From contig CADBRR010000007.1 of the NCBI GenBank assembly GCA_902797145.1, forward strand, positions 1 through 62,719: a DNA stretch of 62,719 nt. The letters are read 5' to 3'. A program made the position numbers and the translations under genes. The DNA is from an uncultured Eubacteriales bacterium (GTDB lineage Bacteria > Bacillota > Clostridia > Christensenellales > CAG-138). Shown here in pieces: positions 1 through 62,719 of this stretch; within the stretch, counting starts at the first letter, position 1, and the number at the start of each line of letters is the position of its first letter. The notes below the pieces were generated by a model. The model worked only from the letters and a program-made list of their open reading frames with translations, was not told the DNA's origin and ran no database searches.

Positions 1-156
1 CTGTTTAAGCTGTGCTATCTGTTCTTCATATTGCGTTATGCTTGTTCCGTTGCCTTTGAGTTCGGCTTTTTCCGCTGTCTTGAGTTCGTCTATAACCTTG
101 TCTGCAAGCTCATCTGAAAGCCCCAACGATACAAGCTTTTCCTTTTTGATGTTCAT
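1..156 (-). CDS. phage scaffold-like head protein, 5' part only (gene runs off window start)
   Basis: Minus-strand ATG at 154-156 preceded by GGAGGTGAAAGGAA. The frame is open to base 1. My translation is MNIKKEKLVSLGLSDELADKVIDELKTAEKAELKGNGTSITQYEEQIAQLKQ. The N-terminus is charged and helical, and the gene lies downstream of a head-morphogenesis gene. Confidence 0.45.
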   Translation of the reverse strand, partial: MNIKKEKLVSLGLSDELADKVIDELKTAEKAELKGNGTSITQYEEQIAQLKQ

Positions 157-283
157 TTCCTTTCACCTCCGTTATTTTCCATGTTACAAAACATGATATT
201 TTGTCATTTATCGCCTGACAAAAGGCAAAATAAAACAGCCCCGTATTTACGAAAGCTGCCTGTAAGTTGTAAGTCATGTCAAA

Positions 284-490
284 TTAGTTTTGGTCGTATA
301 CTTGATCATAAACCCTTTGCAACATGATTCCACTATCCGTTGGTTCATCATTGTTGCCTAACATTCCATCAATAATAACGTCATCTATAGCATCGAGTAT
401 GGCCTTAACATCATTTCCCTGTACTAGTTCATCTATTGATGGAACATATTTCCTCAATAACTCAATTTGCTCTTTTGTCACATTAATCAT
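284..490 (-). CDS. small hypothetical protein of the phage head module
   Basis: 68-aa ORF that starts 2 nt after the stop of the upstream head-morphogenesis gene, on the same strand. No recognisable motif. Confidence 0.4.
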   Translation of the reverse strand: MINVTKEQIELLRKYVPSIDELVQGNDVKAILDAIDDVIIDGMLGNNDEPTDSGIMLQRVYDQVYDQN

Positions 491-492
491 CG

Positions 493-1563
493 TTATTCTT
501 TGCCTTTCTTTTTTATTTGGTTTGCTTGTATGACATTTCCGGTATCAGGATTAACTGTTACCTCAATACCGTAGTTCCTATATTTTTGACTTCTGCCGTT
601 ACTTGATGCTCTTATAGGAAGAACCTCTGTATCTTCGCTCGTCAATGCAGATAGTATGTCATCAACAGTCACGCCATTTCTTCTCTGTTCAACCGAACCA
701 ATAATCCTTGCATACAAGTGTGCTGTATTTCCCATAATCTTTGTGCCACCGACTGTAGTTAGACCTATTAACTTTGTGTCAGCTTCGATGCAAATCTCTT
801 TAAATAAATCAAAATCAGCAAGTGTCGTTAGTTCTCCGATTTCTATTGAACGTTTATACTCCTTGAACAGACGCCAATCGTCGCTATATTTCAACTTCTG
901 AAAATCCTCAAAGTTTTTTGGTGCGTTACTTCCAAGTACTCCGATATATAGATCATATTGCTTTCTGTCCTCAGTTTCATTATACAATGCCTTACGGCGT
1001 AAGTCAATCGTGCCAACACCATATTTTTCTTCCTGCTCTTTCTTCCACTCCTCATACGTCATATTATCAGGCACATTATACTGCTCACCGGTTGTCGGAT
1101 CCCTTGCTATCCTATCTGCAAGCCCTTCCATATCCTCAAAATACGGAGCTGTACAGCACCTGCACCACGGGTGAAACGGCGGTGCTGTCGCACCGACCTC
1201 ATATTGGCTCATCTCGTACACTTTGCCGTCAAGGGCTGAACATATCTCACAGGTGTATTTATCGAGTGCACCGACTATCTCGTACCTTTCAAGACCGAGT
1301 TCCTTATAACAATCCTTTTGTGCTTCGGAAGCAAAGTATGCACTTTCAGTCATAATAACCCTGCTTGCGTTTAATCTTGTCGTATTAAACTGCTTTGCTA
1401 TCGTATCAATAGCCCTGCGAGGGGGCTCGCCTGTCGCAATCATTCGTGTAAGCTCACGGTTGACCGTTTCAACAAGTTTGTTTTTATCACTCCAACATCG
1501 AGCATTAAATTGAGTAAGTAAATGAAAATGGGATTGTTCGTCAACATACCCTCGATAATGCAA
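493..1563 (-). CDS. phage head morphogenesis protein (SPP1 gp7 / Mu F-like minor capsid protein), possibly N-terminally truncated
   Basis: MTESAYFASEAQ...YEIVGALDKYTCEICSALDGKVY...APPFHPWCRCC matches the Mu-F/gp7 core (D-x-x-T-C-x-x-C ... HP-x-CRC). The ORF begins at a TTG, with an in-frame stop 3 codons upstream. Confidence 0.8.
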   Translation of the reverse strand: MHYRGYVDEQSHFHLLTQFNARCWSDKNKLVETVNRELTRMIATGEPPRRAIDTIAKQFNTTRLNASRVIMTESAYFASEAQKDCYKELGLERYEIVGALDKYTCEICSALDGKVYEMSQYEVGATAPPFHPWCRCCTAPYFEDMEGLADRIARDPTTGEQYNVPDNMTYEEWKKEQEEKYGVGTIDLRRKALYNETEDRKQYDLYIGVLGSNAPKNFEDFQKLKYSDDWRLFKEYKRSIEIGELTTLADFDLFKEICIEADTKLIGLTTVGGTKIMGNTAHLYARIIGSVEQRRNGVTVDDILSALTSEDTEVLPIRASSNGRSQKYRNYGIEVTVNPDTGNVIQANQIKKKGKE

Positions 1564-1803
1564 GGCATACCTTCACTACTATGTGGAAAGAAAAGAAGCT
1601 CAACGAAGCAATGCGAAGAAAAATACAAGGTCATTCAGAACGAGGAATCGGATAAATAGTTTATACACATTATGAAATTGAAAAGCTCATAAAAGAACTG
1701 AACTGATTATAATATTCAAAATCGAGTACACATTTTTGTGTCTTGTGTGTTTTGCTTGTGTCTTGTAAGTGCAAATTTTGTGCAAAATCAAGAATTAAAA
1801 ACG

Positions 1804-1834
1804 CAAAAAACCCCGAAACATAGGCGTTTCGGGG
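1804..1834 (-). terminator. intrinsic terminator of rplM-rpsI
   Basis: CCCCGAAAC/GTTTCGGGG hairpin at 1811-1834. On the minus strand it is followed by TTTTTTGCGT, 20 nt after the rpsI stop. Confidence 0.7.
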
Positions 1835-1853
1835 TATGATAATTTTTGTAAAA

Positions 1854-2246
1854 TTATCTCTTTGAGAACTGAGGTGCACGACGAGCTGCTTTCAAGCCGT
1901 ACTTCTTTCTTTCCTTCATTCTCGGATCTCTTGTGAGGTATCCTGCCTTCTTGAGTGCACCACGCAATGAGGGGTCTGCAACCAAGAGTGCTCTTGATAT
2001 ACCATGACGAATTGCACCAGCCTGACCTGTTGTGCCACCGCCATATACGTTTACGAGTACATCGTACTTGCCCATTGTATCTGTAAGAACCAAAGGAGCA
2101 CGAACGATCATCTTGAGTGTTTCGATACCGAAATAGTTTTCAAGATCTCTTCTATTGATAATGATGTTACCTGTGCCGGGAATCAAACGAACACGAGCAA
2201 CTGACTTTTTACGTCTGCCTGTACCTGAATACTGAACTGTAGCCAT
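1854..2246 (-). CDS. rpsI: 30S ribosomal protein S9
   Basis: 130 aa. [14 protein letters not shown] near the N-terminus and [12 protein letters not shown] at the C-terminus. Directly downstream of rplM. Confidence 0.97.
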
Positions 2247-2267
2247 TTTCGTTATTCTCCTTCCTGA

Positions 2268-2699
2268 TTATTTGAGCACCAATACTTCGGGCTTCTGAGC
2301 TTCATGATCATGCTCTGTGCCACGATATATACGAACCTTCTTGAGCATCTGTCTGCCGAGCGGTCCCTTAGGCATCATACGACGGATTGCTTCATATACT
2401 GCAAATTCGGGCTTTGTGTTGAGCAATGTACGATAATCAATTTCTCTCAATCCTCCCGGATATCCTGTATGATGATAATAATTCTTCTTATCAAGCTTTT
2501 TGCCTGTCAAAATTACTTTATCTGCATTAAGTATTATAACATGATCGCCTGTATCAACGTGTGGTGTAAATATCGGCTTATTCTTTCCTCTGAGAATAGC
2601 AGCTACTTGTGAAGCAAGACGGCCAAGAACCATGCCTTCTGCATCTACAACATACCACTTGCGTTCAACAGTTTCTTTTTTAGCCATATAAGTCTTCAT
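2268..2699 (-). CDS. rplM: 50S ribosomal protein L13
   Basis: 143 aa. [20 protein letters not shown]...[22 protein letters not shown] is the uL13 signature. Confidence 0.97.
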
Positions 2700-3013
2700 G
2701 GCATTTCCTCCTATTTTACCGCAAAATAATATTATTTTTGTTTTGTATTTTTTAGTAGCTTATGATACAATAAACGTGTATGCTTCCGGGGCAGGCCGCT
2801 CTACACCAATCGTATTAAAAGTACAACATTGATATTTTAATTGATAAATCAATTATTGTCAATACATTTTATGAATTTTAAAGAAATTTTTTTGTTTTTT
2901 TACTGTTTTATCCTAAAAATACTTATTTTACTTGATATTTTCCGCAAGAGTCATTATAATAAGCATTATTGAGTTTGAAATAAACTTAAAATTTCCGACA
3001 GGAGCAGAAATTT

Positions 3014-3601
3014 ATGAAAAAAACTATAGCAATTTTAATCACACTTTGTGTGCTTTTCAGCCTCGTTGCAGGCTGCACGCCCAAAGAGGAAGAGCCTGTA
3101 AAATATGGCGATTTCGGTTTATTCACGACAACCGATATTTACGGCAATGCCGTAACGCAGGAAGATTTCCGTGGAAAGCGTGTCATGTTCACGATGTGGG
3201 ATACATCGCTCGACGGTATTGACAAGTACATAGGTATTCTCCAGCAGCTCAGCGATGAATATGCTCAGAAGAACATGATAGTTGTTTCGCTCATCATTGA
3301 TGCCATCAACCCTGATACATTAGAAATCAAGCAAGATGTAGTTGACGAAGCAAAGCGCCTTATGGAAGAAAACGGCGGCAGATTTATGGTAATAGTTCCT
3401 ACAAAAGGAATGCTTGAAGGTCTTATTAAGGAAATTGAATACACCCCCTCCACTTTCTTTATAGAAACTGACGGAACATATCTTTCGGATATGTATGTAA
3501 GGGGTTACGGTTTTGAAACATGGAAGATGCTTATTGAAGATGACGTATTCAATCATAAGGCATTCAGCGATGAAAATCCCAACCATACTCCTGAAAACTG
3601 A
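3014..3601 (+). CDS. lipoprotein with thioredoxin/redoxin-like (TlpA-type) fold lacking the CxxC active site
   Basis: Signal peptide plus lipobox LVAGC. FRGKRVMFTMWDTSLDG...NMIVVSLIID follows the F-x-GK-x-v-FWATWCxPC pattern, but the cysteines are replaced by DTSL. Confidence 0.55.
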   Translation: MKKTIAILITLCVLFSLVAGCTPKEEEPVKYGDFGLFTTTDIYGNAVTQEDFRGKRVMFTMWDTSLDGIDKYIGILQQLSDEYAQKNMIVVSLIIDAINPDTLEIKQDVVDEAKRLMEENGGRFMVIVPTKGMLEGLIKEIEYTPSTFFIETDGTYLSDMYVRGYGFETWKMLIEDDVFNHKAFSDENPNHTPEN

Positions 3602-3653
3602 GTATCAATATTTCAAAACTGCATATAATAGTATTATAATCTGAAAGGAAGAT

Positions 3654-4550
3654 ATGGAAATGAAGAAAATATTAAGCAAAACAATTTCTGCTTTTCTTGC
3701 GTTCATTATGTGTACAATGCTTATTTCATCAGGTGCATTTGCGCTTGACGCAGGAGAAAAGCGTGTTGCAATGGGTGCTGACCTTCCGCAGAGTGAACGT
3801 AATGCGATATATTCAAGGTTCGGCATAAATTATGGTGATGTCAAGGAAATTCAGGTAACGAACAAAGAAGAGCGTGAATATCTCGAAGGACTTGTATCCG
3901 AGAGCAAAATTGGTAATGTTGCGCTTTCATGCGTATATATAGAAACGCTTGAAGAGGGAAAGGGCATTGACCTATCTGTTCACAACATAAAGTGGTGCAC
4001 AGAAGATATGTACAAAAATGCGATGATAACGGCTGGAATAACAGATGCACGAGTTATGGTAGATGCTCCCCACCCTGTTACAGGAACTGCTGCCCTTACA
4101 GGAATGTACAAGGCGTACGAGGACATAACAGGCAAAAAACTTGATGAGAACGCAAAGCAGGTAGGCACAGAGGAGCTTGTTGTAACAGGTGAACTTGCAG
4201 ATTACATTGGAAGCGAAGATGCAACAAAGCTTATCACCGAGCTAAAAAAAATACTTGATGTTACAAAGGATATGACCGATGATGAAGTTCGCAGCGAGAT
4301 TCGCAAGCTTGCAAAAGAATACAACATTGAGCTTACGGACTTGCAGGTTGACAAGCTTTTAGAACTTTGCAGAAGCCTTGAAGGTCTTAATGTAGATGAA
4401 TTAAGACAGAGAATAAATGATTTAGCAAACACAGTTAAGAAGGCATCAACAATAGGTGAAGCAATATCAAAGTTTGCTGAAAGTGTAAAGAATTTCTTCG
4501 TATCAATTGGAGAATTCTTTTCAAAGCTTTTCGGCGGTGGAGACGACTAA
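3654..4550 (+). CDS. secreted DUF1002-like (YpuA-like) protein
   Basis: N-terminal signal peptide. GADLPQSERNAIYSRFGI...VTNKEEREYLEG...SCVYIE...PVTGTAALTGMYKAYE resembles DUF1002 proteins as I recall them. Helical C-terminus. Confidence 0.5.
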   Translation: MEMKKILSKTISAFLAFIMCTMLISSGAFALDAGEKRVAMGADLPQSERNAIYSRFGINYGDVKEIQVTNKEEREYLEGLVSESKIGNVALSCVYIETLEEGKGIDLSVHNIKWCTEDMYKNAMITAGITDARVMVDAPHPVTGTAALTGMYKAYEDITGKKLDENAKQVGTEELVVTGELADYIGSEDATKLITELKKILDVTKDMTDDEVRSEIRKLAKEYNIELTDLQVDKLLELCRSLEGLNVDELRQRINDLANTVKKASTIGEAISKFAESVKNFFVSIGEFFSKLFGGGDD

Positions 4551-4682
4551 ATTAAGATTTTAAAAAATTATGCGGTGGCATTTATATGTCGCTGCATTTT
4601 ATTATATATTATGTTTTTTCTTTACAAAACCCAATATGATGATTTATTATATAATTAAATAAATATGAAAGGAAATAAACAT

Positions 4683-6371
4683 ATGGTTTTCAGCGAATTT
4701 GAATACAAGCGTCCTAACATAAAGGATTTTTCGGACAAAGTAGATGTACTTGTTGCAAAAATCAACAATGCAAAAGCATTCGATGAAGTTAAAGATGCAA
4801 TTTATGAAATGAACAAAATAACAAAGGCTATGATGACAGACCTTGAAATAGGCGGAATAAGATATACGCTCAACACAAACGATGAGTTCTATGCGCAGGA
4901 GCAAGATTTTATAGACGAGAACGCTCCTCTTATTGATGAAATTGGCGTAAGATTTGCAAAGGCTGTTGTTGACTCAAAATTTCAAGAAGAAATAAGTAAG
5001 GAATTTGGAAAACAATATATTCGTCTTTCAAAGAACACAGTTGACAGATTTGCTCCCGAACTCATTCCGTTCAAGCAGGAAGAAAACAAGCTTTCAAGCG
5101 AGTATCAGAAGCTCGTTGCATCGTGCAATGTAGATTTCAATGGTGAAAAGTGCAACATTTACGGATTACTCAAGCACATGCAGGATCCCGATAGAAGCAT
5201 AAGAAAGCTTGCATTTGAAAAGTGGGCAGGATTCTTTGCAGAGAACGAAGAAAAGCTCGATGAGATTTATGACAAGCTCGTTCATCTTCGCGATAAGATG
5301 GGCAAGGCGCTCGGATTTGAAAACTTTGTACCGCTCGGATACATGAACATGGGCAGGCTCGATTACACACCCGAACAAGTTGGCGTATTCCGTGAACAGG
5401 TTCGCAAGTACATCGTACCTGTATGCGCAGAATTGAGAGAGCGTCAGGCAAAGAAAATCGGTGTTGACAAGCTCAAATATTATGACGAAGGATTCATGTA
5501 CACAGACGGCAACGCAATGCCTATTGGCGACAGAGAATTCCTCGTTGGCTGCGCACAGAAAATGTACAATGAATTGAGCGAAGATACAGGCAAGTTCTTC
5601 AAGTATATGGTTGATACACAATTGTTGGAGCTGGACACAAAGCCCGGCAAAGCAGTAGGCGGTTACTGCACATTTATCCCCGATTACAATTCACCGTTCA
5701 TTTTCTCGAACTTCAACGGAACATCGGCTGATGTTGACGTATTGACACACGAAGCAGGCCATGCATTTATGTCATATTGTTCTGCAAGGCACAATGAGCT
5801 TTATGATTATTTGTTCAGCACAAACGAAGTAAACGAGATTCATTCAATGAGTATGGAATTCTTTGCACATCCTTGGATGGAATTGTTCTTTGGTGATGCA
5901 GCAGACAAGTATCGTTATGCGCATACAGCAGACAGCCTTGAATTTGTTCCTTATGGCGTTTGCGTTGATGAGTTCCAAGAAAAGGTTTATTCAAACCCGG
6001 ACCTCACACCGAAGCAGAGAAAAGAACTTTGGCATGAGCTTGAACAGAAATATCTTCCCACAAGGGATTTCGATGGCAACGAATTTATGGAAAACGGTGG
6101 TTTCTGGCAGAAACAGTCACATATCTTCCTAAATCCGTTCTATTACATCGACTATACTCTCGCTTCAATGGGCGCATTCGAGTTCTATGGCAAGATGAAA
6201 AAGGACAGAAATTCGGCATGGACAGATTATGTAAATCTCTGTAATGCTGGCGGTTCACTCCCCTATCTTGAATTGCTCTCGCTTGCTAACCTTTCAAATC
6301 CGTTTGAAGAAGGCAGCGTTGAAAAGGCTATTTCAAGCCTCGTAGAAGATTTAAACAATTCTGACTATTAA
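4683..6371 (+). CDS. M3B family oligoendopeptidase (PepF-like)
   Basis: HEAGHAF zinc motif and an MVFSEFEYKRPN N-terminus typical of the family. The ATG at 4683 has GAAAGGA 9 nt upstream. The ORF-track ATG at 4665 has no SD. Confidence 0.85.
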   Translation: MVFSEFEYKRPNIKDFSDKVDVLVAKINNAKAFDEVKDAIYEMNKITKAMMTDLEIGGIRYTLNTNDEFYAQEQDFIDENAPLIDEIGVRFAKAVVDSKFQEEISKEFGKQYIRLSKNTVDRFAPELIPFKQEENKLSSEYQKLVASCNVDFNGEKCNIYGLLKHMQDPDRSIRKLAFEKWAGFFAENEEKLDEIYDKLVHLRDKMGKALGFENFVPLGYMNMGRLDYTPEQVGVFREQVRKYIVPVCAELRERQAKKIGVDKLKYYDEGFMYTDGNAMPIGDREFLVGCAQKMYNELSEDTGKFFKYMVDTQLLELDTKPGKAVGGYCTFIPDYNSPFIFSNFNGTSADVDVLTHEAGHAFMSYCSARHNELYDYLFSTNEVNEIHSMSMEFFAHPWMELFFGDAADKYRYAHTADSLEFVPYGVCVDEFQEKVYSNPDLTPKQRKELWHELEQKYLPTRDFDGNEFMENGGFWQKQSHIFLNPFYYIDYTLASMGAFEFYGKMKKDRNSAWTDYVNLCNAGGSLPYLELLSLANLSNPFEEGSVEKAISSLVEDLNNSDY

Positions 6372-6392
6372 AACTTAAAAAATATAAAAACT

Positions 6393-6424
6393 GGGTCGCA
6401 CGAAATCGTACGGCCCTTTATTGT
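6393..6424. terminator. bidirectional hairpin between convergent pepF-like and prsA-like genes
   Basis: GGGTCGCACG-AAAT-CGTACGGCCC (one mismatch, one G-U) followed by TTTATTG. Located between the stops at 6371 and 6436. Confidence 0.55.
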
Positions 6425-6435
6425 TCGTATTAAAT

Positions 6436-7689
6436 TTATCTGCCAACGAATCTTACAAGTGAATCATTCCTTGAAATCTTGAATGAATTTTTCCACTCTT
6501 CAACCTGATTGTTATAAGCTGTTGACTTTTTGTCATCAGTTACCTGTGTTTCGATTTCTTTCTTAACATCTTCATCAAGTGCAACTTCGCCTTCAGTTAC
6601 CTTTGAAACGAGCATAATGAAGTGAGTACCCTTATCGCTCTTTACTGCTGATGAAACATCGCCAATGTTTCTAAGTGCAAGACCAGCCTTTGAGAACTGT
6701 TCATAATAATCAGCTGCATTGTATTCGCTGAGCAAATACCCCTTTTCCTTATAAGGATCTCTTGTCATACCCGGATCTTCGTTGTACTGTTCAATGAGCT
6801 TATCAAATTCAGCTTCGTTGAGGTTGCCTGCTTCCTTGAGTGCATCTATTGCAGCAGCAACTTCTTGAACCTTTTCTTCAGGTGTCTTTGCTGCTTCGCC
6901 ATCTTCGCCTGTTTCTGTCTGTTCAGCTTCATCATTGATAAAAATGTGCTTTACATATACATAACCCTTAGGAGCATAGAGAGGACGAACGCCACCATCC
7001 TGCAAATATGCTGACATATCTGTAGCATAGTTAGCAGGTGTTGCTTCATAGTTTGTCTTATCTGCTGTAAGGAGCTTATCGTATGCTTCCTTAATCTCTT
7101 CATCATTTGCAGCGATACCTTCTGTAACAACATTATAAACCTTTTCAATTATTGCGTCCTTTGTGAACTCGTCCTTGAGCATCTTCTTATAAGAATCAAG
7201 AGTGTAAGTTGTATTCTTCTTAAGATAATCGCCAAAGAGTTCGAGTGACTTTGCCTTGATTTCAGCTTCATCCGTAATTGATGAATCAACAAGTGTTTTA
7301 TAGTAGTTTGATGCGCTGTCAAGTTCTGACTCAACCTTCTTATCAACTTCTGCAACTTCTTCGTCTGTAAGCTTGAACTTATCGTCCTGTGATGCTGCAT
7401 AAAGTATAACGCCCTTATTTATAAGCTCGTCCATAACTTTTGACTGGAATTCAGCAAGTGCTTCTGCATTAACAGTTCCATCCTGATTAGTAACATTGTA
7501 CTGACCCATCTGTTGATATGTTGACTGCATATTACTGAAAATAGTTTGATACTCACTCAAAGTAAGTTTAACATTACCTACCTGCGCAACGACAGGATCC
7601 GTATTTCTTCCGCTGCATCCTGCAAAGGCAGCCATAAGCATTACTGCTACGAGAGTCAATGCAAGAATCTTAGTGATTTTCTTTGTCAT
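6436..7689 (-). CDS. PrsA/SurA-like peptidyl-prolyl isomerase lipoprotein
   Basis: Lipobox FAGCSG. Long helical SurA-N-like region, then a parvulin-like C-terminal part (GDVSSAVKSDKGTHFIMLV). Confidence 0.7.
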   Translation of the reverse strand: MTKKITKILALTLVAVMLMAAFAGCSGRNTDPVVAQVGNVKLTLSEYQTIFSNMQSTYQQMGQYNVTNQDGTVNAEALAEFQSKVMDELINKGVILYAASQDDKFKLTDEEVAEVDKKVESELDSASNYYKTLVDSSITDEAEIKAKSLELFGDYLKKNTTYTLDSYKKMLKDEFTKDAIIEKVYNVVTEGIAANDEEIKEAYDKLLTADKTNYEATPANYATDMSAYLQDGGVRPLYAPKGYVYVKHIFINDEAEQTETGEDGEAAKTPEEKVQEVAAAIDALKEAGNLNEAEFDKLIEQYNEDPGMTRDPYKEKGYLLSEYNAADYYEQFSKAGLALRNIGDVSSAVKSDKGTHFIMLVSKVTEGEVALDEDVKKEIETQVTDDKKSTAYNNQVEEWKNSFKISRNDSLVRFVGR

Positions 7690-7808
7690 TTTAGAAACTC
7701 CTTTTTAATTTTAAAATCGTTCCTTAATATTTTATAACTTATAATGCAATTTGTCAATCGTAAACTAAATACTATTGAAAGTTTATATTCATAAAATTAA
7801 TATAATGT

Positions 7809-7837
7809 TTGGCAAAATCAATATTTTGGTGTATAAT
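7809..7837 (+). promoter_or_regulatory. candidate sigma-A promoter of buk
   Basis: TTGGCA (7809-7814), a 17-nt spacer, then TATAAT (7832-7837), about 30 nt upstream of the AAGGAG SD of buk. Confidence 0.45.
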
Positions 7838-7869
7838 GGATATACAATCACTTTAAGGAGTTAGGAACA

Positions 7870-8949
7870 ATGGAAAAAATCTATCGTATTCTCACAATTA
7901 ACCCCGGCTCAACATCAACAAAAGTCGGCGTTTTTGAAAACGATACACAGATATGTGAAGTCGTTACACGTCATTCAAAGGAAGAACTTGACAAGTTTGA
8001 TTCAAACATAGCTCAAAAGGGTATGCGCCTTGAACTCGTTGTAAAGGCACTTGAAGAAAAGAACATAAAGCTCGATGAAATTGATGCTTTCGTTGGACGT
8101 GGCGGTATAGTAGCTCCGCTCGAAAGCGGCGTATACGCAGTAGGCGAAAAGCTTCTTTATGACCTTGAACATTCACAGGCACAGTATCACGCTTCATGCC
8201 TTGGCGGACTTATCGCTCATGAACTCGGTGAAAAGTATGGTAAACCCTCATTTATCGTTGACCCTGTTGTTGTAAACGAAAGAATACCCTATATGAATCT
8301 TTCAGGACTTCCCCAGTGTGAAAGAGCTTGTGTATGGCACGCACTTAACCACAAAGCTATCGCACGCAAATGCGCACAGGATATGGGCAAAAAATATGAA
8401 GATTGCCGTTTCGTAATTGCGCATATGGGCGGCGGTGTTTCGGTTGCAGCTCATGCAAACGGAAGAGCTATTGATGTTCAGGACGGTTTCAACGGCGAAG
8501 GTTCATTCTCACCCGAACGCTGCGGTGCTATCCAAGTACATAGCCTTGTTACAATGTGCTTCTCAGGGAAATATACAGAAGCTGAAATGAACGCATTTGC
8601 GAACAAGAACGGCGGTATTGCTGCACACCTTGGAACAAAGGATTTCATGGAAGTTGAAAGACGAGTTCTTGCCGGCGAAGAAAAGGCTACAATGGTATTT
8701 AACGCAATGGCTGCACAGCTTTCAAAGGATATAGGCGCAATGGCTGCTATGCTTGAAGGCGATGTAGATGCAGTTGTTCTTACAGGCGGTCTTGCTTACT
8801 CAAAGCCGTTCGTAGAACTCATTACAAAGAGAGTAAAGTTCATAGCTCCTGTTAAAGTTTATGCAGGTGAAGATGAACTTCGTGCGCTCGCACAGGGCGG
8901 TCTTCGTGTTTTGAGAGGCGAAGAACAAGCTAAAGAATATAAGGGCTAA
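7870..8949 (+). CDS. buk: butyrate kinase
   Basis: 359 aa. YRILTINPGSTSTKVGVFEND N-terminus and acetate/butyrate kinase fold motifs (IAHMGGGVSV, VLTGGLAYS). Confidence 0.9.
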   Translation: MEKIYRILTINPGSTSTKVGVFENDTQICEVVTRHSKEELDKFDSNIAQKGMRLELVVKALEEKNIKLDEIDAFVGRGGIVAPLESGVYAVGEKLLYDLEHSQAQYHASCLGGLIAHELGEKYGKPSFIVDPVVVNERIPYMNLSGLPQCERACVWHALNHKAIARKCAQDMGKKYEDCRFVIAHMGGGVSVAAHANGRAIDVQDGFNGEGSFSPERCGAIQVHSLVTMCFSGKYTEAEMNAFANKNGGIAAHLGTKDFMEVERRVLAGEEKATMVFNAMAAQLSKDIGAMAAMLEGDVDAVVLTGGLAYSKPFVELITKRVKFIAPVKVYAGEDELRALAQGGLRVLRGEEQAKEYKG

Positions 8950-8973
8950 TTTATAAGTTAATAATAAAAAAAC

Positions 8974-9000
8974 GAGCAAGGCTTCTATTCGAGCCTTGCT
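8974..9000 (+). repeat. left copy of 27-bp direct repeat (terminator hairpin, att-like)
   Basis: GAGCAAGGCTTCTATTCGAGCCTTGCT, identical to 14650-14676. Contains the stem GAGCAAGGC/GCCTTGCTC. This copy lacks a following T-run. Confidence 0.9.
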
Positions 9001-9206
9001 CAGACTTGTAAAATTTGATTTAACTTTTCGAGAAACACTCCCAAATCTTTTTAATTGTTTTTCCCCTCATATAAGTAACAAATCAAAATCAAAAATTGCA
9101 ACCATTTCCCGAAATAATTTTCTCATATACTAATACCCTTGCAAAATTGAAAATGCAAAAACTGCAAAGAGATTTTTGGCATAATATACAAATATTTTTT
9201 AAACTC

Positions 9207-9235
9207 TTGACTTTGTCAGTACCGTCGAATATAAT
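9207..9235 (+). promoter_or_regulatory. near-consensus sigma-A promoter of the island operon
   Basis: TTGACT (9207-9212), a 17-nt spacer, then TATAAT (9230-9235). The palindrome TGAC-TTT-GTCA overlaps the -35 element. Confidence 0.6.
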
Positions 9236-9267
9236 ATAAAATGAATTATATTGTTGGAATGAATTGT

Positions 9268-10491
9268 ATGAAATATATTACTGCAAGCCAAGCTGCACAA
9301 AAATGGGGAATATCTCAAAGACGTGTTCAATTTCTTTGTGCTGAAGGCAGAATAGACGGCGTGTTTAAATTGGGTGAAGCGTGGGCTATCCCTACAAATG
9401 CTTTAAAAACAGGTGATTCAAGAATGAAACATAAAAAAGGAGTTACAAAAGTAATGAATGTAATAGATTTATTTTGTGGCTGTGGTGGTTTATCATACGG
9501 ATTTGAAAAAGCAGGATATAATATTTTATTGGGAATAGATAACGATTCAAAAGCCTTGGAAACTTTTGAATTAAATCATAAAGGAGCAAAGTCGATTTGC
9601 AGAGATATAACAACTGTATCTTATGAAAAAGATATAAAGCCGATTATAGGAAACAAAGAGATTGATTTAATTATTGGTGGTCCGCCTTGTCAGGGTATGT
9701 CGTTATCAGGGCCGAGAAAATTCGATGACCCGAGAAATAGTCTATATTTTTCATACATTAGACTTGTAGAAGAAATTAAACCAAAGGCCTTTGTAATTGA
9801 AAATGTTCCAGGATTGGTAGAGCTTTTTAATGGCAAAATAAAAGATAGTATTATTGAAAAATTTACTCATATGGGATATAACATTCAATATCGAATTTTG
9901 TGTGCAGCCGATTATGGTGTTCCGCAAAGCAGGCGAAGAGTTGTTTTTGTTGGATTGAAAAAAGGTAAATTTGTATATCCTGAGCCATTAAATGAAGTTG
10001 TTACTTGTGAAATGGCACTGTCTGATTTACCAACACTTGAAAATAGTGTGGGAACAGAACAGGCAGAGTATTTAACACCGCCACAGAACGAATACCAGAA
10101 GTTAATGCGCTGTCATTCAAATATAGTAAGAAACCATATTGCTGCAAACCATTCTGAAAAAGTACAGAAAATTATTGCATTAGTTCCAGACGGAGGAAAT
10201 TATAAAGATTTGCCTGAAGAATATATTAATTCTCGCAATTTTCATGTTGCATGGACAAGGTTTGCAAGCAAAAAGCCTGCACCAACTATTGATACGGGGC
10301 ACAGACATCATTTTCACTATAAATTTAATAGAGTTCCTACTGTTCGTGAATGTGCAAGGTTACAATCATTTCCTGATAATTTCATATTTTTAGGAAATAA
10401 GACACAGCAATTCAGGCAAGTTGGAAACGCTGTTCCTCCGTTACTTGCTCAATGTTTAGCGGAAAGTTTAAAGGAACAAATAAAGGAGTGA
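9268..10491 (+). CDS. DNA (cytosine-5) methyltransferase with N-terminal HTH (excisionase/MerR-like) domain
   Basis: N-terminus MKYITASQAAQKWGISQRRVQFLCAEGRIDGV is HTH-like. m5C motifs are present: I DLFCGCGG, IV GGPPCQGMS, VI ENVPGL, VIII QSRRRVVFVG, X GNAVPPLL. The ORF-track start 9241 lies at or before the predicted TSS, so 9259 or 9268 is more likely. Confidence 0.9.
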   Translation: MKYITASQAAQKWGISQRRVQFLCAEGRIDGVFKLGEAWAIPTNALKTGDSRMKHKKGVTKVMNVIDLFCGCGGLSYGFEKAGYNILLGIDNDSKALETFELNHKGAKSICRDITTVSYEKDIKPIIGNKEIDLIIGGPPCQGMSLSGPRKFDDPRNSLYFSYIRLVEEIKPKAFVIENVPGLVELFNGKIKDSIIEKFTHMGYNIQYRILCAADYGVPQSRRRVVFVGLKKGKFVYPEPLNEVVTCEMALSDLPTLENSVGTEQAEYLTPPQNEYQKLMRCHSNIVRNHIAANHSEKVQKIIALVPDGGNYKDLPEEYINSRNFHVAWTRFASKKPAPTIDTGHRHHFHYKFNRVPTVRECARLQSFPDNFIFLGNKTQQFRQVGNAVPPLLAQCLAESLKEQIKE

Positions 10492-10499
10492 ATTGTACA

Positions 10500-11912
10500 A
10501 TGTATGAAATACCAAGCGAATATTACTTAAGATTGCACCATTGCCGTCCGAGATTTAAAGGCGACATTGAAAATGTTTTGATTTATATGGCAGAAGAAAT
10601 ATCTAAACTTCCTGAATTGCCGTGTGATGAATTTGATGATAAAATCAATCAGGCAATCAGATGTTTTCCCGGTAATATTAATAAAACAATAAAGACAATA
10701 AACAATTGGAGAACAGAAATATCATCACTTTTTGGTTTTATACAAAATAATAGTACAAGTTGCAAAGCTGGGTTGAGGGCAAAAGAATTAGCAGAAAAGC
10801 AAGATTTAGTTGAATGCTTTAAAATGTTTCTTTATAATTTTCAATATCCCGGTGCACATATAAAATCACACGAAATATTAAAACTAATAGAAGCCGGAGT
10901 TAACTTTAAACCGGCACAATATCTATTAAAAGTTCTAAAATATGCAGAAGACAGTACGGGCAAAAGACAATATATAACAAAAGCTGAATTTTGCCATTGT
11001 ATTTTTAATGATTTACGTTGTGTTCGTGACAAAGAAAATTTTTCGTTGACTTGGAATAGAATTACCAAAAACAGAGATAATGAAGTTGAATACGAACAAG
11101 CAGGCGATATTATCCGCTACGCCGGAGACATAATTGACTATATGGAAATCGCCAACCTGCTTGTTACACATGACGGATATAATTTTTATATAAATACTCT
11201 TGAAAATGCAGCTGTTTTAAAATTTATAAATTCAAATGATTGGTTTTCTGATTATGACCAAATGATTGAAAACCGTAGTGCTACACTTGAGGAAATTAAC
11301 AACTGTAAAAATCGGTGGTTTGAGTATGTAAACAGGGATATTGCAGATACAGTATTTGAAACCGATGTACTTGCATTTATATCCTCTGACGAAAATGAAT
11401 ATACAGAATTGCAGAAGCAAAGTTTAAATCTATACGACGAAAAACTTGAAGATACTGCGAGATTAAGAACAAAGGATATAGGCGACATTGGAGAAAGTCT
11501 TGTTTTTGGACACGAATGTCAAAGAATTAAAATCGGTGGTCGTAATGATTTAATCCATTTAATAAAAAGGATTCCTACACAACTTGCCGTAGGTTATGAT
11601 ATTCAGTCTGTTGAATTGGATGAACGGAAAAGATATATCGAAGTTAAATCAACAATAAGTTCAAAACCGTTGCATTTTAATAAAATACATCTTACTCCAA
11701 ATGAATGGAGTACTGCACAAACAGTAAATGACAGATATTTTGTGTATAGACTTATGATTAGCAAGACGGAAAAGAAACTGTATATTTTACAAGACCCTGT
11801 TAGGCTATATAAAAATGATTTGATAGATATGTCTATTAAAGACGGTGCAGAAATAACATTTTATCCGCATAAGTCTGGTAATTATGAGGAGTTGTTATCA
11901 TGGAAAGGTTAA
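10500..11912 (+). CDS. two-domain restriction endonuclease candidate: helical recognition domain plus C-terminal DUF3883-like PD-(D/E)xK nuclease
   Basis: The C-terminus DIGDIGESLVFGHE...GYDIQSVELDERKRYIEVKST...LTPNEWSTA...YFVYRL matches the GxxGE / GYDI / IEVK / NEW / YxxYR pattern of DUF3883 nuclease domains. The ATG at 10500 follows an AAGGAG SD. The stop overlaps the next gene's start by 13 nt. Confidence 0.7.
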   Translation: MYEIPSEYYLRLHHCRPRFKGDIENVLIYMAEEISKLPELPCDEFDDKINQAIRCFPGNINKTIKTINNWRTEISSLFGFIQNNSTSCKAGLRAKELAEKQDLVECFKMFLYNFQYPGAHIKSHEILKLIEAGVNFKPAQYLLKVLKYAEDSTGKRQYITKAEFCHCIFNDLRCVRDKENFSLTWNRITKNRDNEVEYEQAGDIIRYAGDIIDYMEIANLLVTHDGYNFYINTLENAAVLKFINSNDWFSDYDQMIENRSATLEEINNCKNRWFEYVNRDIADTVFETDVLAFISSDENEYTELQKQSLNLYDEKLEDTARLRTKDIGDIGESLVFGHECQRIKIGGRNDLIHLIKRIPTQLAVGYDIQSVELDERKRYIEVKSTISSKPLHFNKIHLTPNEWSTAQTVNDRYFVYRLMISKTEKKLYILQDPVRLYKNDLIDMSIKDGAEITFYPHKSGNYEELLSWKG

Positions 11913-12865
11913 AAGTTGCTTCACTTTTTTGTGGGTGTGGCGGTACAGATGTAGGCTTATTAGGTGGATTTGATTTTCTTGGGAAACACTACACAGAAAA
12001 CAGAATTGATATTGTTTATGCAAATGATATTGATGACAATGCTTGTAGTATATTTAAAGAGAATTTCAATATAACACCCGATAACAGAGATATTAGAGAA
12101 GTTTCATCAAACGATATTCCTGAATTTGATATTCTTACAGGTGGTTTTCCTTGTCAATCATTTTCTATTGTCGCTCAAAATCCTAAAAGATTAGGCATAA
12201 AAGACGACAGGGGAAAATTGTTTTTTGAGATGTGCAGAATATTGAAAGAAAGACAGCCAAAATGTTTTATTGCAGAAAATGTTAAGGGGATTTTAACCGC
12301 AAACAATAGAAATGCATTCCCGTTAATAATTAAAGAATTTGAGGATTGCGGATATGATGTTAAGTACGATATTTTAAATTCTGCCGATTTTGGAGTTCCG
12401 CAGAAAAGAGAGCGTGTTATCATTGTTGGTTTTAGAAAAGATTTGAATATAAGATTTGAGTTTCCCAAAGTAGAAATTACCGAAGAAGATGAGTATACTC
12501 CGCTTAAAACTGTTATTGAAAATGATGTTGATGAAAGGTATTATTTCAGCCAAAAAGCGGTTGACGGAATGATGAGAAAACGAGCGACAATGAACAAAGG
12601 TCGTGCACAGGATATTGAAAAGCCGTGTAATACTGTTGGATCACATTTAGCAAAAGTTTCATTGAATAGTACCGACCCTGTTTTAATGGTTAATGGAAGG
12701 TATAGAAGATTTACCCCCCGTGAAGTTGCAAGAATACAATCATTTCCTGAAAATTTCAAACTTGTTGGAAGTGAATCCGCACAATATCGTGCGTTAGGAA
12801 ATGCAATACCTCCAATAATGTTTTGGTACGTTACGAATACTGTAATGGAATATTTAAAAAAGTAG
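11900..12865 (+). CDS. DNA (cytosine-5) methyltransferase (second copy)
   Basis: Motifs I SLFCGCGG, IV GGFPCQSFS, VI ENVKG, VIII QKRERVIIVG, then TPREVARIQSFPENF and X GNAIPP. Confidence 0.92.
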   Translation: MERLKVASLFCGCGGTDVGLLGGFDFLGKHYTENRIDIVYANDIDDNACSIFKENFNITPDNRDIREVSSNDIPEFDILTGGFPCQSFSIVAQNPKRLGIKDDRGKLFFEMCRILKERQPKCFIAENVKGILTANNRNAFPLIIKEFEDCGYDVKYDILNSADFGVPQKRERVIIVGFRKDLNIRFEFPKVEITEEDEYTPLKTVIENDVDERYYFSQKAVDGMMRKRATMNKGRAQDIEKPCNTVGSHLAKVSLNSTDPVLMVNGRYRRFTPREVARIQSFPENFKLVGSESAQYRALGNAIPPIMFWYVTNTVMEYLKK

Positions 12866-12894
12866 TCAATATTTTTAGATAGAAAGGTAATACT

Positions 12895-14322
12895 ATGGAA
12901 AATGAAATTGTAATTAAAAATACTACCGAAATTATAACAAAAAACTTTTCATTATTTGAAAACTATTTAATGGCATTTGGATTGCCAACAGATAATGTTA
13001 TTGCATCTGGTGAAGAACGTCAAAGAATAATGAATGCATTACCCGATTTTCTACAACAATTACCTCCTGAAATAAAGAAAGATGCGAAATATATTTCAAA
13101 ATTCATAGCAGGAAGTGCCGTTGGGCTTTTTGATGCTGCCCTTAATTTTGTATGGAATGAAGTTATACTTAATCTTAGAAAAAAAGTAATAGTATATGGT
13201 ATTGATTACTTTTACGATAGTGCTATTGGCGGAACAGTAAGGGAACAGTATAAAGACGAAAAAGACCTACCATCTGTAAAAGATCAAGTGTTATTAGATA
13301 CTTGTCATAAACTTGAACTTTTGTCTGATATTCTATACAGAAAACTTTGTCATATATTAGATATGAGAAATCAAATTGGGGCATCACATCCCAATGATTA
13401 TGAAATTAACGCATATGAACTTTTGGGTTGGTTACAAACGTGCATCCAAGATGTTTTTATGGATAAGATTTCTGAGTCTGCCCTAACAGTCAAATCGATA
13501 ATTGACAATGCTAAAAATATACAAAAAGAATTAGATGAGGAATATTTAGCTCAATTTACAAAATCCATAAAAGAACTTTCTCCATCTATGGTATCAAACC
13601 TTCTTACAAGTTTGTTTGGTATATTTATATCACCTGATAATAGCGAAAATACAATTCGGCGAAAAAACATTTTATCTTTGTCTATCATCGCTTGGGAGTA
13701 CAGCACAGAAAGTGCTAAATATGCATTAGGTGAAAAAATTGATTCATATAGAGCTAACCTAGATGAATATAAGACACAACAAGCGGAATTATTTTTTAAA
13801 AAATGTAAAGGACAAAAATATTATACCAAGGATGCTAAGACAATTAAAATAACTTTACTTTGTGAGCAATTAGAAAATGTCCATTATAGTTGGGATAATT
13901 ACGCTAACGAGGTTCCAATTGCACGAGAAATAATGAGTATGATATCAAGTGTTTCAGATATTCCTAAGATACGTTTAGAAAGTCTTGTAAGAGTGTTTTT
14001 AATATGTAGAATTGGAAATGATAGATATTACTGTGAAGGTGTTTCTTTAACAGCGAGCAGATTCTATGATATTTTTTTCAAATTGTTAGATGAAAATGCA
14101 GTTGTTTGTGTTATAAATTTTTTGAAAGAAAACGGAAATCGTCATTTACTTACAGGGACACATAGACCCAATCATGTAAAGCACATTTTCAGTATTATGA
14201 AATCAGAATTATTAAGCGAGAGATGTAATTTATTATTGGACTATATCATTGATTTTAATGGTAAATTAGAAAATGTATTTTCTACGAAAGATTTTAAAGA
14301 ACTTTCTAATGGAGTTTTATAA
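12895..14322 (+). CDS. uncharacterised 475-aa helical protein with Rx6H (HEPN-like) motif; candidate defence effector
   Basis: SD GAAAGG 8 nt upstream. Co-oriented, 29 nt after the second MTase. R158-NQIGAS-H165 (nt 13366-13389) follows GLFDAALNFVWNEV. No TM segment or signal peptide, and no other family recognised. Confidence 0.6.
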   Translation: MENEIVIKNTTEIITKNFSLFENYLMAFGLPTDNVIASGEERQRIMNALPDFLQQLPPEIKKDAKYISKFIAGSAVGLFDAALNFVWNEVILNLRKKVIVYGIDYFYDSAIGGTVREQYKDEKDLPSVKDQVLLDTCHKLELLSDILYRKLCHILDMRNQIGASHPNDYEINAYELLGWLQTCIQDVFMDKISESALTVKSIIDNAKNIQKELDEEYLAQFTKSIKELSPSMVSNLLTSLFGIFISPDNSENTIRRKNILSLSIIAWEYSTESAKYALGEKIDSYRANLDEYKTQQAELFFKKCKGQKYYTKDAKTIKITLLCEQLENVHYSWDNYANEVPIAREIMSMISSVSDIPKIRLESLVRVFLICRIGNDRYYCEGVSLTASRFYDIFFKLLDENAVVCVINFLKENGNRHLLTGTHRPNHVKHIFSIMKSELLSERCNLLLDYIIDFNGKLENVFSTKDFKELSNGVL

Positions 14323-14524
14323 ATTATAAGAAATGATATTAAGTGTTAATTTACCTAATCTTATTTTTATGCAAATAAGTGAATTTTTTAATATAAATGT
14401 AGAACGATAGCATCCCATTTTGAGGATTTGAATGTAAAACCATTCCTTGTATGTTTTCATCCATTTTAACCCCATAAAACAGGCGATTTTCAACACTTAT
14501 TGCATTGCATTTCACCCCATATAT

Positions 14525-14565
14525 GAGTTGAGCATACCACACGATAAATATGATATGCTCAACTC
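14525..14565. repeat. 12-bp perfect inverted repeat (hairpin) in the non-coding right arm of the island
   Basis: GAGTTGAGCATA (14525-14536) and TATGCTCAACTC (14554-14565) with a 17-nt loop. The nearby palindrome TTGAC-AAACC-GTCAA lies at 14577-14591. Confidence 0.7.
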
Positions 14566-14649
14566 TCTGCACTCCTTTGACAAACCGTCAATACTTATAC
14601 TGTTTTATAGAGGACTGCCATTTGTGGACCTTTTTGACAGTCTAGTCTG

Positions 14650-14676
14650 GAGCAAGGCTTCTATTCGAGCCTTGCT
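14650..14676 (+). repeat. right copy of 27-bp direct repeat; functional buk/SBP terminator
   Basis: Identical to 8974-9000. Followed by TTTTGCTT. 10 nt from the SBP stop at 14687. Confidence 0.9.
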
Positions 14677-14686
14677 TTTGCTTATC

Positions 14687-15688
14687 TTATTTACCATTCA
14701 TAGCTTTTTCAGCAAACGAATTATCAACAAGTTCTGAGATATTAACCCTACCTTTCAGCTCCCCTGCGCTTTCGATTATATCAAGAAGTCTGTTAAACGA
14801 ATCTTCCGTCATAACAGGGTTGGTCATCCACGAGTCGGTTTGCCTATAACTTTTTGCAACAATTTCAAGCGAATCTATTGATGTATCGGGGAAAAACGGT
14901 TGCATATTCTCAGCTATTTCCCTATCTGTCGCATTCTTAACCCATTGCTGTGCTTTATAAATTGCCCTTACGAACGCTTCTACGAGCGATTTATCATTCT
15001 TAATTGTCTTCTGGTTCGTCATAAATGCAGTATATGGAACTTCGCCCGATGACTGCCCGACATTTGCAACGATATAACCTTTGCCTTGATTCTGGAATTC
15101 AGTAGCGGTCGGTTCAAATAATGTTACAAAATCGCCTGTTCCGCTATCGAATGCACCGCCCATCATATTGAACTGAATGCTCGTTATAACTTCAACATCT
15201 TTGCCGGGAATAAGTCCATGCTGTTTGAGAACATATTCAAGAGTCATAAGTGGCATTCCGCCTTTTCTACCGCCGATTATAGTTTTGCCTCTCAAACTTT
15301 CCCAATCAAAATTATCATCTTTTTCTCTTCCGACAAGAAATGAACCGTCACGCTTTGTGAGCTGAGCAATTACCATAGGATGTTCCTGCTTGCCTTCGTT
15401 TACAACATAAACGCCTGTTTCGGGACCCATAAGCGCAAAATCTGCTTCGCCCGATATGAGCGCCGTCATACTCTTATCACTTCCGCCACCTGTTACGATA
15501 TTGACTTTCATACCTTCTTCTTCAAAGAAACCTTTGTTCACAGCAACATAAAGCGGCGCATAGAATACCGAGCGTGTTACCTCGTTAATCGTAATTTCAC
15601 GAAGCTTTTTTTCGCTGCTCCCTGAACAGCCAGTCAAGGCAGAAAGTGCCATTATCAATGCAAGCACGATAAGAATTGTCTTTTTCAT
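14687..15688 (-). CDS. NMT1/THI5-like (SsuA-type) ABC substrate-binding lipoprotein, orphan
   Basis: Lipobox LTGCSG. SVFYAPLYVAVNKGFFEEEGMKV...GGGSDKSMTALISGEADFA is typical of nitrate/sulfonate/HMP-type binding proteins. No permease or ATPase gene is adjacent. Confidence 0.7.
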   Translation of the reverse strand: MKKTILIVLALIMALSALTGCSGSSEKKLREITINEVTRSVFYAPLYVAVNKGFFEEEGMKVNIVTGGGSDKSMTALISGEADFALMGPETGVYVVNEGKQEHPMVIAQLTKRDGSFLVGREKDDNFDWESLRGKTIIGGRKGGMPLMTLEYVLKQHGLIPGKDVEVITSIQFNMMGGAFDSGTGDFVTLFEPTATEFQNQGKGYIVANVGQSSGEVPYTAFMTNQKTIKNDKSLVEAFVRAIYKAQQWVKNATDREIAENMQPFFPDTSIDSLEIVAKSYRQTDSWMTNPVMTEDSFNRLLDIIESAGELKGRVNISELVDNSFAEKAMNGK

Positions 15689-15804
15689 TGTAAGTTGACC
15701 TCCAATATTTTTATTGCTATATATTTATGAATAAAATTATTTTTTTGTGTGTATTATTTGCAAAAATCGGTAATAATAACAAAAAACAGAAAGGACAATA
15801 TAAT

Positions 15805-16341
15805 ATGGAAAACATAAAAGGCACTAAAACCGAATCAAACATTCTTCACGCATTCGCAGCAGAAGCACAGGCAAAAATTAAATACGACTTCTATGCACAG
15901 AAAGCAAAAAGCGACGGTTTCGTTCAAATCGAAAAAGTATTTGATGAAATATCGCATAACGAGCTTGAACACGCGAAGATATGGTTTAAGTATTTAAACG
16001 GAGGTGAGGTTCCGACAACGGACATAAATCTTACCGATGCAGCATCGGGTGAAAAGTATGAATGGTCTGAAATGTATTCACAGTTTGCACAAGAAGCTCG
16101 TGAAGAGGGATTTGAAGATATAGCAAGCAAATTTGATATGATAGCGAGCATAGAAAAAGACCACGAATCAAGATATGAATCATTAAGAAGCGATATTGAC
16201 AAGGATTCAGTATTTTCAAAAGGGCAACAAACACGCTGGATATGCCAGAATTGTGGTTATATATTTGAGGGCGAGCAAGCACCTGAAGTATGCCCTGTAT
16301 GCGCACAGCCTCAATCATATTATAAAGTATATGGTTCATAA
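15805..16341 (+). CDS. rbr: rubrerythrin
   Basis: GTKTESNILHAFAAEAQAKIKY plus E-x-x-H ferritin-like motifs and a C-terminal rubredoxin CQNCG...CPVC. The ATG at 15805 follows AGAAAGGA. The upstream extension in the ORF track is hydrophobic junk. Confidence 0.9.
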   Translation: MENIKGTKTESNILHAFAAEAQAKIKYDFYAQKAKSDGFVQIEKVFDEISHNELEHAKIWFKYLNGGEVPTTDINLTDAASGEKYEWSEMYSQFAQEAREEGFEDIASKFDMIASIEKDHESRYESLRSDIDKDSVFSKGQQTRWICQNCGYIFEGEQAPEVCPVCAQPQSYYKVYGS

Positions 16342-16415
16342 AGGAAAATCATATTGTCATATTCGATAATTTGTGATAAAATATCAAGGAAATAATCGGA
16401 TATGAGGCATATGAT

Positions 16416-17297
16416 ATGAAAAAAGGCTGGTTAGTAGTAAATCATTTTTTGAACTCGGAAAAATTCTTTGATATATACGATAGGCTCTGCAAGTCCTGCA
16501 AGGATACGGATATAGTCCTTGAGAAAAAGACAAGTGCAGAGCTTATGTTCAATGCTGTTGACAATACGCTGTTGTTTGAAAAAAATCTTCCCGACTTTGT
16601 TCTATTTTGGGACAAGGATTTATATCTTGCTCAATCGCTCGAAAGCATGGGACTTAGGCTATTTAACACGAGCAGGGCAATAGCGCTTTGCGATGACAAG
16701 GCACTTACGCATATGGCGCTTTGCGGCCATAACATCAAGATGCCCAAAACGATAATTGCACCTAAAACCTACCCTCGTTATGGTTATATTGATAAGTTTT
16801 TCATTGAAAAAGCGATTGAGGAATTAGGTTTTCCAATGGTAATAAAGGAATGTCGTGGTTCGTTCGGCGCACAGGTATATCTTGCAAAGAACGAGCAGGA
16901 TTTTACTCGTATCCTCGAAAGCGTTAGCGGAAGACCTATACTTTTGCAGGAGTTCGTATCGTCAAGTTATGCGCATGATATAAGGATTAACGTTGTAGGT
17001 AAACGTGCTGTTGCAACTATGTACAGATATAACGAAAACGGAGATTTTCGTGCAAACATTACGAACGGCGGAAGTATGAAGCCATATGAGCCTTCGCAAA
17101 AACAAGTAGATGTTGCAATAAAAGTTTGTGAAATACTTGGGCTTGATTTTGCAGGCGTTGACTTACTATTTGGCGAAGATGATGAACCTATACTTTGCGA
17201 AGTAAATTCAAATGCACACTTTAAAAACATATATGATTGCACCGGAATAAATGTTGCCGATGCTATAATTGAACATATAAGCGAGGCGCTCAAATGA
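16416..17297 (+). CDS. RimK-family ATP-grasp ligase (paralog 1)
   Basis: CDDKALTH...FPMVIKECRGSFGAQVYL...ILLQEFV...HDIRINVVG...FRANITNGG...GLDFAGVDLLF...CEVNSNA is the ATP-grasp fold pattern. Confidence 0.8.
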   Translation: MKKGWLVVNHFLNSEKFFDIYDRLCKSCKDTDIVLEKKTSAELMFNAVDNTLLFEKNLPDFVLFWDKDLYLAQSLESMGLRLFNTSRAIALCDDKALTHMALCGHNIKMPKTIIAPKTYPRYGYIDKFFIEKAIEELGFPMVIKECRGSFGAQVYLAKNEQDFTRILESVSGRPILLQEFVSSSYAHDIRINVVGKRAVATMYRYNENGDFRANITNGGSMKPYEPSQKQVDVAIKVCEILGLDFAGVDLLFGEDDEPILCEVNSNAHFKNIYDCTGINVADAIIEHISEALK

Positions 17298-18127
17298 AAG
17301 GAATTATAGTTTATGATGCAGCTTCCGCAGAAAAGAACAAGTACTATATAGACCTCTATTATGAGCAAGGCAAACTAAAAAACATAGACTTTGAGCTTCT
17401 GATTATAGAAAATATAGAGTATGGTATTTTTGATTCTAAACCGTCAATTAAATATAACGGAAAGGCATATGAAGATTTTGATTTTGCCATTGTTCGCACA
17501 GATGCGCCGCTTCTATCAAAACATATAGAAAATATGGGAAAAAAGGTTTTCAACAGTTCCTTTATTTCAGAAATTGCAAACGATAAGCGCAGAACATATG
17601 AGCTGCTGTCATCACTTGGAATACCTATGCTTGACACGTGGTTTGATTCGTGTAAAAATCCTGTTTTTCCGCTTATAGTCAAGCCGTCACGAGGACATGG
17701 CGGTCAAGGCGTAACGCTTGTAAAGAACATTGAAGAATATAACTCCGCAATAGAAGCATTAAAGCCTGATAAATGCGTAATTCAGTCGCTTGCGAGCGAA
17801 AGAGGCAAGGATTTGCGTGTTTATGTTGTGGGGAAAGAGATAATAGCAGGAATTTTAAGAACATCAGATACTGATATAAGAAGTAATTATTCGCTTGGCG
17901 GTCATGCGCAGGTTTATAACCTCAACGATGAAGAAAAGGCGCTTGTAAACAAAATAATTTCACACTTTGATTTTTCGATGGTCGGCATTGATTTTCTTTT
18001 CAATAACGGTTCGCTCGTATTCAACGAAATTGAAGATATAGTCGGGGCAAGGATGTTATATGCAACGACGAACATAAATATAGTTGAAAAATATGTAGAA
18101 TTCATAAAAAAGTCGCTCGCAGGTTGA
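17294..18127 (+). CDS. RimK-family ATP-grasp ligase (paralog 2)
   Basis: ATGA start/stop overlap with paralog 1. ANDKRRTY...FPLIVKPSRGHGGQGVTLV...KDLRVYVVG...IRSNYSLGG...MVGIDFLF...NEIED. Confidence 0.8.
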   Translation: MKGIIVYDAASAEKNKYYIDLYYEQGKLKNIDFELLIIENIEYGIFDSKPSIKYNGKAYEDFDFAIVRTDAPLLSKHIENMGKKVFNSSFISEIANDKRRTYELLSSLGIPMLDTWFDSCKNPVFPLIVKPSRGHGGQGVTLVKNIEEYNSAIEALKPDKCVIQSLASERGKDLRVYVVGKEIIAGILRTSDTDIRSNYSLGGHAQVYNLNDEEKALVNKIISHFDFSMVGIDFLFNNGSLVFNEIEDIVGARMLYATTNINIVEKYVEFIKKSLAG

Positions 18128-18152
18128 TCCTGCGGGCGATATTGTTATAAAA

Positions 18153-18938
18153 TTATTTTGCATTACCAAGTGATGATGTATCACAGTTTTCCTTTTCGAT
18201 AAGAACTGCATGGACTGCAAGTCTGCCATTCTGATAATTAGCACGGTTGCAAGTAACAAGCGTTACCATTTTATCGGTAGGCTTGATTTCCGTATCAACC
18301 GGATACATTGAAAGGCTCATCATATCGTTCTGATAAGCTGCAAACTCGTCATCATTTGCGAAATCAACCCTCATAAATTTAGGATTTCCGCCATCAACTG
18401 TATATACCGAAACTACTTTATAAGTATATCTTGTATCTCCAAAGTAAATATAGAAAACCCTGTGCGCATTGTAAAATTCCTTATCGGTATAATTGATGAG
18501 GTTTGCAAACATTGTGCCATTTTTCATATTATGACCGAACATAACTATTGACCTACCATCAGGAACTTTACATTCATAATCAACAAATATACATCCCTGC
18601 TTTGAAGTATCCTTTGCGGCATCATGCTTGAGATAATAATCATTATCTTTTCCTTGTGCTATCGGATAATTTATAATAGTATCATCAATCGTTATCCAAC
18701 CGCAAACATCGCTGTTCATCGAACGATACCTGCTATAAGGTAATGGCGTTGCAATAGGATCTTTTTCGTCACCACCATCAAAGTTATCAATAGGAACTAT
18801 CGGAAATGGCGAACCGCTATTATTAGCTGAAGGATCTGCGCTCATATTGGGATTTATATCATTTCCTCTGCACGCAGCAAATGTAACAAGCATTATTGCG
18901 CATATAAATACTGCTATTATTTTATTTGTTTTTGTCAT
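18153..18938 (-). CDS. srtB: class B sortase
   Basis: N-terminal membrane anchor. GWITIDDTIINYPIAQGKDNDYYLKHD, FGHNMKNGTMFANL and the active-site motif VTLVTCN. Confidence 0.85.
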   Translation of the reverse strand: MTKTNKIIAVFICAIMLVTFAACRGNDINPNMSADPSANNSGSPFPIVPIDNFDGGDEKDPIATPLPYSRYRSMNSDVCGWITIDDTIINYPIAQGKDNDYYLKHDAAKDTSKQGCIFVDYECKVPDGRSIVMFGHNMKNGTMFANLINYTDKEFYNAHRVFYIYFGDTRYTYKVVSVYTVDGGNPKFMRVDFANDDEFAAYQNDMMSLSMYPVDTEIKPTDKMVTLVTCNRANYQNGRLAVHAVLIEKENCDTSSLGNAK

Positions 18939-19151
18939 TGTGTTCTCCTTTACAAAATATAACTAATTTTTAAATATTATAACCCATTGGCAATAAAATA
19001 TCAAGTAAATAAAGTATGAACAAAATTTTTCATATTTGTTAATATATTATTTAAATATTTATCTTGAACAGAGCAAATAAAAATGGTAAAATATAAAGGT
19101 ATACTATGCTTAATAATATTTGTTTATAATTCGGAAGGGGAATTTAATAAT

Positions 19152-20189
19152 ATGGCATTGTTTGAATTTAACGATGTTGGTATCGATCTTGGTACTTCAA
19201 GCGTTTTGGTTTATGTTCGTGGCAAGGGTATTGTTCTTCGTGAACCCTCTGTCGTTGCAATAGAAAAAGTTTCAGGCAGGATTGTTGCTATTGGTGAAGA
19301 TGCAAGGAAAATGCTTGGCAGAACTCCAGGCAGGATCGTTGCTGTTCGTCCGCTTCGTGACGGTGTTATTTCAAATTATGATGTAACGGAAAGGTTGCTT
19401 CATCATTTTTTGAAAAAGGTTGTAGGTAATAGAATTTTCTTCAAGCCTCGTGTTATCGTATGCGTTCCGTCAGGCGTTACTGAGGTTGAAAAGCGTTCTG
19501 TAATCGGCGCAACGGAAGAAGCAGGAGCAAGGCATACATGGCTTATTGAAGAACCTATTGCAGCGGCTATAGGCGCAGGTATTGACATTTCTCAGCCACG
19601 AGGCAATATGATAGTCGATATTGGTGGCGGAACAACAGATGTTGCTGTTATTTCACTCAACGATTCCGTACTTTCAGAATCAATTAAGGTTGCTGGCGAC
19701 AAGTTCGATGATGCTATCGTTCGTTATATGCGCAAAAAGCATAATTTGCTCATTGGTGAAAGAACTGCTGAACAGATGAAAATTCAGATAGGTTCTGCAT
19801 ATCCGAGAAAAGAACAGCAATCCATCGAAGTTAAAGGCAGAAACCTCATTTCGGGTCTTCCCCAATCAATAACTGTTGGTTCAAACGAGATGATAGATGC
19901 GCTTGAAGAGCCGCTCCAGACTATTCTTGAAAGCGTTCGTACATTGTTTGAGAAAACTCCGCCTGAACTCGCAAGCGATATCGCCGAGAACGGTATTTGC
20001 CTTACAGGAGGCGGCGCACTTCTCTATGGTATGGACAAGTTCATTCAGGAACATACAAAAGTTCCCTGCTATGTTGCAGAAGATCCTATTTCATGTGTTG
20101 CTATTGGAACTGGTAAGTCACTTGAACATCTTGAAATGCTCGACAGCGCAGTATCCGATTATAGGCGTGGCGATTATTTTGATGCTTAA
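19152..20189 (+). CDS. mreB: rod shape-determining protein MreB/Mbl
   Basis: GIDLGTSSVLVYVRGKGIVLREPSVVA...DIGGGTTDVAVISL...CLTGGGALL. The ATG at 19152 follows GGAAGGGGA. Confidence 0.93.
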   Translation: MALFEFNDVGIDLGTSSVLVYVRGKGIVLREPSVVAIEKVSGRIVAIGEDARKMLGRTPGRIVAVRPLRDGVISNYDVTERLLHHFLKKVVGNRIFFKPRVIVCVPSGVTEVEKRSVIGATEEAGARHTWLIEEPIAAAIGAGIDISQPRGNMIVDIGGGTTDVAVISLNDSVLSESIKVAGDKFDDAIVRYMRKKHNLLIGERTAEQMKIQIGSAYPRKEQQSIEVKGRNLISGLPQSITVGSNEMIDALEEPLQTILESVRTLFEKTPPELASDIAENGICLTGGGALLYGMDKFIQEHTKVPCYVAEDPISCVAIGTGKSLEHLEMLDSAVSDYRRGDYFDA

Positions 20190-20222
20190 AATTTGAAATT
20201 ATAACTGCATAAAACATAAAAA

Positions 20223-20250
20223 ATAAGGGCGCTAATTGCACCCTTATTTT
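20223..20250. terminator. bidirectional terminator between mreB and the exonuclease gene
   Basis: ATAAGGGCGC-TAATT-GCACCCTTAT (one mismatch), flanked by an A-run upstream and a T-run downstream. Confidence 0.55.
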
Positions 20251-21014
20251 TAAGTGAAATCTTCGATTTTTAACAGTTCCCACAGTCCTGTAACGCTATG
20301 GTTTACTTCCTGCTCTCCCTCCTTATAAAAACTAATATTTTTCTTTATGTTCACGACAAATTTCTTGTCTTGTTTAATTAAGCGCAATAGCTCTGCGCAG
20401 TTTTTCGCATCATCAAGCGCATTGTGTTGCACACCGTCAAACGGTATTCCTGCCATATCAAGCGCATTCATAAGCGATAACTGATACTGTGTCTTTTCAC
20501 CAACACCCAGAATCCTCGCATACACACGCTGAAAATTCATCCACTTTCTTTGAAACGGTAACGGAGCTTCTTTAAAAATTCCTTTCATAAGGCATTCGTT
20601 TTTAAATTGAAGCTCGTCTGCATCGCTCCATGCGTAAATCCTCGTTTCATCATCGCCTATCCATCTTTGAAAATTTCCAAATGCAACATTGAGCATATCC
20701 GCACCCTTTACCATAGAATCGCTTATTCCTGTAAGGTTTTTTATATGCGACTCAATCGTATTATATTCAGGCTTTACCAAACAACAAAAAGAATCCCTGA
20801 CATTATAATCCGAATCAAGCCGCACCGCACCTATCTGAATAATTTCATTGCTCGTCGCAGGCTTTGCGCTTTTTTTGAATTTCTTTATACGTGTTCGTAT
20901 TTGAGCATTGAGTATCGGATTCATTTCAAAATCAACAAATATGTGCTGCAATCCGATCACCTCTCTTAAATTAACTCCAAATAATATACTATCACATAAA
21001 ATCATTCGTTTCAA
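20250..21014 (-). CDS. DEDDh 3'-5' exonuclease (KapD/ERI-1-like)
   Basis: FVDFEMN (Exo I), IYAWSDADE (Exo II region), HNALDDAKN (Exo III H-x4-D). Confidence 0.7.
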   Translation of the reverse strand: MKRMILCDSILFGVNLREVIGLQHIFVDFEMNPILNAQIRTRIKKFKKSAKPATSNEIIQIGAVRLDSDYNVRDSFCCLVKPEYNTIESHIKNLTGISDSMVKGADMLNVAFGNFQRWIGDDETRIYAWSDADELQFKNECLMKGIFKEAPLPFQRKWMNFQRVYARILGVGEKTQYQLSLMNALDMAGIPFDGVQHNALDDAKNCAELLRLIKQDKKFVVNIKKNISFYKEGEQEVNHSVTGLWELLKIEDFT

Positions 21015-21035
21015 TGTTTAATTTTATCTAAATAT

Positions 21036-22862
21036 TTAAACATTGCAAGCGCTTATAATCCTTGACCAACCATATCTTCCTAAAAATGAACCATCTTTTT
21101 CCTTATTTGCATATAGCTTTTCGCTTGTGAGTTCTACAATATCATCAATTTTTCCATCAGCAAACGCTTTCATCTTATCCGATGCAGTCATAAACCTTGA
21201 TGCAATTCCGCCAAGCCTTACATCTATAACCTCAAAGCCATACGGTTTATTTGTCATATTCCACAGAACTTCCCACTTCTTTTTAAGAACAAACGTCTGC
21301 ATAACTATCTCGTTTGCAAGAACGCACATTTTTTGAGCTTCAATTCTATCCTTTCTTCTTACAATATCAGCTGCGTTTTCATGCCATAAACATTTGAGGC
21401 TGAGTTCAAGGGCAAGCTCTCGATAAAATCCATATAAGTTTTTAAACTGTCCACATTCGAACTTGTATTTTTCAAAAAGTCCGGCAAGCTTTTTGTAATG
21501 CTCTGATGCCTTAATTCCATCCATATCCTTTTCAAACATCTGAACAAGTGCATCCTGATATAACATCGTTTTAGAAAGATTTATTGGCGATAAACGCTTT
21601 GTTTCCATTCCATTAAGCTCGTTGAACATACTCATATCATAAAATGGCTGTGCTTTTTCTCCTACACATTCTTCAAATCGTTTGTCGACATATAATTTAT
21701 CAAATGCGTGAGTATAATCAAATTCTGCAAATATCTGCAAACCATAGAGTGTTGAAAGAAGGTTGCATTCTGCCCCATCATCACCCCACGCTGTCGCAAA
21801 TACCTGCTTAACATTAGCTTTTATACATTCTTCGAGCGCTGGGATTGTTACTTTTAGCATTTTATTATAGTTTATTGCAGGACCCGACCATGTCCACAAA
21901 CCACCAGCAAATATCGTATTTGTATTGAATAGCTTATGTTTTCTTATCATATCCGCATAGTCTTCGTTGTTTTCATGATAATAATCCCAATAAACGAGGT
22001 CTATGTTCTCAGGTGCAGATTGAATTACGCTTACAGGGATTACGCTTTCTTTATCATAATATGCGTTATGCTTTGAAGCGATTCTAAAATACATATCGCT
22101 CCACATCATAGGTTCAAGTCCGTATTTAAGCAATATTTCATTAACACGCTTCAAGTGTTCTGTAATTATATCATATTTATTTTTATAACCATTTATGAAA
22201 AGGTAATTTCCAAGCCCTAAATCCATCGCCTCGTCCATACCGATATGTATGCGCTTTGTATGATACATTTGAGATGTAGTTTTTATCATATCTTCAATAA
22301 ACTCATACGTGCTTTCATCACCAACGAGCAGAATATCTTCTGTATCGTTCTTAATTTCTGCCTGCCGCCATGCAATAGCCCTTTCAAGATGCGCAAGCGT
22401 CTGTATACACGGAATAAGCTCAATGCCAAGTGAATATGCATAGTCATCAAGCTTGCGAATTTCCTCCTCAGTATATCTTCCTCGAAGGTATCCAAAGTAC
22501 GGTCTTGACTCAATTTCATATGTGTCCTCTGTGTAAAGCATAGCCATATCAAGCCCCATAAGCGCCATCTTTTCAAGAATATACGTTACTGTTTCAACTT
22601 TTAAAACTGCATTCCTTGAACAATCGAGCATAATACCGTTATTTGTAAACGCTGCCTTTTGGTGAATTTCAAAATTTTCTTTATTCTCATTTGCACCTAT
22701 TATCGAAAGCGCACGGAATGCCTCAACGGGTTTACTATAAACAATATATGCCTTATCCGAATCTATTTTTACCGATAGCTCATCGCCTTTTGCCAATTCT
22801 GTATCGAGCGTTATGTTGAGTTTTTTCTTTATCTCTTCAAATCTTTTAATATCGAGTTCCAT
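21036..22862 (-). CDS. GH20-like beta-N-acetylhexosaminidase
   Basis: GIMLDCSRNAV, IELIPCIQTLAHL and HIGMDEA resemble the GH20 catalytic (beta/alpha)8 core. Confidence 0.6.
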   Translation of the reverse strand: MELDIKRFEEIKKKLNITLDTELAKGDELSVKIDSDKAYIVYSKPVEAFRALSIIGANENKENFEIHQKAAFTNNGIMLDCSRNAVLKVETVTYILEKMALMGLDMAMLYTEDTYEIESRPYFGYLRGRYTEEEIRKLDDYAYSLGIELIPCIQTLAHLERAIAWRQAEIKNDTEDILLVGDESTYEFIEDMIKTTSQMYHTKRIHIGMDEAMDLGLGNYLFINGYKNKYDIITEHLKRVNEILLKYGLEPMMWSDMYFRIASKHNAYYDKESVIPVSVIQSAPENIDLVYWDYYHENNEDYADMIRKHKLFNTNTIFAGGLWTWSGPAINYNKMLKVTIPALEECIKANVKQVFATAWGDDGAECNLLSTLYGLQIFAEFDYTHAFDKLYVDKRFEECVGEKAQPFYDMSMFNELNGMETKRLSPINLSKTMLYQDALVQMFEKDMDGIKASEHYKKLAGLFEKYKFECGQFKNLYGFYRELALELSLKCLWHENAADIVRRKDRIEAQKMCVLANEIVMQTFVLKKKWEVLWNMTNKPYGFEVIDVRLGGIASRFMTASDKMKAFADGKIDDIVELTSEKLYANKEKDGSFLGRYGWSRIISACNV

Positions 22863-22863
22863 A

Positions 22864-23676
22864 TCACATAAACCTTTCTATATTGTTTAAAATACTGTTT
22901 TTGAAATTTTCTATTTTAATATCAATAAATGCTTTTATATCGCAATCATTTTCAACAAGTTCAGTCATATCCATAGCATATGACAAAGCGCTTACAGTAT
23001 CAGTTGAGTGCGAACGAGAAAACGTTGCATTTGCTCGTCTTCTTCCAATCGCTGCAACATCATATCGCTTTCCGCCCTGTATCTGTGAGCGGTAAACGGA
23101 TAAAAGCTCCCTCTCAAGGCGTTCATCGCCGCCGCAGTCAAATTCTTCCCTGTCGTCAAGCCAATCAAGGCTTCGCCACACCTCACAGCCGTAAAGCTTT
23201 TTTACGCTAAAACAAGCTTCTTTTTTAATTTCACGAAGCGCCTCAATAACTCTAAGCGCACAAGCTACATGGGTTTCATGCTTATCCGCAATATTATGAG
23301 TCAGAATATAATCGGGTTTCGTCATAAGAATTATTTGTTTCAATTCAGAAATTACTTCTTTATTGTTTTTATCTTTAATTTCGCTGCTCGTATGATCAAG
23401 GAATATCTGTGCGCCATATTTTCCCGTATCGGCAGCATTCTTCTGCTCCTGTTTTCTTACACGCTTCATATCTTCATATGAATAGTCCTTAAATTCGCCT
23501 GTTCGAGGACTTCCGCCGCCGTCAGTTAAACAGACCGAGGCGAAAGTATTTTTACCGAAGCATTCATAAATCTGTGCATATGCCATTATCTCAACATCAT
23601 CTTGATGCGCAGAAATTGCAAGATGCGTTATTTTTATATCCTGTATCTGTTTACAAGATGGTATATAAATCTCCAT
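22864..23676 (-). CDS. PIG-L/LmbE family N-acetylglucosaminyl deacetylase
   Basis: AISAHQDDVEIM (AHxDD motif) and HETHVA. 1-nt gap to the GH20 gene. The ATG at 23676 follows GGAG. The ORF track extends to 23724. Confidence 0.7.
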   Translation of the reverse strand: MEIYIPSCKQIQDIKITHLAISAHQDDVEIMAYAQIYECFGKNTFASVCLTDGGGSPRTGEFKDYSYEDMKRVRKQEQKNAADTGKYGAQIFLDHTSSEIKDKNNKEVISELKQIILMTKPDYILTHNIADKHETHVACALRVIEALREIKKEACFSVKKLYGCEVWRSLDWLDDREEFDCGGDERLERELLSVYRSQIQGGKRYDVAAIGRRRANATFSRSHSTDTVSALSYAMDMTELVENDCDIKAFIDIKIENFKNSILNNIERFM

Positions 23677-23779
23677 ATAAAATTCTCCACATATCATTTT
23701 TATATATTTTATCATATAAACCACTTGATTTACAGTAAATTTTATATTAACATAATAAAAAATGAAAGGAAATAAAATT

Positions 23780-24169
23780 ATGGATATAAATGAACTTATA
23801 AAAATATCGGAATCAGCACAGAAATTCTCATATTCACCATATTCTCATATAACTGTTGGCGCAGCGCTTCTCACAAAAAGCGGTAAAGTCTATACAGGCG
23901 CAAACATAGAAAACGCTTCATACGGCGCTACAATTTGCGCAGAACGCACAGCGTTTGTAAAAGCATTATCGGAGGGCGAGCATGATTTTGAAGCAATAGC
24001 AATAACGAGCAATTTAGGTCACGAAACAGCGCCCTGCGGAATATGCAGGCAGTTTATGGACGAGTTTGTAAAAGATGATTTTAAAATAATTCTTGTAAAT
24101 AAAGAAGGCGAACCATCAGTCCGCCCATTTTCGTATTTTATGCCTGATTCATTCAGGATAGAAAATTAA
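23780..24169 (+). CDS. cdd: cytidine deaminase
   Basis: CAERTA and PCGICRQ zinc motifs. The ATG at 23780 follows AAAGGAA. Confidence 0.9.
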   Translation: MDINELIKISESAQKFSYSPYSHITVGAALLTKSGKVYTGANIENASYGATICAERTAFVKALSEGEHDFEAIAITSNLGHETAPCGICRQFMDEFVKDDFKIILVNKEGEPSVRPFSYFMPDSFRIEN

Positions 24170-24834
24170 ATGTCTATATTTTCTTTAATAAGTATAGAGT
24201 TTATCATCATTTCTATATCCAACATAACCGTATTGTTATTTTTGAATAAGTGAATATATTTTTTCTTGTAATGTTCATAAGCTTCCTGAGGAAAATCTAT
24301 AAATGAAGTTGTGTTATCTTCATAACGTGTAGCAAATACAGGTTTACCATCATCTTCTCTGAAGAAACTAATATATACAATTTTGGAGTCTTCATGCTTA
24401 TGTTTGCGCATTATTATATTTTTTAAAAGCATAACTATTCTGTCATCCAATCCGCAATCCACGATATCAATAATTTCTCTTAATTCGTACAGAGAGTTTG
24501 TTTCTCTTCTCAAAAATCCTTTTGTATCATTATCTTTTGGACACATAGATTCAGTTATTTCCGTAAATTCACGAGAACCAACATCTCTATATGATACATA
24601 TGGCATAACTATAACAAGCTTTTTTGCTTCATCAATATATGTTGTTGAATACCCCAAGTCAAATTCCGCCTTGCACTTATCGCATACTGCATCGAACAGT
24701 TTAAATTGGCGAACTTGTTCTTTAAGCTCCGGATTTTCAGTTACATTAATAACCGGGTAGACTTCTGCATCAAATTCATGTCCACATTTAGGACAAATGC
24801 ATTTAGTATTTGTTTTCTTTGTGTGTAGATTCAT
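24166..24834 (-). CDS. CpXC-domain zinc-ribbon protein (paralog A)
   Basis: CPKCGHEF...VINVTENPELKEQV...CDKCKAEF. Its stop codon overlaps the cdd stop (convergent, 4 nt). Confidence 0.65.
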   Translation of the reverse strand: MNLHTKKTNTKCICPKCGHEFDAEVYPVINVTENPELKEQVRQFKLFDAVCDKCKAEFDLGYSTTYIDEAKKLVIVMPYVSYRDVGSREFTEITESMCPKDNDTKGFLRRETNSLYELREIIDIVDCGLDDRIVMLLKNIIMRKHKHEDSKIVYISFFREDDGKPVFATRYEDNTTSFIDFPQEAYEHYKKKYIHLFKNNNTVMLDIEMMINSILIKENIDI

Positions 24835-24950
24835 AATAGTTTTCCTCCATTATTAATTTATTTTCTAAAAGTCGTTCACAAAAATGTGCCTCACTTTTAT
24901 CTCGCAAGGCACCGCCAACGACTTATTATGTAAATTTAATTTCCGAATAA

Positions 24951-24983
24951 TTTATGCCTGATTCATTCAGGATTGAGAATTAA
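24951..24983 (+). repeat. 33-nt relic copy of the cdd 3' end
   Basis: TTTATGCCTGATTCATTCAGGATTGAGAATTAA versus 24137-24169 TTTATGCCTGATTCATTCAGGATAGAAAATTAA (31/33). Contains a CCTGA/TCAGG mini-hairpin. Confidence 0.85.
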
Positions 24984-25655
24984 TTATTCGTCTTCTTTTC
25001 CTGCGCTTAAAAGCGCCATTGCCCATATAGGGTCAATCTCGATATTCCCTGAAATATCGGTATCAATCTTATCCTTGAACTCCTGCTTGAAATCCTCATA
25101 CATTTCTTCTATGAAATCCGTTGCAAGAACTTTGCCGTTATCAAGCACCATAACAAACATTTTCTTGCCATCCTTATCAACATCAAAGAAAATCATATCG
25201 GGTGATGCTTTTTCTTCACCGGCATTAAGCGCAAGGAATATTTTCATAATCTCGATTACTCTATCGTCAAGCCCGCAATCAAAAACCTTGATTTTATCCG
25301 TCAATGCCCTTACATCACGAACAATTCGCTTCACATAATCCATACCGAGCTCGTCAGCAGGATACATACTTTCAAATATTTTCCTTGCCTCGCCTCTATC
25401 CTTGATTTTTTCTGACTGCGGTGCAACAAATATTATAATCTTATTCTGTTCATCAATATATGTATTCATATAGCTCAAAGCTACGTTCCTTCCGCAATCT
25501 GAGCATTTATAGCCATAAAGCTTATGTTCAAGAATCTGATTTTTGAGTTCGGGATTCTCGCTAACATTTATTACGCTATATAAATCAAGCTCGTTTTCAT
25601 GGCCGCATTTTGAGCATTTTACCTTTTCTTTTTCCGAATGTGTACTTATCTTCAT
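24984..25655 (-). CDS. CpXC-domain zinc-ribbon protein (paralog B)
   Basis: CSKCGHEN...VINVSENPELKNQI...CSDCGRNV. The conserved CGLDDR block is shared with paralog A. TAATG overlap with the deoC stop. Confidence 0.65.
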   Translation of the reverse strand: MKISTHSEKEKVKCSKCGHENELDLYSVINVSENPELKNQILEHKLYGYKCSDCGRNVALSYMNTYIDEQNKIIIFVAPQSEKIKDRGEARKIFESMYPADELGMDYVKRIVRDVRALTDKIKVFDCGLDDRVIEIMKIFLALNAGEEKASPDMIFFDVDKDGKKMFVMVLDNGKVLATDFIEEMYEDFKQEFKDKIDTDISGNIEIDPIWAMALLSAGKEDE

Positions 25656-26311
25656 TATATATTCATCTCCTTGATTATTTTAATTATTCTGCTCGTTCCG
25701 AGTCTTGATGCTCCAAGATTTAAAAATTCTTCCGCATCCTCAAGCGTTGAAATTCCGCCTGCCGCTTTGATTTTAACGCCGTTTGAAATATTCTTGCTAA
25801 AAAGAATTATATCCTCTTTTGTTGCGCCACCGCTTGAAAATCCTGTCGAAGTCTTTATATAATCTGCGCCCGATTCAGAAACTACCTTGCACATATTTAT
25901 TTTTTCTTCTTCACTAAGCAGACAAGCTTCAACAATAACTTTGAGCAAGGAATCGTGACACGACTCCCTTACCTTTTTAATTTCATCAAGCACCCAATCG
26001 TATTTTCCGTCCTTGACCCAGCCGATATTTATAACCATATCTATTTCGCTTGCGCCATTTCTTACTGCATCGACAGTTTCTGCGCACTTAATTTTAGTAG
26101 TGCTATAACCGTTAGGAAAACCTATAACAGTACAAATAGGTATTTCGCCCATAATGTACTTATAAGCCCTTTCAACATATGATGCAGGAATGCAAACGGA
26201 TGCCGTACCATATTTTATTGCGTCATCGCATATTACTTTTATCTGTGACCATGTCGCTTCGGGTTTCAAAAGCGTGTGGTCAACAGCACTTAATATTCGT
26301 TTTATATCCAT
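25655..26311 (-). CDS. deoC: deoxyribose-phosphate aldolase
   Basis: [15 protein letters not shown]...ASVCI...LKVIVE...DYIKTSTGF...VKIKAAGGI. The ATG at 26311 follows GAGG. Confidence 0.9.
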
Positions 26312-26460
26312 AATATACCTCAATATCATCTTTAAATTATAATAACACAATATTAACATTATCGCAATATCAAAATCATTATAATATATTTTAACTTATT
26401 CTTTACATTTTGGGAATAATGTTCTATTATAAATTTAACAGTTTTTTACGGAGGCAAAAT

Positions 26461-27774
26461 ATGTATAAGACTTTATCAAAAGAATTGCTCGACTTCATCA
26501 GCGCAAGTCCGAGCTGTTATCACGCTATTGCAAATATAAGGAATGAGCTTATCCAAAACGGATTTGAAGAGCTTTACGAAGGTTCAAGGTGGAATTTGGA
26601 CGAAAACAAAAATTATTTTGTAATCAGAAATAATTCATCAATTATCGCATTCAAGGTTCCGACAAAGGATTTCAAGGGATTTGAAATCTGCGCAAGCCAC
26701 AGCGATTCACCATCATTCAAAATCAAAGAAAATGCAGAAATTTCCGTATCTGACAAGTATGTTAAGCTCAATACGGAAAAATATGGCGGAATGCTTATGG
26801 CGACATGGCTTGACCGTCCGCTTTCAGTTGCAGGCAGGGTTATAGTAAAGACAGACTCTGGCCTTGAAACAAAGCTTGTAAATGTTGATAAGGACTTGCT
26901 CGTAATTCCGAATCTTGCAATACATATGAATAGGGAAGCAAACGATGGCTTCAAGTTCAACGCACAGGTTGATATGCTTCCTCTCGTTGGAAGCGGTGAA
27001 GCAAAGAACTGCTTTATGGATATAATTGCAGAATCAGCAGGCACGAAAAAAGACGATATAGTCGGCAGCGATTTGTTCCTTTACAGCAGAGTTGAGGGCA
27101 GAATATGGGGCGCTTGTGATGAATATGTTTCAAGCTCACAGCTTGATGATTTGCAATGCGCATTTGCATCGCTCAAAGGCTTTATTGCAAGCAAGAACGA
27201 GCAGAGTATACCTGTTCTTGCAGTATTTGATAACGAAGAAGTTGGCAGCGGCACAAAACAGGGCGCAGATTCAACATTCCTTTATGATACGCTTACAAGA
27301 ATAAATTCAGCACTTTCAAGAACTGATGAAGATTATCTCAGGGCGCTTGCATCAAGCTTTATGGTATCGGCAGATAATGCCCATGCAGCACACCCCAATC
27401 ACGGTGAAAAGGCTGACCCTGTAAATAAGCCTTACATGAATAATGGTATCGTTATAAAATTCAATGCTAATCAGAAATATACTACCGATTCTGTATCGGA
27501 AGCAATGTTCAAGATGATTCTTGAAAAGGCTGGCGTTCCGTATCAGGTATTTACGAATCGTTCGGATATGGCTGGCGGTTCGACGCTCGGCAATATTTCA
27601 AATGCCCACGTATCGCTAAATACTGTTGATATAGGTCTTGCACAGCTCGCTATGCATTCAACATACGAAACAGCAGGCGTTAAGGACACATACTATCTCG
27701 TAAAGGGACTTGAAACTTTCTTCTCGACAGTTATCGAAGAAAAAGGCAACGGAAAATACGATATGAAATTCTAA
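26461..27774 (+). CDS. M18 family aminopeptidase
   Basis: SPSCYHA..., CASHSDSPSFKIK, FDNEEVGS and the GGSTLG motifs of aspartyl/M18 aminopeptidases. The ATG at 26461 follows GGAGG. Confidence 0.85.
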   Translation: MYKTLSKELLDFISASPSCYHAIANIRNELIQNGFEELYEGSRWNLDENKNYFVIRNNSSIIAFKVPTKDFKGFEICASHSDSPSFKIKENAEISVSDKYVKLNTEKYGGMLMATWLDRPLSVAGRVIVKTDSGLETKLVNVDKDLLVIPNLAIHMNREANDGFKFNAQVDMLPLVGSGEAKNCFMDIIAESAGTKKDDIVGSDLFLYSRVEGRIWGACDEYVSSSQLDDLQCAFASLKGFIASKNEQSIPVLAVFDNEEVGSGTKQGADSTFLYDTLTRINSALSRTDEDYLRALASSFMVSADNAHAAHPNHGEKADPVNKPYMNNGIVIKFNANQKYTTDSVSEAMFKMILEKAGVPYQVFTNRSDMAGGSTLGNISNAHVSLNTVDIGLAQLAMHSTYETAGVKDTYYLVKGLETFFSTVIEEKGNGKYDMKF

Positions 27775-27781
27775 TAAAATC

Positions 27782-27801
27782 AGGAGCGGTTATAACCGCT
27801 C
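27782..27801. terminator. palindromic hairpin between convergent genes
   Basis: GGAGCGGTTATAACCGCTCC is a perfect 20-nt palindrome between the stops at 27774 and 27809. Flanking U-tracts are weak. Confidence 0.45.
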
Positions 27802-27808
27802 CAATCGC

Positions 27809-28567
27809 TTATTTATCTAATTTACTTATAATGCAGTTCAGGATTTTCTTGTCATTAGAACCCACAATGCTAATATAGTCGATATCATCAACTGAAAATT
27901 TTGAAATATTGAGTTCATATCCCTCAAACGATTGGTTTTTATAATCGAGCTGAACGCTCATATTTTCGCATGATGATATTTCATCAGCAGAATACAAATT
28001 CAATATAAACCTTAGATATTCAACATTGTTTGTATGATTAAGATAATCAATATTAGTTGACCTTACCTTAACGCTTTCAATATGCTCGGCATTTTCAAAA
28101 TCTACAAATTTATCAAACTCTACACCATCTAATTTAGCAGGCGACAACATTTCCTGAGTAAGTCCGACAGTTGATGTTTTCCTTACCCTGCCCGTATTTA
28201 TATCGAGTGCGCACATTTCAAGATGCGATTTTATCGCCTCGTTTCCGTTTTCGTCAACAACTTCTGTATCAACAAACATTTTTGCGCTTGTAAATCCCGA
28301 AATGAACGAACGAACACGTATCTTATCCCTCCACTTGGGACGAGATGATATAACTACTTTATTTTTCGTAAAAACCCAAGTAGCACCATATTTTTCAATA
28401 AGCGTAACTCCGTCAATCTGCATAGAACCGAGCAGTTCAGTAATCGCATCTTCAACCATCGTAAATGCAGAAATTATTGACATTCCAACCTTGTTATCAC
28501 ACATACTCGCCTTAATGTGCGAATCAATAATGTATTCCATATTTTCCCTCGTAATTTTTATTAACAT
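27809..28567 (-). CDS. acyl-ACP thioesterase-like (double hotdog) protein
   Basis: WVFTKNKVVISSRPKWRDKIRVRSF and IDYLNHTNNVEYLRF (D-x-N-x-H-x-NN-x-x-Y) fit the FatA/B-type thioesterase pattern. Confidence 0.6.
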   Translation of the reverse strand: MLIKITRENMEYIIDSHIKASMCDNKVGMSIISAFTMVEDAITELLGSMQIDGVTLIEKYGATWVFTKNKVVISSRPKWRDKIRVRSFISGFTSAKMFVDTEVVDENGNEAIKSHLEMCALDINTGRVRKTSTVGLTQEMLSPAKLDGVEFDKFVDFENAEHIESVKVRSTNIDYLNHTNNVEYLRFILNLYSADEISSCENMSVQLDYKNQSFEGYELNISKFSVDDIDYISIVGSNDKKILNCIISKLDK

Positions 28568-28649
28568 TATTATGATACTCTATGGTTTTAACATTGTCAA
28601 ATAGCGTTCAAATAAATAAACGGTGCCGATAAGCACCGCTTAAAATAAA

Positions 28650-29132
28650 TCAATATTCATCAATTTCATCGTTGCAAAGGAACATAGATAAAAGCGTAAT
28701 TTTATCTATGTTCCATTCTATCTTAATTCCAAGAACTTCGCCAGCAAGCTTTGTTGCATCTATTGAGAAAAGGTCAAGCGTATATCTTGCTTTTTCGGGA
28801 AACAAACAAGGCTCACCATCTATTCTTCTGCATTTTTTACAGATACCGCACGATGTTGACGAAACAGCATAGGAATTTTTATACTTCTTTTCAAGAGTCA
28901 AGAACTTTTCTAATATTTCAAGCCTTTTAGGTTCTATGCACCGTCCATTAGCAATCTGTTCACCTATAATATAAGCATACTTGAACTTTTCAAGAAAAGC
29001 TTTTCTATCAAAATCTATCGGCGGACACGAATAATTACTTCCATAGTTTTTACATTCCTTGCAAAACGATTCGAACTCAGGCTTATGATATTTTTCTATA
29101 AGCTCTTGTGTTGTTATCTTAATTATTTTCAA
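28650..29132 (-). CDS. DUF2284 metal-binding protein
   Basis: CKECKNYGSNYSCPP and CGICKKC cysteine clusters. Overlaps the antiporter gene end by 14 nt. Confidence 0.6.
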   Translation of the reverse strand: MKIIKITTQELIEKYHKPEFESFCKECKNYGSNYSCPPIDFDRKAFLEKFKYAYIIGEQIANGRCIEPKRLEILEKFLTLEKKYKNSYAVSSTSCGICKKCRRIDGEPCLFPEKARYTLDLFSIDATKLAGEVLGIKIEWNIDKITLLSMFLCNDEIDEY

Positions 29133-30336
29133 GCTTTATTTCACCTGCCGCTTTAAGTGATATTTTTGCAAGAACAGGTCCTAAAAGCTCATAAATGAGC
29201 GTTCCGCAAAGAATAATAGTTCGTATCTGGTCTGCAAGTTCTTTTTCCATAACGGTGTATGCAACGAGTGAAAGACCTATAGCAACGCCTGCCTGAGGAA
29301 CGAGTGCTGGCCCCAAATATTTCTTTACAGTCTTTGGAGCATTCGTTATAACAGCGCCAAACCATGCGCCAAACATCTTGCCAAGAACCCTGAATACAAC
29401 ATAGATTACACCGACAACACCGATAAGCGGAATTATCGAAACATCGAGGTTTGCGCCTGATGAAACGAAAAACAGCATAAATATTGGTGGCGTGAAATTA
29501 TCGACAATATCGAATATTTCATCAGCTTCATCACAAAGATTTATGAAGAAACCGCTCATAATCATAGTTGTCAATAACGATGAACCACCGAGCGCTTCTG
29601 AAACGCTGTACGCAAGGAATACAAATCCTATTACAACACAAAGTCTGTTTGATTTAAGCTTAAACCATTTTATTGGCAAGCACATAAGCGCACCAAGGAC
29701 ACCGCCAACTATAAGCGAAATACCAATTTCAATAAACGGTTTAAGAATTGAAATGAAAAGTGGTTCATCACCCGTTGCAGTAATTGCTTTAGCTGCTGCA
29801 ACAGCGAAACCGAATCCCATAAGCGCAACTGCATCATCGAGTGCAACAACGCTCAAAAGCGTTTCTGTAACAGGTCCTTTTGCCTTGTACTGCTTAATAA
29901 CCATAATAGTTGCGGCAGGCGCAGTTGCGCTCGCAATAGCGCCAATAACAAGCGCAAACGACCAGCCGTATTGCGGAACTATAAGCATCATTGCAGTAGT
30001 TACAAACACTATTGCCATAACGCCTTCAAATATAGCAATAACTATCGGCATTGCGCCAACACGCTTGAAATATGAAAGCTTGAAGCTTGCGCCGACTGAA
30101 AGCGCAATAAATCCAAGCGCAAGGTTAGATGCAAAGCTGTTAATGCTACCAACTGTTGCTTTAAGATTTTCAGCAGATTCAACATCAAAACTCTTTGTTA
30201 CATAATAAGCAATAGTGCTTACGAGCAATCCGCCAACGATATAACCTGTAACATTGGGAAGCTTAACTTTTCCTGCGAGTTTACCGAACAAAAGCCCCGT
30301 TACAATCATCAGGGCAAGATAAAATAGTATATTCAT
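29119..30336 (-). CDS. cation:proton antiporter (CPA family)
   Basis: 405 aa, about 11-12 hydrophobic segments, and an N-terminus LLFGKLAGKVKLPNVTGYIVGGLL typical of Na+/H+ exchanger family proteins. Confidence 0.75.
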   Translation of the reverse strand: MNILFYLALMIVTGLLFGKLAGKVKLPNVTGYIVGGLLVSTIAYYVTKSFDVESAENLKATVGSINSFASNLALGFIALSVGASFKLSYFKRVGAMPIVIAIFEGVMAIVFVTTAMMLIVPQYGWSFALVIGAIASATAPAATIMVIKQYKAKGPVTETLLSVVALDDAVALMGFGFAVAAAKAITATGDEPLFISILKPFIEIGISLIVGGVLGALMCLPIKWFKLKSNRLCVVIGFVFLAYSVSEALGGSSLLTTMIMSGFFINLCDEADEIFDIVDNFTPPIFMLFFVSSGANLDVSIIPLIGVVGVIYVVFRVLGKMFGAWFGAVITNAPKTVKKYLGPALVPQAGVAIGLSLVAYTVMEKELADQIRTIILCGTLIYELLGPVLAKISLKAAGEIKLENN

Positions 30337-30350
30337 AACTGTATTGCCTC

Positions 30351-30719
30351 TTAATTTTCCTTATGTTTATTTAAGCCCTTGCCACGAACGGTATCAATAG
30401 GCATAGTGAACATAATTCCCGAATCGGGATCTGATAAATCGCCTACAATTTTATCAACGCATTCGAAAATCGTATCAACCTGATCGTCACGCAAAACAGT
30501 AAGAATTGTTTTGTTTGTCTTTCTCGACTTATTGTTGAGCATAGCACGGATAGAGCCTAAAAATGGGATTTCTTCCTCTCCATGATACGAACCATAAAGT
30601 TCCCTTGCCATACCCTGACTATCAAGAATTGTCGCACCACAAATGCCATGTGTTGCAAATTCCGTCATAAGCTCATCGAGCTTATCAACCTTGTTAAGTA
30701 CCATTATAAATAATTTCAT
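30351..30719 (-). CDS. P-II-like small signalling protein
   Basis: 122 aa. MKLFIMVLNK...HGICGATILDSQG follows a beta-alpha-beta PII-type pattern with a T-loop-like insert. 14 nt upstream of the antiporter. Confidence 0.5.
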   Translation of the reverse strand: MKLFIMVLNKVDKLDELMTEFATHGICGATILDSQGMARELYGSYHGEEEIPFLGSIRAMLNNKSRKTNKTILTVLRDDQVDTIFECVDKIVGDLSDPDSGIMFTMPIDTVRGKGLNKHKEN

Positions 30720-30829
30720 AATCTACCTCCAATTTTCTCCAATAACTATTTTACCACTTTAAATTAATATATCAAGTAAAATATAATATATAAAAGAACT
30801 ATCCCGATTATGGAATAGTTCTTGACAAT

Positions 30830-31993
30830 TTACAGGCTATTTATCTTCTTTTCAAGATGTTCCATTGCCCTTTTAAGTTCTTGACGAGGAAGTGCAACAT
30901 TTATTCTCATATAAAGGTTATCCCTTGTATCGAACTGCGAGCCATCGCAGAACGAAAGCTGAACATCATCAAAGATGAATTTTTCAAGCTCCTGCCTTGA
31001 CATTGAAAGCCCCGAAAAATCAATCCATGCAAGATATGTTCCCTCACTTCTTGAATATTTTAGCTGAGGAAGTTTTTCATCAATAAAGTTATAGAGGTAA
31101 TCCAAATTGCCTTTAAGATATTTAATTAACTCATCGAGCCATTCATCGCACTTTGAAAATGCAGTTATCGCTGCTGCCCTTGCAAAATAAGGTACGCAGA
31201 ATCCGCCAAGTGCTTGAAGCTTATCATTTACTCTCTTCCTCAATTCAGCATTCGGAATTATTATGTTTGAACAGGTTAGCCCTGCAAGGTTAAAAGTCTT
31301 GCTCATAGCTGTGCAGACAATACAGTGTTCCTTCATTGAATCTATATTTGCAAAACAAATATGTTCATGTCCTTCATAAACTATATCGCTATGAATTTCA
31401 TCAGCAATTACGATAACATCGTTTTCCAAGCAAATCTTTGCAACACGTTCAAGCTCGCCCCTCTCCCATACTCGTCCGATAGGATTATGCGGCGAACACA
31501 AAATCATAAGCTTTACATCATCACGCTTTGCAAGCGCTTCAAGCTCTTCAAAGTTCATTTCATATCTGCCGTTTTTAAGCACAAGCCTGTTTTCAACGAG
31601 TTTTCTGTTATTAAGCTTTATCGCATTATGGAACGGCGTATATACAGGCGTCTGTATTATAACTCCATCACCCTCATTTGTAAGCGCATTTACAGCAAGG
31701 CTTATTGCAGGAACAACTCCGTCTGTGAAAACGAGCCAGTCACGCTCAATTTCGAAATTATGCCTGCGCTTCATAAAGCCCTTTAAAGCCTCAAAATAGC
31801 TCTCATCAGCCTCAGTATAACCATAAATTCCATGATCTGCTGCTTTCTTTATAGCCTCTGTAATTTCAGGTGCAACCGCAAATTCCATATCTGCAACAGA
31901 GAACGGCATAAATCCGTTATCATGCTTCATTATTGCCCACTTTATCGCACCTGTATTATGTCTGTCCTTGATTTCATCAAAATTGTACTTCAT
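30830..31993 (-). CDS. patB: MalY/PatB-type PLP-dependent C-S lyase
   Basis: Class I/II aminotransferase fold. SKTFNLAGL PLP-lysine motif. The N-terminus FDEIKDRHNTGAIKW is typical of PatB/MalY. Confidence 0.8.
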   Translation of the reverse strand: MKYNFDEIKDRHNTGAIKWAIMKHDNGFMPFSVADMEFAVAPEITEAIKKAADHGIYGYTEADESYFEALKGFMKRRHNFEIERDWLVFTDGVVPAISLAVNALTNEGDGVIIQTPVYTPFHNAIKLNNRKLVENRLVLKNGRYEMNFEELEALAKRDDVKLMILCSPHNPIGRVWERGELERVAKICLENDVIVIADEIHSDIVYEGHEHICFANIDSMKEHCIVCTAMSKTFNLAGLTCSNIIIPNAELRKRVNDKLQALGGFCVPYFARAAAITAFSKCDEWLDELIKYLKGNLDYLYNFIDEKLPQLKYSRSEGTYLAWIDFSGLSMSRQELEKFIFDDVQLSFCDGSQFDTRDNLYMRINVALPRQELKRAMEHLEKKINSL

Positions 31994-32011
31994 TTTCCGA
32001 TATCTCCACTT

Positions 32012-34276
32012 TTAAAGTTTCCAGATATCCTTTGCGTATTCTTTAACAGTTCTATCGCTTGAAAAGATACCTGAACAAGTCATATTATACAAGCACTTTC
32101 GTCCAAAGTCAATTCTATTCTGATAATCCCTGTTAGTCTTCCACTTTGCATCTATATATGGCATAAGGTCAAGCAGTACATAGAAATTATCCGCCCTATG
32201 ATAATCTGCACCATAAAGCAATGAATTATATATTTCTCTGAACATACCGCTTGACTCGTCAGAGAACGTCCCGTCAACAAGCGAATCAACAACTCTTTTT
32301 ATACGAATATCATTAAGGTAAATATCCATCGGGTTATATTTATGTTCAAGCCGTTTTATATCTTCAACCCTCATGCCGAAAATATAATTGTTTTCCTTGC
32401 CTGCCTGCTCAATTATCTCAATGTTAGCACCATCATATGTTCCGAGCGTTACAGCACCGTTCATCATAAATTTCATATTGCCTGTGCCTGACGCTTCTGT
32501 ACCTGCCAGTGAAATTTGCTCCGAAACATCGCTTGCTGTCATTATTTTTTCAGCAGCTGAACAGTTATAATCAGGCACAAAAATCACACGCATAAGCTTG
32601 TTTATTAGTTTATCTGAATTTACCTTGTTTGCTATTTCGTTTATAAATTTAATTATACCCTTTGCACGAGTATAACCTACTGCCGCCTTCGCACCAAATA
32701 TAAACACTGTCGGATAAAAACTTCGTATGTATCCGTCTTTTATACCATAGTAAATATAAAGTATCGAAAACGCATTCATTAGTTGCCTTTTATATTCATG
32801 AAGTCTTTTTATCTGTGAATCAATAATAAAATCCTGTGGAATTTCAATTCCATGCCTTATAAACATATATTCAGCAAGCTTTTTCTTATTTTCATACTTT
32901 ATCTCATTGAATGATTTTATCGTATCTTCATTTATAAATGGCTTGAAATCGGCTATTTTTTCCATGTCAAACATAAAATCATAACCAATCCTATCGCCAA
33001 CAAGCTTTGCAAGCTGTCCATTACAAAATCCGAACCATCGTCTTTGCGTAACTCCGTTAGTCTTGTTTTGGAATTTCTGTGGCGCAACACTATACCATTT
33101 TTTTAGAACGTCTTTTTTGAGTATTTCAGTATGCAGCTTCGCAACACCGTTTATGTATTTCGAACCAAAACACGCAAGATGAACCATATGTATAATATTA
33201 CCGTCAATAATTCTAAATGGCGATAAAGAATCGAGTTTTTTAATTATTCCATATATTTCTGGTACAATTTCTTCAAATACGCTTGCATTCCACCTCTCAA
33301 GCGCTTCCGACATAACTGTATGGTTTGTATAATTAAAAACATTTCTCGTTATTTCAAATGCGTTTTCAAAGCTCATATTTTCAATCATAAGAAGCCTAAT
33401 AAGCTCCGGAATAGATATTACAGGGTGCGTATCGTTAAGCTGAATTGTAACATAATCTGCAAAATTTTTCAAATCGCTGTGGTTCTTTTTATATGTCCTT
33501 ATAATATCTTTAAGCGTTGCGCTCGACAAAAAATATTGCTGCCTCAATCTAAGTTTTTTGCCCTCAAAACTGCTGTCATCAGGATATAAAACCCTTGTAA
33601 TATCCTCTGCCCTGTTCTTATCCCTTACAGCCTCGTCATATTTGCCATACGAAAACAGGCTATAATTAAACGGAATTATGGGTTCGCATTGCCATAATCT
33701 TAATGTATTAACAGTATTATTCCTATTCCCAGTTATGGGCAATCCAATTATGGATAGCCCAATAATGGGCATATCATACGGAATTGCAATAACGCTCATA
33801 TCCGCAAAATCAACATTTACAGCATCGCATTCACGACGAACGCTAAAAACATCACCGCATCTTGTCCAATCATCAGGATATTCCCTCTGGAATCCGTTTT
33901 CTATCTGCTGACGGAAAAATCCGTATTTATATCGCAACCCATAACCATCAAGCGGTATGTTATGCGTTGCTGCACTATCAAGAAAACAAGCAGAAAGCCT
34001 GCCAAGTCCTCCATTACCGAGCGCAACATCTGGTATAAATTCAAGGCATGAAATATCAATTTCTTTTTCTCTAAGTCGATTTTTAACATTTTCATACATT
34101 CCAAGCATATGTAGATTATTGTTTATCATATTGCCCATTAGATATTCACAGGAAAGATAATATGCTCTCCTTGATTTTTGCTTGCTTTTTTCGGTATTTT
34201 CCCAATCGTTTACAACAGAGTCCATTATTTCTCCGCCAATTTCATTATATAACTTTACAATATCTCTATATTCCAT
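32012..34276 (-). CDS. glgP: glycogen/maltodextrin phosphorylase (GT35)
   Basis: EASGTGNMKFMMNGA PLP-site motif, plus GNGGLGRLAACF-like GNGGLGRLSACF. Confidence 0.93.
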   Translation of the reverse strand: MEYRDIVKLYNEIGGEIMDSVVNDWENTEKSKQKSRRAYYLSCEYLMGNMINNNLHMLGMYENVKNRLREKEIDISCLEFIPDVALGNGGLGRLSACFLDSAATHNIPLDGYGLRYKYGFFRQQIENGFQREYPDDWTRCGDVFSVRRECDAVNVDFADMSVIAIPYDMPIIGLSIIGLPITGNRNNTVNTLRLWQCEPIIPFNYSLFSYGKYDEAVRDKNRAEDITRVLYPDDSSFEGKKLRLRQQYFLSSATLKDIIRTYKKNHSDLKNFADYVTIQLNDTHPVISIPELIRLLMIENMSFENAFEITRNVFNYTNHTVMSEALERWNASVFEEIVPEIYGIIKKLDSLSPFRIIDGNIIHMVHLACFGSKYINGVAKLHTEILKKDVLKKWYSVAPQKFQNKTNGVTQRRWFGFCNGQLAKLVGDRIGYDFMFDMEKIADFKPFINEDTIKSFNEIKYENKKKLAEYMFIRHGIEIPQDFIIDSQIKRLHEYKRQLMNAFSILYIYYGIKDGYIRSFYPTVFIFGAKAAVGYTRAKGIIKFINEIANKVNSDKLINKLMRVIFVPDYNCSAAEKIMTASDVSEQISLAGTEASGTGNMKFMMNGAVTLGTYDGANIEIIEQAGKENNYIFGMRVEDIKRLEHKYNPMDIYLNDIRIKRVVDSLVDGTFSDESSGMFREIYNSLLYGADYHRADNFYVLLDLMPYIDAKWKTNRDYQNRIDFGRKCLYNMTCSGIFSSDRTVKEYAKDIWKL

Positions 34277-34343
34277 AAAAAAATCTCCATATAGTTAAAA
34301 TCCTTATTATTCTAACCATATGGAGAAAAATTTATTAAATTTT

Positions 34344-35747
34344 TTATATTTCAATAATTGATGATATTTTTGAAACAGCATCGGAAATCTTATTCTTGTC
34401 TTCGGAAACAAGCTGAATATGTATTCCATTTAAGAATATTTTTGTGATTGGCATTATAATATCTATAAATGCTCGCTCCTGCTCGTTTAACGCACGCAAT
34501 TCATCATATGCACCAATGAACTCATCGACTATATTTTCCTCCTTATCGCCATCATATTTTGAGCATACAGAGAGTGCCTCGTTTATAACATTATTTGCAA
34601 AAATATCATCACGTGCAATATCGTTGCTTCCTATATCAAGAACATCGCCATGTACAGCATATTCTTTAGCTCTTGACGCAATTTTATACAAACTGTTATA
34701 AATTTCATTCGCCTTTTCTTTGATTTTCTTTATCTGCCTGCGGTCCGATCCCCTTGCATTTCCTGTATCGATAGCCGAATCAAGATAGATTATAAAATTG
34801 CTGACAATATCGCCTTTTTCAAAAACAGACTCAGCAGTTCTATCACCGATTTTAAGCTCGTTTTTTTCCGAAATAATGTGCGTTTTTGCAAGTAATGCAG
34901 CAAGATTTTTTATATCAGATTGAGTTAATTTAAAATTCTTGCCTCTTTTATTTAAATCAAATTCATTTACTGAGCAAATAAGCTTATCATTAAAATTTGA
35001 ATAAACTTTGCCATTTTTATTAAAAAGAAACTTCAAAATTTCTATCCCATTTTCACGCATTATATAGCAAAAATGAATTGTATTTTTTACAACATCTTCA
35101 TCGTATTCATCCGATTGTGAAATGCTTATAACATAGCTTTTTCCGCTATCAAGCGTAACTTTTAAGCGGATAAAAGTAAAATCCTCACTCTGAATATTTG
35201 TAATATATAAAGCGTTTTCACATCTAAACTCGATTCCATATTGAGAAAGAATACTTGAAATATCTTTTTCTTCAAGATATAACCTATCGCCTTTTGAATG
35301 CTGGGATAAATCATCATTCCACATTATAAAAGCATCTTCGCCATTTGAGTAATAACGTTTTCTCGTTCCTCTATGAACAAAACCTATTTTTTCATATAGT
35401 CCCTGCGCAGGCAAGTTGTGTTCACGAACTTCAAGCGTCATAACATCGGCACCGTTTCTTAACGCCTCGCTCATCATATCGTACATTAAAAACTCACCAA
35501 AGCCCATTCTTCGTACCTTTGATGATACCGCAACGTTGTTTATATGCGCTTCATCATATAGAATCCACATTCCTGCGTATCCTACAACCTGTTCATCGTA
35601 TTCAACGACACGATAATGCGCAATTTCCCTATCGCATTCATCATAAAGCGAATCAAGGCTCCATGGGTCTTGAAAACATTCTTCTTCAAGCTCATATACT
35701 CTTGGAACATCTTCTCTCGTCATGGGCCTTGTCGAAACGATTTTCAT
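34344..35747 (-). CDS. rimI: RimI-type GNAT acetyltransferase fused to a C-terminal kinase-like (APH/CotS-like) domain
   Basis: Residues 1-150 are RimI-like (FQDPWS..., NVAVSSKVRRMGFGEFL, LEVREHNLPAQGLYEKIGF). About 310 extra residues have an N-lobe-like segment (FIRLKV..., ENGIEI) and AVHGD. Last gene of the tsaE-tsaB-rimI cluster. Confidence 0.7.
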   Translation of the reverse strand: MKIVSTRPMTREDVPRVYELEEECFQDPWSLDSLYDECDREIAHYRVVEYDEQVVGYAGMWILYDEAHINNVAVSSKVRRMGFGEFLMYDMMSEALRNGADVMTLEVREHNLPAQGLYEKIGFVHRGTRKRYYSNGEDAFIMWNDDLSQHSKGDRLYLEEKDISSILSQYGIEFRCENALYITNIQSEDFTFIRLKVTLDSGKSYVISISQSDEYDEDVVKNTIHFCYIMRENGIEILKFLFNKNGKVYSNFNDKLICSVNEFDLNKRGKNFKLTQSDIKNLAALLAKTHIISEKNELKIGDRTAESVFEKGDIVSNFIIYLDSAIDTGNARGSDRRQIKKIKEKANEIYNSLYKIASRAKEYAVHGDVLDIGSNDIARDDIFANNVINEALSVCSKYDGDKEENIVDEFIGAYDELRALNEQERAFIDIIMPITKIFLNGIHIQLVSEDKNKISDAVSKISSIIEI

Positions 35748-36391
35748 TACTTTACCTTCATTCTTTCCGCCTGTGATGGCTTTAAATACATAGGCTTAAC
35801 TTCATCAAGCAATTCTTTTTTGTATTTTACTGCATACTCGACAACGCCTTTTGCCGAAAGTTCATTATCGTCGCTGATTGTAGAGTTTTTAACCATATCG
35901 TTTATTAAATCGGAATATTTTTCAGCTCCATCACCCACAAAAACCGTGTTTTCAGGTATTTTATATAAAAACTTCTCCACAACAACAGCTGTCGGTTCTA
36001 TTGTTTCTTCGCCACATTCAAACAATGCCCCATATCCGTTTGCATTCCTTGCATCAATAAGCGAACATATGCTTTTATTTTCTTTGCAATTCATCATTAA
36101 CGCTTCGAGCGAGCTTACAGAATAAATTTTCTTGCCTGTTGCGAACGCAAGTGCGTTTATAAACGCAACTCCTATTCTAACCCCGGTAAACGAACCCGGT
36201 CCTACATCGACCGCAAACGCATCAATATCATTAGCCGATAACGAATTGTTATTGAGAATTTCCTTTGTTATAACGGCTATTGTTTCTGAATGAGTTTTTC
36301 CACTTCTATCAATGATTTCAGATATTTTTCCATCAATATATATTGCAACGGAAGCCGACTTTCCCGATGTTGAAACTGCAAGTATTTTCAT
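35747..36391 (-). CDS. tsaB: tRNA t6A biosynthesis protein TsaB
   Basis: MKILAVSTSGKSASVAI...VDVGPGSFTGVRIGV is the YeaZ signature. Confidence 0.88.
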   Translation of the reverse strand: MKILAVSTSGKSASVAIYIDGKISEIIDRSGKTHSETIAVITKEILNNNSLSANDIDAFAVDVGPGSFTGVRIGVAFINALAFATGKKIYSVSSLEALMMNCKENKSICSLIDARNANGYGALFECGEETIEPTAVVVEKFLYKIPENTVFVGDGAEKYSDLINDMVKNSTISDDNELSAKGVVEYAVKYKKELLDEVKPMYLKPSQAERMKVK

Positions 36392-36851
36392 AATTTATCC
36401 ACCTCAGAATTTAATAGCATTTCATCATATTTTTTGCCAAACGATACAAATTCCATTAACCTATTCATATCTCCGCTTCCGTATATATGGACTTCAAGCC
36501 TATCTTCAGGTATTGCATCTGAAACAAGCTCGCACCACTCCATAAATATTATTCCGCCTCGATTCATATAATCATCATAGCCTATATCATAAAGCTCATC
36601 AGATGAAGAAAGCCTGTATGCATCAAAATGGAAAAGCTCCATATCGCCCTTATGCTCACGAACAATAGTAAATGTGGGGCTTTGAACATCATCAATTCCA
36701 AGGTGTTTTGCAACATGATATGTAAACGTTGTTTTTCCCGAACCTAAATCGCCATAGAGCGCAATAAATGCCCCTTTAAACAAACATTTTGCTATTTTTT
36801 CTGATATTATATCAAGCTTTTCTTCATCAATATTTTCTATTCTAACTCTCA

Positions 36852-36852
<1 letters not shown>
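36388..36852 (-). CDS. tsaE: tRNA t6A biosynthesis ATPase TsaE
   Basis: LYGDLGSGKTTF Walker A and SPTFTIV motifs. Confidence 0.88.
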
Positions 36853-37976
<1,124 letters not shown>

Positions 37977-37988
37977 TCACCTTTTTAT

Positions 37989-39011
37989 TTAATAGATAAA
38001 CATTGCGTCACCAAAGCTGAAAAATCTATATTTTTCTTCAACTGCATGGTTGTATACACGAAGCATTTCTTCTCTTGACGAAAATGCGCTTACGAGCATA
38101 AGCAGAGTTGATTCCGGCAAGTGGAAATTAGTAATAAGTGCATCCATAGCCTTGAATTTATAACCCGGAGTTATAAAAATATCTGTCCAGCCCGATTTTG
38201 CGTGTACGATGCCATCTTCATCTGTTACGCTTTCAAGCGTTCTACATGATGTTGTACCAACGCATATAACTCTTCCGCCGTTTTTCCTTGCCGAATTTAT
38301 TCTGTCTGCCGCTTCTTGAGTAACCTTGTAATATTCCGAGTGCATATGATGTTCTTCCACATTATCAGCCGATACAGGTCTAAATGTACCCAAGCCAACA
38401 TGGAGCAAAACATCTACGATTTCTACACCCATAGCCTTTATTTCATCAAGCAATTCGTTTGTGAAATGAAGCCCGGCAGTGGGCGCAGCCGCAGAACCAT
38501 TTTCCTTTGCGTATACAGTCTGGTATCGTTCTTTATCTGCAAGTCGCTCCGTTATATAAGGCGGAAGCGGCATTTCGCCTACTCTATCAAGAACTTCTTC
38601 AAATACGCCTTCATATTCAAACTCAACAATTCTTCCACCACTATCAGTAGGTTCGCATATAATTGCGTAAAGCTCATCGCTGATTTTGAATTTCAAGCCT
38701 GCCTTAGCCCTTCTACCCGGCTTAACGAGAGTTTCCCAATGGTTATCATCAATCCTTTTGAGCAGTAAAAACTCCATTCGACCTCCTGTTTCTTCACGTA
38801 TTCCGTAAATTCTTGCAGGAAGAACCCTTGTAACATTTCTTACAAGAACATCGCCCTTTTTAAGGTATTTCTTTATATCAGTAAATACACCGTCAGTTAT
38901 ACTTTTTTCGAATTTATTGTACACAAGAAGCCTCGATTCGCTCCTCACCTTTGCAGGTGTTTGTGCGATAAGCTCCTTAGGAAGATTATAATAAAAATCA
39001 CTCGTTTTCAT
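37989..39011 (-). CDS. queA: S-adenosylmethionine:tRNA ribosyltransferase-isomerase
   Basis: [14 protein letters not shown]...SRLLV...PLPPYI...[13 protein letters not shown]...[11 protein letters not shown]. Confidence 0.95.
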
Positions 39012-39213
39012 ATTTTTAACCCTTATCTACATTATATTCCAAGTTATATTATAATTTATTTATTCCGATTTATCAACATATATTTTATTAACAAATAAGT
39101 TACAATATATTATTCAACATTTATTGACAAATATATTTTTTAATTATAAAATTAAATATGCTAAATTACATAAATAACAATATTTGATATATATTTAATT
39201 ATGAGGTAATGAG

Positions 39214-40035
39214 ATGTTCAAAAAAATAGTTAAGTACGCTATAATTGCTCCGCTTGCCTTGATTATGACAGGATGCGGAATTTTCGGCGGTGGAAATAAT
39301 CAACCTTATGTTGACGTTATCGTAACGCCACCACCCACTCCAACGCCCGAACCTACTCCGGAGCCTACACCTACTCCCGATGTCGATCCAACCAAAAAGC
39401 TTATTGCGCTTACGTTTGATGATGGTCCTCGTGTTGAAAGTACGGCTTTAATTCTCGATACGCTTGAAAAATATCATGCAAAAGCTACATTTTTTGTTGT
39501 TGGCAACTGCATTACCAATGATGAACGAAAAGCTAATATGAAACGTGCTGTGGAGCTTGGTTGTGAAATAGGTAATCATTCTTACTCTCACCCCGATGCA
39601 GGCAAGTGGAAGGGTTTAACATACGAAGAGTATTGCGAGCAGATAGATAAAACAAATGAAGCTGTCGAAGCAGTAACCGGAATTAAACCTAAAGTATTCA
39701 GATGTCCGGGCGGTAACCTTACGGACCCGCTCAAGAAAGCATTGCGAGAAAGAAATATGCCGAATATGTATTGGTATATTGATACTCTTGATTGGAGGAA
39801 CAGAGATGTTGAAATGAATGTTGCTTCCGTCCTTGAAAGTGATAGATTGAAAGACGGTGCGATAATCCTTATGCACGATATTCATATGCCAACAGCACAG
39901 GCTTGCGAAAGAATTGTTAAGGGACTTCAAGAAAAGGGATATCAGCTTGTTACAATAAGCGAACTTTTCTCCGCAAAAGGCGTTGAACTTAAAGGCGCAA
40001 CTACATATTATAGTTCGTTTAGTTCAAAGGATTGA
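39214..40035 (+). CDS. CE4 polysaccharide deacetylase lipoprotein
   Basis: Lipobox MTGCG. Pro/Thr linker TPPPTPTPEPTPEPTPTP. NodB motifs LTFDDGP and HSYSHP. Confidence 0.85.
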   Translation: MFKKIVKYAIIAPLALIMTGCGIFGGGNNQPYVDVIVTPPPTPTPEPTPEPTPTPDVDPTKKLIALTFDDGPRVESTALILDTLEKYHAKATFFVVGNCITNDERKANMKRAVELGCEIGNHSYSHPDAGKWKGLTYEEYCEQIDKTNEAVEAVTGIKPKVFRCPGGNLTDPLKKALRERNMPNMYWYIDTLDWRNRDVEMNVASVLESDRLKDGAIILMHDIHMPTAQACERIVKGLQEKGYQLVTISELFSAKGVELKGATTYYSSFSSKD

Positions 40036-40053
40036 TAATTATTATAAACTAAA

Positions 40054-40088
40054 ATACCGAGCAGAAATTATCTGTTCGGTATTTGTTT
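40054..40088. terminator. bidirectional terminator
   Basis: ATACCGAGCAGA-AATT-ATCTGTTCGGTAT followed by TTGTTT. Located between the stops at 40035 and 40099. Confidence 0.6.
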
Positions 40089-40098
40089 ATATTATGAC

Positions 40099-40728
40099 CT
40101 AATCAGTACTATTTTTTGAGTCTTCATTTTCTTCTTCATATTCTAAGTATCTTATATAATTTCTAATTTCAGTAACTACTCTAAAAGCATTAGTCAGCGT
40201 TAAAATAAAAAACACTGGAATTGCAAGCACTATTATATACGCTATTGCTGCTGGTATATCCTTGTTTTTATAGATATAGCTGTTATTTTCAAGATAAAAG
40301 AAATAAAAAATAAACAAACCTATATTAAATATTACTCCCAAAGCATAGCGGATATATGAACTTTTTTTATTAATAAATTTATAGCTTCCATCACTATTTG
40401 CATAAGGATTACTTTCTGGTTCATACGTAACTTCTGACGATTTATATGCGCGAGATGTGCTAATATCATGAACTACTGAAGTGCATTTATTTGAGCCACT
40501 TCGTTCTTGGTTTCGATTCATTCTTTGCGATTCCTCTTCAACTTTGATTTTATATAACAAATCGTTCATATCATCGTTTGATGTATATCCTTGACTACGC
40601 GCACTACCGATAGCATGATTTATATTTACATTTCCGTTCTCATCCACACTATTTTTAACCGCTTCTCTTAATCGTTCTTCTCGCAAACACATTTCCAAAA
40701 AACTCATTTCTTTTTTATCGTTTATCAT
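40099..40728 (-). CDS. hypothetical membrane protein (2 C-terminal TM segments)
   Basis: The ATG at 40728 follows GGAGG. Polar N-terminal half, then YALGVIFNIGLFIFYFFY and AAIAYIIVLAIPVFFILTL. No family recognised. Confidence 0.45.
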   Translation of the reverse strand: MINDKKEMSFLEMCLREERLREAVKNSVDENGNVNINHAIGSARSQGYTSNDDMNDLLYKIKVEEESQRMNRNQERSGSNKCTSVVHDISTSRAYKSSEVTYEPESNPYANSDGSYKFINKKSSYIRYALGVIFNIGLFIFYFFYLENNSYIYKNKDIPAAIAYIIVLAIPVFFILTLTNAFRVVTEIRNYIRYLEYEEENEDSKNSTD

Positions 40729-40753
40729 AATTTTTCCTCCGCATAAAAAATTA

Positions 40754-41305
40754 TTACTCGTCAAATGTTATAGAATCCACCATTTCTTCGATTCGTTCTT
40801 TATTTTTTTCATAATCCATACTTCTCGTAGCAAATCTAAAAAGGTAAAATGCGCCATCATGCTTAAATACATATGCAGTCCATTTGCATGGTATTTCTAC
40901 TCCATCATCGTATTCTAAAATAATTTCATACTGGTATACAGTTATTCCTTTATATTCAGTAAATGTCACTTCGTCACGATATTCAGGCTGTGAATCAATA
41001 ATTGATTGCGCATAGTCATATGTACTACTATAATTGCTTAAGCCAAATTCCTTGAGTTCGCCAATATTCTGCCGACCTACAAAAACTCCCAAATCTCGAT
41101 TTGTATAGTACGCAATAGAACCATTATGATGTTTTTCAATAAAAGAATCGTCAAGCGTAATACTGATACCATCTTTAGTAAACACTTTTTCTTTCACATT
41201 AGCATTATCTCTACCGATAATTATTACTCTGCATCCACTCATAGCTGCACAAATTACAATTATCATCGTAAGAATCATAATTGACATTTTGGACCTTATC
41301 TTCAC
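40754..41305 (-). CDS. hypothetical lipoprotein
   Basis: Signal peptide with AAMSGC lipobox. No recognisable domain. AT-rich, next to IS debris. Confidence 0.45.
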   Translation of the reverse strand: MKIRSKMSIMILTMIIVICAAMSGCRVIIIGRDNANVKEKVFTKDGISITLDDSFIEKHHNGSIAYYTNRDLGVFVGRQNIGELKEFGLSNYSSTYDYAQSIIDSQPEYRDEVTFTEYKGITVYQYEIILEYDDGVEIPCKWTAYVFKHDGAFYLFRFATRSMDYEKNKERIEEMVDSITFDE

Positions 41306-41419
41306 AGCGTTTCACCTCATAATTTATTAGTGGTATTTTATAATAAAAATAGAAATTTGTCAATAATTTTTTATTGATTTATCAAATACTAAAAATTGCA
41401 ATATAAAATGTCCACGAAG

Positions 41420-42250
41420 TTAAGTGACAAATATTTGTTTAAGAAGCATATTAGATGATAGTCCATGAAGTATTCTTCTGGGATAGTTATTTATCCAATT
41501 CTCAATCATCTTAATTCTCTCTAGAGAGAATTTGCGAATATCTGCACCTTTGGGTATAAAACGACGAATGAGTTTATTTGCGTTCTCGTTTGTACCACGT
41601 TTCCATGCACTGTACGGATGCGCATAATAAACCTTTGTCCTTGCTTTTTCAGTAAGGCAAGAGCGCTCTATTCCTTCATAATCAAGATTCTCACAACCAT
41701 TATCACATGTTATCGTTTTGAATGTTTCCCTGAACTTTTTACTCCCCATTTTTCGTTCTAACCTATCAAGTTTTTGTACTACACATTTTTGCGACTTTGA
41801 TGACATCTTAAATATCAGCTCTTGTCTGGTCTTTCGCTCTGTAAGTACAAGTAATACCGCCTTTGTTCCTTGTTTTCCTACTACTGTATCCATCTCCCAA
41901 TGACCATATTCAATCCTATTTTCTACTTCTCTTGGACGCTCGCTTATGCTTGTTCCTTTCCTGTTTGTTATTGCTGTTCGTATATGATGATAGCCTCTCT
42001 TCTTCACTTGCTTTTTTACCGGAAGATCCTTATTTGTCAAATTAGGAAACAGACCCTCATCAATGTAGTTATAAATCGTTTTATAACTGATTTCCGTCTT
42101 AAATTTATCTCTGTTTTGTTATATTTCCTCTGCTACTGCATATGGTGATTTCTTCCCATAATTGATTTCTTTCTCTATGAAATCTACCAACTCATAGTCT
42201 TTTGCTATCTTTAATCCCGGTCCTTTACCTGTCCCGTTATAATCGTGCTT
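41420..42250 (-). pseudogene. IS30-family transposase pseudogene
   Basis: DDE core HWEMDTV ... ITCDNGCEN ... YYAHPYSAWKRGTNENANKLIRRFIPKG. An in-frame TAA at 42119-42121 separates it from the upstream ...KKSPYAVAEEI segment. The N-terminal HTH region is absent. Confidence 0.8.
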
Positions 42251-42339
42251 TAAAGTGTACAACAAGTCAATTACAAATTTAATTTTAGTGTAAAGTTTTT
42301 CAAAACTTATGATATAATATTTTTACTCAATGAAGGATA

Positions 42340-42768
42340 AGGCAACGCTGAGGAGCGACCTGAGCGCAAGTTGGGTTGGGGAGGCAGTGTATCGTTAGAT
42401 ATCCTGCCATTTTGTTACTGCTAAAGCATTACCTACTACGTCTTCTGCTGACTTCTCACAGTTCGTAGTTACTACGGTCAATGAGACCGTCTGTGAGGCC
42501 TCACGAAATAAGCTTGGCAGTCTATCATCATTTATTTGTCTTATTTACATCTATGGGTACGGTTGTCTTTTGGACTTAACTGCTTTTACCCAGATTATCC
42601 AACGCAAACGCCTTTATATCAGGTTTCAATTCGTCAGGCTACGATTTCGATATTTCTTCTTCTCGCCTACACCTCACGGTATAAACCTTAGGAGTCGCTA
42701 TGGGTTCGTCAGCAACTACGCCCTTTGTGGACTTTCAGCACAACAGACTGACGGCATGCCCGTCATAC
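42340..42768 (-). ncRNA. group IIC intron-like RNA, ORF-less or 3'-degenerate
   Basis: Begins GTATGACGGGCATGCCGTCAGTCTGTTGTGCTGAAAGTCC immediately after the rplQ terminator T-run. Later segments include GAGAAGTCAGCAGAAGACGTAGTAGG and AGACTG (42516-42525, pairing with 5' CAGTCT). These resemble the class C intron domain I-III sequence as I recall it. No RT ORF is present. Confidence 0.55.
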
Positions 42769-42769
42769 T

Positions 42770-42802
42770 AAAAAAACGGCATATCCTTTCGGACACGCCG
42801 TT
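42770..42802 (-). terminator. intrinsic terminator of the alpha operon (after rplQ)
   Basis: Minus strand AACGGCGTGTCC-GAAA-GGATATGCCGTT followed by TTTTTTT. 21 nt after the rplQ stop. Confidence 0.8.
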
Positions 42803-42823
42803 ATGAACATAAGAATTTTCTGA

Positions 42824-43318
42824 TTAGATAAGCTCGATAATGCACATTTCAGCTGCGTCACCACGACGGGGACCAAGCTTCATCATGCGAGTATAACCGC
42901 CCTTACGGCCTTCATACTTAGGAGCGAGTTCACGGAACAACTTCTCAACTACAGGATATCTTACATCACCTGTACGCTCTTTATATTCGCTTCTTGATTC
43001 ATCTTCAAGCTTGGGAGCGGGCATATCCTGGAGATAATTCATGATAAGTCTACGAGCATGGAGCTTGCTAGGCATATCGTTCTGAACTTCAACTTCTACT
43101 ATCTGATCTAATTCGTTACGAGTCTTCTTAGTAACTGTAACTGTATTTTTATATTCCTGTGCTGCAATAGTAATCAACTTTTCAACGATTGAACGAACTT
43201 CCTTTGCACGAGCTTCAGTTGTTACGATTTTGCCGTTCCAAATGAGAGCTGTTGTAAGGTTGCGAAGCATCGATTTACGCTGATCGGTCGGCTTACCCAA
43301 TTTACGATTACTTGGCAT
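42824..43318 (-). CDS. rplQ: 50S ribosomal protein L17 (with internal insertion)
   Basis: [23 protein letters not shown]...[12 protein letters not shown]-like start and [15 protein letters not shown] end. At 164 aa it is longer than typical bL17. Confidence 0.93.
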
Positions 43319-43336
43319 CTGATTATCCTCCTTACA

Positions 43337-44359
43337 TTAATTATCATCGCTTTGCTTAAGTGAGAGACCTAATGCTGCGAGTTTCTGTATAACTTCCTCA
43401 AGTGATTTCCTACCGAGGTTACGTACTTTCATCATATCATCCTCATTGCGTTCTGTCAAAGCCTTTACGGTATTGATACCTGCACGCTTGAGGCAATTGA
43501 ACGATCTGACTGAGAGGTCAAGGTCTTCGATAGTCATATCAAGTACTTTACCGTTTGAATCCTCTTCCTTCTCTGCCATTACTGCTATGCCCTGAACATT
43601 ATCTGTGAGGTTAAGGAACAATGCAAGATGTTCTGTCATTATCTTTGCAGCGTAGCTAATTGCTGCATCAGGTGAAATACTGCCATCAGTCCACACTTCA
43701 AGTGTAAGCTGGTCATATGCTAACGACTGACCTACACGAGCAGGGTCAACTTTGAAATTAACCTTGCGGATAGGTGTGAAGATTGAATCGATTGCAATTT
43801 CACCAATAGGCATATCCTGATTTTCAGGCTTATTCTTATCTGACGGAACATAACCACGACCACGAGTCATCTTCATTTCCATATTAAGATGAGCACCTTC
43901 ACCAAGTGTTGCAATGTGCAAATCCTTGTTGACAATCCTAATTCTCGGATCAACAACTATGTCACCCGCTGTTACTTCACAAGGACCAACTGCATTGATT
44001 GAAGCAGGAATTCTATCATCAAGAAAGCTCTGCTTATCAGCTATTGCAATTTCAGATACTTCACCTTCGCCATCTGATGACTGGTCAACAGTTGCACATA
44101 CTTCCTTCAAGTTAAGTATGATTTCTGTTACGTCTTCTTTTACACCTTCAACTGTCGAAAATTCATGTACCACACCATCAATCTTAACAGAACATATTGC
44201 TATACCACCAAGTGATGAAAGCAATACTCTGCGAAGCGAATTACCTATTGTTGCACCAAATCCTCTTTCAAGTGGCCCTATAACATACTTCGCATAGTTC
44301 GGATCTCTATTTTCGGTTACATTTATTTTTTCGATATTCGGTCTTTGCATTTCTAACAT
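43337..44359 (-). CDS. rpoA: DNA-directed RNA polymerase alpha subunit
   Basis: [23 protein letters not shown] and the C-terminal domain [16 protein letters not shown]. The ATG at 44359 follows GAGGGGG. Confidence 0.95.
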
Positions 44360-44417
44360 ATCTTTGTTCCCCCTCAAATTATTTTCTGCCGAGCAGGGCA
44401 TTTTTTAAAGCTTACTA

Positions 44418-45020
44418 TCACCTTGAATAGAATTCGACGATGAGATGTTCTTCAACATCAAAGTCGATATCATCACGCTGAGGTGCTGCTATAACACGAC
44501 CTGTAAGGTTTTCAGCGTCAAGTTCAAGCCACTTTGCTACGGGACCTGCAGGACCCTGTTCACGAAGCTCTTTAAGTACAGGTATTTCTCTGCTCTTTTC
44601 ACGAACTGATACTACCTGACCAGGCTTTACAAGGTATGATGCAATGTCAACTTTCTTGCCATCAACAAGAATATGACCATGATTAACCATCTGACGAGCC
44701 ATTGCACGTGTTGTGCCGAAGCCAAGACGATATGCTACGTTATCAAGTCTCGATTCAAGTATGCTCAAAAGGTTTTCGCCTGTCTGACCTGAACGGTTTT
44801 GTGCCATTTCAAAGTAATTTCTGAACTGACGTTCCATTACACCATAGATGAATCTAACCTTCTGCTTTTCCTGCAACTGAATACCGTATTCAGACTGCTT
44901 ACGGCGGTGCATCTGTCCCTTAGGTGTACGATTTGTTGTCTTCTTAGCGTAGCCAAGAGTAGCAGGCGATATGCCCAATGTTTTACAACGCTTAGCGATA
45001 GGCTGGAAATTTCTTGCCAT
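44418..45020 (-). CDS. rpsD: 30S ribosomal protein S4
   Basis: SEYGIQLQEKQKVRFIYG..., RLDNVAYRLGF, VNHGHILVDGKKV. Confidence 0.96.
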   Translation of the reverse strand: MARNFQPIAKRCKTLGISPATLGYAKKTTNRTPKGQMHRRKQSEYGIQLQEKQKVRFIYGVMERQFRNYFEMAQNRSGQTGENLLSILESRLDNVAYRLGFGTTRAMARQMVNHGHILVDGKKVDIASYLVKPGQVVSVREKSREIPVLKELREQGPAGPVAKWLELDAENLTGRVIAAPQRDDIDFDVEEHLIVEFYSR

Positions 45021-45034
45021 AATACTCTACCTCC

Positions 45035-45442
45035 TTATACTCTTCTGCGCTTTGGCGGACGGCATCCGTTATGCGGGATGGGTGTTACATCTTTAATCAT
45101 GTTTACTTCGAGACCTGCTGACTGCAAAGCACGAATTGCTGCTTCACGGCCTGAACCCGGACCCTTTACATATACTTCAACTGTCTTAAGTCCATGTTCC
45201 ATTGCTGCCTTTGCTGCTGTTTCTGCTGCCATCTGTGCTGCGAACGGTGTTGACTTTCTTGATCCTCTGAAGCCAAGACCACCTGCTGATGCCCATGAAA
45301 GTGCATTGCCCTGGAGATCTGTGATTGTTACCATTGTATTGTTGAAGGACGAACGAATATGTGCTGCGCCACGCTCGATGTTTTTCTTCTCACGGCGCTT
45401 GCGTGTTCCGGCCTTCTTAGCTTTTCCTTTTGCTGCTGCCAT
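45035..45442 (-). CDS. rpsK: 30S ribosomal protein S11
   Basis: [16 protein letters not shown]..., [32 protein letters not shown]. Confidence 0.97.
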
Positions 45443-45459
45443 TTTCGCTTATCCTCCTT

Positions 45460-45828
45460 TTACTTTTTCTTTGTGCTTACTGAACGCTTCGGACCCTTAC
45501 GTGTACGTGCATTCTGCTTTGTGCTCTGTCCTCTTACGGGAAGTCCTTTACGATGACGAACACCGCGATAGCAACCGATTTCTACGAGTCGCTTAATATT
45601 CATTGAAGTTTCCCTACGAAGGTCGCCTTCTACTTTTACATTGTGGTCAATATACTCTCTGAGCTTATTGACATCTTCCTCTGAAAGATCCCTTACTCTA
45701 ATGTCAGGATCAACGCCTGTTGCGCTGAGGATATCCGATGCTGTCTTACGGCCAATACCATAGATGTATGTAAGGCCAATCTCGACGCGTTTTTCTCTGG
45801 GCAAGTCTACACCCGAAATACGTGCCAT
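45460..45828 (-). CDS. rpsM: 30S ribosomal protein S13
   Basis: [26 protein letters not shown]...[15 protein letters not shown]. Confidence 0.97.
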
Positions 45829-45996
45829 AATTTTTAATCCTCCATTAAATTCGTTTAATCAAATTTTTTCTGAAATCACATCGGTTCTCTTTATTTTTCA
45901 ATATCGAGCAGCCGCACCGATGCGTGTTCGCTTATCGTTTGTCGGAGTGAAGTGAATACAAACGATAATATTGCCAAGCAGCACTTTTAGGACTTA

Positions 45997-46110
45997 TTAG
46001 CCCTGCTTCTGCTTATGCTTAGGATTTTCGCAAATAACCATTATACGACCCTTGCGCTTAATGATTTTGCACTTTTCACAAATGGGTTTTACTGAAGGTC
46101 TTACTTTCAT
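45997..46110 (-). CDS. rpmJ: 50S ribosomal protein L36
   Basis: Not in the ORF track (37 aa). My translation is [37 protein letters not shown], with GGAGGAAAAATCA upstream. Confidence 0.93.
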
Positions 46111-46204
46111 TGATTTTTCCTCCTTCTGCATGATAGCCTTTCATGCTATTTGTGCACATTTAAATTGCCATTTGGATCTAATCACCTATAAATCCAATAA
46201 GTCA

Positions 46205-46426
46205 TCAGTTTTTAGCACGCCATGTAATGCGGCCACGAGTCAAATCATAGGGGGACAGTTCTACTGTCACCTTATCCCCGGGAAGTATGCGTATAAAATT
46301 CATACGCAGTTTACCGGATATGTGAGCCAATATCTTCAGTCCGTTCTCAAGCTCTACCTGAAATTTTGCATCAGGATATGCTTCCAATACCGTACCTGAA
46401 ACTTCGATTACATCTTCCTTCGACAA
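46205..46426 (-). CDS. infA: translation initiation factor IF-1
   Basis: [28 protein letters not shown]...[18 protein letters not shown] start at 46424-46426 lies 7 nt after AGGAGGGG. The ORF-track ATG lies inside that SD. Confidence 0.93.
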
Positions 46427-46489
46427 GGTTATACCCCTCCTCAATTCTTATGTCTTATCATTTTTGTTTCCAAGATATAATCATTTTCC

Positions 46490-46801
46490 CTAATCATCAC
46501 CATTTCCACTCTCGCTTCCATTGCTATGATTACTCTGATTAAATCCCATATTAGTCAGGCAGCTTCGTATTTCAGCATCAAATACTTGCTTACCTTCTTC
46601 GATTTTCTGTCTTATTCCATCGGCGCATTCTTGATGAATTTTTAAATGCTTTATCTTTTTGAGCTTTGGTTTTACAAGCTTTCTTAATATCCCATCACAG
46701 ATATAAACATAGTTTTCATCTATATTTCCTACTATAATAAAGCTTCTTCCCGCATCTCTACCCTTCACCGATGTAGCAATACGACCTATCAACCTATCCA
46801 T
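46490..46801 (-). CDS. KOW-domain RNA-binding protein
   Basis: GRIATSVKGRDAGRSFIIVG...YVYICDG. Occupies the conserved slot between map and infA in Firmicutes. Confidence 0.7.
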   Translation of the reverse strand: MDRLIGRIATSVKGRDAGRSFIIVGNIDENYVYICDGILRKLVKPKLKKIKHLKIHQECADGIRQKIEEGKQVFDAEIRSCLTNMGFNQSNHSNGSESGNGDD

Positions 46802-46810
46802 TATACTACC

Positions 46811-47566
46811 TCAAATGGACAATGTCAATAGTTTCGGACCATTATCTGTAATTGCAATTGTATTTTCGTAATGAGCGCTCGGTTTTCCGTCACGAGTTAC
46901 GACTGTCCAGCCATCGCTAAGTGAATATACTTCTCTTGTACCTAAATTTATCATAGGTTCGATTGCTATTGTCATACCTGCAACGAGCCTTGCCCCTCTT
47001 CCGTGTCGTCTATCTACATAGTTAGGAACTTCAGGTGCTTCGTGCATAGCTCTGCCAATGCCATGACCTACGAGTTCCCTTACGACACCATAACCATGCA
47101 TTTCTGCATGGGTCTGAATAGCTCTTGCAATATCTTCAAGATGATTTCCCGGAACAGCCTGTTCCATTCCTTTAAAGAAACACTCACGAGTTACGTCTAC
47201 GAGTTTCTTTACATCATCACTTACATTTCCTACAAGGAAAGTTCTTGCAGCGTCACCATGCCATCCATTAAGTATTGCGCCTACATCGCAGCTTACGATA
47301 TCACCATCTTTTATTCTATAATTTCCGGGAATACCATGAACAACCTGCTGATTTACTGAAGTGCAAATGCTCTTAGGATAACCATTATAATTCAAGAACG
47401 ATGGTATAGCGCCCTTACTTCTGATAAAGTCATCGGCTGCCTTATTCAATTCTTTTGTTGTGACACCTGCTTTACACATTGCACCGAGCATTTCGAGAGT
47501 TTCCTCTACAACATGCCCAGCTTTTTTCATCAAATCTATTTCAGCTGGAGATTTTATTGTAATCAT
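46811..47566 (-). CDS. map: type I methionine aminopeptidase
   Basis: VHGIPG..., DIVSCDVGA, GDAARTF, VGHGIG, AIEPMI metal-ligand blocks. Confidence 0.95.
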   Translation of the reverse strand: MITIKSPAEIDLMKKAGHVVEETLEMLGAMCKAGVTTKELNKAADDFIRSKGAIPSFLNYNGYPKSICTSVNQQVVHGIPGNYRIKDGDIVSCDVGAILNGWHGDAARTFLVGNVSDDVKKLVDVTRECFFKGMEQAVPGNHLEDIARAIQTHAEMHGYGVVRELVGHGIGRAMHEAPEVPNYVDRRHGRGARLVAGMTIAIEPMINLGTREVYSLSDGWTVVTRDGKPSAHYENTIAITDNGPKLLTLSI

Positions 47567-48192
47567 TTGTTATTACCTCCAATATTTTTAATAATATTCT
47601 CCGTAACAACATCAATAGTCTGAGCTCCGTCGATATCAACGATAATGCCTTTCTTTCTATAGAAATCAAGTATATCACCGAATTCCTCTTCGTAGATCTC
47701 AAACCTTTTTCTTGCAGTTTCAATTTTATCATCTTCCCTTATATAGAGTTTTGCACCGCAATCGGGGCATATCTCTGATGAAAGATGCGATATATGATAG
47801 CTCTTACCACATCCAGAACACATTCTTCTACCTGAAATTCTTTCAAGCAACAAATCATGTGGGGCATCAATATTAACTACCATATCAATATCTGTTATAG
47901 ATTCAAGTGCAATTGCTTGATTGATGGTTCTTGGAAAACCGTCAAGAAGGAATCCCTTCTTACAATCAGGCACATCCAGCCTTTCTTTTATCATCTCGAT
48001 AATTAAATTATCAGGGACGAGCTTTCCCTGCGATGTATAACCTTTTGCTACATGACCAAGCTCAGTATCGTTTCTGAGTTCTTCTCGCAGAAGCTCGCCC
48101 GTTGATATATGAGGTATATCGAGAATATCGCATATCCTTACCGCCTGGGTGCCTTTTCCAACACCCGGCGGGCCCAAGAATATCAATTTCAT
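47563..48192 (-). CDS. adk: adenylate kinase (zinc-lid type)
   Basis: GPPGVGKGTQA P-loop and lid CSGCGKSYH...CPDCG. 4-nt overlap with map. Confidence 0.96.
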   Translation of the reverse strand: MKLIFLGPPGVGKGTQAVRICDILDIPHISTGELLREELRNDTELGHVAKGYTSQGKLVPDNLIIEMIKERLDVPDCKKGFLLDGFPRTINQAIALESITDIDMVVNIDAPHDLLLERISGRRMCSGCGKSYHISHLSSEICPDCGAKLYIREDDKIETARKRFEIYEEEFGDILDFYRKKGIIVDIDGAQTIDVVTENIIKNIGGNNK

Positions 48193-48239
48193 ATCAATTT
48201 GCCTCTAAATTTTTTAATATTCTCTGCTTAATTCGCACA

Positions 48240-49520
48240 TTAGCTAAGGAAGCTTCTGTAATGACGCATAAGCATGAGCTGTTCAAGCTGTTCAGAGCAT
48301 TCAATTGCTACACTTACCATAATCAAAAGGCTTGTAGCACCGAATATTGTTGTCTGACCAACAAGGCTTAGTACAAGTGTAGGAACAATTGCTATAACCA
48401 TGAGGAAGAGTGCGCCGAACAGGGTCAAACGATTCTGAATCCTTGAAAGGTAATCGCTTGTGGGCTTACCAGGACGGATACCCGGTATAAAGCCACCATT
48501 CTGCTGCAGATTCTTTGAAATCTCGATGGGGTTAGCTGAAATTGTTGTATAGAAGTATGCAAATGCAACGATGAGCAAAGCATAAACTATGTAATAAATC
48601 ACTGTACCCTGACCTAACCAATTCTGATAGAACTGACCAAATCCAGTATTTGTGCCGACAATCTGAACTATCATTGCAGGGAACTGCATAATAGTCATAG
48701 CGAAAATCAAAGGCATAACGCCGTTAGCATTTGCTTTAAGCGGGATATGTGTTGACTGTCCGCCATACTGTTTTCTGCCAACAACTTTCTTTGCATACTG
48801 AATCGGAACCTTACGATAAGCCTTTTCAACGATAACAGTACCAACAACGAGGATAAGTGCAACGATAGCAAGTACAATAATTGTCCACCACTGACGAAGG
48901 CTGTCCGGATGAGTTGTTGTTGTTGTGAAAAGGTTTTCAAACATTTCGATTATGTATGAAGGAACTCGTGATACGATTGAAGCGAAAATCAACATTGAGA
49001 TACCATTGCCGATACCCTTTTCTGTGATTCTCTCACCCAACCATACGAGGAATGCAGTACCTGCTGTGCAAGTGATACCTACAACAGCGTATGACCAGAA
49101 GTTTGCATTATACAAGAAACCCTGACCAAGGCTCAATGCGATACCAATACTCTGTACGAGTGCAAGTCCAATACCTGTATAACGAGTAATCTGTTCAAGC
49201 TTTTCACGACCGTCATCCTCTTTTGAAAGTCTTTCAAGAGCAGGTATAGCGATTGTAAGAAGCTGAATTACGATTGAACCGGTGATGTAAGGCGAGATAC
49301 CCATTGCAAAGATGGTAAACTGACTAAGTGAACCACCGGAGAACAAGTTAAGGAAGCCGAGGAGGTCGTATCTACTCATAGCATCCTGAACTACCTGAGT
49401 ATTAACGCCCGGAACGGGGATAAATGATCCTAATCTATAAATGAAGATCAAAAGAAGTGTGAACAAAATTCTTGAACGAATGTCCTTTGTCTTCCATGCG
49501 TTTACGAGCGTCTTAAACAT
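48240..49520 (-). CDS. secY: preprotein translocase SecY
   Basis: 426 aa, 10 TM pattern, RILFTLLLIFIYRLGSFIPVPG, GISPYITGSIV. Confidence 0.97.
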   Translation of the reverse strand: MFKTLVNAWKTKDIRSRILFTLLLIFIYRLGSFIPVPGVNTQVVQDAMSRYDLLGFLNLFSGGSLSQFTIFAMGISPYITGSIVIQLLTIAIPALERLSKEDDGREKLEQITRYTGIGLALVQSIGIALSLGQGFLYNANFWSYAVVGITCTAGTAFLVWLGERITEKGIGNGISMLIFASIVSRVPSYIIEMFENLFTTTTTHPDSLRQWWTIIVLAIVALILVVGTVIVEKAYRKVPIQYAKKVVGRKQYGGQSTHIPLKANANGVMPLIFAMTIMQFPAMIVQIVGTNTGFGQFYQNWLGQGTVIYYIVYALLIVAFAYFYTTISANPIEISKNLQQNGGFIPGIRPGKPTSDYLSRIQNRLTLFGALFLMVIAIVPTLVLSLVGQTTIFGATSLLIMVSVAIECSEQLEQLMLMRHYRSFLS

Positions 49521-49960
49521 TAGAGCACCTCAGCTTTTCCGCCAGCAGCTTCAATTGCCTGCTTAGCTGTTTCAGTGAACTTTGCTGCCTTAACATCAAG
49601 GCGCTTTGTCAAAGTACCATTACCGAGAACTTTGAGTCCGTCCTTTTCGATCTTGCTGATGATACGCATCTGCTTGAGAAGTTCAGCAGTTACTACTGTA
49701 TCATTTTCGAGTCTTTCGAGTTCAGAAATATTAATTACTGTATATTCCTTTGCAAAGATGTTTGTGAATCCACGCTTAGGAAGTCTACGAGCGAGAGGCA
49801 TCTGACCGCCTTCAAAGCCGTTCTTCTTGCTTCCGCTACGAGCTTTCTGACCCTTATGACCCATTGTTGAAGTCTTACCCATACCTGAACCGGTACCACG
49901 ACCAACACGCTTTGGTGATTTCTTTGCGCCTTCAGCAGGTCTTAATTCGTGCAGTTTCAT
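49520..49960 (-). CDS. rplO: 50S ribosomal protein L15
   Basis: [40 protein letters not shown]. Confidence 0.96.
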
Positions 49961-49975
49961 AGTAGCACCTCCCGA

Positions 49976-50155
49976 TTATATTTCTTCCACCTTAACAAGG
50001 TGCTTTACCTTAAATACCATACCACGAATGGCTGCATTATCAGGCTTTTCAACTGTAGCATTTACTTTGCGAAGACCAAGGGCTTCAAGAGTTGCCTGCT
50101 GATCCTTCAAGCGACCGTATTTGCTCTTTACAAGTGTTATTTTCAAATTTGCCAT
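49976..50155 (-). CDS. rpmD: 50S ribosomal protein L30
   Basis: [30 protein letters not shown]. The ATG is at 50155, an internal Met of the ORF-track ORF. Confidence 0.93.
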
Positions 50156-50168
50156 TGTCTGTGCCTCC

Positions 50169-50672
50169 TCAGTCAAGAATTTCTTTAACTGTCTTGCCAC
50201 GAAGACGAGCAATTTCTTCAGCTGTGCGGAGCTGTGTAAGACCTTCGATTGTAGCCTTTACGCAGTTTGCAGGGTTATTTGAGCCATAGCTCTTTGTACG
50301 GATATCCTTAATGCCAACCATTTCGAGTACGGCACGTGCAGGACCACCAGCTATAACACCTGTACCTTCTTCAGCAGGAATCATTCTTACATGACCCTTA
50401 CCGAACTTACCTTCAACAGCATGAGGAATTGTTGTGCCAACAACAGGAATTTCTACAAGATGACGCTTTGCATCTTCTACTGCCTTACGTACAGCTTCAG
50501 GAATTTCTGCTGCTTTACCAGTACCAACGCCAACATGACCATTTTCATCGCCAACTACCATAAGTGCGCTGAAGCGGAAATTACGACCGCCCTTTACAAC
50601 CTTTGCAACACGATTAACCGCTACAAGCTTTTCTTTCAACTCCAATGTGGATGCATCAATTCTTTTCTGCAT
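50169..50672 (-). CDS. rpsE: 30S ribosomal protein S5
   Basis: [24 protein letters not shown]..., [15 protein letters not shown]. Confidence 0.97.
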
Positions 50673-50684
50673 TGTGTTACCTCC

Positions 50685-51053
50685 TTAGAAATCAAGTCCA
50701 GCTTTACGAGCACCTTCAGCAACTTCCTTTACACGTCCTGTGTAGAGATAGCCACCACGATCGAATACGATCTTCGAGATGCCCTTTTCTTTTGCACGGT
50801 TACCAATAAGTTCGCCTACCATGTTTGCAGCTTCTTTCTTTGACTTTCCTTCAAGCTGATCCTTGATTTCCTTATCAAGTGTTGAAGCTGAAGCAAGTGT
50901 ATGACCAACTTCGTCATCAATTATCTGTGCATAGATATTATTAAGGCTGCGATAGACATTAAGTCTGGGTCTTTCCGATGTTCCCTTTATATAGAAACGT
51001 GTACGGTCATGACGAGCCTTGCGCACAGAGTTCTTATCTATTTTTGAAATCAT
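50685..51053 (-). CDS. rplR: 50S ribosomal protein L18
   Basis: [20 protein letters not shown]...[25 protein letters not shown]. Confidence 0.96.
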
Positions 51054-51075
51054 ATTATTTACTCCTCTCTACGCA

Positions 51076-51615
51076 TTACTTACCTGTCTTGCCTTCCTTG
51101 CGGCGAACGACTTCGTAATCATACTTAACACCCTTGCCCTTATAAGGTTCAGGCGGTCTTACCGCACGGATATCAGCAGCTATCTGACCAACCTGCTGTT
51201 TGCTTGCACCCTTTACTACTACTCTGTTGGGTGTGGGTACTTCAAATTCGATGCCCTTAGGTTCAACGAATTCAACAGGATGTGAGTAACCGAGATTGAG
51301 GACAAGCTTATTGCCCTGTTTCTGTGCTCTGTAACCTACACCTACAATATCAAGGTTCTTTGAAAAACCAGTTGATACGCCAATAACCATGTTATTGATA
51401 AGTGTACGGCTCAATCCGTGCAAAGCACGGTGTTCTTTGTCATCAGAAGGACGCTTTACTGTAAGTACGCCTGCATCCTGTTCCAACAACATATCGCGTG
51501 AGATTTTCTCACTCAATTCACCCTTCGGGCCTTTAACTGTTACGGTGTTATCGACTTGGACCGTAATTGTCACTCCGGCAGGGATTGATATCGGAAGTTT
51601 TCCGATTCTCGACAT
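51076..51615 (-). CDS. rplF: 50S ribosomal protein L6
   Basis: [15 protein letters not shown]...[10 protein letters not shown]...GVGYRA...[13 protein letters not shown]. Confidence 0.97.
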
Positions 51616-51743
51616 TGTTTACACCTCCAAATATTTTTTTGAATATTATAATTAACTATGATTTATAAGTAATTACTCATCAAAAGTGACTCGCAATTAC
51701 TTACAAACCATTGTTTAATCCATATGTTGCTATTATATCTTAA

Positions 51744-52142
51744 TTACCAGATATATGCAAGTACTTCTCCGCCAACACCAAGCTTACGAGCTTCTTTATC
51801 TGTCATAACGCCCCTTGATGTTGAGATGATTGCTATACCGAGTCCACCAAGAACCTTAGGAAGCTGATCCTTACGAGCATATACTCTAAGACCTGGCTTT
51901 GAGATTCTCTTGAGTCCTACAATTACTCTCTGCTTATTTGCGCCATACTTGAGAGTGATGTGGATTGTCCTTACGATACCGTTTTCTTCGATTTCATAGC
52001 TCTTAATGTAACCTTCGTTCAAAAGGATTTCAGCAATAGCCTTCTTGATTGTTGAGCAAGGAACATCAACTGTTTCATGCTTTGCGATAAGAGCATTGCG
52101 GATACGAGTCAACATATCAGCGATAGGATCTGTTGTAAGCAT
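51744..52142 (-). CDS. rpsH: 30S ribosomal protein S8
   Basis: [13 protein letters not shown]..., [23 protein letters not shown]. Confidence 0.97.
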
Positions 52143-52169
52143 AATTATTTTACTCCTTTCAATACGAGA

Positions 52170-52355
52170 TTACCAACTTGCCTTGCGAACGCCGGGGATT
52201 TCGCCCTTGTATGCAAGTTCACGGAAGCAGATACGGCAAATGCCATACTTGCGAAGCACTGAGTGGGGACGACCGCAGATGCGGCATCTTGTGTAAGCCC
52301 TTGTTGAATACTTAGGCTCACGCTGCTGCTTTAATTTCATGCTAGTTTTTGCCAT
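52170..52355 (-). CDS. rpsN: 30S ribosomal protein S14, zinc-binding type Z
   Basis: 61 aa, [25 protein letters not shown]. Confidence 0.96.
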
Positions 52356-52370
52356 TTTACGCTACCTCCA

Positions 52371-52958
52371 TTATTCCTGAACAAAAGGCATACCCATAAG
52401 TCTGAGTAATTCTTTTGCTTCTTCGTCTGTCTTTGCTGTTGTAACAAAAACGATGTCCATACCTCTAATCTTATCAACATCATCATAGTTGATTTCGGGG
52501 AAGATGAGCTGTTCTTTAACGCCCATTGCATAGCTTCCACGACCATCAAAGCTCTTATCTGATACGCCACGGAAGTCTCTTACTCGGGGCAATACAATAT
52601 TCATGAGCTTATCTGCGAAGTAGTACATTCTATCACCACGAAGTGTAACCTTTGCGCCAACATTCATACCTTCACGAACTTTGAAGTTAGCAACTGACTT
52701 CTTAGCCTTTGTTACAATAGGTTTCTGACCAGCGATGATGCCGAGTTCTTCGATAGCCTTTTCGATACCCTTGGGGTTATCTTTTTCTGAACCAAGACCC
52801 ATATTGAGAACGATTTTCTCAAGCTTCGGTATCTGCATTACATTTTCATAGCCAAACTTTTCTTTGAGCTGACCCATAACCTCATTCTGATATTTTACTC
52901 TGAGGCGTGCAGGTTCTGTAAAGGGCATAGCTTCCTGTTCATTCTTTTTCTTTGCCAT
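52371..52958 (-). CDS. rplE: 50S ribosomal protein L5
   Basis: [14 protein letters not shown]..., [35 protein letters not shown] before 52958. Short N-terminal extension. Confidence 0.95.
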
Positions 52959-52980
52959 TTTCGCTTTCTCCTTTCAAACC

Positions 52981-53298
52981 TTAGTCAAAATTTGCCTGAC
53001 ACTTCTTGCAGTGACGGAGCTTCTTACCATTCTCTATTACATGGCCAACTCTTGTAGCCTTCTTGCACTTCGGGCAGATGAGCATAACGTTTGAAACGTG
53101 GATTGTGCCTTCTCTTTCTATTCTGCCACCCTGATCATTCTGGCCTCTGGGTTTTCTGTGGCAAGTAATCATATTTCTGCCCTGAACGACTACACGTTCC
53201 TTTTCAGGCATTGCAGCGATAACCTTACCTGTCTGACCCTTATCTTTACCTGAGATTATTACTACTGTATCATCTCTTCTAATATTAAGCTTATTCAT
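52981..53298 (-). CDS. rplX: 50S ribosomal protein L24
   Basis: IRRDDTVVIISGKDKGQTGKV KOW motif. CPKC...CKKC zinc-ribbon-type C-terminus. Confidence 0.95.
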   Translation of the reverse strand: MNKLNIRRDDTVVIISGKDKGQTGKVIAAMPEKERVVVQGRNMITCHRKPRGQNDQGGRIEREGTIHVSNVMLICPKCKKATRVGHVIENGKKLRHCKKCQANFD

Positions 53299-53316
53299 AG
53301 TATCGATCCTCCTGAA

Positions 53317-53685
53317 TTAGAGCACTTCGGGAGCAAGTGAAACGATCTTCATATAATCCTTTTCACGCAATTCCCTTGCAACCGGCCCAAAGATACGAGT
53401 ACCACGGGGCTGCTTCTGATCATTTATAATAACTGCTGCGTTATCATCGAAGCGGATATGGCTGCCGTCAGGTCTATGTGTTCCTGATACTGTACGAACT
53501 ACAACTGCCTTTACAACATCCTTCTTCTTTACTGTACCGCCGGGAGTAGCAGTTTTAACAGCTGCAACGATTACATCACCGATATTTGCGCTCTTGCGGT
53601 ATGAACCACCAAGTACACGAATGCACATGATTTCCTTTGCGCCGCTGTTATCAGCAACTTTCAATCTTGTCTGTGGTTGAATCAT
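53317..53685 (-). CDS. rplN: 50S ribosomal protein L14
   Basis: [28 protein letters not shown]...RFDDNAAVI. Confidence 0.98.
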
Positions 53686-53699
53686 GTTCGGTCCTCCTC

Positions 53700-53960
53700 T
53701 TACTTAGCCTTTTCGATTATCTCAACAAGACGCCATCTCTTATCTTTACTCAAGGGACGTGTCTCCATAATTCTTACTGTATCACCGATGCCACACTCGT
53801 TGTTCTCGTCATGAGCCTTGAACTTACGTGTACGGTTTACCATTTTACCATAAAGCGGGTGACGAACCTTTGTCTTGATAGCAACAACGATAGTCTTATC
53901 CATCTTATCGCTTACAACAACGCCGGTACGAGTTTTACGATAACCTCTCTGTTCCATCAT
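53700..53960 (-). CDS. rpsQ: 30S ribosomal protein S17
   Basis: [20 protein letters not shown]...HPLYGK...[24 protein letters not shown]. Confidence 0.96.
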
Positions 53961-53980
53961 AAAAATCTCCTTTCAACCTA

Positions 53981-54184
53981 TTACTTTGCTTCTGCAGCGA
54001 GTTCACGTTCGCGAATGAGAGTCTTAACTCTTGCGATGTCTTTTCTGCATTCGGAAATCTTCTGAGGATTAGCGAGCTGGCCAACTGCCAACTGGAAACG
54101 AAGGTTGAAGAGTTCTTCCTTAAGTTCTTTTTCACGCTTTACGAGTTCTTCAACTGATAATTTTCTGAGTTCATTAGCCTTCAT
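53981..54184 (-). CDS. rpmC: 50S ribosomal protein L29
   Basis: [14 protein letters not shown]...[14 protein letters not shown]. The ATG at 54184 overlaps the rplP end. Confidence 0.93.
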
Positions 54185-54614
54185 CGCTTTCACCACCTGC
54201 TTCAACAATTTCTTTCTTTGCTATCTTACACTTGAGGGGCAACTTATGACCTGCAAGTCTAAGTGCTTCCTTTGCGATTGATTCTTCAACGCCTGCGATT
54301 TCAAACATTACTCTGCCGGGTTTTACTACTGCTACCCAATATTCGGGTGAGCCCTTACCACTACCCATTCGTGTTTCTGCAGGTTTCTCTGTTACGGGCT
54401 TATCGGGGAAGATCTTTATCCAAACCTTACCGCCACGCTTGATGTAACGAGTCATTGCAATACGTGCTGCTTCAATCTGGTTGCTTGTAACCCATGCAGG
54501 TTCCAAAGCAACGAGACCGTATTCGCCATATGTGATCGTGTTGCCACGGTGAGCTGCGCCCTTCATGCGACCACGATGTACTCTTCTACGCTTAACTCTC
54601 TTAGGCATTAACAT
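54174..54614 (-). CDS. rplP: 50S ribosomal protein L16
   Basis: [19 protein letters not shown]...[24 protein letters not shown]. Confidence 0.97.
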
Positions 54615-54616
54615 AA

Positions 54617-55279
54617 TTATCTGCCTCCTTCTCTTGAAGCCCTCTTCTTGTTGCCAAGAACTTCGCCTCTATAAATCCAAACCTTTACGCCGATACGACC
54701 GTATGTTGTATGAGCTTCTGCAAAACCATACTCAATGTCAGCACGGATAGTCTGAAGCGGTATTGAACCTTCATGATATCCTTCGCTACGAGCAATTTCT
54801 GCACCGCCAAGACGACCTGAGCACTTAATCTTGATACCTCTTGCATTTGCTTTCATTGCGCTTGCCAATGCCTTCTTCATTGCACGACGATATGAGATAC
54901 GTTTTTCGAGCTGTGCTGCGATATTTTCAGCTACAAGCTGTGCATTTGCATCGGGATTTCTAACTTCGATAATGTTTACATTAACGGGCTTGCCGATGAG
55001 TGCCATTACCTGTTCCTTAATCTTTTCAACGCCTGCGCCGCCTTTGCCGATGATAACGCCAGGACGTGCTGTGTGGATACTTACTGTAACTTTATTTGCT
55101 GCACGTTCGATATCAATCTTTGCTACGCTTGCTGAATAATATTCCTTCTTGAGAAAATCTCTGATTTTCTTGTCTTCGATGAGATAATCAGCGAAATCCT
55201 TCTTTGAAGCATACCAACGAGTATTCCAATCTCTGATTACGCCTACACGGAATCCATTCGGATTAATTTTCTGACCCAT
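54617..55279 (-). CDS. rpsC: 30S ribosomal protein S3
   Basis: [18 protein letters not shown]...[11 protein letters not shown] (KH)...[12 protein letters not shown]. Confidence 0.97.
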
Positions 55280-55294
55280 AATTTCTTCCTCCTA

Positions 55295-55684
55295 TTACTT
55301 CTCAATCTGATCCAAGATTATTGTAATATGGCTTGTGCGCTTTCTAATGTGTGTTGCTCTGCCCTGTGCTCTCGGACGGAAACGCTTGAGAGTCGGTCCC
55401 TGGTTTGCAAATATTTCTGCAACGTAGAGCTGATCGCGCGGGATATCCATATTGTTTTCTGCGTTAGCTATTGCTGAGTTCAAAAGCTTCAAAACAGGTT
55501 CTGTTGCTGCCTTAGGTGTGAACTCAAGGATTGCCAATGCTTCATTTACCTTCTTGCCACGGATAAGGTCGATTACAATCTTAACCTTGCGTGAAGAAAT
55601 TCTTATATAACGAGCTGTTGCGTGGGGGCGCTTTTCGGCATTCTCACGACGCTGAGCTGTCTTAACTTTTGATCTTGTTGCCAT
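55295..55684 (-). CDS. rplV: 50S ribosomal protein L22
   Basis: [21 protein letters not shown]...[27 protein letters not shown]. Basic N-terminal extension. Confidence 0.95.
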
Positions 55685-55700
55685 TTTGCGACCTCCTTTT

Positions 55701-55982
55701 TTATCTGCCGCCCGTTGCTTTTTCAGAACCTCTATGGCCTCTGAAAGTACGAGTGGGAGCGAATTCGCCCAACTTATGTCCTATCATTTCTTCTGTAACA
55801 TATACAGGAACATGCTTCTTGCCATCGTGTACTGCAATTGTATGACCAACCATTTCGGGGAAGATCGTTGATGCACGTGACCATGTCTTAACTACTGTCT
55901 TTTTACCGCTTTCGTTCATTGCGTTTATTCTTCCCAACAAACGTTCACAAACAAACGGTCCTTTTTTAACTGATCTGCTCAT
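55701..55982 (-). CDS. rpsS: 30S ribosomal protein S19
   Basis: [11 protein letters not shown]...[49 protein letters not shown]. Confidence 0.98.
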
Positions 55983-56000
55983 GACTTTCTCCTTTCGAAA

Positions 56001-56834
56001 TTATTTGCCATCTCTGCGACGAACGATGAACTTATCATTTACATTCTTTGTCTTTCTTGTCTTATAACCAAGTGCGGGCTTACCCCAAGGAGTTACAGGA
56101 CCAGGACGACCGATAGGTGATTTACCTTCACCACCGCCGTGGGGGTGATCACAAGGGTTCATTACTGAACCACGTACTGTAGGTCTGAAGCCCATATGAC
56201 GTGTTCTACCGGCTTTACCGAGCTTAATATTTGCATGGTCGATATTACCTACCTGACCGATTGTTGCCTTTGCATTCATAGGAACGAGTCTTACTTCGCC
56301 TGAGGGCAAACGAACCTGTGCGTAATTGCCTTCCTTTGCCATGAGCTGTGCTGCGTTACCTGCGCTTCTTACAAGCTGTGCGCCCTTACCGGGTTTGAGC
56401 TCGATGCAGTGAATCATTGTTCCTACGGGGATGTTCTTGATTTCAAGAGCATTACCGATCTTAACATCTGCTGCTTCGCCTGAAATAACTGTTGTGCCTA
56501 CTTCAAGACCCTGGGGAGCGATGATGTAACGCTTTTCACCATCAGCATAGTGCAAAAGTGCGATGTTTGCACTGCGGTTAGGATCGTATTCAATGGAATT
56601 TACCTTTGCAGGGATACCGTCCTTATTGCGTTTGAAGTCGATTATACGATACTTTCTCTTTGCACCGCCACCACGATGACGAACTGTGATACGACCATGA
56701 TTGTTACGACCGCCGCTTGAACGCAAATCTTCAAGCAATGACCTTTCGGGCTTGTTTGTTGTGATTTCTTCATATGTTGAAACCGACATGAAACGCTGAC
56801 CCGGTGTGTTAGGTTTTATATTTCTAATAGCCAT
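56001..56834 (-). CDS. rplB: 50S ribosomal protein L2
   Basis: [23 protein letters not shown]...[18 protein letters not shown]. Confidence 0.98.
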
Positions 56835-56845
56835 TGTATACCTCC

Positions 56846-57142
56846 TTACTGAGCCATACCATCGAAGAATTCAATTGTCTTTGAATCTTCAGTGAGCTTT
56901 ACGTATGCTTTCTTTGTTGAGGGACGACGGCCTTCATGCATACCCTGTCTCTTCATCTTGCCAAGTGAGTTCAATGTATGAACGCTCTTAACCTTAACGC
57001 CGAAAACTTTTTCGATTGCCTGTCTGATTTCTGTCTTTGATGCATTCTTATCAACGATGAATGTGTAAGTCTTATCAGCAAGGTGATCGTAACTCTTTTC
57101 GGTCATAACAGGCTTTATGATAATGTCATGTGCGTATTTCAT
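56846..57142 (-). CDS. rplW: 50S ribosomal protein L23
   Basis: [12 protein letters not shown]...[25 protein letters not shown]. Confidence 0.96.
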
Positions 57143-57780
57143 CTGTAAACCTCCTGGACCTTTTCAAGCGAGTCCTTTGTAAGAACGAGCTTGCCATATT
57201 TCAAAATTTCATATACATTAAGTGTTCCAACGCTTGTTGTCTTAACGCCTGCGATATTTCTCGTTGCTCTTTCAACCTTTTCTACAGCGTCTCTGTTCTC
57301 TTCTTCTTTATTTACGAGGACTACAAGTGCGTTTTCGAGCTTTGCGCTGTTAAGAACCTTTGCCATTGTCTTTGTCTTACCGTCAGCGATATTGAGTTCG
57401 TCAAATACTACGAGTTCGCCTTCAGCTACCTTTGATGAGAGAGCTGATTTCATTGCGAGTCTCTTTACTTTCTTATTAACGCTCATACGATAATCTCTTG
57501 ACTTAGGAGCAAATACGATACCGCCGTGTCTCCACTGAGGTGCTCTTGTTGAGCCCTGACGTGCACGACCTGTGCCCTTCTGTCTCCAAGGCTTGATTCC
57601 GCCGCCGCTTACTTCAGCCCTTGTCAACGCGTTCTGTGTGCCTTGACGCTGATTTGCAAGATAAGCTGTTGTAACTTCGTGCATTACGGGAACATTGGGT
57701 TCAATACCGAAAATGCTTTCATCAAGTTCAACTTCGCCAACCTTATTGCCTGTCATATTTATAACATCAACTTTAAGCAT
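57139..57780 (-). CDS. rplD: 50S ribosomal protein L4
   Basis: [31 protein letters not shown]. 4-nt overlap with rplW. Confidence 0.97.
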
Positions 57781-57805
57781 GGTGCTTTCTCCTTTCTAAA
57801 ATCTC

Positions 57806-58432
57806 TTACTTAACGGTTTCTTTTACGATTACAAAACCGCCGTTAGCACCGGGGATTGCACCCTTGATGAGCAAAAGATTTCTCTCTGCATCTGCACGAA
57901 CAACTTCAAGGTTCTGTACTGTAACTCTTTCGCTGCCCATGTGACCCGGCAAATTCTTTGTCTTAAATACTTCGCCCGGATATGTGCAAGCGCCCATTGA
58001 ACCTGCTACACGATATGAATGCGAACCGTGAGTCTTACGGCCTCTTGCCTGGTTGTGACGCTTGATGTTGCCCTGGAAGCCATGACCCTTGCTTGTACCT
58101 GTAACGTCAACCTTATCGCCTGCTGCAAAAATGTCAGCCTTGATAACCTGTCCTACTTCGTATGTGTTAGCATCTTCGAGTTTCAATTCTCTTACATAAC
58201 GATGAGGAGCTACCTTTGCCTTTGCAAAGTGACCGAGCATCGGCTTTGTTGCAAGCTTTTCTCTGATGGGAGCAAAACCAACCTGGATTGCATCATAGCC
58301 TTCATGATCAACTGTCTTCTTCTGAACTACAGGGCAAGGTCCTGCCATAACTACTGTTACAGGAACCATTGTGCCATCTTCAGCAAAGAGCTGTGTCATG
58401 CCAATTTTTCTACCTAAAATAGCCTTCTTCAT
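57806..58432 (-). CDS. rplC: 50S ribosomal protein L3
   Basis: [16 protein letters not shown]...[14 protein letters not shown]. The ATG at 58432 follows GAGGGAGG. Confidence 0.96.
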
Positions 58433-58451
58433 GTTTCTTACCTCCCTCGCA

Positions 58452-58760
58452 TCAGAGCTTGATTTCGATATCAACACCTGCGGGAAGATCGAGTTTCATC
58501 AATGCATCAACAGTCTTTGCTGAGGGCTGAATGATGTCGATCAAACGCTTATGTGTGCGAATTTCGAATTGTTCTCTTGCGTCCTTGTACTTGTGTGTAG
58601 CACGGAGAATCGTAACGATTTCCTTCTCCGTCGGCAGGGGGATGGGGCCTGAAACTCTGGCACCCGTTCTTTTTGCCGTTTCAACAATCTTTTCTGCACT
58701 TTGGTCAATAAGATTGTGTTCATAAGCTTTAAGCTTAATACGGATTCTCTGATTAGCCAT
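58452..58760 (-). CDS. rpsJ: 30S ribosomal protein S10
   Basis: [40 protein letters not shown]...RTHKRLIDI. Confidence 0.98.
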
Positions 58761-59047
58761 ATTTACCTCCTGGTATCAATCCTTTAATAATTATAAACTT
58801 TTAAGCAGTACACTATTCCGTGTGTTCCCTTACGAACTTTTTAAAACATTCTTTAAAAACTGCTTATTTTTCACGGTTCATGTAGAAATTCCCCAGCGGC
58901 ATTTTTCTGGCAACCTTCTACATACCGCTATTGTGTCGCACCGTTATGCATATCTTGCCAATTATTCCGTATAAATACAATTTTATCATATTCATTGGAA
59001 TAATTATGGCATTCAAGTACATACCACCGCCTGCGCACAACGATGTT

Positions 59048-59076
59048 ATTGTACTACAAATATCAATTAATTGCAA
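59048..59076 (-). promoter_or_regulatory. candidate promoter of the S10 operon (long leader follows)
   Basis: Minus strand TTGCAA (59076-59071), a 17-nt spacer, then TACAAT (59053-59048). This leaves a leader of about 280 nt before rpsJ. Confidence 0.45.
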
Positions 59077-59164
59077 GTCTTTTTTCAAAATTTTTTAAAT
59101 TTTTTTATAACTTGGCTTTACCATTAAATTATAACATTCAAAACCATAATTTTCAACCACAATT

Positions 59165-59197
59165 AAATTTAAATGTGCTGACAAATGCGCCAGCACA
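59165..59197 (-). terminator. terminator after the SpoIID-dockerin gene
   Basis: TGTGCTG/CAGCACA stem (59174-59180 and 59191-59197). On the minus strand it is followed by ATTTAAATTT. Confidence 0.45.
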
Positions 59198-59201
59198 ATA
59201 T

Positions 59202-60833
59202 TTATTTATTTATTTCGGCAGCGATTCTCAGAATACAAACTGCGTCATGAGTATCAATTTCTCCGTTTGAATCGCAGTCTGCAAATTCTAAATCATCACC
59301 CTTTATTTCATATAACCCAACAACGCATCTTAAAATCAACGTTGCATCTTCGCTATCTACCTTGTAATCTCCATTCACATCGCCTTTTTCCCTTTCGTAA
59401 GAAACATCAGTTCCTGCGATAATTGCACCAGGAAAATAAAAATGAAGAATCTGAGCATAATTCATACCATATTTTTCAGCCATAACTTGTGCGCCACGAT
59501 TGCTCAGACCAACACCCGGGCCGCTTCTTCCATGAAGAACGTTCCATCCCCCATCTGTTTTCAAAGCGTAATAAATTCTCAATCCTGTTTTTGTCATAAC
59601 GCCCTTGCTGTAAAGGTCTGCAAGCTTGAATGTCATTTTAACTTTAACTTTCGATGATGAAACAGCTGTCGGATTATTTTCAAACATAAATGTCTTACTA
59701 TCATAAGCCTTTACATCATCAATATAGCCCAAGTCAAAAGAATCAGATGTTATTCCCTTGCTGGTTTTATCAGCATTAACGGTCATTTCAATCGTCAGTT
59801 TAGTATGATCTCTTCCGCTTGTATCGCCTGAATCCGTATGAGAATAAAGATTTTCGATACTTGTTATTGACGTTGCCTTATATCCTGACAAGTTATCGTT
59901 TGCATATGTGAGCAGGAACGTATTGAGCTTCTTTGTTATATTCTCTGTTGTATTCTTTGCGCTAAAGAAGACTTTATCGAGTTTTGAAGCAGTATTTTCG
60001 ATATCATAATCATCTATTCTTATATCAAATGCTGGATCCCACGATTCAACGCCATTCCAGTTATTTGATGGAATTTCCGTCTGTCCACCATTGCTATCAC
60101 CGAAGAAAGCCCTGAATACCTTGTTATTTCCAATATACATTGAAACATTTGATACAGCATTAACAGCATTTATTGAATTTGAGTATTTCGGATTATAACC
60201 GATATATAATTGGTCGTTGCTAGTATCATCAATATCATAACTGCTTTTAGGTGAAAGCTCTGACAGTGCATAAACTTTTGATGTAACAGCTTGTGCCTTT
60301 ATTGCCTCAATATTTGAGTGCTCACCCTGCTCTATTGCAACAACCCCATATAGGTACTGATTCATCGGAACAGTATTTATTGCACGAACACCGCTTGACG
60401 TATACGAAAAAGTAACATTACCAAGATAATGTCGCCTTGGATAATAAGGTTCACTCTTTGAACAGTTCTTGTTATAAATTCCAAGGTAACCGCCACTATT
60501 GCCTGTATTTTTTCTTATGAGAGTGATAGGCGTTCCCGTATAGATGGTTTTACCATCGAAAGTAGCTTTAAGCGATTTTGAAGATATAGTAACGATAAGC
60601 GTTCCGTCAGAAATCACTTTACCATTTTCCTTTATGGTATACTTGCCAACAACATCTACAGTTAGTTTTGTTTCCGTACCTGTTGAAAGTTTAACACGAA
60701 TAGAACCAAAGTCTGTATCTAACGGTTGAGCATCAGCAAGTAAGCTTTTATCAAAATATGATACTGCAAAAAAATTCGTAACAACCATCATGAAAGCAAC
60801 CACAAGGATAATGTTTTTTATAGATTTAATCAT
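59202..60833 (-). CDS. SpoIID/LytB-domain protein with C-terminal type I dockerin
   Basis: N-terminal TM/signal segment. NQYLYGVVAIEQGEHSNIEAIKAQAVTSKVYAL is the SpoIID core. The C-terminus carries two Ca-loop repeats, GDVNGDYKVDSEDATLILR and DCDSNGEIDTHDAVCILR. Confidence 0.8.
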   Translation of the reverse strand: MIKSIKNIILVVAFMMVVTNFFAVSYFDKSLLADAQPLDTDFGSIRVKLSTGTETKLTVDVVGKYTIKENGKVISDGTLIVTISSKSLKATFDGKTIYTGTPITLIRKNTGNSGGYLGIYNKNCSKSEPYYPRRHYLGNVTFSYTSSGVRAINTVPMNQYLYGVVAIEQGEHSNIEAIKAQAVTSKVYALSELSPKSSYDIDDTSNDQLYIGYNPKYSNSINAVNAVSNVSMYIGNNKVFRAFFGDSNGGQTEIPSNNWNGVESWDPAFDIRIDDYDIENTASKLDKVFFSAKNTTENITKKLNTFLLTYANDNLSGYKATSITSIENLYSHTDSGDTSGRDHTKLTIEMTVNADKTSKGITSDSFDLGYIDDVKAYDSKTFMFENNPTAVSSSKVKVKMTFKLADLYSKGVMTKTGLRIYYALKTDGGWNVLHGRSGPGVGLSNRGAQVMAEKYGMNYAQILHFYFPGAIIAGTDVSYEREKGDVNGDYKVDSEDATLILRCVVGLYEIKGDDLEFADCDSNGEIDTHDAVCILRIAAEINK

Positions 60834-60991
60834 ATTTTACCTCCATATATTTGCTTATTGTACCATAAATTTATGATTTGTGGTAGCTTTTTATCAAAAA
60901 AATTAATAATTCATGCCATTTTTACATAAAAAGTGGGGAATAAATATGATTATTTGACAAAAGCAGGGAATGTTCCCTGCTCAAATTAGCC

Positions 60992-62311
60992 TTAATTTTT
61001 CACTATAAAAATCTCAATTTTATCAGAATCTAACTCTGCACCATCTGGCAAAGTACAGCTAAAACCACCATCTTTAAGTGGGAATGCCTCGTATTCCTTA
61101 TTACCTGATTTAACAATTATCATATCATTTGCAGGGCTAAATGAAGCGGTCAGTTTTCCGCTAACGACATTTTTATTGATTTCAAACTCGCATTTATCAT
61201 CGTGATAAATCATTTTCTTGTCTATACCGTCGATGTTTCTTTGAGGAGCTTCAACCTGAGGTGCTTTTTCAACGAGCAAGTCGATATTTCTTTCAACGAG
61301 TTCGATAAGAACTACATCGAAATCTTCCTTATAAAGATGCGAATAGTTATAAGGAAACTCAGCAGAGTAGAGTATTCTCCCCACATTACTGCTCATATAC
61401 GGTTTTAGCGCCTCGTAGAACGAATCGTGGAAGAAAAGAATTTTCAAATCGTTTTTATCGCTTTTTGTGCCTTCGGTAATCCTTGAACCAAGCCCTGAAC
61501 CATCTTGTTTATAAACTAAATCAACATCATATTCAACTCTTTCATAACTGCCCTTTGATGACGGGAATATAAAATAGTGAATATCACCGCTATAATCATA
61601 AACAGACTTATATTTTGCATCAAGATAATCTTCATACGAATAACCATCTGCAATTTTTGACATTATGGCTCTATAACCTATCAAAGCTCCGTAATCATTC
61701 CAATGCGTATCGTGCCTGTAATATAGCTCCTGCTCACACTTGTTTTCGGTGAGCAACGACTTTAAATCAAGATAATTCACTCCGTATTGCTTCAATGACT
61801 TTTCGAGCTTTGAGAGGTTATTATCATTTGAATAAACAGCAAATCTATCCGACATATATTCAGGATAAATCGAGTTTTTGTTCGGAGCAACAGTAAACAA
61901 GAATTTCTCGCCATTTGCCTGTGCAGCTTCCTGTAAAAGCATCAATGTTTTTGTTGCTGCTTCGATTGAATTATCGTCAAGAACGTTGGTTCCCATATAG
62001 TCGTCAAGCGTTTCCGCATAGAAAATAAAATCGTTTTTTCCGATAACAGTTTTTTCATTTAAAGTATCTGAAAGCGTATTAACGGTAATCAAGTTAAGCG
62101 CAGTAACCATTTGTTCACGGAGTGCAAAATTATCAGAAAAGTAGCTATCAAATTCTTCGGGAAAATCGAGGTTCAATCCGTCATTCTTTATAATAGAAGG
62201 CATTTTTGCAAGCGGTCTATTTTCGTAATTTTTATTTTTAACACCGCAAATAAGCAATAATGACGGTAGCATACACAATAAAATAAATATTGAAATATAA
62301 GCTTTTTTCAT
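60992..62311 (-). CDS. AlgX/AlgJ-like (DHHW-type) O-acetylation accessory protein
   Basis: N-terminal anchor. YYRHDTHWNDYGALIGY matches the D-x-HW active-site block of AlgJ/AlgX/DHHW proteins. Directly downstream of an MBOAT gene. Confidence 0.65.
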   Translation of the reverse strand: MKKAYISIFILLCMLPSLLLICGVKNKNYENRPLAKMPSIIKNDGLNLDFPEEFDSYFSDNFALREQMVTALNLITVNTLSDTLNEKTVIGKNDFIFYAETLDDYMGTNVLDDNSIEAATKTLMLLQEAAQANGEKFLFTVAPNKNSIYPEYMSDRFAVYSNDNNLSKLEKSLKQYGVNYLDLKSLLTENKCEQELYYRHDTHWNDYGALIGYRAIMSKIADGYSYEDYLDAKYKSVYDYSGDIHYFIFPSSKGSYERVEYDVDLVYKQDGSGLGSRITEGTKSDKNDLKILFFHDSFYEALKPYMSSNVGRILYSAEFPYNYSHLYKEDFDVVLIELVERNIDLLVEKAPQVEAPQRNIDGIDKKMIYHDDKCEFEINKNVVSGKLTASFSPANDMIIVKSGNKEYEAFPLKDGGFSCTLPDGAELDSDKIEIFIVKN

Positions 62312-62323
62312 ATTTTTCCTCCA

Positions 62324-62719
62324 CTAAAACCTGAAATAAATAAACGGATTATAGCTTGATGCGCTGAGAATCAGCATACACATAACAAACAAAAAAAGTG
62401 AAATTACAAGCTTAACATTCTCATTTATTTTAATTTTTTCAACAACAGGCATTGAGAAAATAACTGCAAGCACAAACACGAAAATAGTAATCGGGCTAAC
62501 GATAACAGAAAGCGTTGATGCAAATTCTCCTCCGAAATTGAACCCAGCAAACATATTACCTATCATAACAAGCGCAGAGCCAATATTATCTGCCCTAAAA
62601 ATTACGAAACCGACAGTAATTACGATAATTGAATATATGTGCGATAATATCTTGTGTTTAGGCTTATAAACGTTATCCTCGAACAAAAGGAATGCTCCGT
62701 TATATAACCCCCATGCAAC
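62324..62719 (-). CDS. MBOAT family O-acyltransferase (AlgI/DltB-like), C-terminal part only
   Basis: The frame is open to the window end (…VAWGLYNGAFLLFEDNVYKPK…). Multi-TM C-terminus ending YNPFIYFRF, as in AlgI/DltB homologs. The ORF-track Met is an internal TTG. Confidence 0.7.
   Translation of the reverse strand, partial: VAWGLYNGAFLLFEDNVYKPKHKILSHIYSIIVITVGFVIFRADNIGSALVMIGNMFAGFNFGGEFASTLSVIVSPITIFVFVLAVIFSMPVVEKIKINENVKLVISLFLFVMCMLILSASSYNPFIYFRF

Follow-up and report, generated by a model that had tools for sequence, protein, structure and literature searches.

A predicted Type IIS restriction-modification cassette between two copies of a terminator hairpin in an uncultured Eubacteriales bacterium

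In a 62,719-nucleotide stretch of this genome (hereafter the window), a 5,649-bp insert separates the butyrate kinase gene buk from a convergent gene for a substrate-binding lipoprotein and is flanked by a perfect 27-bp direct repeat that is itself a terminator hairpin. We give about an even chance to the reading that the insert is a horizontally acquired cassette, which entered the bidirectional terminator of the two genes and duplicated the whole hairpin. Direct observation covers the repeat and the hairpin it forms, the foreign base composition of the insert and its genes, the lack of any recombinase, and the fact that elsewhere the same module has different carriers. Restriction-modification (R-M) systems move between genomes, sometimes without a recognisable mobility gene, by a mechanism that has been open since 2000. 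The present locus is a clean case: what was duplicated is precisely a single intrinsic-terminator palindrome, and the insert ends extend that palindrome by six bases. Its features are as follows.

7870–8949, + strand: buk (butyrate kinase), left flanking core gene; Pfam Acetate_kinase
8974–9000, no strand: left copy of the 27-bp direct repeat (hairpin); preceded by A7, terminator score on the − strand only
9001–9206, no strand: left arm of the insert, non-coding, beginning CAGACT; without similarity to any relative and without a recombinase remnant
9207–9235, + strand: promoter-like site of the R-M operon, TTGACT-17-TATAAT (11/12); the conserved module starts here
9241–10491, + strand: HTH_17-like regulator fused in frame to the C5 cytosine methyltransferase M1; Pfam DNA_methylase 2e-79 and HTH_17, PADLOC MTase_II
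10500–11912, + strand: predicted Type IIS restriction endonuclease of BpuJI architecture; Pfam BpuJI_N 8e-109, NOV_C 1.5e-13
11900–12865, + strand: C5 cytosine methyltransferase M2; Pfam DNA_methylase 1e-79, TIGR00675 dcm
12895–14322, + strand: ORF4, conserved all-helical protein of 475 aa; no family or known fold matched
14525–14565, + strand: hairpin 3′ of ORF4, also present in locus L034 with a different stem (by eye); homology with L034/L035 ends here
14566–14649, no strand: right arm of the insert, non-coding, unique, ending AGTCTG
14650–14676, no strand: right copy of the 27-bp direct repeat (hairpin); followed by TTTTGCTT, terminator score on the + strand only
14687–15688, − strand: NMT1/THI5-like substrate-binding lipoprotein gene, right flanking core gene; Pfam NMT1 and NMT1_2

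The duplicated hairpin and the insert boundaries

The 27-mer GAGCAAGGCTTCTATTCGAGCCTTGCT is present exactly twice in the window, at 8974–9000 and 14650–14676, with both copies on the + strand and identical at 27/27 positions. It is the sole perfect direct repeat of at least 20 nt across the whole 62.7 kb, and a window search allowing up to three mismatches returned no additional copy (shuffles expect 0). Each copy forms a hairpin with a 9-bp stem (AGCAAGGCT/AGCCTTGCT) and an 8-nt loop (TCTATTCG), and the repeat is as long as this hairpin plus one base. The flanking runs of a bidirectional terminator are split between the copies, the left one having only the A-run and the right one only the T-run. 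A sequence-only reading had already proposed a perfect 27-bp repeat representing the terminator hairpin between buk (stop 8949) and the binding-protein gene (− strand, end at 14687), with the T-run kept by the right copy alone; the two-copy count, the stem and loop, the gene ends and the strand-specific terminator scores all bear this out. The identity of the left gene is backed by 4252 homologues at E ≤ 1e-100, the source-named ones being butyrate kinases.

Between the repeats, the insert starts at 9001 with CAGACTTG and ends at 14649 with CTAGTCTG. The short inverted termini CAGACT/AGTCTG noticed earlier are indeed present as a 6-bp terminal inverted repeat (7/8 positions), and local alignment of the first against the last 60 nt gave nothing longer that scored better than shuffles. 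Once the ends are joined, these termini lengthen the hairpin to 15 bp (p ≈ 0.005 against a null of random flank pairs). No shared arm-type motifs were found in the two arms, and neither arm gave a significant local alignment to the loci L023, L024 or L034, which carry related modules. The composition changes as abruptly as spot counts had indicated: the insert has a G+C content of 0.320 compared to 0.387 elsewhere, below every non-overlapping 5.65-kb window (minimum 0.354, z ≈ −2.7), and a tetranucleotide distance of 0.32 against a maximum of 0.26 in the rest of the window. Both repeat copies sit exactly on these compositional boundaries.

A dispersed REP-like repeat, the outcome named at the outset as fatal to the insertion reading, did not emerge from the data reached, comprising the window, GTDB, JGI and IMG/VR. 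The 27-mer was absent from JGI metagenome contigs, and the stem pattern (loop as N) from IMG/VR. GTDB representatives yielded 21 matches to the stem pattern, each a single locus, with no genome holding more than one; the three matches of Clostridia type, read individually, are unrelated terminators with different loops. A scan for other hairpin-containing direct repeats in 1.5 Mb of fetched loci returned two unrelated ones besides the present case, and sensitive flank-to-flank BLAST of ~60 loci gave a few repeats, all unrelated.

Cargo genes and their carriers elsewhere

Judged from its domains and gene order, the operon of HTH-M1, endonuclease and M2 is a Type IIS R-M system of BpuJI architecture. 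The BpuJI system of Bacillus pumilus has the order M1-R-M2 with two C5 methyltransferases, and its endonuclease combines a BpuJI_N domain with a nuclease resembling archaeal Holliday-junction resolvases and carrying YD...EVK (PMC1874659). The window operon likewise places the endonuclease between two C5 methyltransferase genes and encodes the same domains, a BpuJI_N DNA-binding domain followed by a NOV_C/AHJR-like PD-(D/E)XK nuclease, with the YD...EVK motif (Y366, D367, E381, V382 and K383) invariant across 20 homologues. The fold of this cargo nuclease is that of a junction resolvase. It differs from BpuJI in its N-terminal recognition domain, which is only distantly related (E 1e-9 to the BpuJI N-terminal domain structure 2vla), so recognition of CCCGT cannot be assumed; this pentamer is mildly under-represented (28 observed, 42 expected) and lies outside the most avoided 5-mers. 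The operon also differs in its additional upstream HTH, fused to M1, and its additional downstream ORF4. In relatives, HTH and M1 are separate genes (62 and 345 aa); compared with L023/L024, the fused gene here has lost 2 nt from an A-run.

ORF4 has 602 homologues, none with a Pfam family. Its residues R158, N159 and H165 (RNx5H) are invariant. Profile searches against Pfam, PADLOC, NCBIfam and PDB gave no match, Foldseek with an AlphaFold2 model (pLDDT 80) gave no fold match, hhalign against DUF3644 was uninformative, and IMG/VR contained no relatives. Linkage of ORF4 to M2 was seen here and in L034/L035 only. The earlier view that all four ORFs are of defence type therefore stands for M1, the endonuclease and M2, but does not extend to ORF4, which matches no family or fold.

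As had been suspected from the letters, the insert lacks an integrase, transposase or relaxase: domain searches of its four ORFs and its non-coding arms were negative, and relaxed tblastn of integrases against the arms detected no remnant. Beyond the insert, phmmer with two integrases from relatives found nothing among all window ORFs of at least 90 aa. A Pfam scan of 30 further window ORFs of at least 195 aa had a single mobility match, a defective IS30-family transposase gene remnant at 41420–42265 (NCBIfam transpos_IS30, E 5e-60) with an in-frame stop, 27 kb from the insert, whose putative ends do not resemble the insert ends.

The module at 9207–12859 shows 80–87% DNA identity to modules in unrelated genomic contexts, with homology to L023/L024 beginning only at 9207–9222. 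Only the module is shared, not the arms or the repeat, which assigns the repeat to the target rather than to the cargo. Relatives usually have the same R-M module on elements that encode an integrase and are bounded by different att repeats, none of them palindromic (TGGCTACAAATTGGCTACA, TGGACAACTTTTGGACAA and the 3′ end of a gene whose translation reads as tuf). Among 60 loci with the same module, no autonomous element with the 27-mer as att was found; the integrase-adjacent repeats there (guaA-type, L048, L100 and L107) are different and non-palindromic. BLAST of the whole insert against plasmids and phages gave, among the matches listed, gene-level similarity only (66–81% identity), covering methyltransferase or endonuclease genes in matches H1–H2 and H16–H18; of the 15 plasmid matches listed, 13 concerned ORF4.

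Proposed insertion into the terminator and alternative origins

We infer an empty site of the form AAAAAAAC-GAGCAAGGCTTCTATTCGAGCCTTGCT-TTTGCTT, as well as the breakage and fill-in that would have converted it. In the simplest account, the two strands would have been broken at opposite feet of the palindrome; the incoming DNA, comprising the R-M operon (HTH-M1, BpuJI-type IIS endonuclease and M2), ORF4 and two short unique arms, would have been joined at these breaks, and fill-in would then have left a 27-bp target duplication. The cassette does not encode the enzyme, which would have been either a transposase-like activity acting in trans or a structure-directed break and repair. Against this reading weigh the inverted terminus, which at 6 bp is shorter than the end expected for a typical DDE transposase, and the occurrence of the occupied arrangement on a single contig. 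After insertion, each hairpin copy would be left with a single U-run, the one that stops transcripts coming out of the cassette, so that buk and the binding-protein gene would have lost their canonical terminators. The host would bear a cost, with two housekeeping genes affected and the R-M operon, which has the same orientation as buk, possibly exposed to buk read-through.

With the species next to missing from databases, no empty site was retrieved. Searching for exact copies of three proteins, those of buk, the binding-protein gene and the PrsA-like neighbour, led to one other contig only, L001; the buk cluster has a single member, the nearest buk homologue is 61–63% identical and not syntenic, and related-strain contigs found via the rubrerythrin neighbour were too short to reach the junction. 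L001, an independent contig, carries the exact binding protein, matches the window at 99.83% identity across 5,337 bp and breaks off precisely at the insert-facing edge of the right repeat. This endpoint suggests a polymorphism at the joint and is the one indirect hint of an empty allele. If 'k87' in the contig name stands for k = 87, the 27-bp repeat alone cannot end the contig there; two alleles diverging at the last repeat base would account for it, and it could also be a coincidence of coverage.

The duplication had originally been described as att-like, made by a site-specific insertion whose enzyme was lost or acts in trans. The foreign block, its exact hairpin boundary, the R-M cargo and the missing mobility enzyme agree with this description, but the att nature itself does not fare as well, since the integrase-bearing relatives have different, non-palindromic att sites and unlike arms. 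A target duplication made by the insertion explains the coincidence of the repeat with a palindrome plus a 6-bp inverted terminus at least as well as att does. The recombination account, which we regard as a serious but distinctly less probable explanation, takes the 27-bp hairpin as a lox/dif-like core with 9-bp inverted arms and an 8-bp spacer, at which a circular island carrying one copy would have integrated into an identical chromosomal site through a tyrosine recombinase whose gene lies elsewhere. This would make the island a cis-mobilisable element without integrase, CIME-like or analogous to Xer-dependent IMEX/pdif modules. Perfect direct repeats around a recombinase-free interior and the arm-spacer-arm layout of simple tyrosine-recombinase sites are consistent with it, as is the inferred circle junction, a longer palindrome (16-8-15) with a dG of −15.6 compared to −10.4 for the inferred empty site; tyrosine-integrase elements with flanking att repeats do carry the same module elsewhere. 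However, the att repeats of those elements are unrelated to the hairpin, the 27-mer and the island arms occur in no relative, and neither the phmmer search of window ORFs of at least 90 aa nor the Pfam scan of 30 further ORFs of at least 195 aa produced a matching tyrosine recombinase. This account further requires that the element bring along a perfect 27-bp match to an intergenic terminator found in a rare species. The 27-mer is not known to resemble the dif of Firmicutes, and a dif/Xer site was rejected for its unlike sequence. An integron cassette was likewise discarded (no IntI, an own promoter, and hairpins that are identical and short), as was a group II intron, as these introns target terminators without duplicating them.

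The presence of an IS30-family remnant in the window implies that this family has been active in the genome, and a transposase of the IS1630 type, supplied in trans, could have targeted and duplicated a terminator as an inverted repeat, the island being a non-autonomous element with very short inverted ends. The CAGACT/AGTCTG termini fit such an origin, and IS1630 and ISMhom-1 are described as duplicating inverted-repeat targets of 16–26 bp. We nevertheless hold this route to be rather improbable, given that the terminal inverted repeats of the described copies of those elements span 27 bp against 6 bp in the island, that the only transposase copy seen is defective with putative ends unlike those of the island, and that the known cases are IS elements of 1.2–1.4 kb in mycoplasmas as opposed to a 5.6-kb cargo. 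Insertion might also have proceeded with no recombinase at all: the terminator palindrome would be extruded as a cruciform, its base cut by a junction-resolving nuclease, and the two hairpin-tipped ends unfolded and filled in, giving each end a full palindrome copy with the R-M DNA joined between them. This is a speculative route to which we assign very little weight. Hardly any weight goes to the absence of a discrete insertion, with dispersed REP-like terminator copies flanking old genes by chance or an assembly chimera at a common 27-mer. The portion of the genome examined is the 62.7-kb window and the occupied arrangement (buk, insert, binding-protein gene) is known from one contig, which leaves some room for such accounts; against them stand the presence of just two copies, both exactly at compositional boundaries, and the public stem-pattern matches, all single-locus and, in the three cases read, unrelated terminators. 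A chimera would further call for foreign DNA ending on either side in this 27-mer, and for an assembler run at k ≤ 27.

Comparison with known systems

The insert resembles CIME and Xer-dependent IMEX/pdif modules in being a recombinase-less block bounded by short sites of ~27–28 bp, in each of which a central spacer separates inverted arms. In pdif modules, the bounding sites are usually in inverted orientation. Unlike for these modules, no cognate recombinase or autonomous partner was found for the insert, and its site is a G+C-rich intrinsic terminator rather than a dif-like sequence.

IS1630, an element of the IS30 type, is described as targeting and duplicating inverted repeats (Calcutt 1999; PMC3317919), and duplicated junction sequences of 16–26 bp have been reported (PMC7648426). 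The locus shares with IS1630 and ISMhom-1 an inverted-repeat target that is duplicated in full (16–26 bp there, 27 bp here), and the genes adjoining the target remain intact. In contrast to these elements, which are autonomous, measure 1.2–1.4 kb, encode a transposase and end in inverted repeats of 27 bp, the insert is 5.6 kb long, has no transposase and ends in 6-bp termini.

Earlier work described R-M units that lack mobility genes and lie between long target duplications, the earliest cases being Type IIS systems (Nobusato et al. 2000; Furuta, Abe and Kobayashi 2010, PMC2853133). As in those units, R and M genes lie here within an insert of less than 20 kb (5,649 bp) with no mobility gene in or adjoining it; the direct repeat corresponds to a single copy of an intergenic or gene-end target, and the system is of Type IIS as in the first cases. 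The locus differs in its repeat of 27 bp, short of the >30 bp by which long target duplications were told apart from att repeats (PMC2853133), and in a repeat that is exactly a terminator palindrome, neither 'palindrom' nor 'terminator' being mentioned in PMC2853133. It also differs in that the insertion is deduced rather than read from an observed empty site. The locus offers a concrete substrate and three enzymes open to testing, namely a transposase in trans, a recombinase in trans and a structure-specific nuclease. The cruciform-cutting route, if true, would explain in general how long target duplications arise around R-M genes, so far unexplained, and why terminators are targeted. On balance, the insert is best read as an instance of the R-M pattern of insertion with long target duplication.

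The duplicated hairpin and its predicted empty site

The 5,649-bp island is bounded by two copies of the 27-mer GAGCAAGGCTTCTATTCGAGCCTTGCT, the only pair of perfect direct repeats of at least 20 nt in the window:

8974-9000, + strand, 27-mer direct repeat, left copy
14650-14676, + strand, 27-mer direct repeat, right copy

Allowing up to three mismatches, no third copy was found in the window (chance expectation zero). In the 27-mer, a 9-bp stem (AGCAAGGCT/AGCCTTGCT) and an 8-nt loop form a hairpin, with one additional G at the 5' side. It lies between two convergent genes, buk, which stops at 8949, and an NMT1-type substrate-binding-protein gene, which stops at 14687. Both copies and the stem-loop are located where the sequence-only reading had placed a 27/27 repeat identical to the terminator hairpin between these genes. 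The compositional break that it had claimed is also borne out: G+C is 0.320 in the island versus 0.387 in the remaining window, below all other 5.65-kb windows (minimum 0.354), and the tetranucleotide distance of the island is the largest (0.32; elsewhere at most 0.26).

The left copy has A7 on its 5' side and CAGACTTG on its 3' side; for the right copy these flanks are CTAGTCTG and TTTTGCTT. Because of the A7 before the left copy and the TTTTGCTT after the right one, a consensus scan calls the former a terminator on no strand but the - strand, and the latter on none but the + strand. Deletion of the island and one repeat copy would give AAAAAAAC, the hairpin and then TTTTGCTT, the classic layout of a bidirectional terminator shared by convergent genes. 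The predicted empty site reads AAAAAAACGAGCAAGGCTTCTATTCGAGCCTTGCTTTTGCTTATC and the predicted circle joint GACAGTCTAGTCTGGAGCAAGGCTTCTATTCGAGCCTTGCTCAGACTTGTAAAA. In the occupied state, a hairpin with a U-run is absent from the consensus scan after both buk and the binding-protein gene, and both hairpin copies would now end transcription that leaves the island. Since buk and the restriction-modification (R-M) operon share their orientation, read-through from buk into the operon may occur. Elsewhere in the window, a 36-nt repeat (92% identical, with a small hairpin; 24134-24169 and 24948-24983) adjoins two tandem CpXC-domain paralogues, one copy at each.

Public data on this species comprise the window, one 5.3-kb contig from another sample (L001) and a few fragments, and no empty site was retrieved from them; the closest homologue of buk lies in a locus without synteny to the window. 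L001 is 99.83% identical to window 14650-19986, and its terminus coincides with the last base of the 27-mer repeat. Its name ("k87_...") suggests a final assembly k of 87, at which a 27-bp repeat could not break a contig but two co-existing alleles diverging at that base would. Circumstantially, this end fits an occupied/empty polymorphism or another insert at the same joint. As to the host, buk and a SpoIID-domain protein that carries a type I dockerin at its C-terminus (59202-60833, - strand) together suggest a cellulosome-related clostridial species.

Cargo genes and their relatives

Four genes make up the cargo:

9241-10491, HTH_17-like domain fused to a C5 cytosine methyltransferase (M1), from profile matches
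10500-11912, endonuclease (R) with a BpuJI_N domain (8e-109) and a NOV_C nuclease domain, from profile matches
11900-12865, second C5 methyltransferase (M2), from profile matches
12895-14322, ORF4, 475 aa, of a widespread uncharacterised family

Among Clostridia, R-M systems of BpuJI architecture form a very common family, of which this one is an unremarkable member. The published Type IIS organisation of BpuJI is M1-R-M2 with two C5 methyltransferases (PMC1874659), and the island has the same gene order and methyltransferase type, whereas the recognition domain of its endonuclease is only a distant relative of BpuJI's own. In the resolvase-like nuclease domain, the YD...EVK catalytic motif is invariant. 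An A-run at ~9428-9440 is two nt shorter than in the related modules of contigs L023 and L024, which brings a 62-aa HTH gene in frame with M1; the fused M1 still has its own GGAG and ATG, and the fusion may reflect genuine regulatory variation, phase variation or an error in sequencing. The spacer of the R-M promoter contains ACCGT in the window (9221-9225) and CCCGT in relatives (L023 ~8717-8722), the latter being the BpuJI recognition sequence (PMC1874659). CCCGT at this position may hint at methylation-dependent autoregulation in the relatives, which may be lost or altered in the window. Across the whole window, the most avoided 5-mers (observed/expected) are GAGAC/GTCTC (0.37), CACTG/CAGTG (0.40), CCCGC/GCGGG (0.40) and GGATG/CATCC (0.48), several of which coincide with sites of known Type IIS enzymes; this avoidance suggests R-M pressure, past or present.

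All four ORFs had been read as defence-type, which holds for three of them, M1, the endonuclease and M2. ORF4 gave zero matches to family profiles, solved structures or known folds (the last via a confident all-helical model). Its 602 homologues, enterobacterial plasmid copies among them, form an unannotated family found in Firmicutes, Leptospira, Leptotrichia and conjugative plasmids of E. coli and Klebsiella; one relative lies at 4836-6248 of contig L124. The invariant residues are R158-N159...H165, which we take to resemble a HEPN active site, as a lead rather than a result.

Homologues of the endonuclease number in the thousands in Clostridia, and the closest (92% identity) occur in two contexts. 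One is a ~9-kb element carrying an HTH-M1-R-M2 module in ten contigs. In six it follows guaA directly (L024, L028 and L029 among these; the left neighbour was not identified in L027 and L031), in most it contains Vsr and DUF3644, and in nine a tyrosine integrase adjoins one end, L032 being arranged differently. In the five contigs where it was found (L024, L027-L029, L031), the 19-bp repeat TGGCTACAAATTGGCTACA bounds the element (L024: 4974-4992 and 13996-14014). These five carry a tyrosine integrase, an HTH_3 repressor and the R-M module, with Vsr and DUF3644 in four and other cargo in L029, and their cargo differs from contig to contig. The other context is that of L023, whose module follows a tRNA-Thr gene and is the closest relative of the window R-M module (87% DNA identity). 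Two similar hairpin pairs (8377-8560 and 12512-12640) with common flanks and loop (TCCA..AAGAC..ATTTTGATAGAA) and different stems bracket this module, with no integrase between them.

DNA identity between the window and these relatives (80-87%) is confined to 9207-12859, starting at the -35 box of the promoter of the operon and stopping where M2 ends. Two short contigs (L034, L035) have M2, ORF4 and ~200 bp further in common with the window at 88% identity; the similarity stops at a hairpin (14525-14565) that L034 has with another stem sequence. The 27-mer and the two arms (left, 9001-9206; right, 14566-14649) had no match in the relatives compared (L023, L024 and L034). In a survey of 60 module loci, repeats adjoining a detected integrase were non-palindromic att repeats, and a perfect hairpin repeat closely bracketing the module was seen in the window only. 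Because the arms and the 27-mer are unmatched and the hairpin bracketing is confined to the window, the repeat, as judged from these alignments, belongs to the target locus and not to the travelling module.

Mobility enzymes and the origin of the duplication

No integrase, transposase or relaxase domain was found in the four island proteins and no remnant of one in either non-coding arm, in agreement with the sequence-only reading that the island lacks a recombinase. Two integrases from relatives matched no window ORF of at least 90 aa, and a Pfam scan of 30 further window ORFs of at least 195 aa returned nothing but a defective IS30-family transposase, which lies near an intron-like match:

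41420-42265, - strand, IS30-family transposase gene remnant (NCBIfam transpos_IS30, E 5e-60, profile positions 67-267)
42516-42683, - strand, group-II-D1D4-3 (RF02001; Rfam, 69 bits)

The remnant misses its N-terminus and has an in-frame TAA at 42119-42121; candidate degraded ends lie at 41353-41372 and 42261-42280. The RF02001 match lies directly downstream of the rplQ terminator hairpins, is followed by the IS30 remnant instead of a reverse-transcriptase ORF, and looks like a fragment of a terminator-targeting group II intron broken by the IS. At the window's left edge, a Phage_Mu_F-domain protein (493-1563, - strand) may be the remnant of a prophage or toxin cassette.

The inverted termini proposed earlier are present: the insert runs CAGACT...AGTCTG, with no longer inverted repeat at its ends, and the duplication matches the palindrome. 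Owing to these termini, joining the insert ends on one repeat copy yields a 15-bp stem with one bulge (folding dG -15.6 kcal/mol, against -10.4 kcal/mol when the inferred empty site is folded), which about 0.5% of random flank pairs match.

We favour target duplication upon insertion, to which we give an even chance, because the cargo lineage does not include the repeat, an autonomous partner with the site was not found and the repeat equals the structure exactly. The palindrome would be broken at opposite feet, the insert joined to the broken ends and the gaps filled in, leaving a full hairpin copy at each side; such fill-in of the target would produce identical copies without the incoming DNA needing the 27-mer. 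This reading has two known parallels. R-M units with long target duplications and without mobility genes have been described, Type IIS systems first (PMC2853133). The other parallel is the IS30-type elements IS1630 and ISMhom-1: IS1630 is described to target inverted repeats and duplicate them, and duplicated junctions of 16-26 bp have been reported (PMC3317919, PMC7648426).

That a recombinase supplied in trans acted site-specifically on a lox-like sequence, in which case the island would count as CIME-like, is a distinctly less probable reading. The layout of the repeat, 9-8-9 or about 15-8-15 when extended on the element, does suit it, but no autonomous element using the 27-mer site was found and the integrase-linked repeats of module relatives are non-palindromic, unlike the 27-mer. 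An event driven specifically by an IS30 element appears unlikely, since the termini of the island are much too short and the sole transposase seen in the window is dead. We attach very little weight to a speculative self-insertion, in which a cruciform would be resolved by the resolvase-like cargo nuclease, and consider it similarly far-fetched that no insertion took place or that the arrangement is an artefact.

Comparison with known insertion systems

Ordinary explanations for the island are available. Its duplication nevertheless coincides exactly with a terminator palindrome and its cargo nuclease has a resolvase fold, so that the island lends itself to testing a mechanism that is still unsolved. 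The closest insertion pattern is the "insertion with long target duplication" of R-M units described by the Kobayashi group, from whose class (duplications >30 bp) the island differs in a duplication of 27 bp, 3 bp short, and in the lack of a seen empty site. Compared with IS1630-type insertions, the island has neither the terminal repeats nor the internal transposase, but like IS1630 it is associated with the duplication of a whole hairpin.

Follow-up and report, generated by a model that had tools for sequence, protein, structure and literature searches.

Gene X, a candidate single-protein HEPN-like defence gene located behind a BpuJI-type restriction-modification system

Here we describe gene X (positions 12895..14322, + strand), identified in a 62,719-nt stretch of DNA from an uncultured Eubacteriales bacterium (the window). 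Its 475-aa product carries a HEPN-like domain at the N-terminus and an alpha-solenoid at the C-terminus. Together with its homologs it makes up a large bacterial family without a name, in which a HEPN-like domain is joined to a helical-repeat domain. On the basis of predicted structure, conservation, and genomic context, we hold with moderate confidence that it encodes a self-contained, single-protein HEPN defence effector that acts by abortive infection or against mobile elements. It is most likely an autonomous anti-phage or anti-plasmid gene that happens to lie behind a restriction-modification (R-M) system here, given that no neighbour is conserved across about 60 loci and that the architecture of about 475 aa is fixed. 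Gene X and the R-M genes are linked physically, by lying in the same island, and are probably transcribed together; we do not infer that gene X depends on the R-M enzymes for its function. Should protein X prove to be an active defence RNase, the family would represent a large, cross-phylum set of single-gene immune effectors missed by current defence-annotation tools.

Genomic organization of the low-GC island

Gene X and a complete BpuJI-type M1-R-M2 system share a low-GC island of 5.65 kb, with gene X at its 3' end. Repeat search and GC profile show the island to be bounded by a perfect 27-nt direct repeat, which is a terminator hairpin, with its left copy at 8974..9000 and its right copy at 14650..14676 (no strand assigned). 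An empty-site allele of the island was sought in metagenome contigs using the 27-nt repeat, with no exact match, and no Rfam RNA or repeat array was found near gene X in the island.

All three R-M genes lie on the + strand. M1 (9241..10491) encodes an m5C DNA methyltransferase (PF00145, E 2e-79) with an N-terminal HTH (HTH_17, residues 12-55), and is preceded by a strong promoter-like site (TTGACT-17-TATAAT, 9207..9235, + strand) assigned by consensus match only (11/12). It is followed by a BpuJI-type type IIS restriction endonuclease (10452..11912) carrying BpuJI_N (PF11564, E 8e-109, from residue 18) and a NOV_C nuclease domain; the true start of this gene is probably the ATG at 10500 (Met17). 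M2 (11900..12865) encodes a second m5C DNA methyltransferase (PF00145, E 1e-79). The same M1-R-M2 layout is canonical for the BpuJI system (PMC1874659), which as published has no fourth gene; gene X is an add-on rather than a component.

The M2 stop codon (12863-12865) leaves a 29-nt gap before the ATG of gene X, which has a Shine-Dalgarno-like GAAAGG of its own (12882..12887, + strand, read from the sequence) 7 nt 5' of the start codon. No terminator-like site was found on the + strand from 9003 to 14648, the first one past gene X being the hairpin at 14649-14678, which includes the right repeat copy. Judging by these signals, transcripts started at the R-M promoter probably extend into gene X, and co-transcription with the R-M genes, as put forward in the earlier note, is plausible. 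Separate transcription also has a candidate start in a second, weaker promoter-like site within M2 (12516-12544).

Size, distribution, and annotation of the gene X family

A search at E<=1e-3 returned 602 homologs. Clustering of the family at 50% identity gave 523 clusters, whose representatives are nearly all about 475 aa long. Comparison of gene X with an 88%-identical DNA copy (locus L088) gave a dN/dS of 0.064. On the strength of these homologs, clusters, and substitution rates, gene X is a real gene under constraint. The family extends across Firmicutes, Proteobacteria, Planctomycetes, Cyanobacteria, and Actinobacteria. Homologs are also present on 89 PLSDB plasmids, 49 of them conjugative, and the conjugative ones include plasmids of E. 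coli, Shigella, and Klebsiella. Splits or truncations affect about 6 of the 63 genomic copies. No homolog was detected in INPHARED phages, either lytic or temperate.

Existing annotation resources say little about the family. Scans of protein X against Pfam and NCBIfam gave no significant match, and PHROG 27609 ('unknown function') was the only family to match it, which it did strongly. The sole PADLOC-DB v2.0 match, to Cas7g (E 3.6e-4), covers 48 solenoid residues and was rejected as spurious. A literature search on the E. coli homolog WP_001460374 and on HEPN-solenoid defence genes found no description of the family, and the protein is aptly termed uncharacterised, as it had been before. As a side observation, P0043 had been tagged in advance with PF27235.1; our own Pfam scan of it was empty, the Pfam copy scanned being one without the PF27235.1 model.

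Predicted structure of protein X

DSSP assignment on the AlphaFold model gave helices only. The highest Kyte-Doolittle mean over 19 residues is 1.35, indicating that protein X has no transmembrane segment, and its N-terminus is acidic, unlike a signal peptide. These results agree with the initial description of the 475-aa product as all-helical and free of membrane or export signals.

AlphaFold models, topology, and Foldseek place a HEPN-like four-helix core at approximately residues 63-190 (13081..13464, + strand). This predicted core consists of helix 1 (65-76), helix 2 (79-101), a helical insert (102-144), helix 3 (145-162), a loop (163-172), and helix 4 (173-188). In the models (pLDDT 81 and 77) helix 3 ends in MRNQIG, and H165 falls in the 163-172 loop, where pLDDT is below 50.

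The remainder of the protein (residues 196-475; 13480..14319, + strand) is modelled as an alpha-solenoid, helical throughout with pLDDT 80-94, and is a putative sensor or substrate-binding domain on the basis of AlphaFold, Foldseek, and conservation. In the family alignment, W267, N335, E339, G382, and Y391 are near-invariant. Full-length Foldseek results were headed by generic ARM, PUF, and HEAT repeats with E values of at least 0.025; as these are generic solenoid matches, homology of the C-terminal half to PUF proteins was considered and is not inferred. The previous statement that the last 300 or so residues resemble nothing can therefore be refined to an ARM/HEAT/PUF-like alpha-solenoid.

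The Rx6H motif and assignment to HEPN

The best-conserved feature of the family is R158-N159-x5-H165 (Rx6H; 13366..13389, + strand), a putative RNase active-site motif in which R158 is encoded by AGA (13366-13368) and H165 by CAT (13387-13389) within the local sequence LDMRNQIGASHPN. R158, N159, and H165 are invariant in an alignment of 38 homologs. In a more diverse set of 66 representatives, drawn from an HMM search without a motif filter and with identities down to 21%, each is kept in 65. Conservation of the arginine and histidine, which the earlier note had named as a check on its motif, is thus borne out.

HEPN domains are defined by a conserved Rx4-6H in which a polar residue (N, D, or H) directly follows the arginine, and by a conserved acidic residue in helix 2, typically within Ex3[KR] (PMC3710099). 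R158-N159-QIGAS-H165 fits the first part of this definition, with N159 as the polar residue, and the position of the motif in the AlphaFold-predicted fold agrees with it as well. The helical insert between helices 2 and 3 is likewise among the HEPN features described there. Helix 2 has three conserved charged positions (D80 in 65/66, R95 in 62/66, and E89 in 58/66), although their spacing differs from Ex3[KR].

When the N-domain model was compared with the PDB using Foldseek, HEPN proteins made up 10 of the 18 best matches, none of them significant (best E 0.54, TM 0.38-0.46). These included MtlR (3brj, 6kcr; prob 0.84), Csm6 (8pe3, 8jbb), AF_0298 (2hsb), HepT (7ae6, 6m6w), and 1wwp. The same domain retrieved only random helical proteins from a viral structure library (prob <=0.15), and PDB sequence searches with whole protein X and with an N-domain profile gave nothing useful. 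The only recurrent weak Pfam matches in the family are to DUF4145 and Abi_C, both of which are HEPN families. Abi_C (PF14355, AbiJ-type HEPN) matched 9 of 33 N-domains below its gathering threshold (best E 0.096) and 2 of the 66 diverse relatives at E 0.1; DUF4145 (PF13643) matched 2 of the 66, also below threshold (best E 0.0072), with no match to protein X itself. Profile comparison by hhalign against an HsdR-type DUF4145 alignment gave P 0.0012 across the motif region (probability 16-19%), as compared to P 0.06 for the C-domain used as a control. Against a single E. coli MtlR sequence P was 0.59, with the two motifs aligned.

Taken together, these data make the N-terminal domain a probable HEPN-type RNA-cutting domain, supported but unproven. 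The HEPN-like motif proposed at the outset gains from residue conservation, position, and fold enrichment, while every single HEPN match is sub-significant; similarly, the structure prediction suggested as a check yields a HEPN-like four-helix core in the AlphaFold models but no significant Foldseek match to a HEPN protein. That the domain is not HEPN at all, but an unrelated helical bundle whose R, N, and H serve ligand binding or a different catalysis, would account for the sub-significant scores, and confidence in the model is only moderate (pLDDT 77), with a poorly modelled motif loop. We nevertheless regard this as quite improbable, as independent weak signals converge on HEPN: motif type, fold position, the insert between helices 2 and 3, HEPN-enriched top matches, and recurrent Pfam matches. 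Also very unlikely is a non-catalytic, HEPN-fold RNA-binding or regulatory factor that, for example, tunes expression of its neighbours. The mannitol repressor MtlR is the best fold match, and part of the MtlR family consists of inactive HEPN domains (PMC3710099); however, loss of the R/H motif is characteristic of HEPN lineages that have become inactive (PMC3710099), unlike the family studied here, and neighbours as variable as those described below offer no constant regulatory target.

Genomic neighbourhoods of homologs

The neighbourhoods of gene X homologs are variable. An all-against-all comparison of neighbour families within three genes on either side, covering about 60 loci, revealed none that recurs in more than five loci, the largest being guaA; a small upstream HTH_3 gene recurs in four related guaA-adjacent islands only. 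No conserved antitoxin or partner gene was found beside gene X in these loci, and a HEPN-MNT or other two-gene toxin-antitoxin module was accordingly rejected. An upstream gene on the same strand within 100 nt of gene X is present at 18 of 61 loci.

The flanking genes include the defence genes HmaB/C, MADS, pAgo-SIR2, GajB (Gabija), LmuB, SduA, CBASS cyclase and effectors, type I, II, and IIG R-M, and ABC-3C. Gene X directly follows Hma (11-nt overlap) or Shedu (35 nt) in some loci, and its 77%-identical homologs are preceded, at a distance of 32 nt, by an ABC-3C system; these homologs match the window at the DNA level only up to the borders of gene X. Embedding in a type I R-M system is seen for the C. 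perfringens homolog only, which lies between hsdS/GmrSD and hsdR. Other homologs reside on ICE/IME and conjugative plasmids, with one at a prophage end; the conjugative-element copies adjoin genes for relaxase, MobC, T4SS, and a giant SNF2 helicase, and a Streptococcus copy adjoins an epsilon-antitoxin fragment. Many chromosomal copies are found in defence islands without mobility genes nearby, and some are surrounded by housekeeping genes and have no defence gene in the vicinity (e.g. in Leptotrichia, after guaA). The ending of homology at the gene borders, together with repeated 3' placement in unrelated defence operons, suggests a way in which defence islands may be assembled from single-gene units.

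The proposal that an R-M system is hard-wired to a HEPN effector is at most partly supported by this comparison. Three BpuJI-type loci (L105, L106, and L107), with restriction endonucleases 45-68% identical, all lack gene X, as does the published BpuJI system, and the 77%-identical homologs follow ABC-3C instead. Among the BpuJI-type loci compared, gene X is present only in the near-identical L088, its closest relative (93% aa identity). Linkage to R-M stands insofar as L088 keeps M2 upstream, and fails in that about 60 other loci share no partner.

Alternative explanations and proposed function

Several features of these loci recall a PrrC-like guard, as in the two-layer module of the earlier note, that is tied to an adjacent DNA-targeting system, stays latent as long as this system is intact, and fires its RNase once a phage anti-restriction factor disables it: the short, terminator-free gap behind M2, the retention of M2 in the closest relative, the prrC-like placement in C. 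perfringens, and the close spacing behind Hma, Shedu, and ABC-3C. We consider such a guard unlikely. Its partners would be unrelated enzymes, which makes a specific protein-protein latch unlikely; three BpuJI-type R-M loci do without gene X, many copies have no adjacent defence system, and a close same-strand upstream gene is found in fewer than a third of loci. Protein X also lacks a PrrC-type NTPase domain and any PADLOC match to PrrC or RloC. There is a similarly small chance that gene X is a portable second-layer guard cassette, which inserts at the 3' end of many unrelated DNA-targeting defence operons (BpuJI R-M, type I R-M, Hma, Shedu, ABC-3C) and fires a HEPN RNase. The solenoid would then recognise that the first layer has failed through a sign common to these systems, for instance a DNA-mimic anti-restriction protein or some other phage factor that broadly counters defence. 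Such a cassette, if real, would make the PrrC principle a general one that is independent of any particular partner. Service to a mobile element, whether as an addiction or stabilisation toxin or as a counter-defence or establishment factor carried as ICE, IME, plasmid, or prophage cargo, is suggested by the adjoining mobility genes, the plasmid copies, and the Streptococcus epsilon-antitoxin fragment. Its probability appears low, as conserved antitoxin or partner genes are absent from the loci compared, the window has neither repeat array nor Rfam RNA near gene X, and many chromosomal copies sit in defence islands away from mobility genes.

For the preferred reading, a single-protein HEPN defence effector, we propose the following mechanism. 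The N-terminal domain would be a divergent HEPN fold nearest to the DUF4145/MtlR and AbiJ branches, in which R158-N159-x5-H165 would form an RNase site that needs no metal; as in other HEPN RNases, this site is presumably complete only in the dimer. The solenoid, with its near-invariant N335/E339 patch, would hold the nuclease in check and would also either detect a trigger derived from the invader or determine which RNA is cut. We infer the defence phenotype, like the RNase activity, dimerisation, and sensor role, from conservation, predicted fold, and genomic context, and RAZR, Ishtar, and HepS serve as working precedents that support it.

Comparison with known systems

The classic R-M-embedded HEPN protein is PrrC, whose gene lies within the EcoprrI type I locus; PrrC and RloC both combine an N-terminal ABC-type NTPase with a C-terminal nuclease and are embedded in type I R-M loci. 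Their assignment to HEPN and the embedding of HEPN genes in R-M loci have been documented (Anantharaman 2013, PMC3710099), so the arrangement seen here is not without precedent, contrary to the suggestion that it matched no named system. Gene X resembles prrC and rloC as a gene for a HEPN-type RNase, here a putative one, in or beside an R-M operon, but protein X has no P-loop and no PADLOC match, and most copies of its gene lie outside R-M loci.

Parallels are also found among single-gene HEPN Abi proteins, namely lactococcal AbiJ and AbiD/AbiF and Salmonella HepS (PMC3710099; PMC13043305). As proposed for gene X, these are HEPN effectors encoded by single genes and carried by mobile elements or prophages. 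Their HEPN domain is joined to an accessory domain that is specific to each family and has a supposed role in sensing infection. Protein X differs from them in domain order and in its solenoid, and has no significant sequence match or PADLOC Abi match.

RAZR, a ring-activated zinc-finger RNase, is a DUF4145-type HEPN single-protein defence system (PMC13017515). It shares with protein X a single-protein organization, a divergent DUF4145-like HEPN, putative in protein X, and a long spacer between R and H. Defence by RAZR requires R146 and H154, recognition of the trigger falls to a second domain, and the outcome is abortive infection. RAZR is, however, much smaller, with a zinc ribbon at the N-terminus and its HEPN at the C-terminus, whereas protein X has an N-terminal HEPN-like domain followed by a 280-residue alpha-solenoid, no zinc ribbon, and scores below the DUF4145 threshold. 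Ishtar proteins, each the product of a single gene, act against conjugation and have HEPN as their N-terminal domain (bioRxiv 10.64898/2026.07.06.735840), and like gene X they are patchily distributed and associated with defence genes. Compared on the basis of the published description of Ishtar, the two differ in what follows the HEPN (DUF4145 or DUF3644 in Ishtar): the Ishtar C-terminal domain, of unknown function, is of beta-sheet/alpha type and not a solenoid. A HEPN-plus-alpha-solenoid architecture, if protein X is an active defence RNase, would add a further sensor type to the one-protein HEPN systems represented by RAZR, HepS, and Ishtar.

Organization of the operon and island

Gene X (12895-14322, forward strand) encodes a 475-aa protein and follows three genes on the same strand: M1 (9241-10491), the REase gene (10452-11912) and M2 (11900-12865). 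M1 and M2 are both m5C methyltransferases, M1 with an HTH at its N-terminus, and the REase combines a BpuJI_N match (E 8e-109) with a NOV_C nuclease domain; the BpuJI system has the same M1-R-M2 layout but no counterpart of the fourth gene (PMC1874659). The REase ORF as listed begins at 10452, overlapping M1 by 40 nt; given that the BpuJI_N match opens at residue 18 and Met17 lies at nt 10500, 9 nt past the M1 stop, the true start is probably 10500. The M1 HTH (9241-9405, M1 residues 12-55; weak HTH_17/HTH_59 matches) may be a fused controller-type element autoregulating the R-M operon. A promoter-like -10 box ends just 6 nt 5' of the annotated M1 ATG, so translation of M1 may in fact begin at an ATG further downstream.

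The M2 stop codon (12863-12865) precedes gene X by 29 nt, an SD-like GAAAGG (12882-12887) lies 7 nt 5' of its ATG, and a forward-strand consensus scan detected no terminator-like hairpin from 9003 to 14648, the first one 3' of gene X lying at 14649-14678. The spacing, SD and lack of an intervening terminator described in the earlier note are thus borne out. Since the region's best promoter-like site (TTGACT-17-TATAAT, 9207-9235, forward strand) is immediately 5' of M1 and no hairpin intervenes, read-through from the R-M promoter into gene X is plausible; separate transcription from a second, weaker promoter-like site within M2 (12516-12544) is also conceivable.

Two copies of a 27-nt perfect direct repeat, GAGCAAGGCTTCTATTCGAGCCTTGCT (8974-9000 and 14650-14676), each itself a terminator-like hairpin, flank a 5.65-kb island holding all four genes. 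GC content is 0.28-0.35 between the repeats versus 0.38-0.47 in the flanks, and the island separates convergent buk, the butyrate kinase gene, from a gene for an NMT1-type ABC substrate-binding protein. Based on the repeats, low GC and location, the four genes look like a single insertion, with duplication of an intergenic terminator hairpin. The island contains no recombinase gene, and no empty-site allele was found in metagenomes.

Family size, distribution and constraint

Searches of a 90%-clustered collection returned 602 homologs at E<=1e-3, every named one labelled "hypothetical protein". When the N-terminal 181 residues served as query for an exhaustive HMM search, 523 clusters at 50% identity emerged; as each of the best 150 is ~475 aa or a fragment, the two-domain architecture is fixed. 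Members occur in Firmicutes, Proteobacteria (including Shewanella, Vibrio, Pseudomonas and Yersinia), Planctomycetes, Cyanobacteria, Actinobacteria, Elusimicrobia and others. The family falls outside the models of Pfam, NCBIfam and PADLOC, and its sole model match is PHROG 27609, of unknown function. One member, P0043, bears the precomputed Pfam tag PF27235.1, a model outside the Pfam copy scanned; a very recent Pfam family may therefore already cover part of the protein. Comparison with a DNA copy 88% identical yields a dN/dS of 0.064, with both domains alike. In approximately 6 of 63 genomes the gene is broken into two ORFs or truncated (L025, L056, L068, L072, L077, L078), which suggests frequent inactivation, as is common in costly or toxic accessory genes.

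Domain structure of the protein

The protein is acidic (pI 5.6), and the proposed lack of a TM segment or signal peptide holds: hydrophobicity nowhere reaches TM strength (maximum KD19 = 1.35), and the N-terminus does not resemble a signal peptide. The proposed Rx6H motif was located at codons 13366-13368 (R158) and 13387-13389 (H165). R158, N159 and H165 are invariant across 38 homologs, and each is kept in 65/66 representatives at 21-41% identity, drawn from the HMM search and hence not selected by motif; the long helix before them has two further residues kept in 65/66, D80 and W87.

HEPN domains are defined as up-down four-helix bundles that often carry inserts between helices 2 and 3 and in which the arginine is followed by a polar residue, mostly N, D or H (Anantharaman et al., PMC3710099). 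AlphaFold models (pLDDT 81 for the full length, 77 for the N-domain) place helix 2 at residues 79-101, a helical insert at 102-144, helix 3 at 145-162 with ...MRNQIG at its C-end, a loop with H165 at 163-172 and helix 4 at 173-188, a predicted topology that agrees exactly with this definition. While Foldseek of the N-domain model against the PDB gave no significant match (best E 0.54), 10 of the top 18 matches are HEPN proteins (MtlR, Csm6, HepT toxins, AF_0298, 1wwp); viral structures gave only unrelated helical proteins (probability <=0.15). The weak yet recurrent Pfam matches of family members are to two HEPN families only, Abi_C (9/33 members) and DUF4145, the diverse set matching DUF4145 (E 0.007) and Abi_C. 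With hhalign, the motif region aligned to a DUF4145 alignment (P 0.0012; C-terminal control P 0.06), and the R-x4-H motif of a single MtlR sequence aligns, non-significantly, onto R158/H165. Conservation, predicted topology, fold search and sequence signals together make a HEPN fold, as first proposed, likely rather than proven.

The C-terminal ~300 residues, said earlier to match nothing, indeed lack a significant PDB match, but residues 196-475 are confidently modelled as stacked helical hairpins (pLDDT 80-94), which most resemble ARM, PUF and HEAT repeat proteins in the PDB, at non-significant E-values. Near-invariant polar residues of its own (N335 and E339, 65/66; W267, 63/66; Y391, 62/66) suggest that the domain carries a specific binding site and is more than a plain scaffold.

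Genomic neighbourhoods

At L088, a locus whose copy is 93% identical, the M2 methylase is still upstream (92% aa identity). At L017 and L089 (copies 77% identical) the homolog lies 32 nt behind an ABC-3C system, which seems to stand in place of the R-M system; DNA similarity to the window is confined to 12954-14332, gene X itself. This ABC-3C system (L017 2-3359; L089 3-1003) is complete, with an Mrr_cat + CTD6 effector, MC2 and a 619-aa ABC-type ATPase. Conversely, the 2-3 kb downstream of three other M1-R-M2 loci of BpuJI type (REases 45-68% identical) contain no homolog, so the proposed hard-wiring of R-M to an effector is not supported.

Elsewhere, homologs overlap the end of an Hma system, sit between Shedu and a DUF900 hydrolase, adjoin relaxase genes on conjugative or mobilisable elements, or lie at a Paenibacillus prophage end past the lysis genes. 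A C. perfringens homolog (L004) lies within a type I R-M locus adjoining a GmrSD-like gene; the adjoining HsdR (9562-12894) has its own N-terminal DUF4145 HEPN domain, in which K replaces the motif arginine (KLGNVAVH), placing two HEPN-type domains side by side. Some homologs stand alone after guaA (GMP synthase). Small guaA-adjoining islands hold homologs at L016, L023, L024, L031, L033 and L072; four such islands have upstream neighbour genes in common, and the protein family directly upstream matches an XRE-type HTH (Pfam HTH_3) in L032. The pattern points to guaA as a recurrent integration hotspot. The accessory regions of 89 plasmids in PLSDB, of which 49 are conjugative, carry homologs as well.

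A PADLOC scan of two genes per side at ~60 genomic loci matched many different defence systems (among them MADS, pAgo-SIR2, Gabija, Lamassu, CBASS, type I/II/IIG R-M and several PDC candidates), each in <=3 members. All-against-all comparison revealed no neighbour family in more than 5 loci, the 5-locus family being guaA itself.

Interpretation and comparison with known systems

Gene X has the behaviour of an autonomous one-gene cassette: it gathers in defence islands and on mobile elements, frequently at the 3' end of an operon belonging to another system. Its association with the BpuJI-type system is of recent and local origin and does not amount to a conserved two-layer design. The observation in the earlier note is confirmed, and its interpretation is partly supported. 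The protein is most likely a latent HEPN RNase that would be switched on, by way of its solenoid, when infection occurs or a plasmid enters the cell. Lower in probability than a latent RNase are a PrrC-like guard function, in a gene with such varied neighbours; a benefit to the mobile element, relaxase genes and plasmids being among its settings; a non-catalytic role, for a protein with a near-invariant Rx6H motif; and a non-HEPN N-domain fold, the Foldseek E-values and the HEPN share of the top matches standing on opposite sides.

PrrC is the classic example of a HEPN protein coupled to R-M. As R-M-associated HEPN genes were moreover catalogued in 2013 (PMC3710099), the configuration is not new in kind. 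Single-protein HEPN defence has precedents in RAZR (PMC13017515), HepS (PMC13043305) and Ishtar (bioRxiv 10.64898/2026.07.06.735840), RAZR being the precedent for a long R-to-H spacer, with a catalytically essential DUF4145-type site (R146/H154; PMC13017515). The gene X family, which no model covers, probably represents a new form of single-gene HEPN defence; it is of interest because it is widespread, is found on plasmids of enterobacteria and is easy to test.
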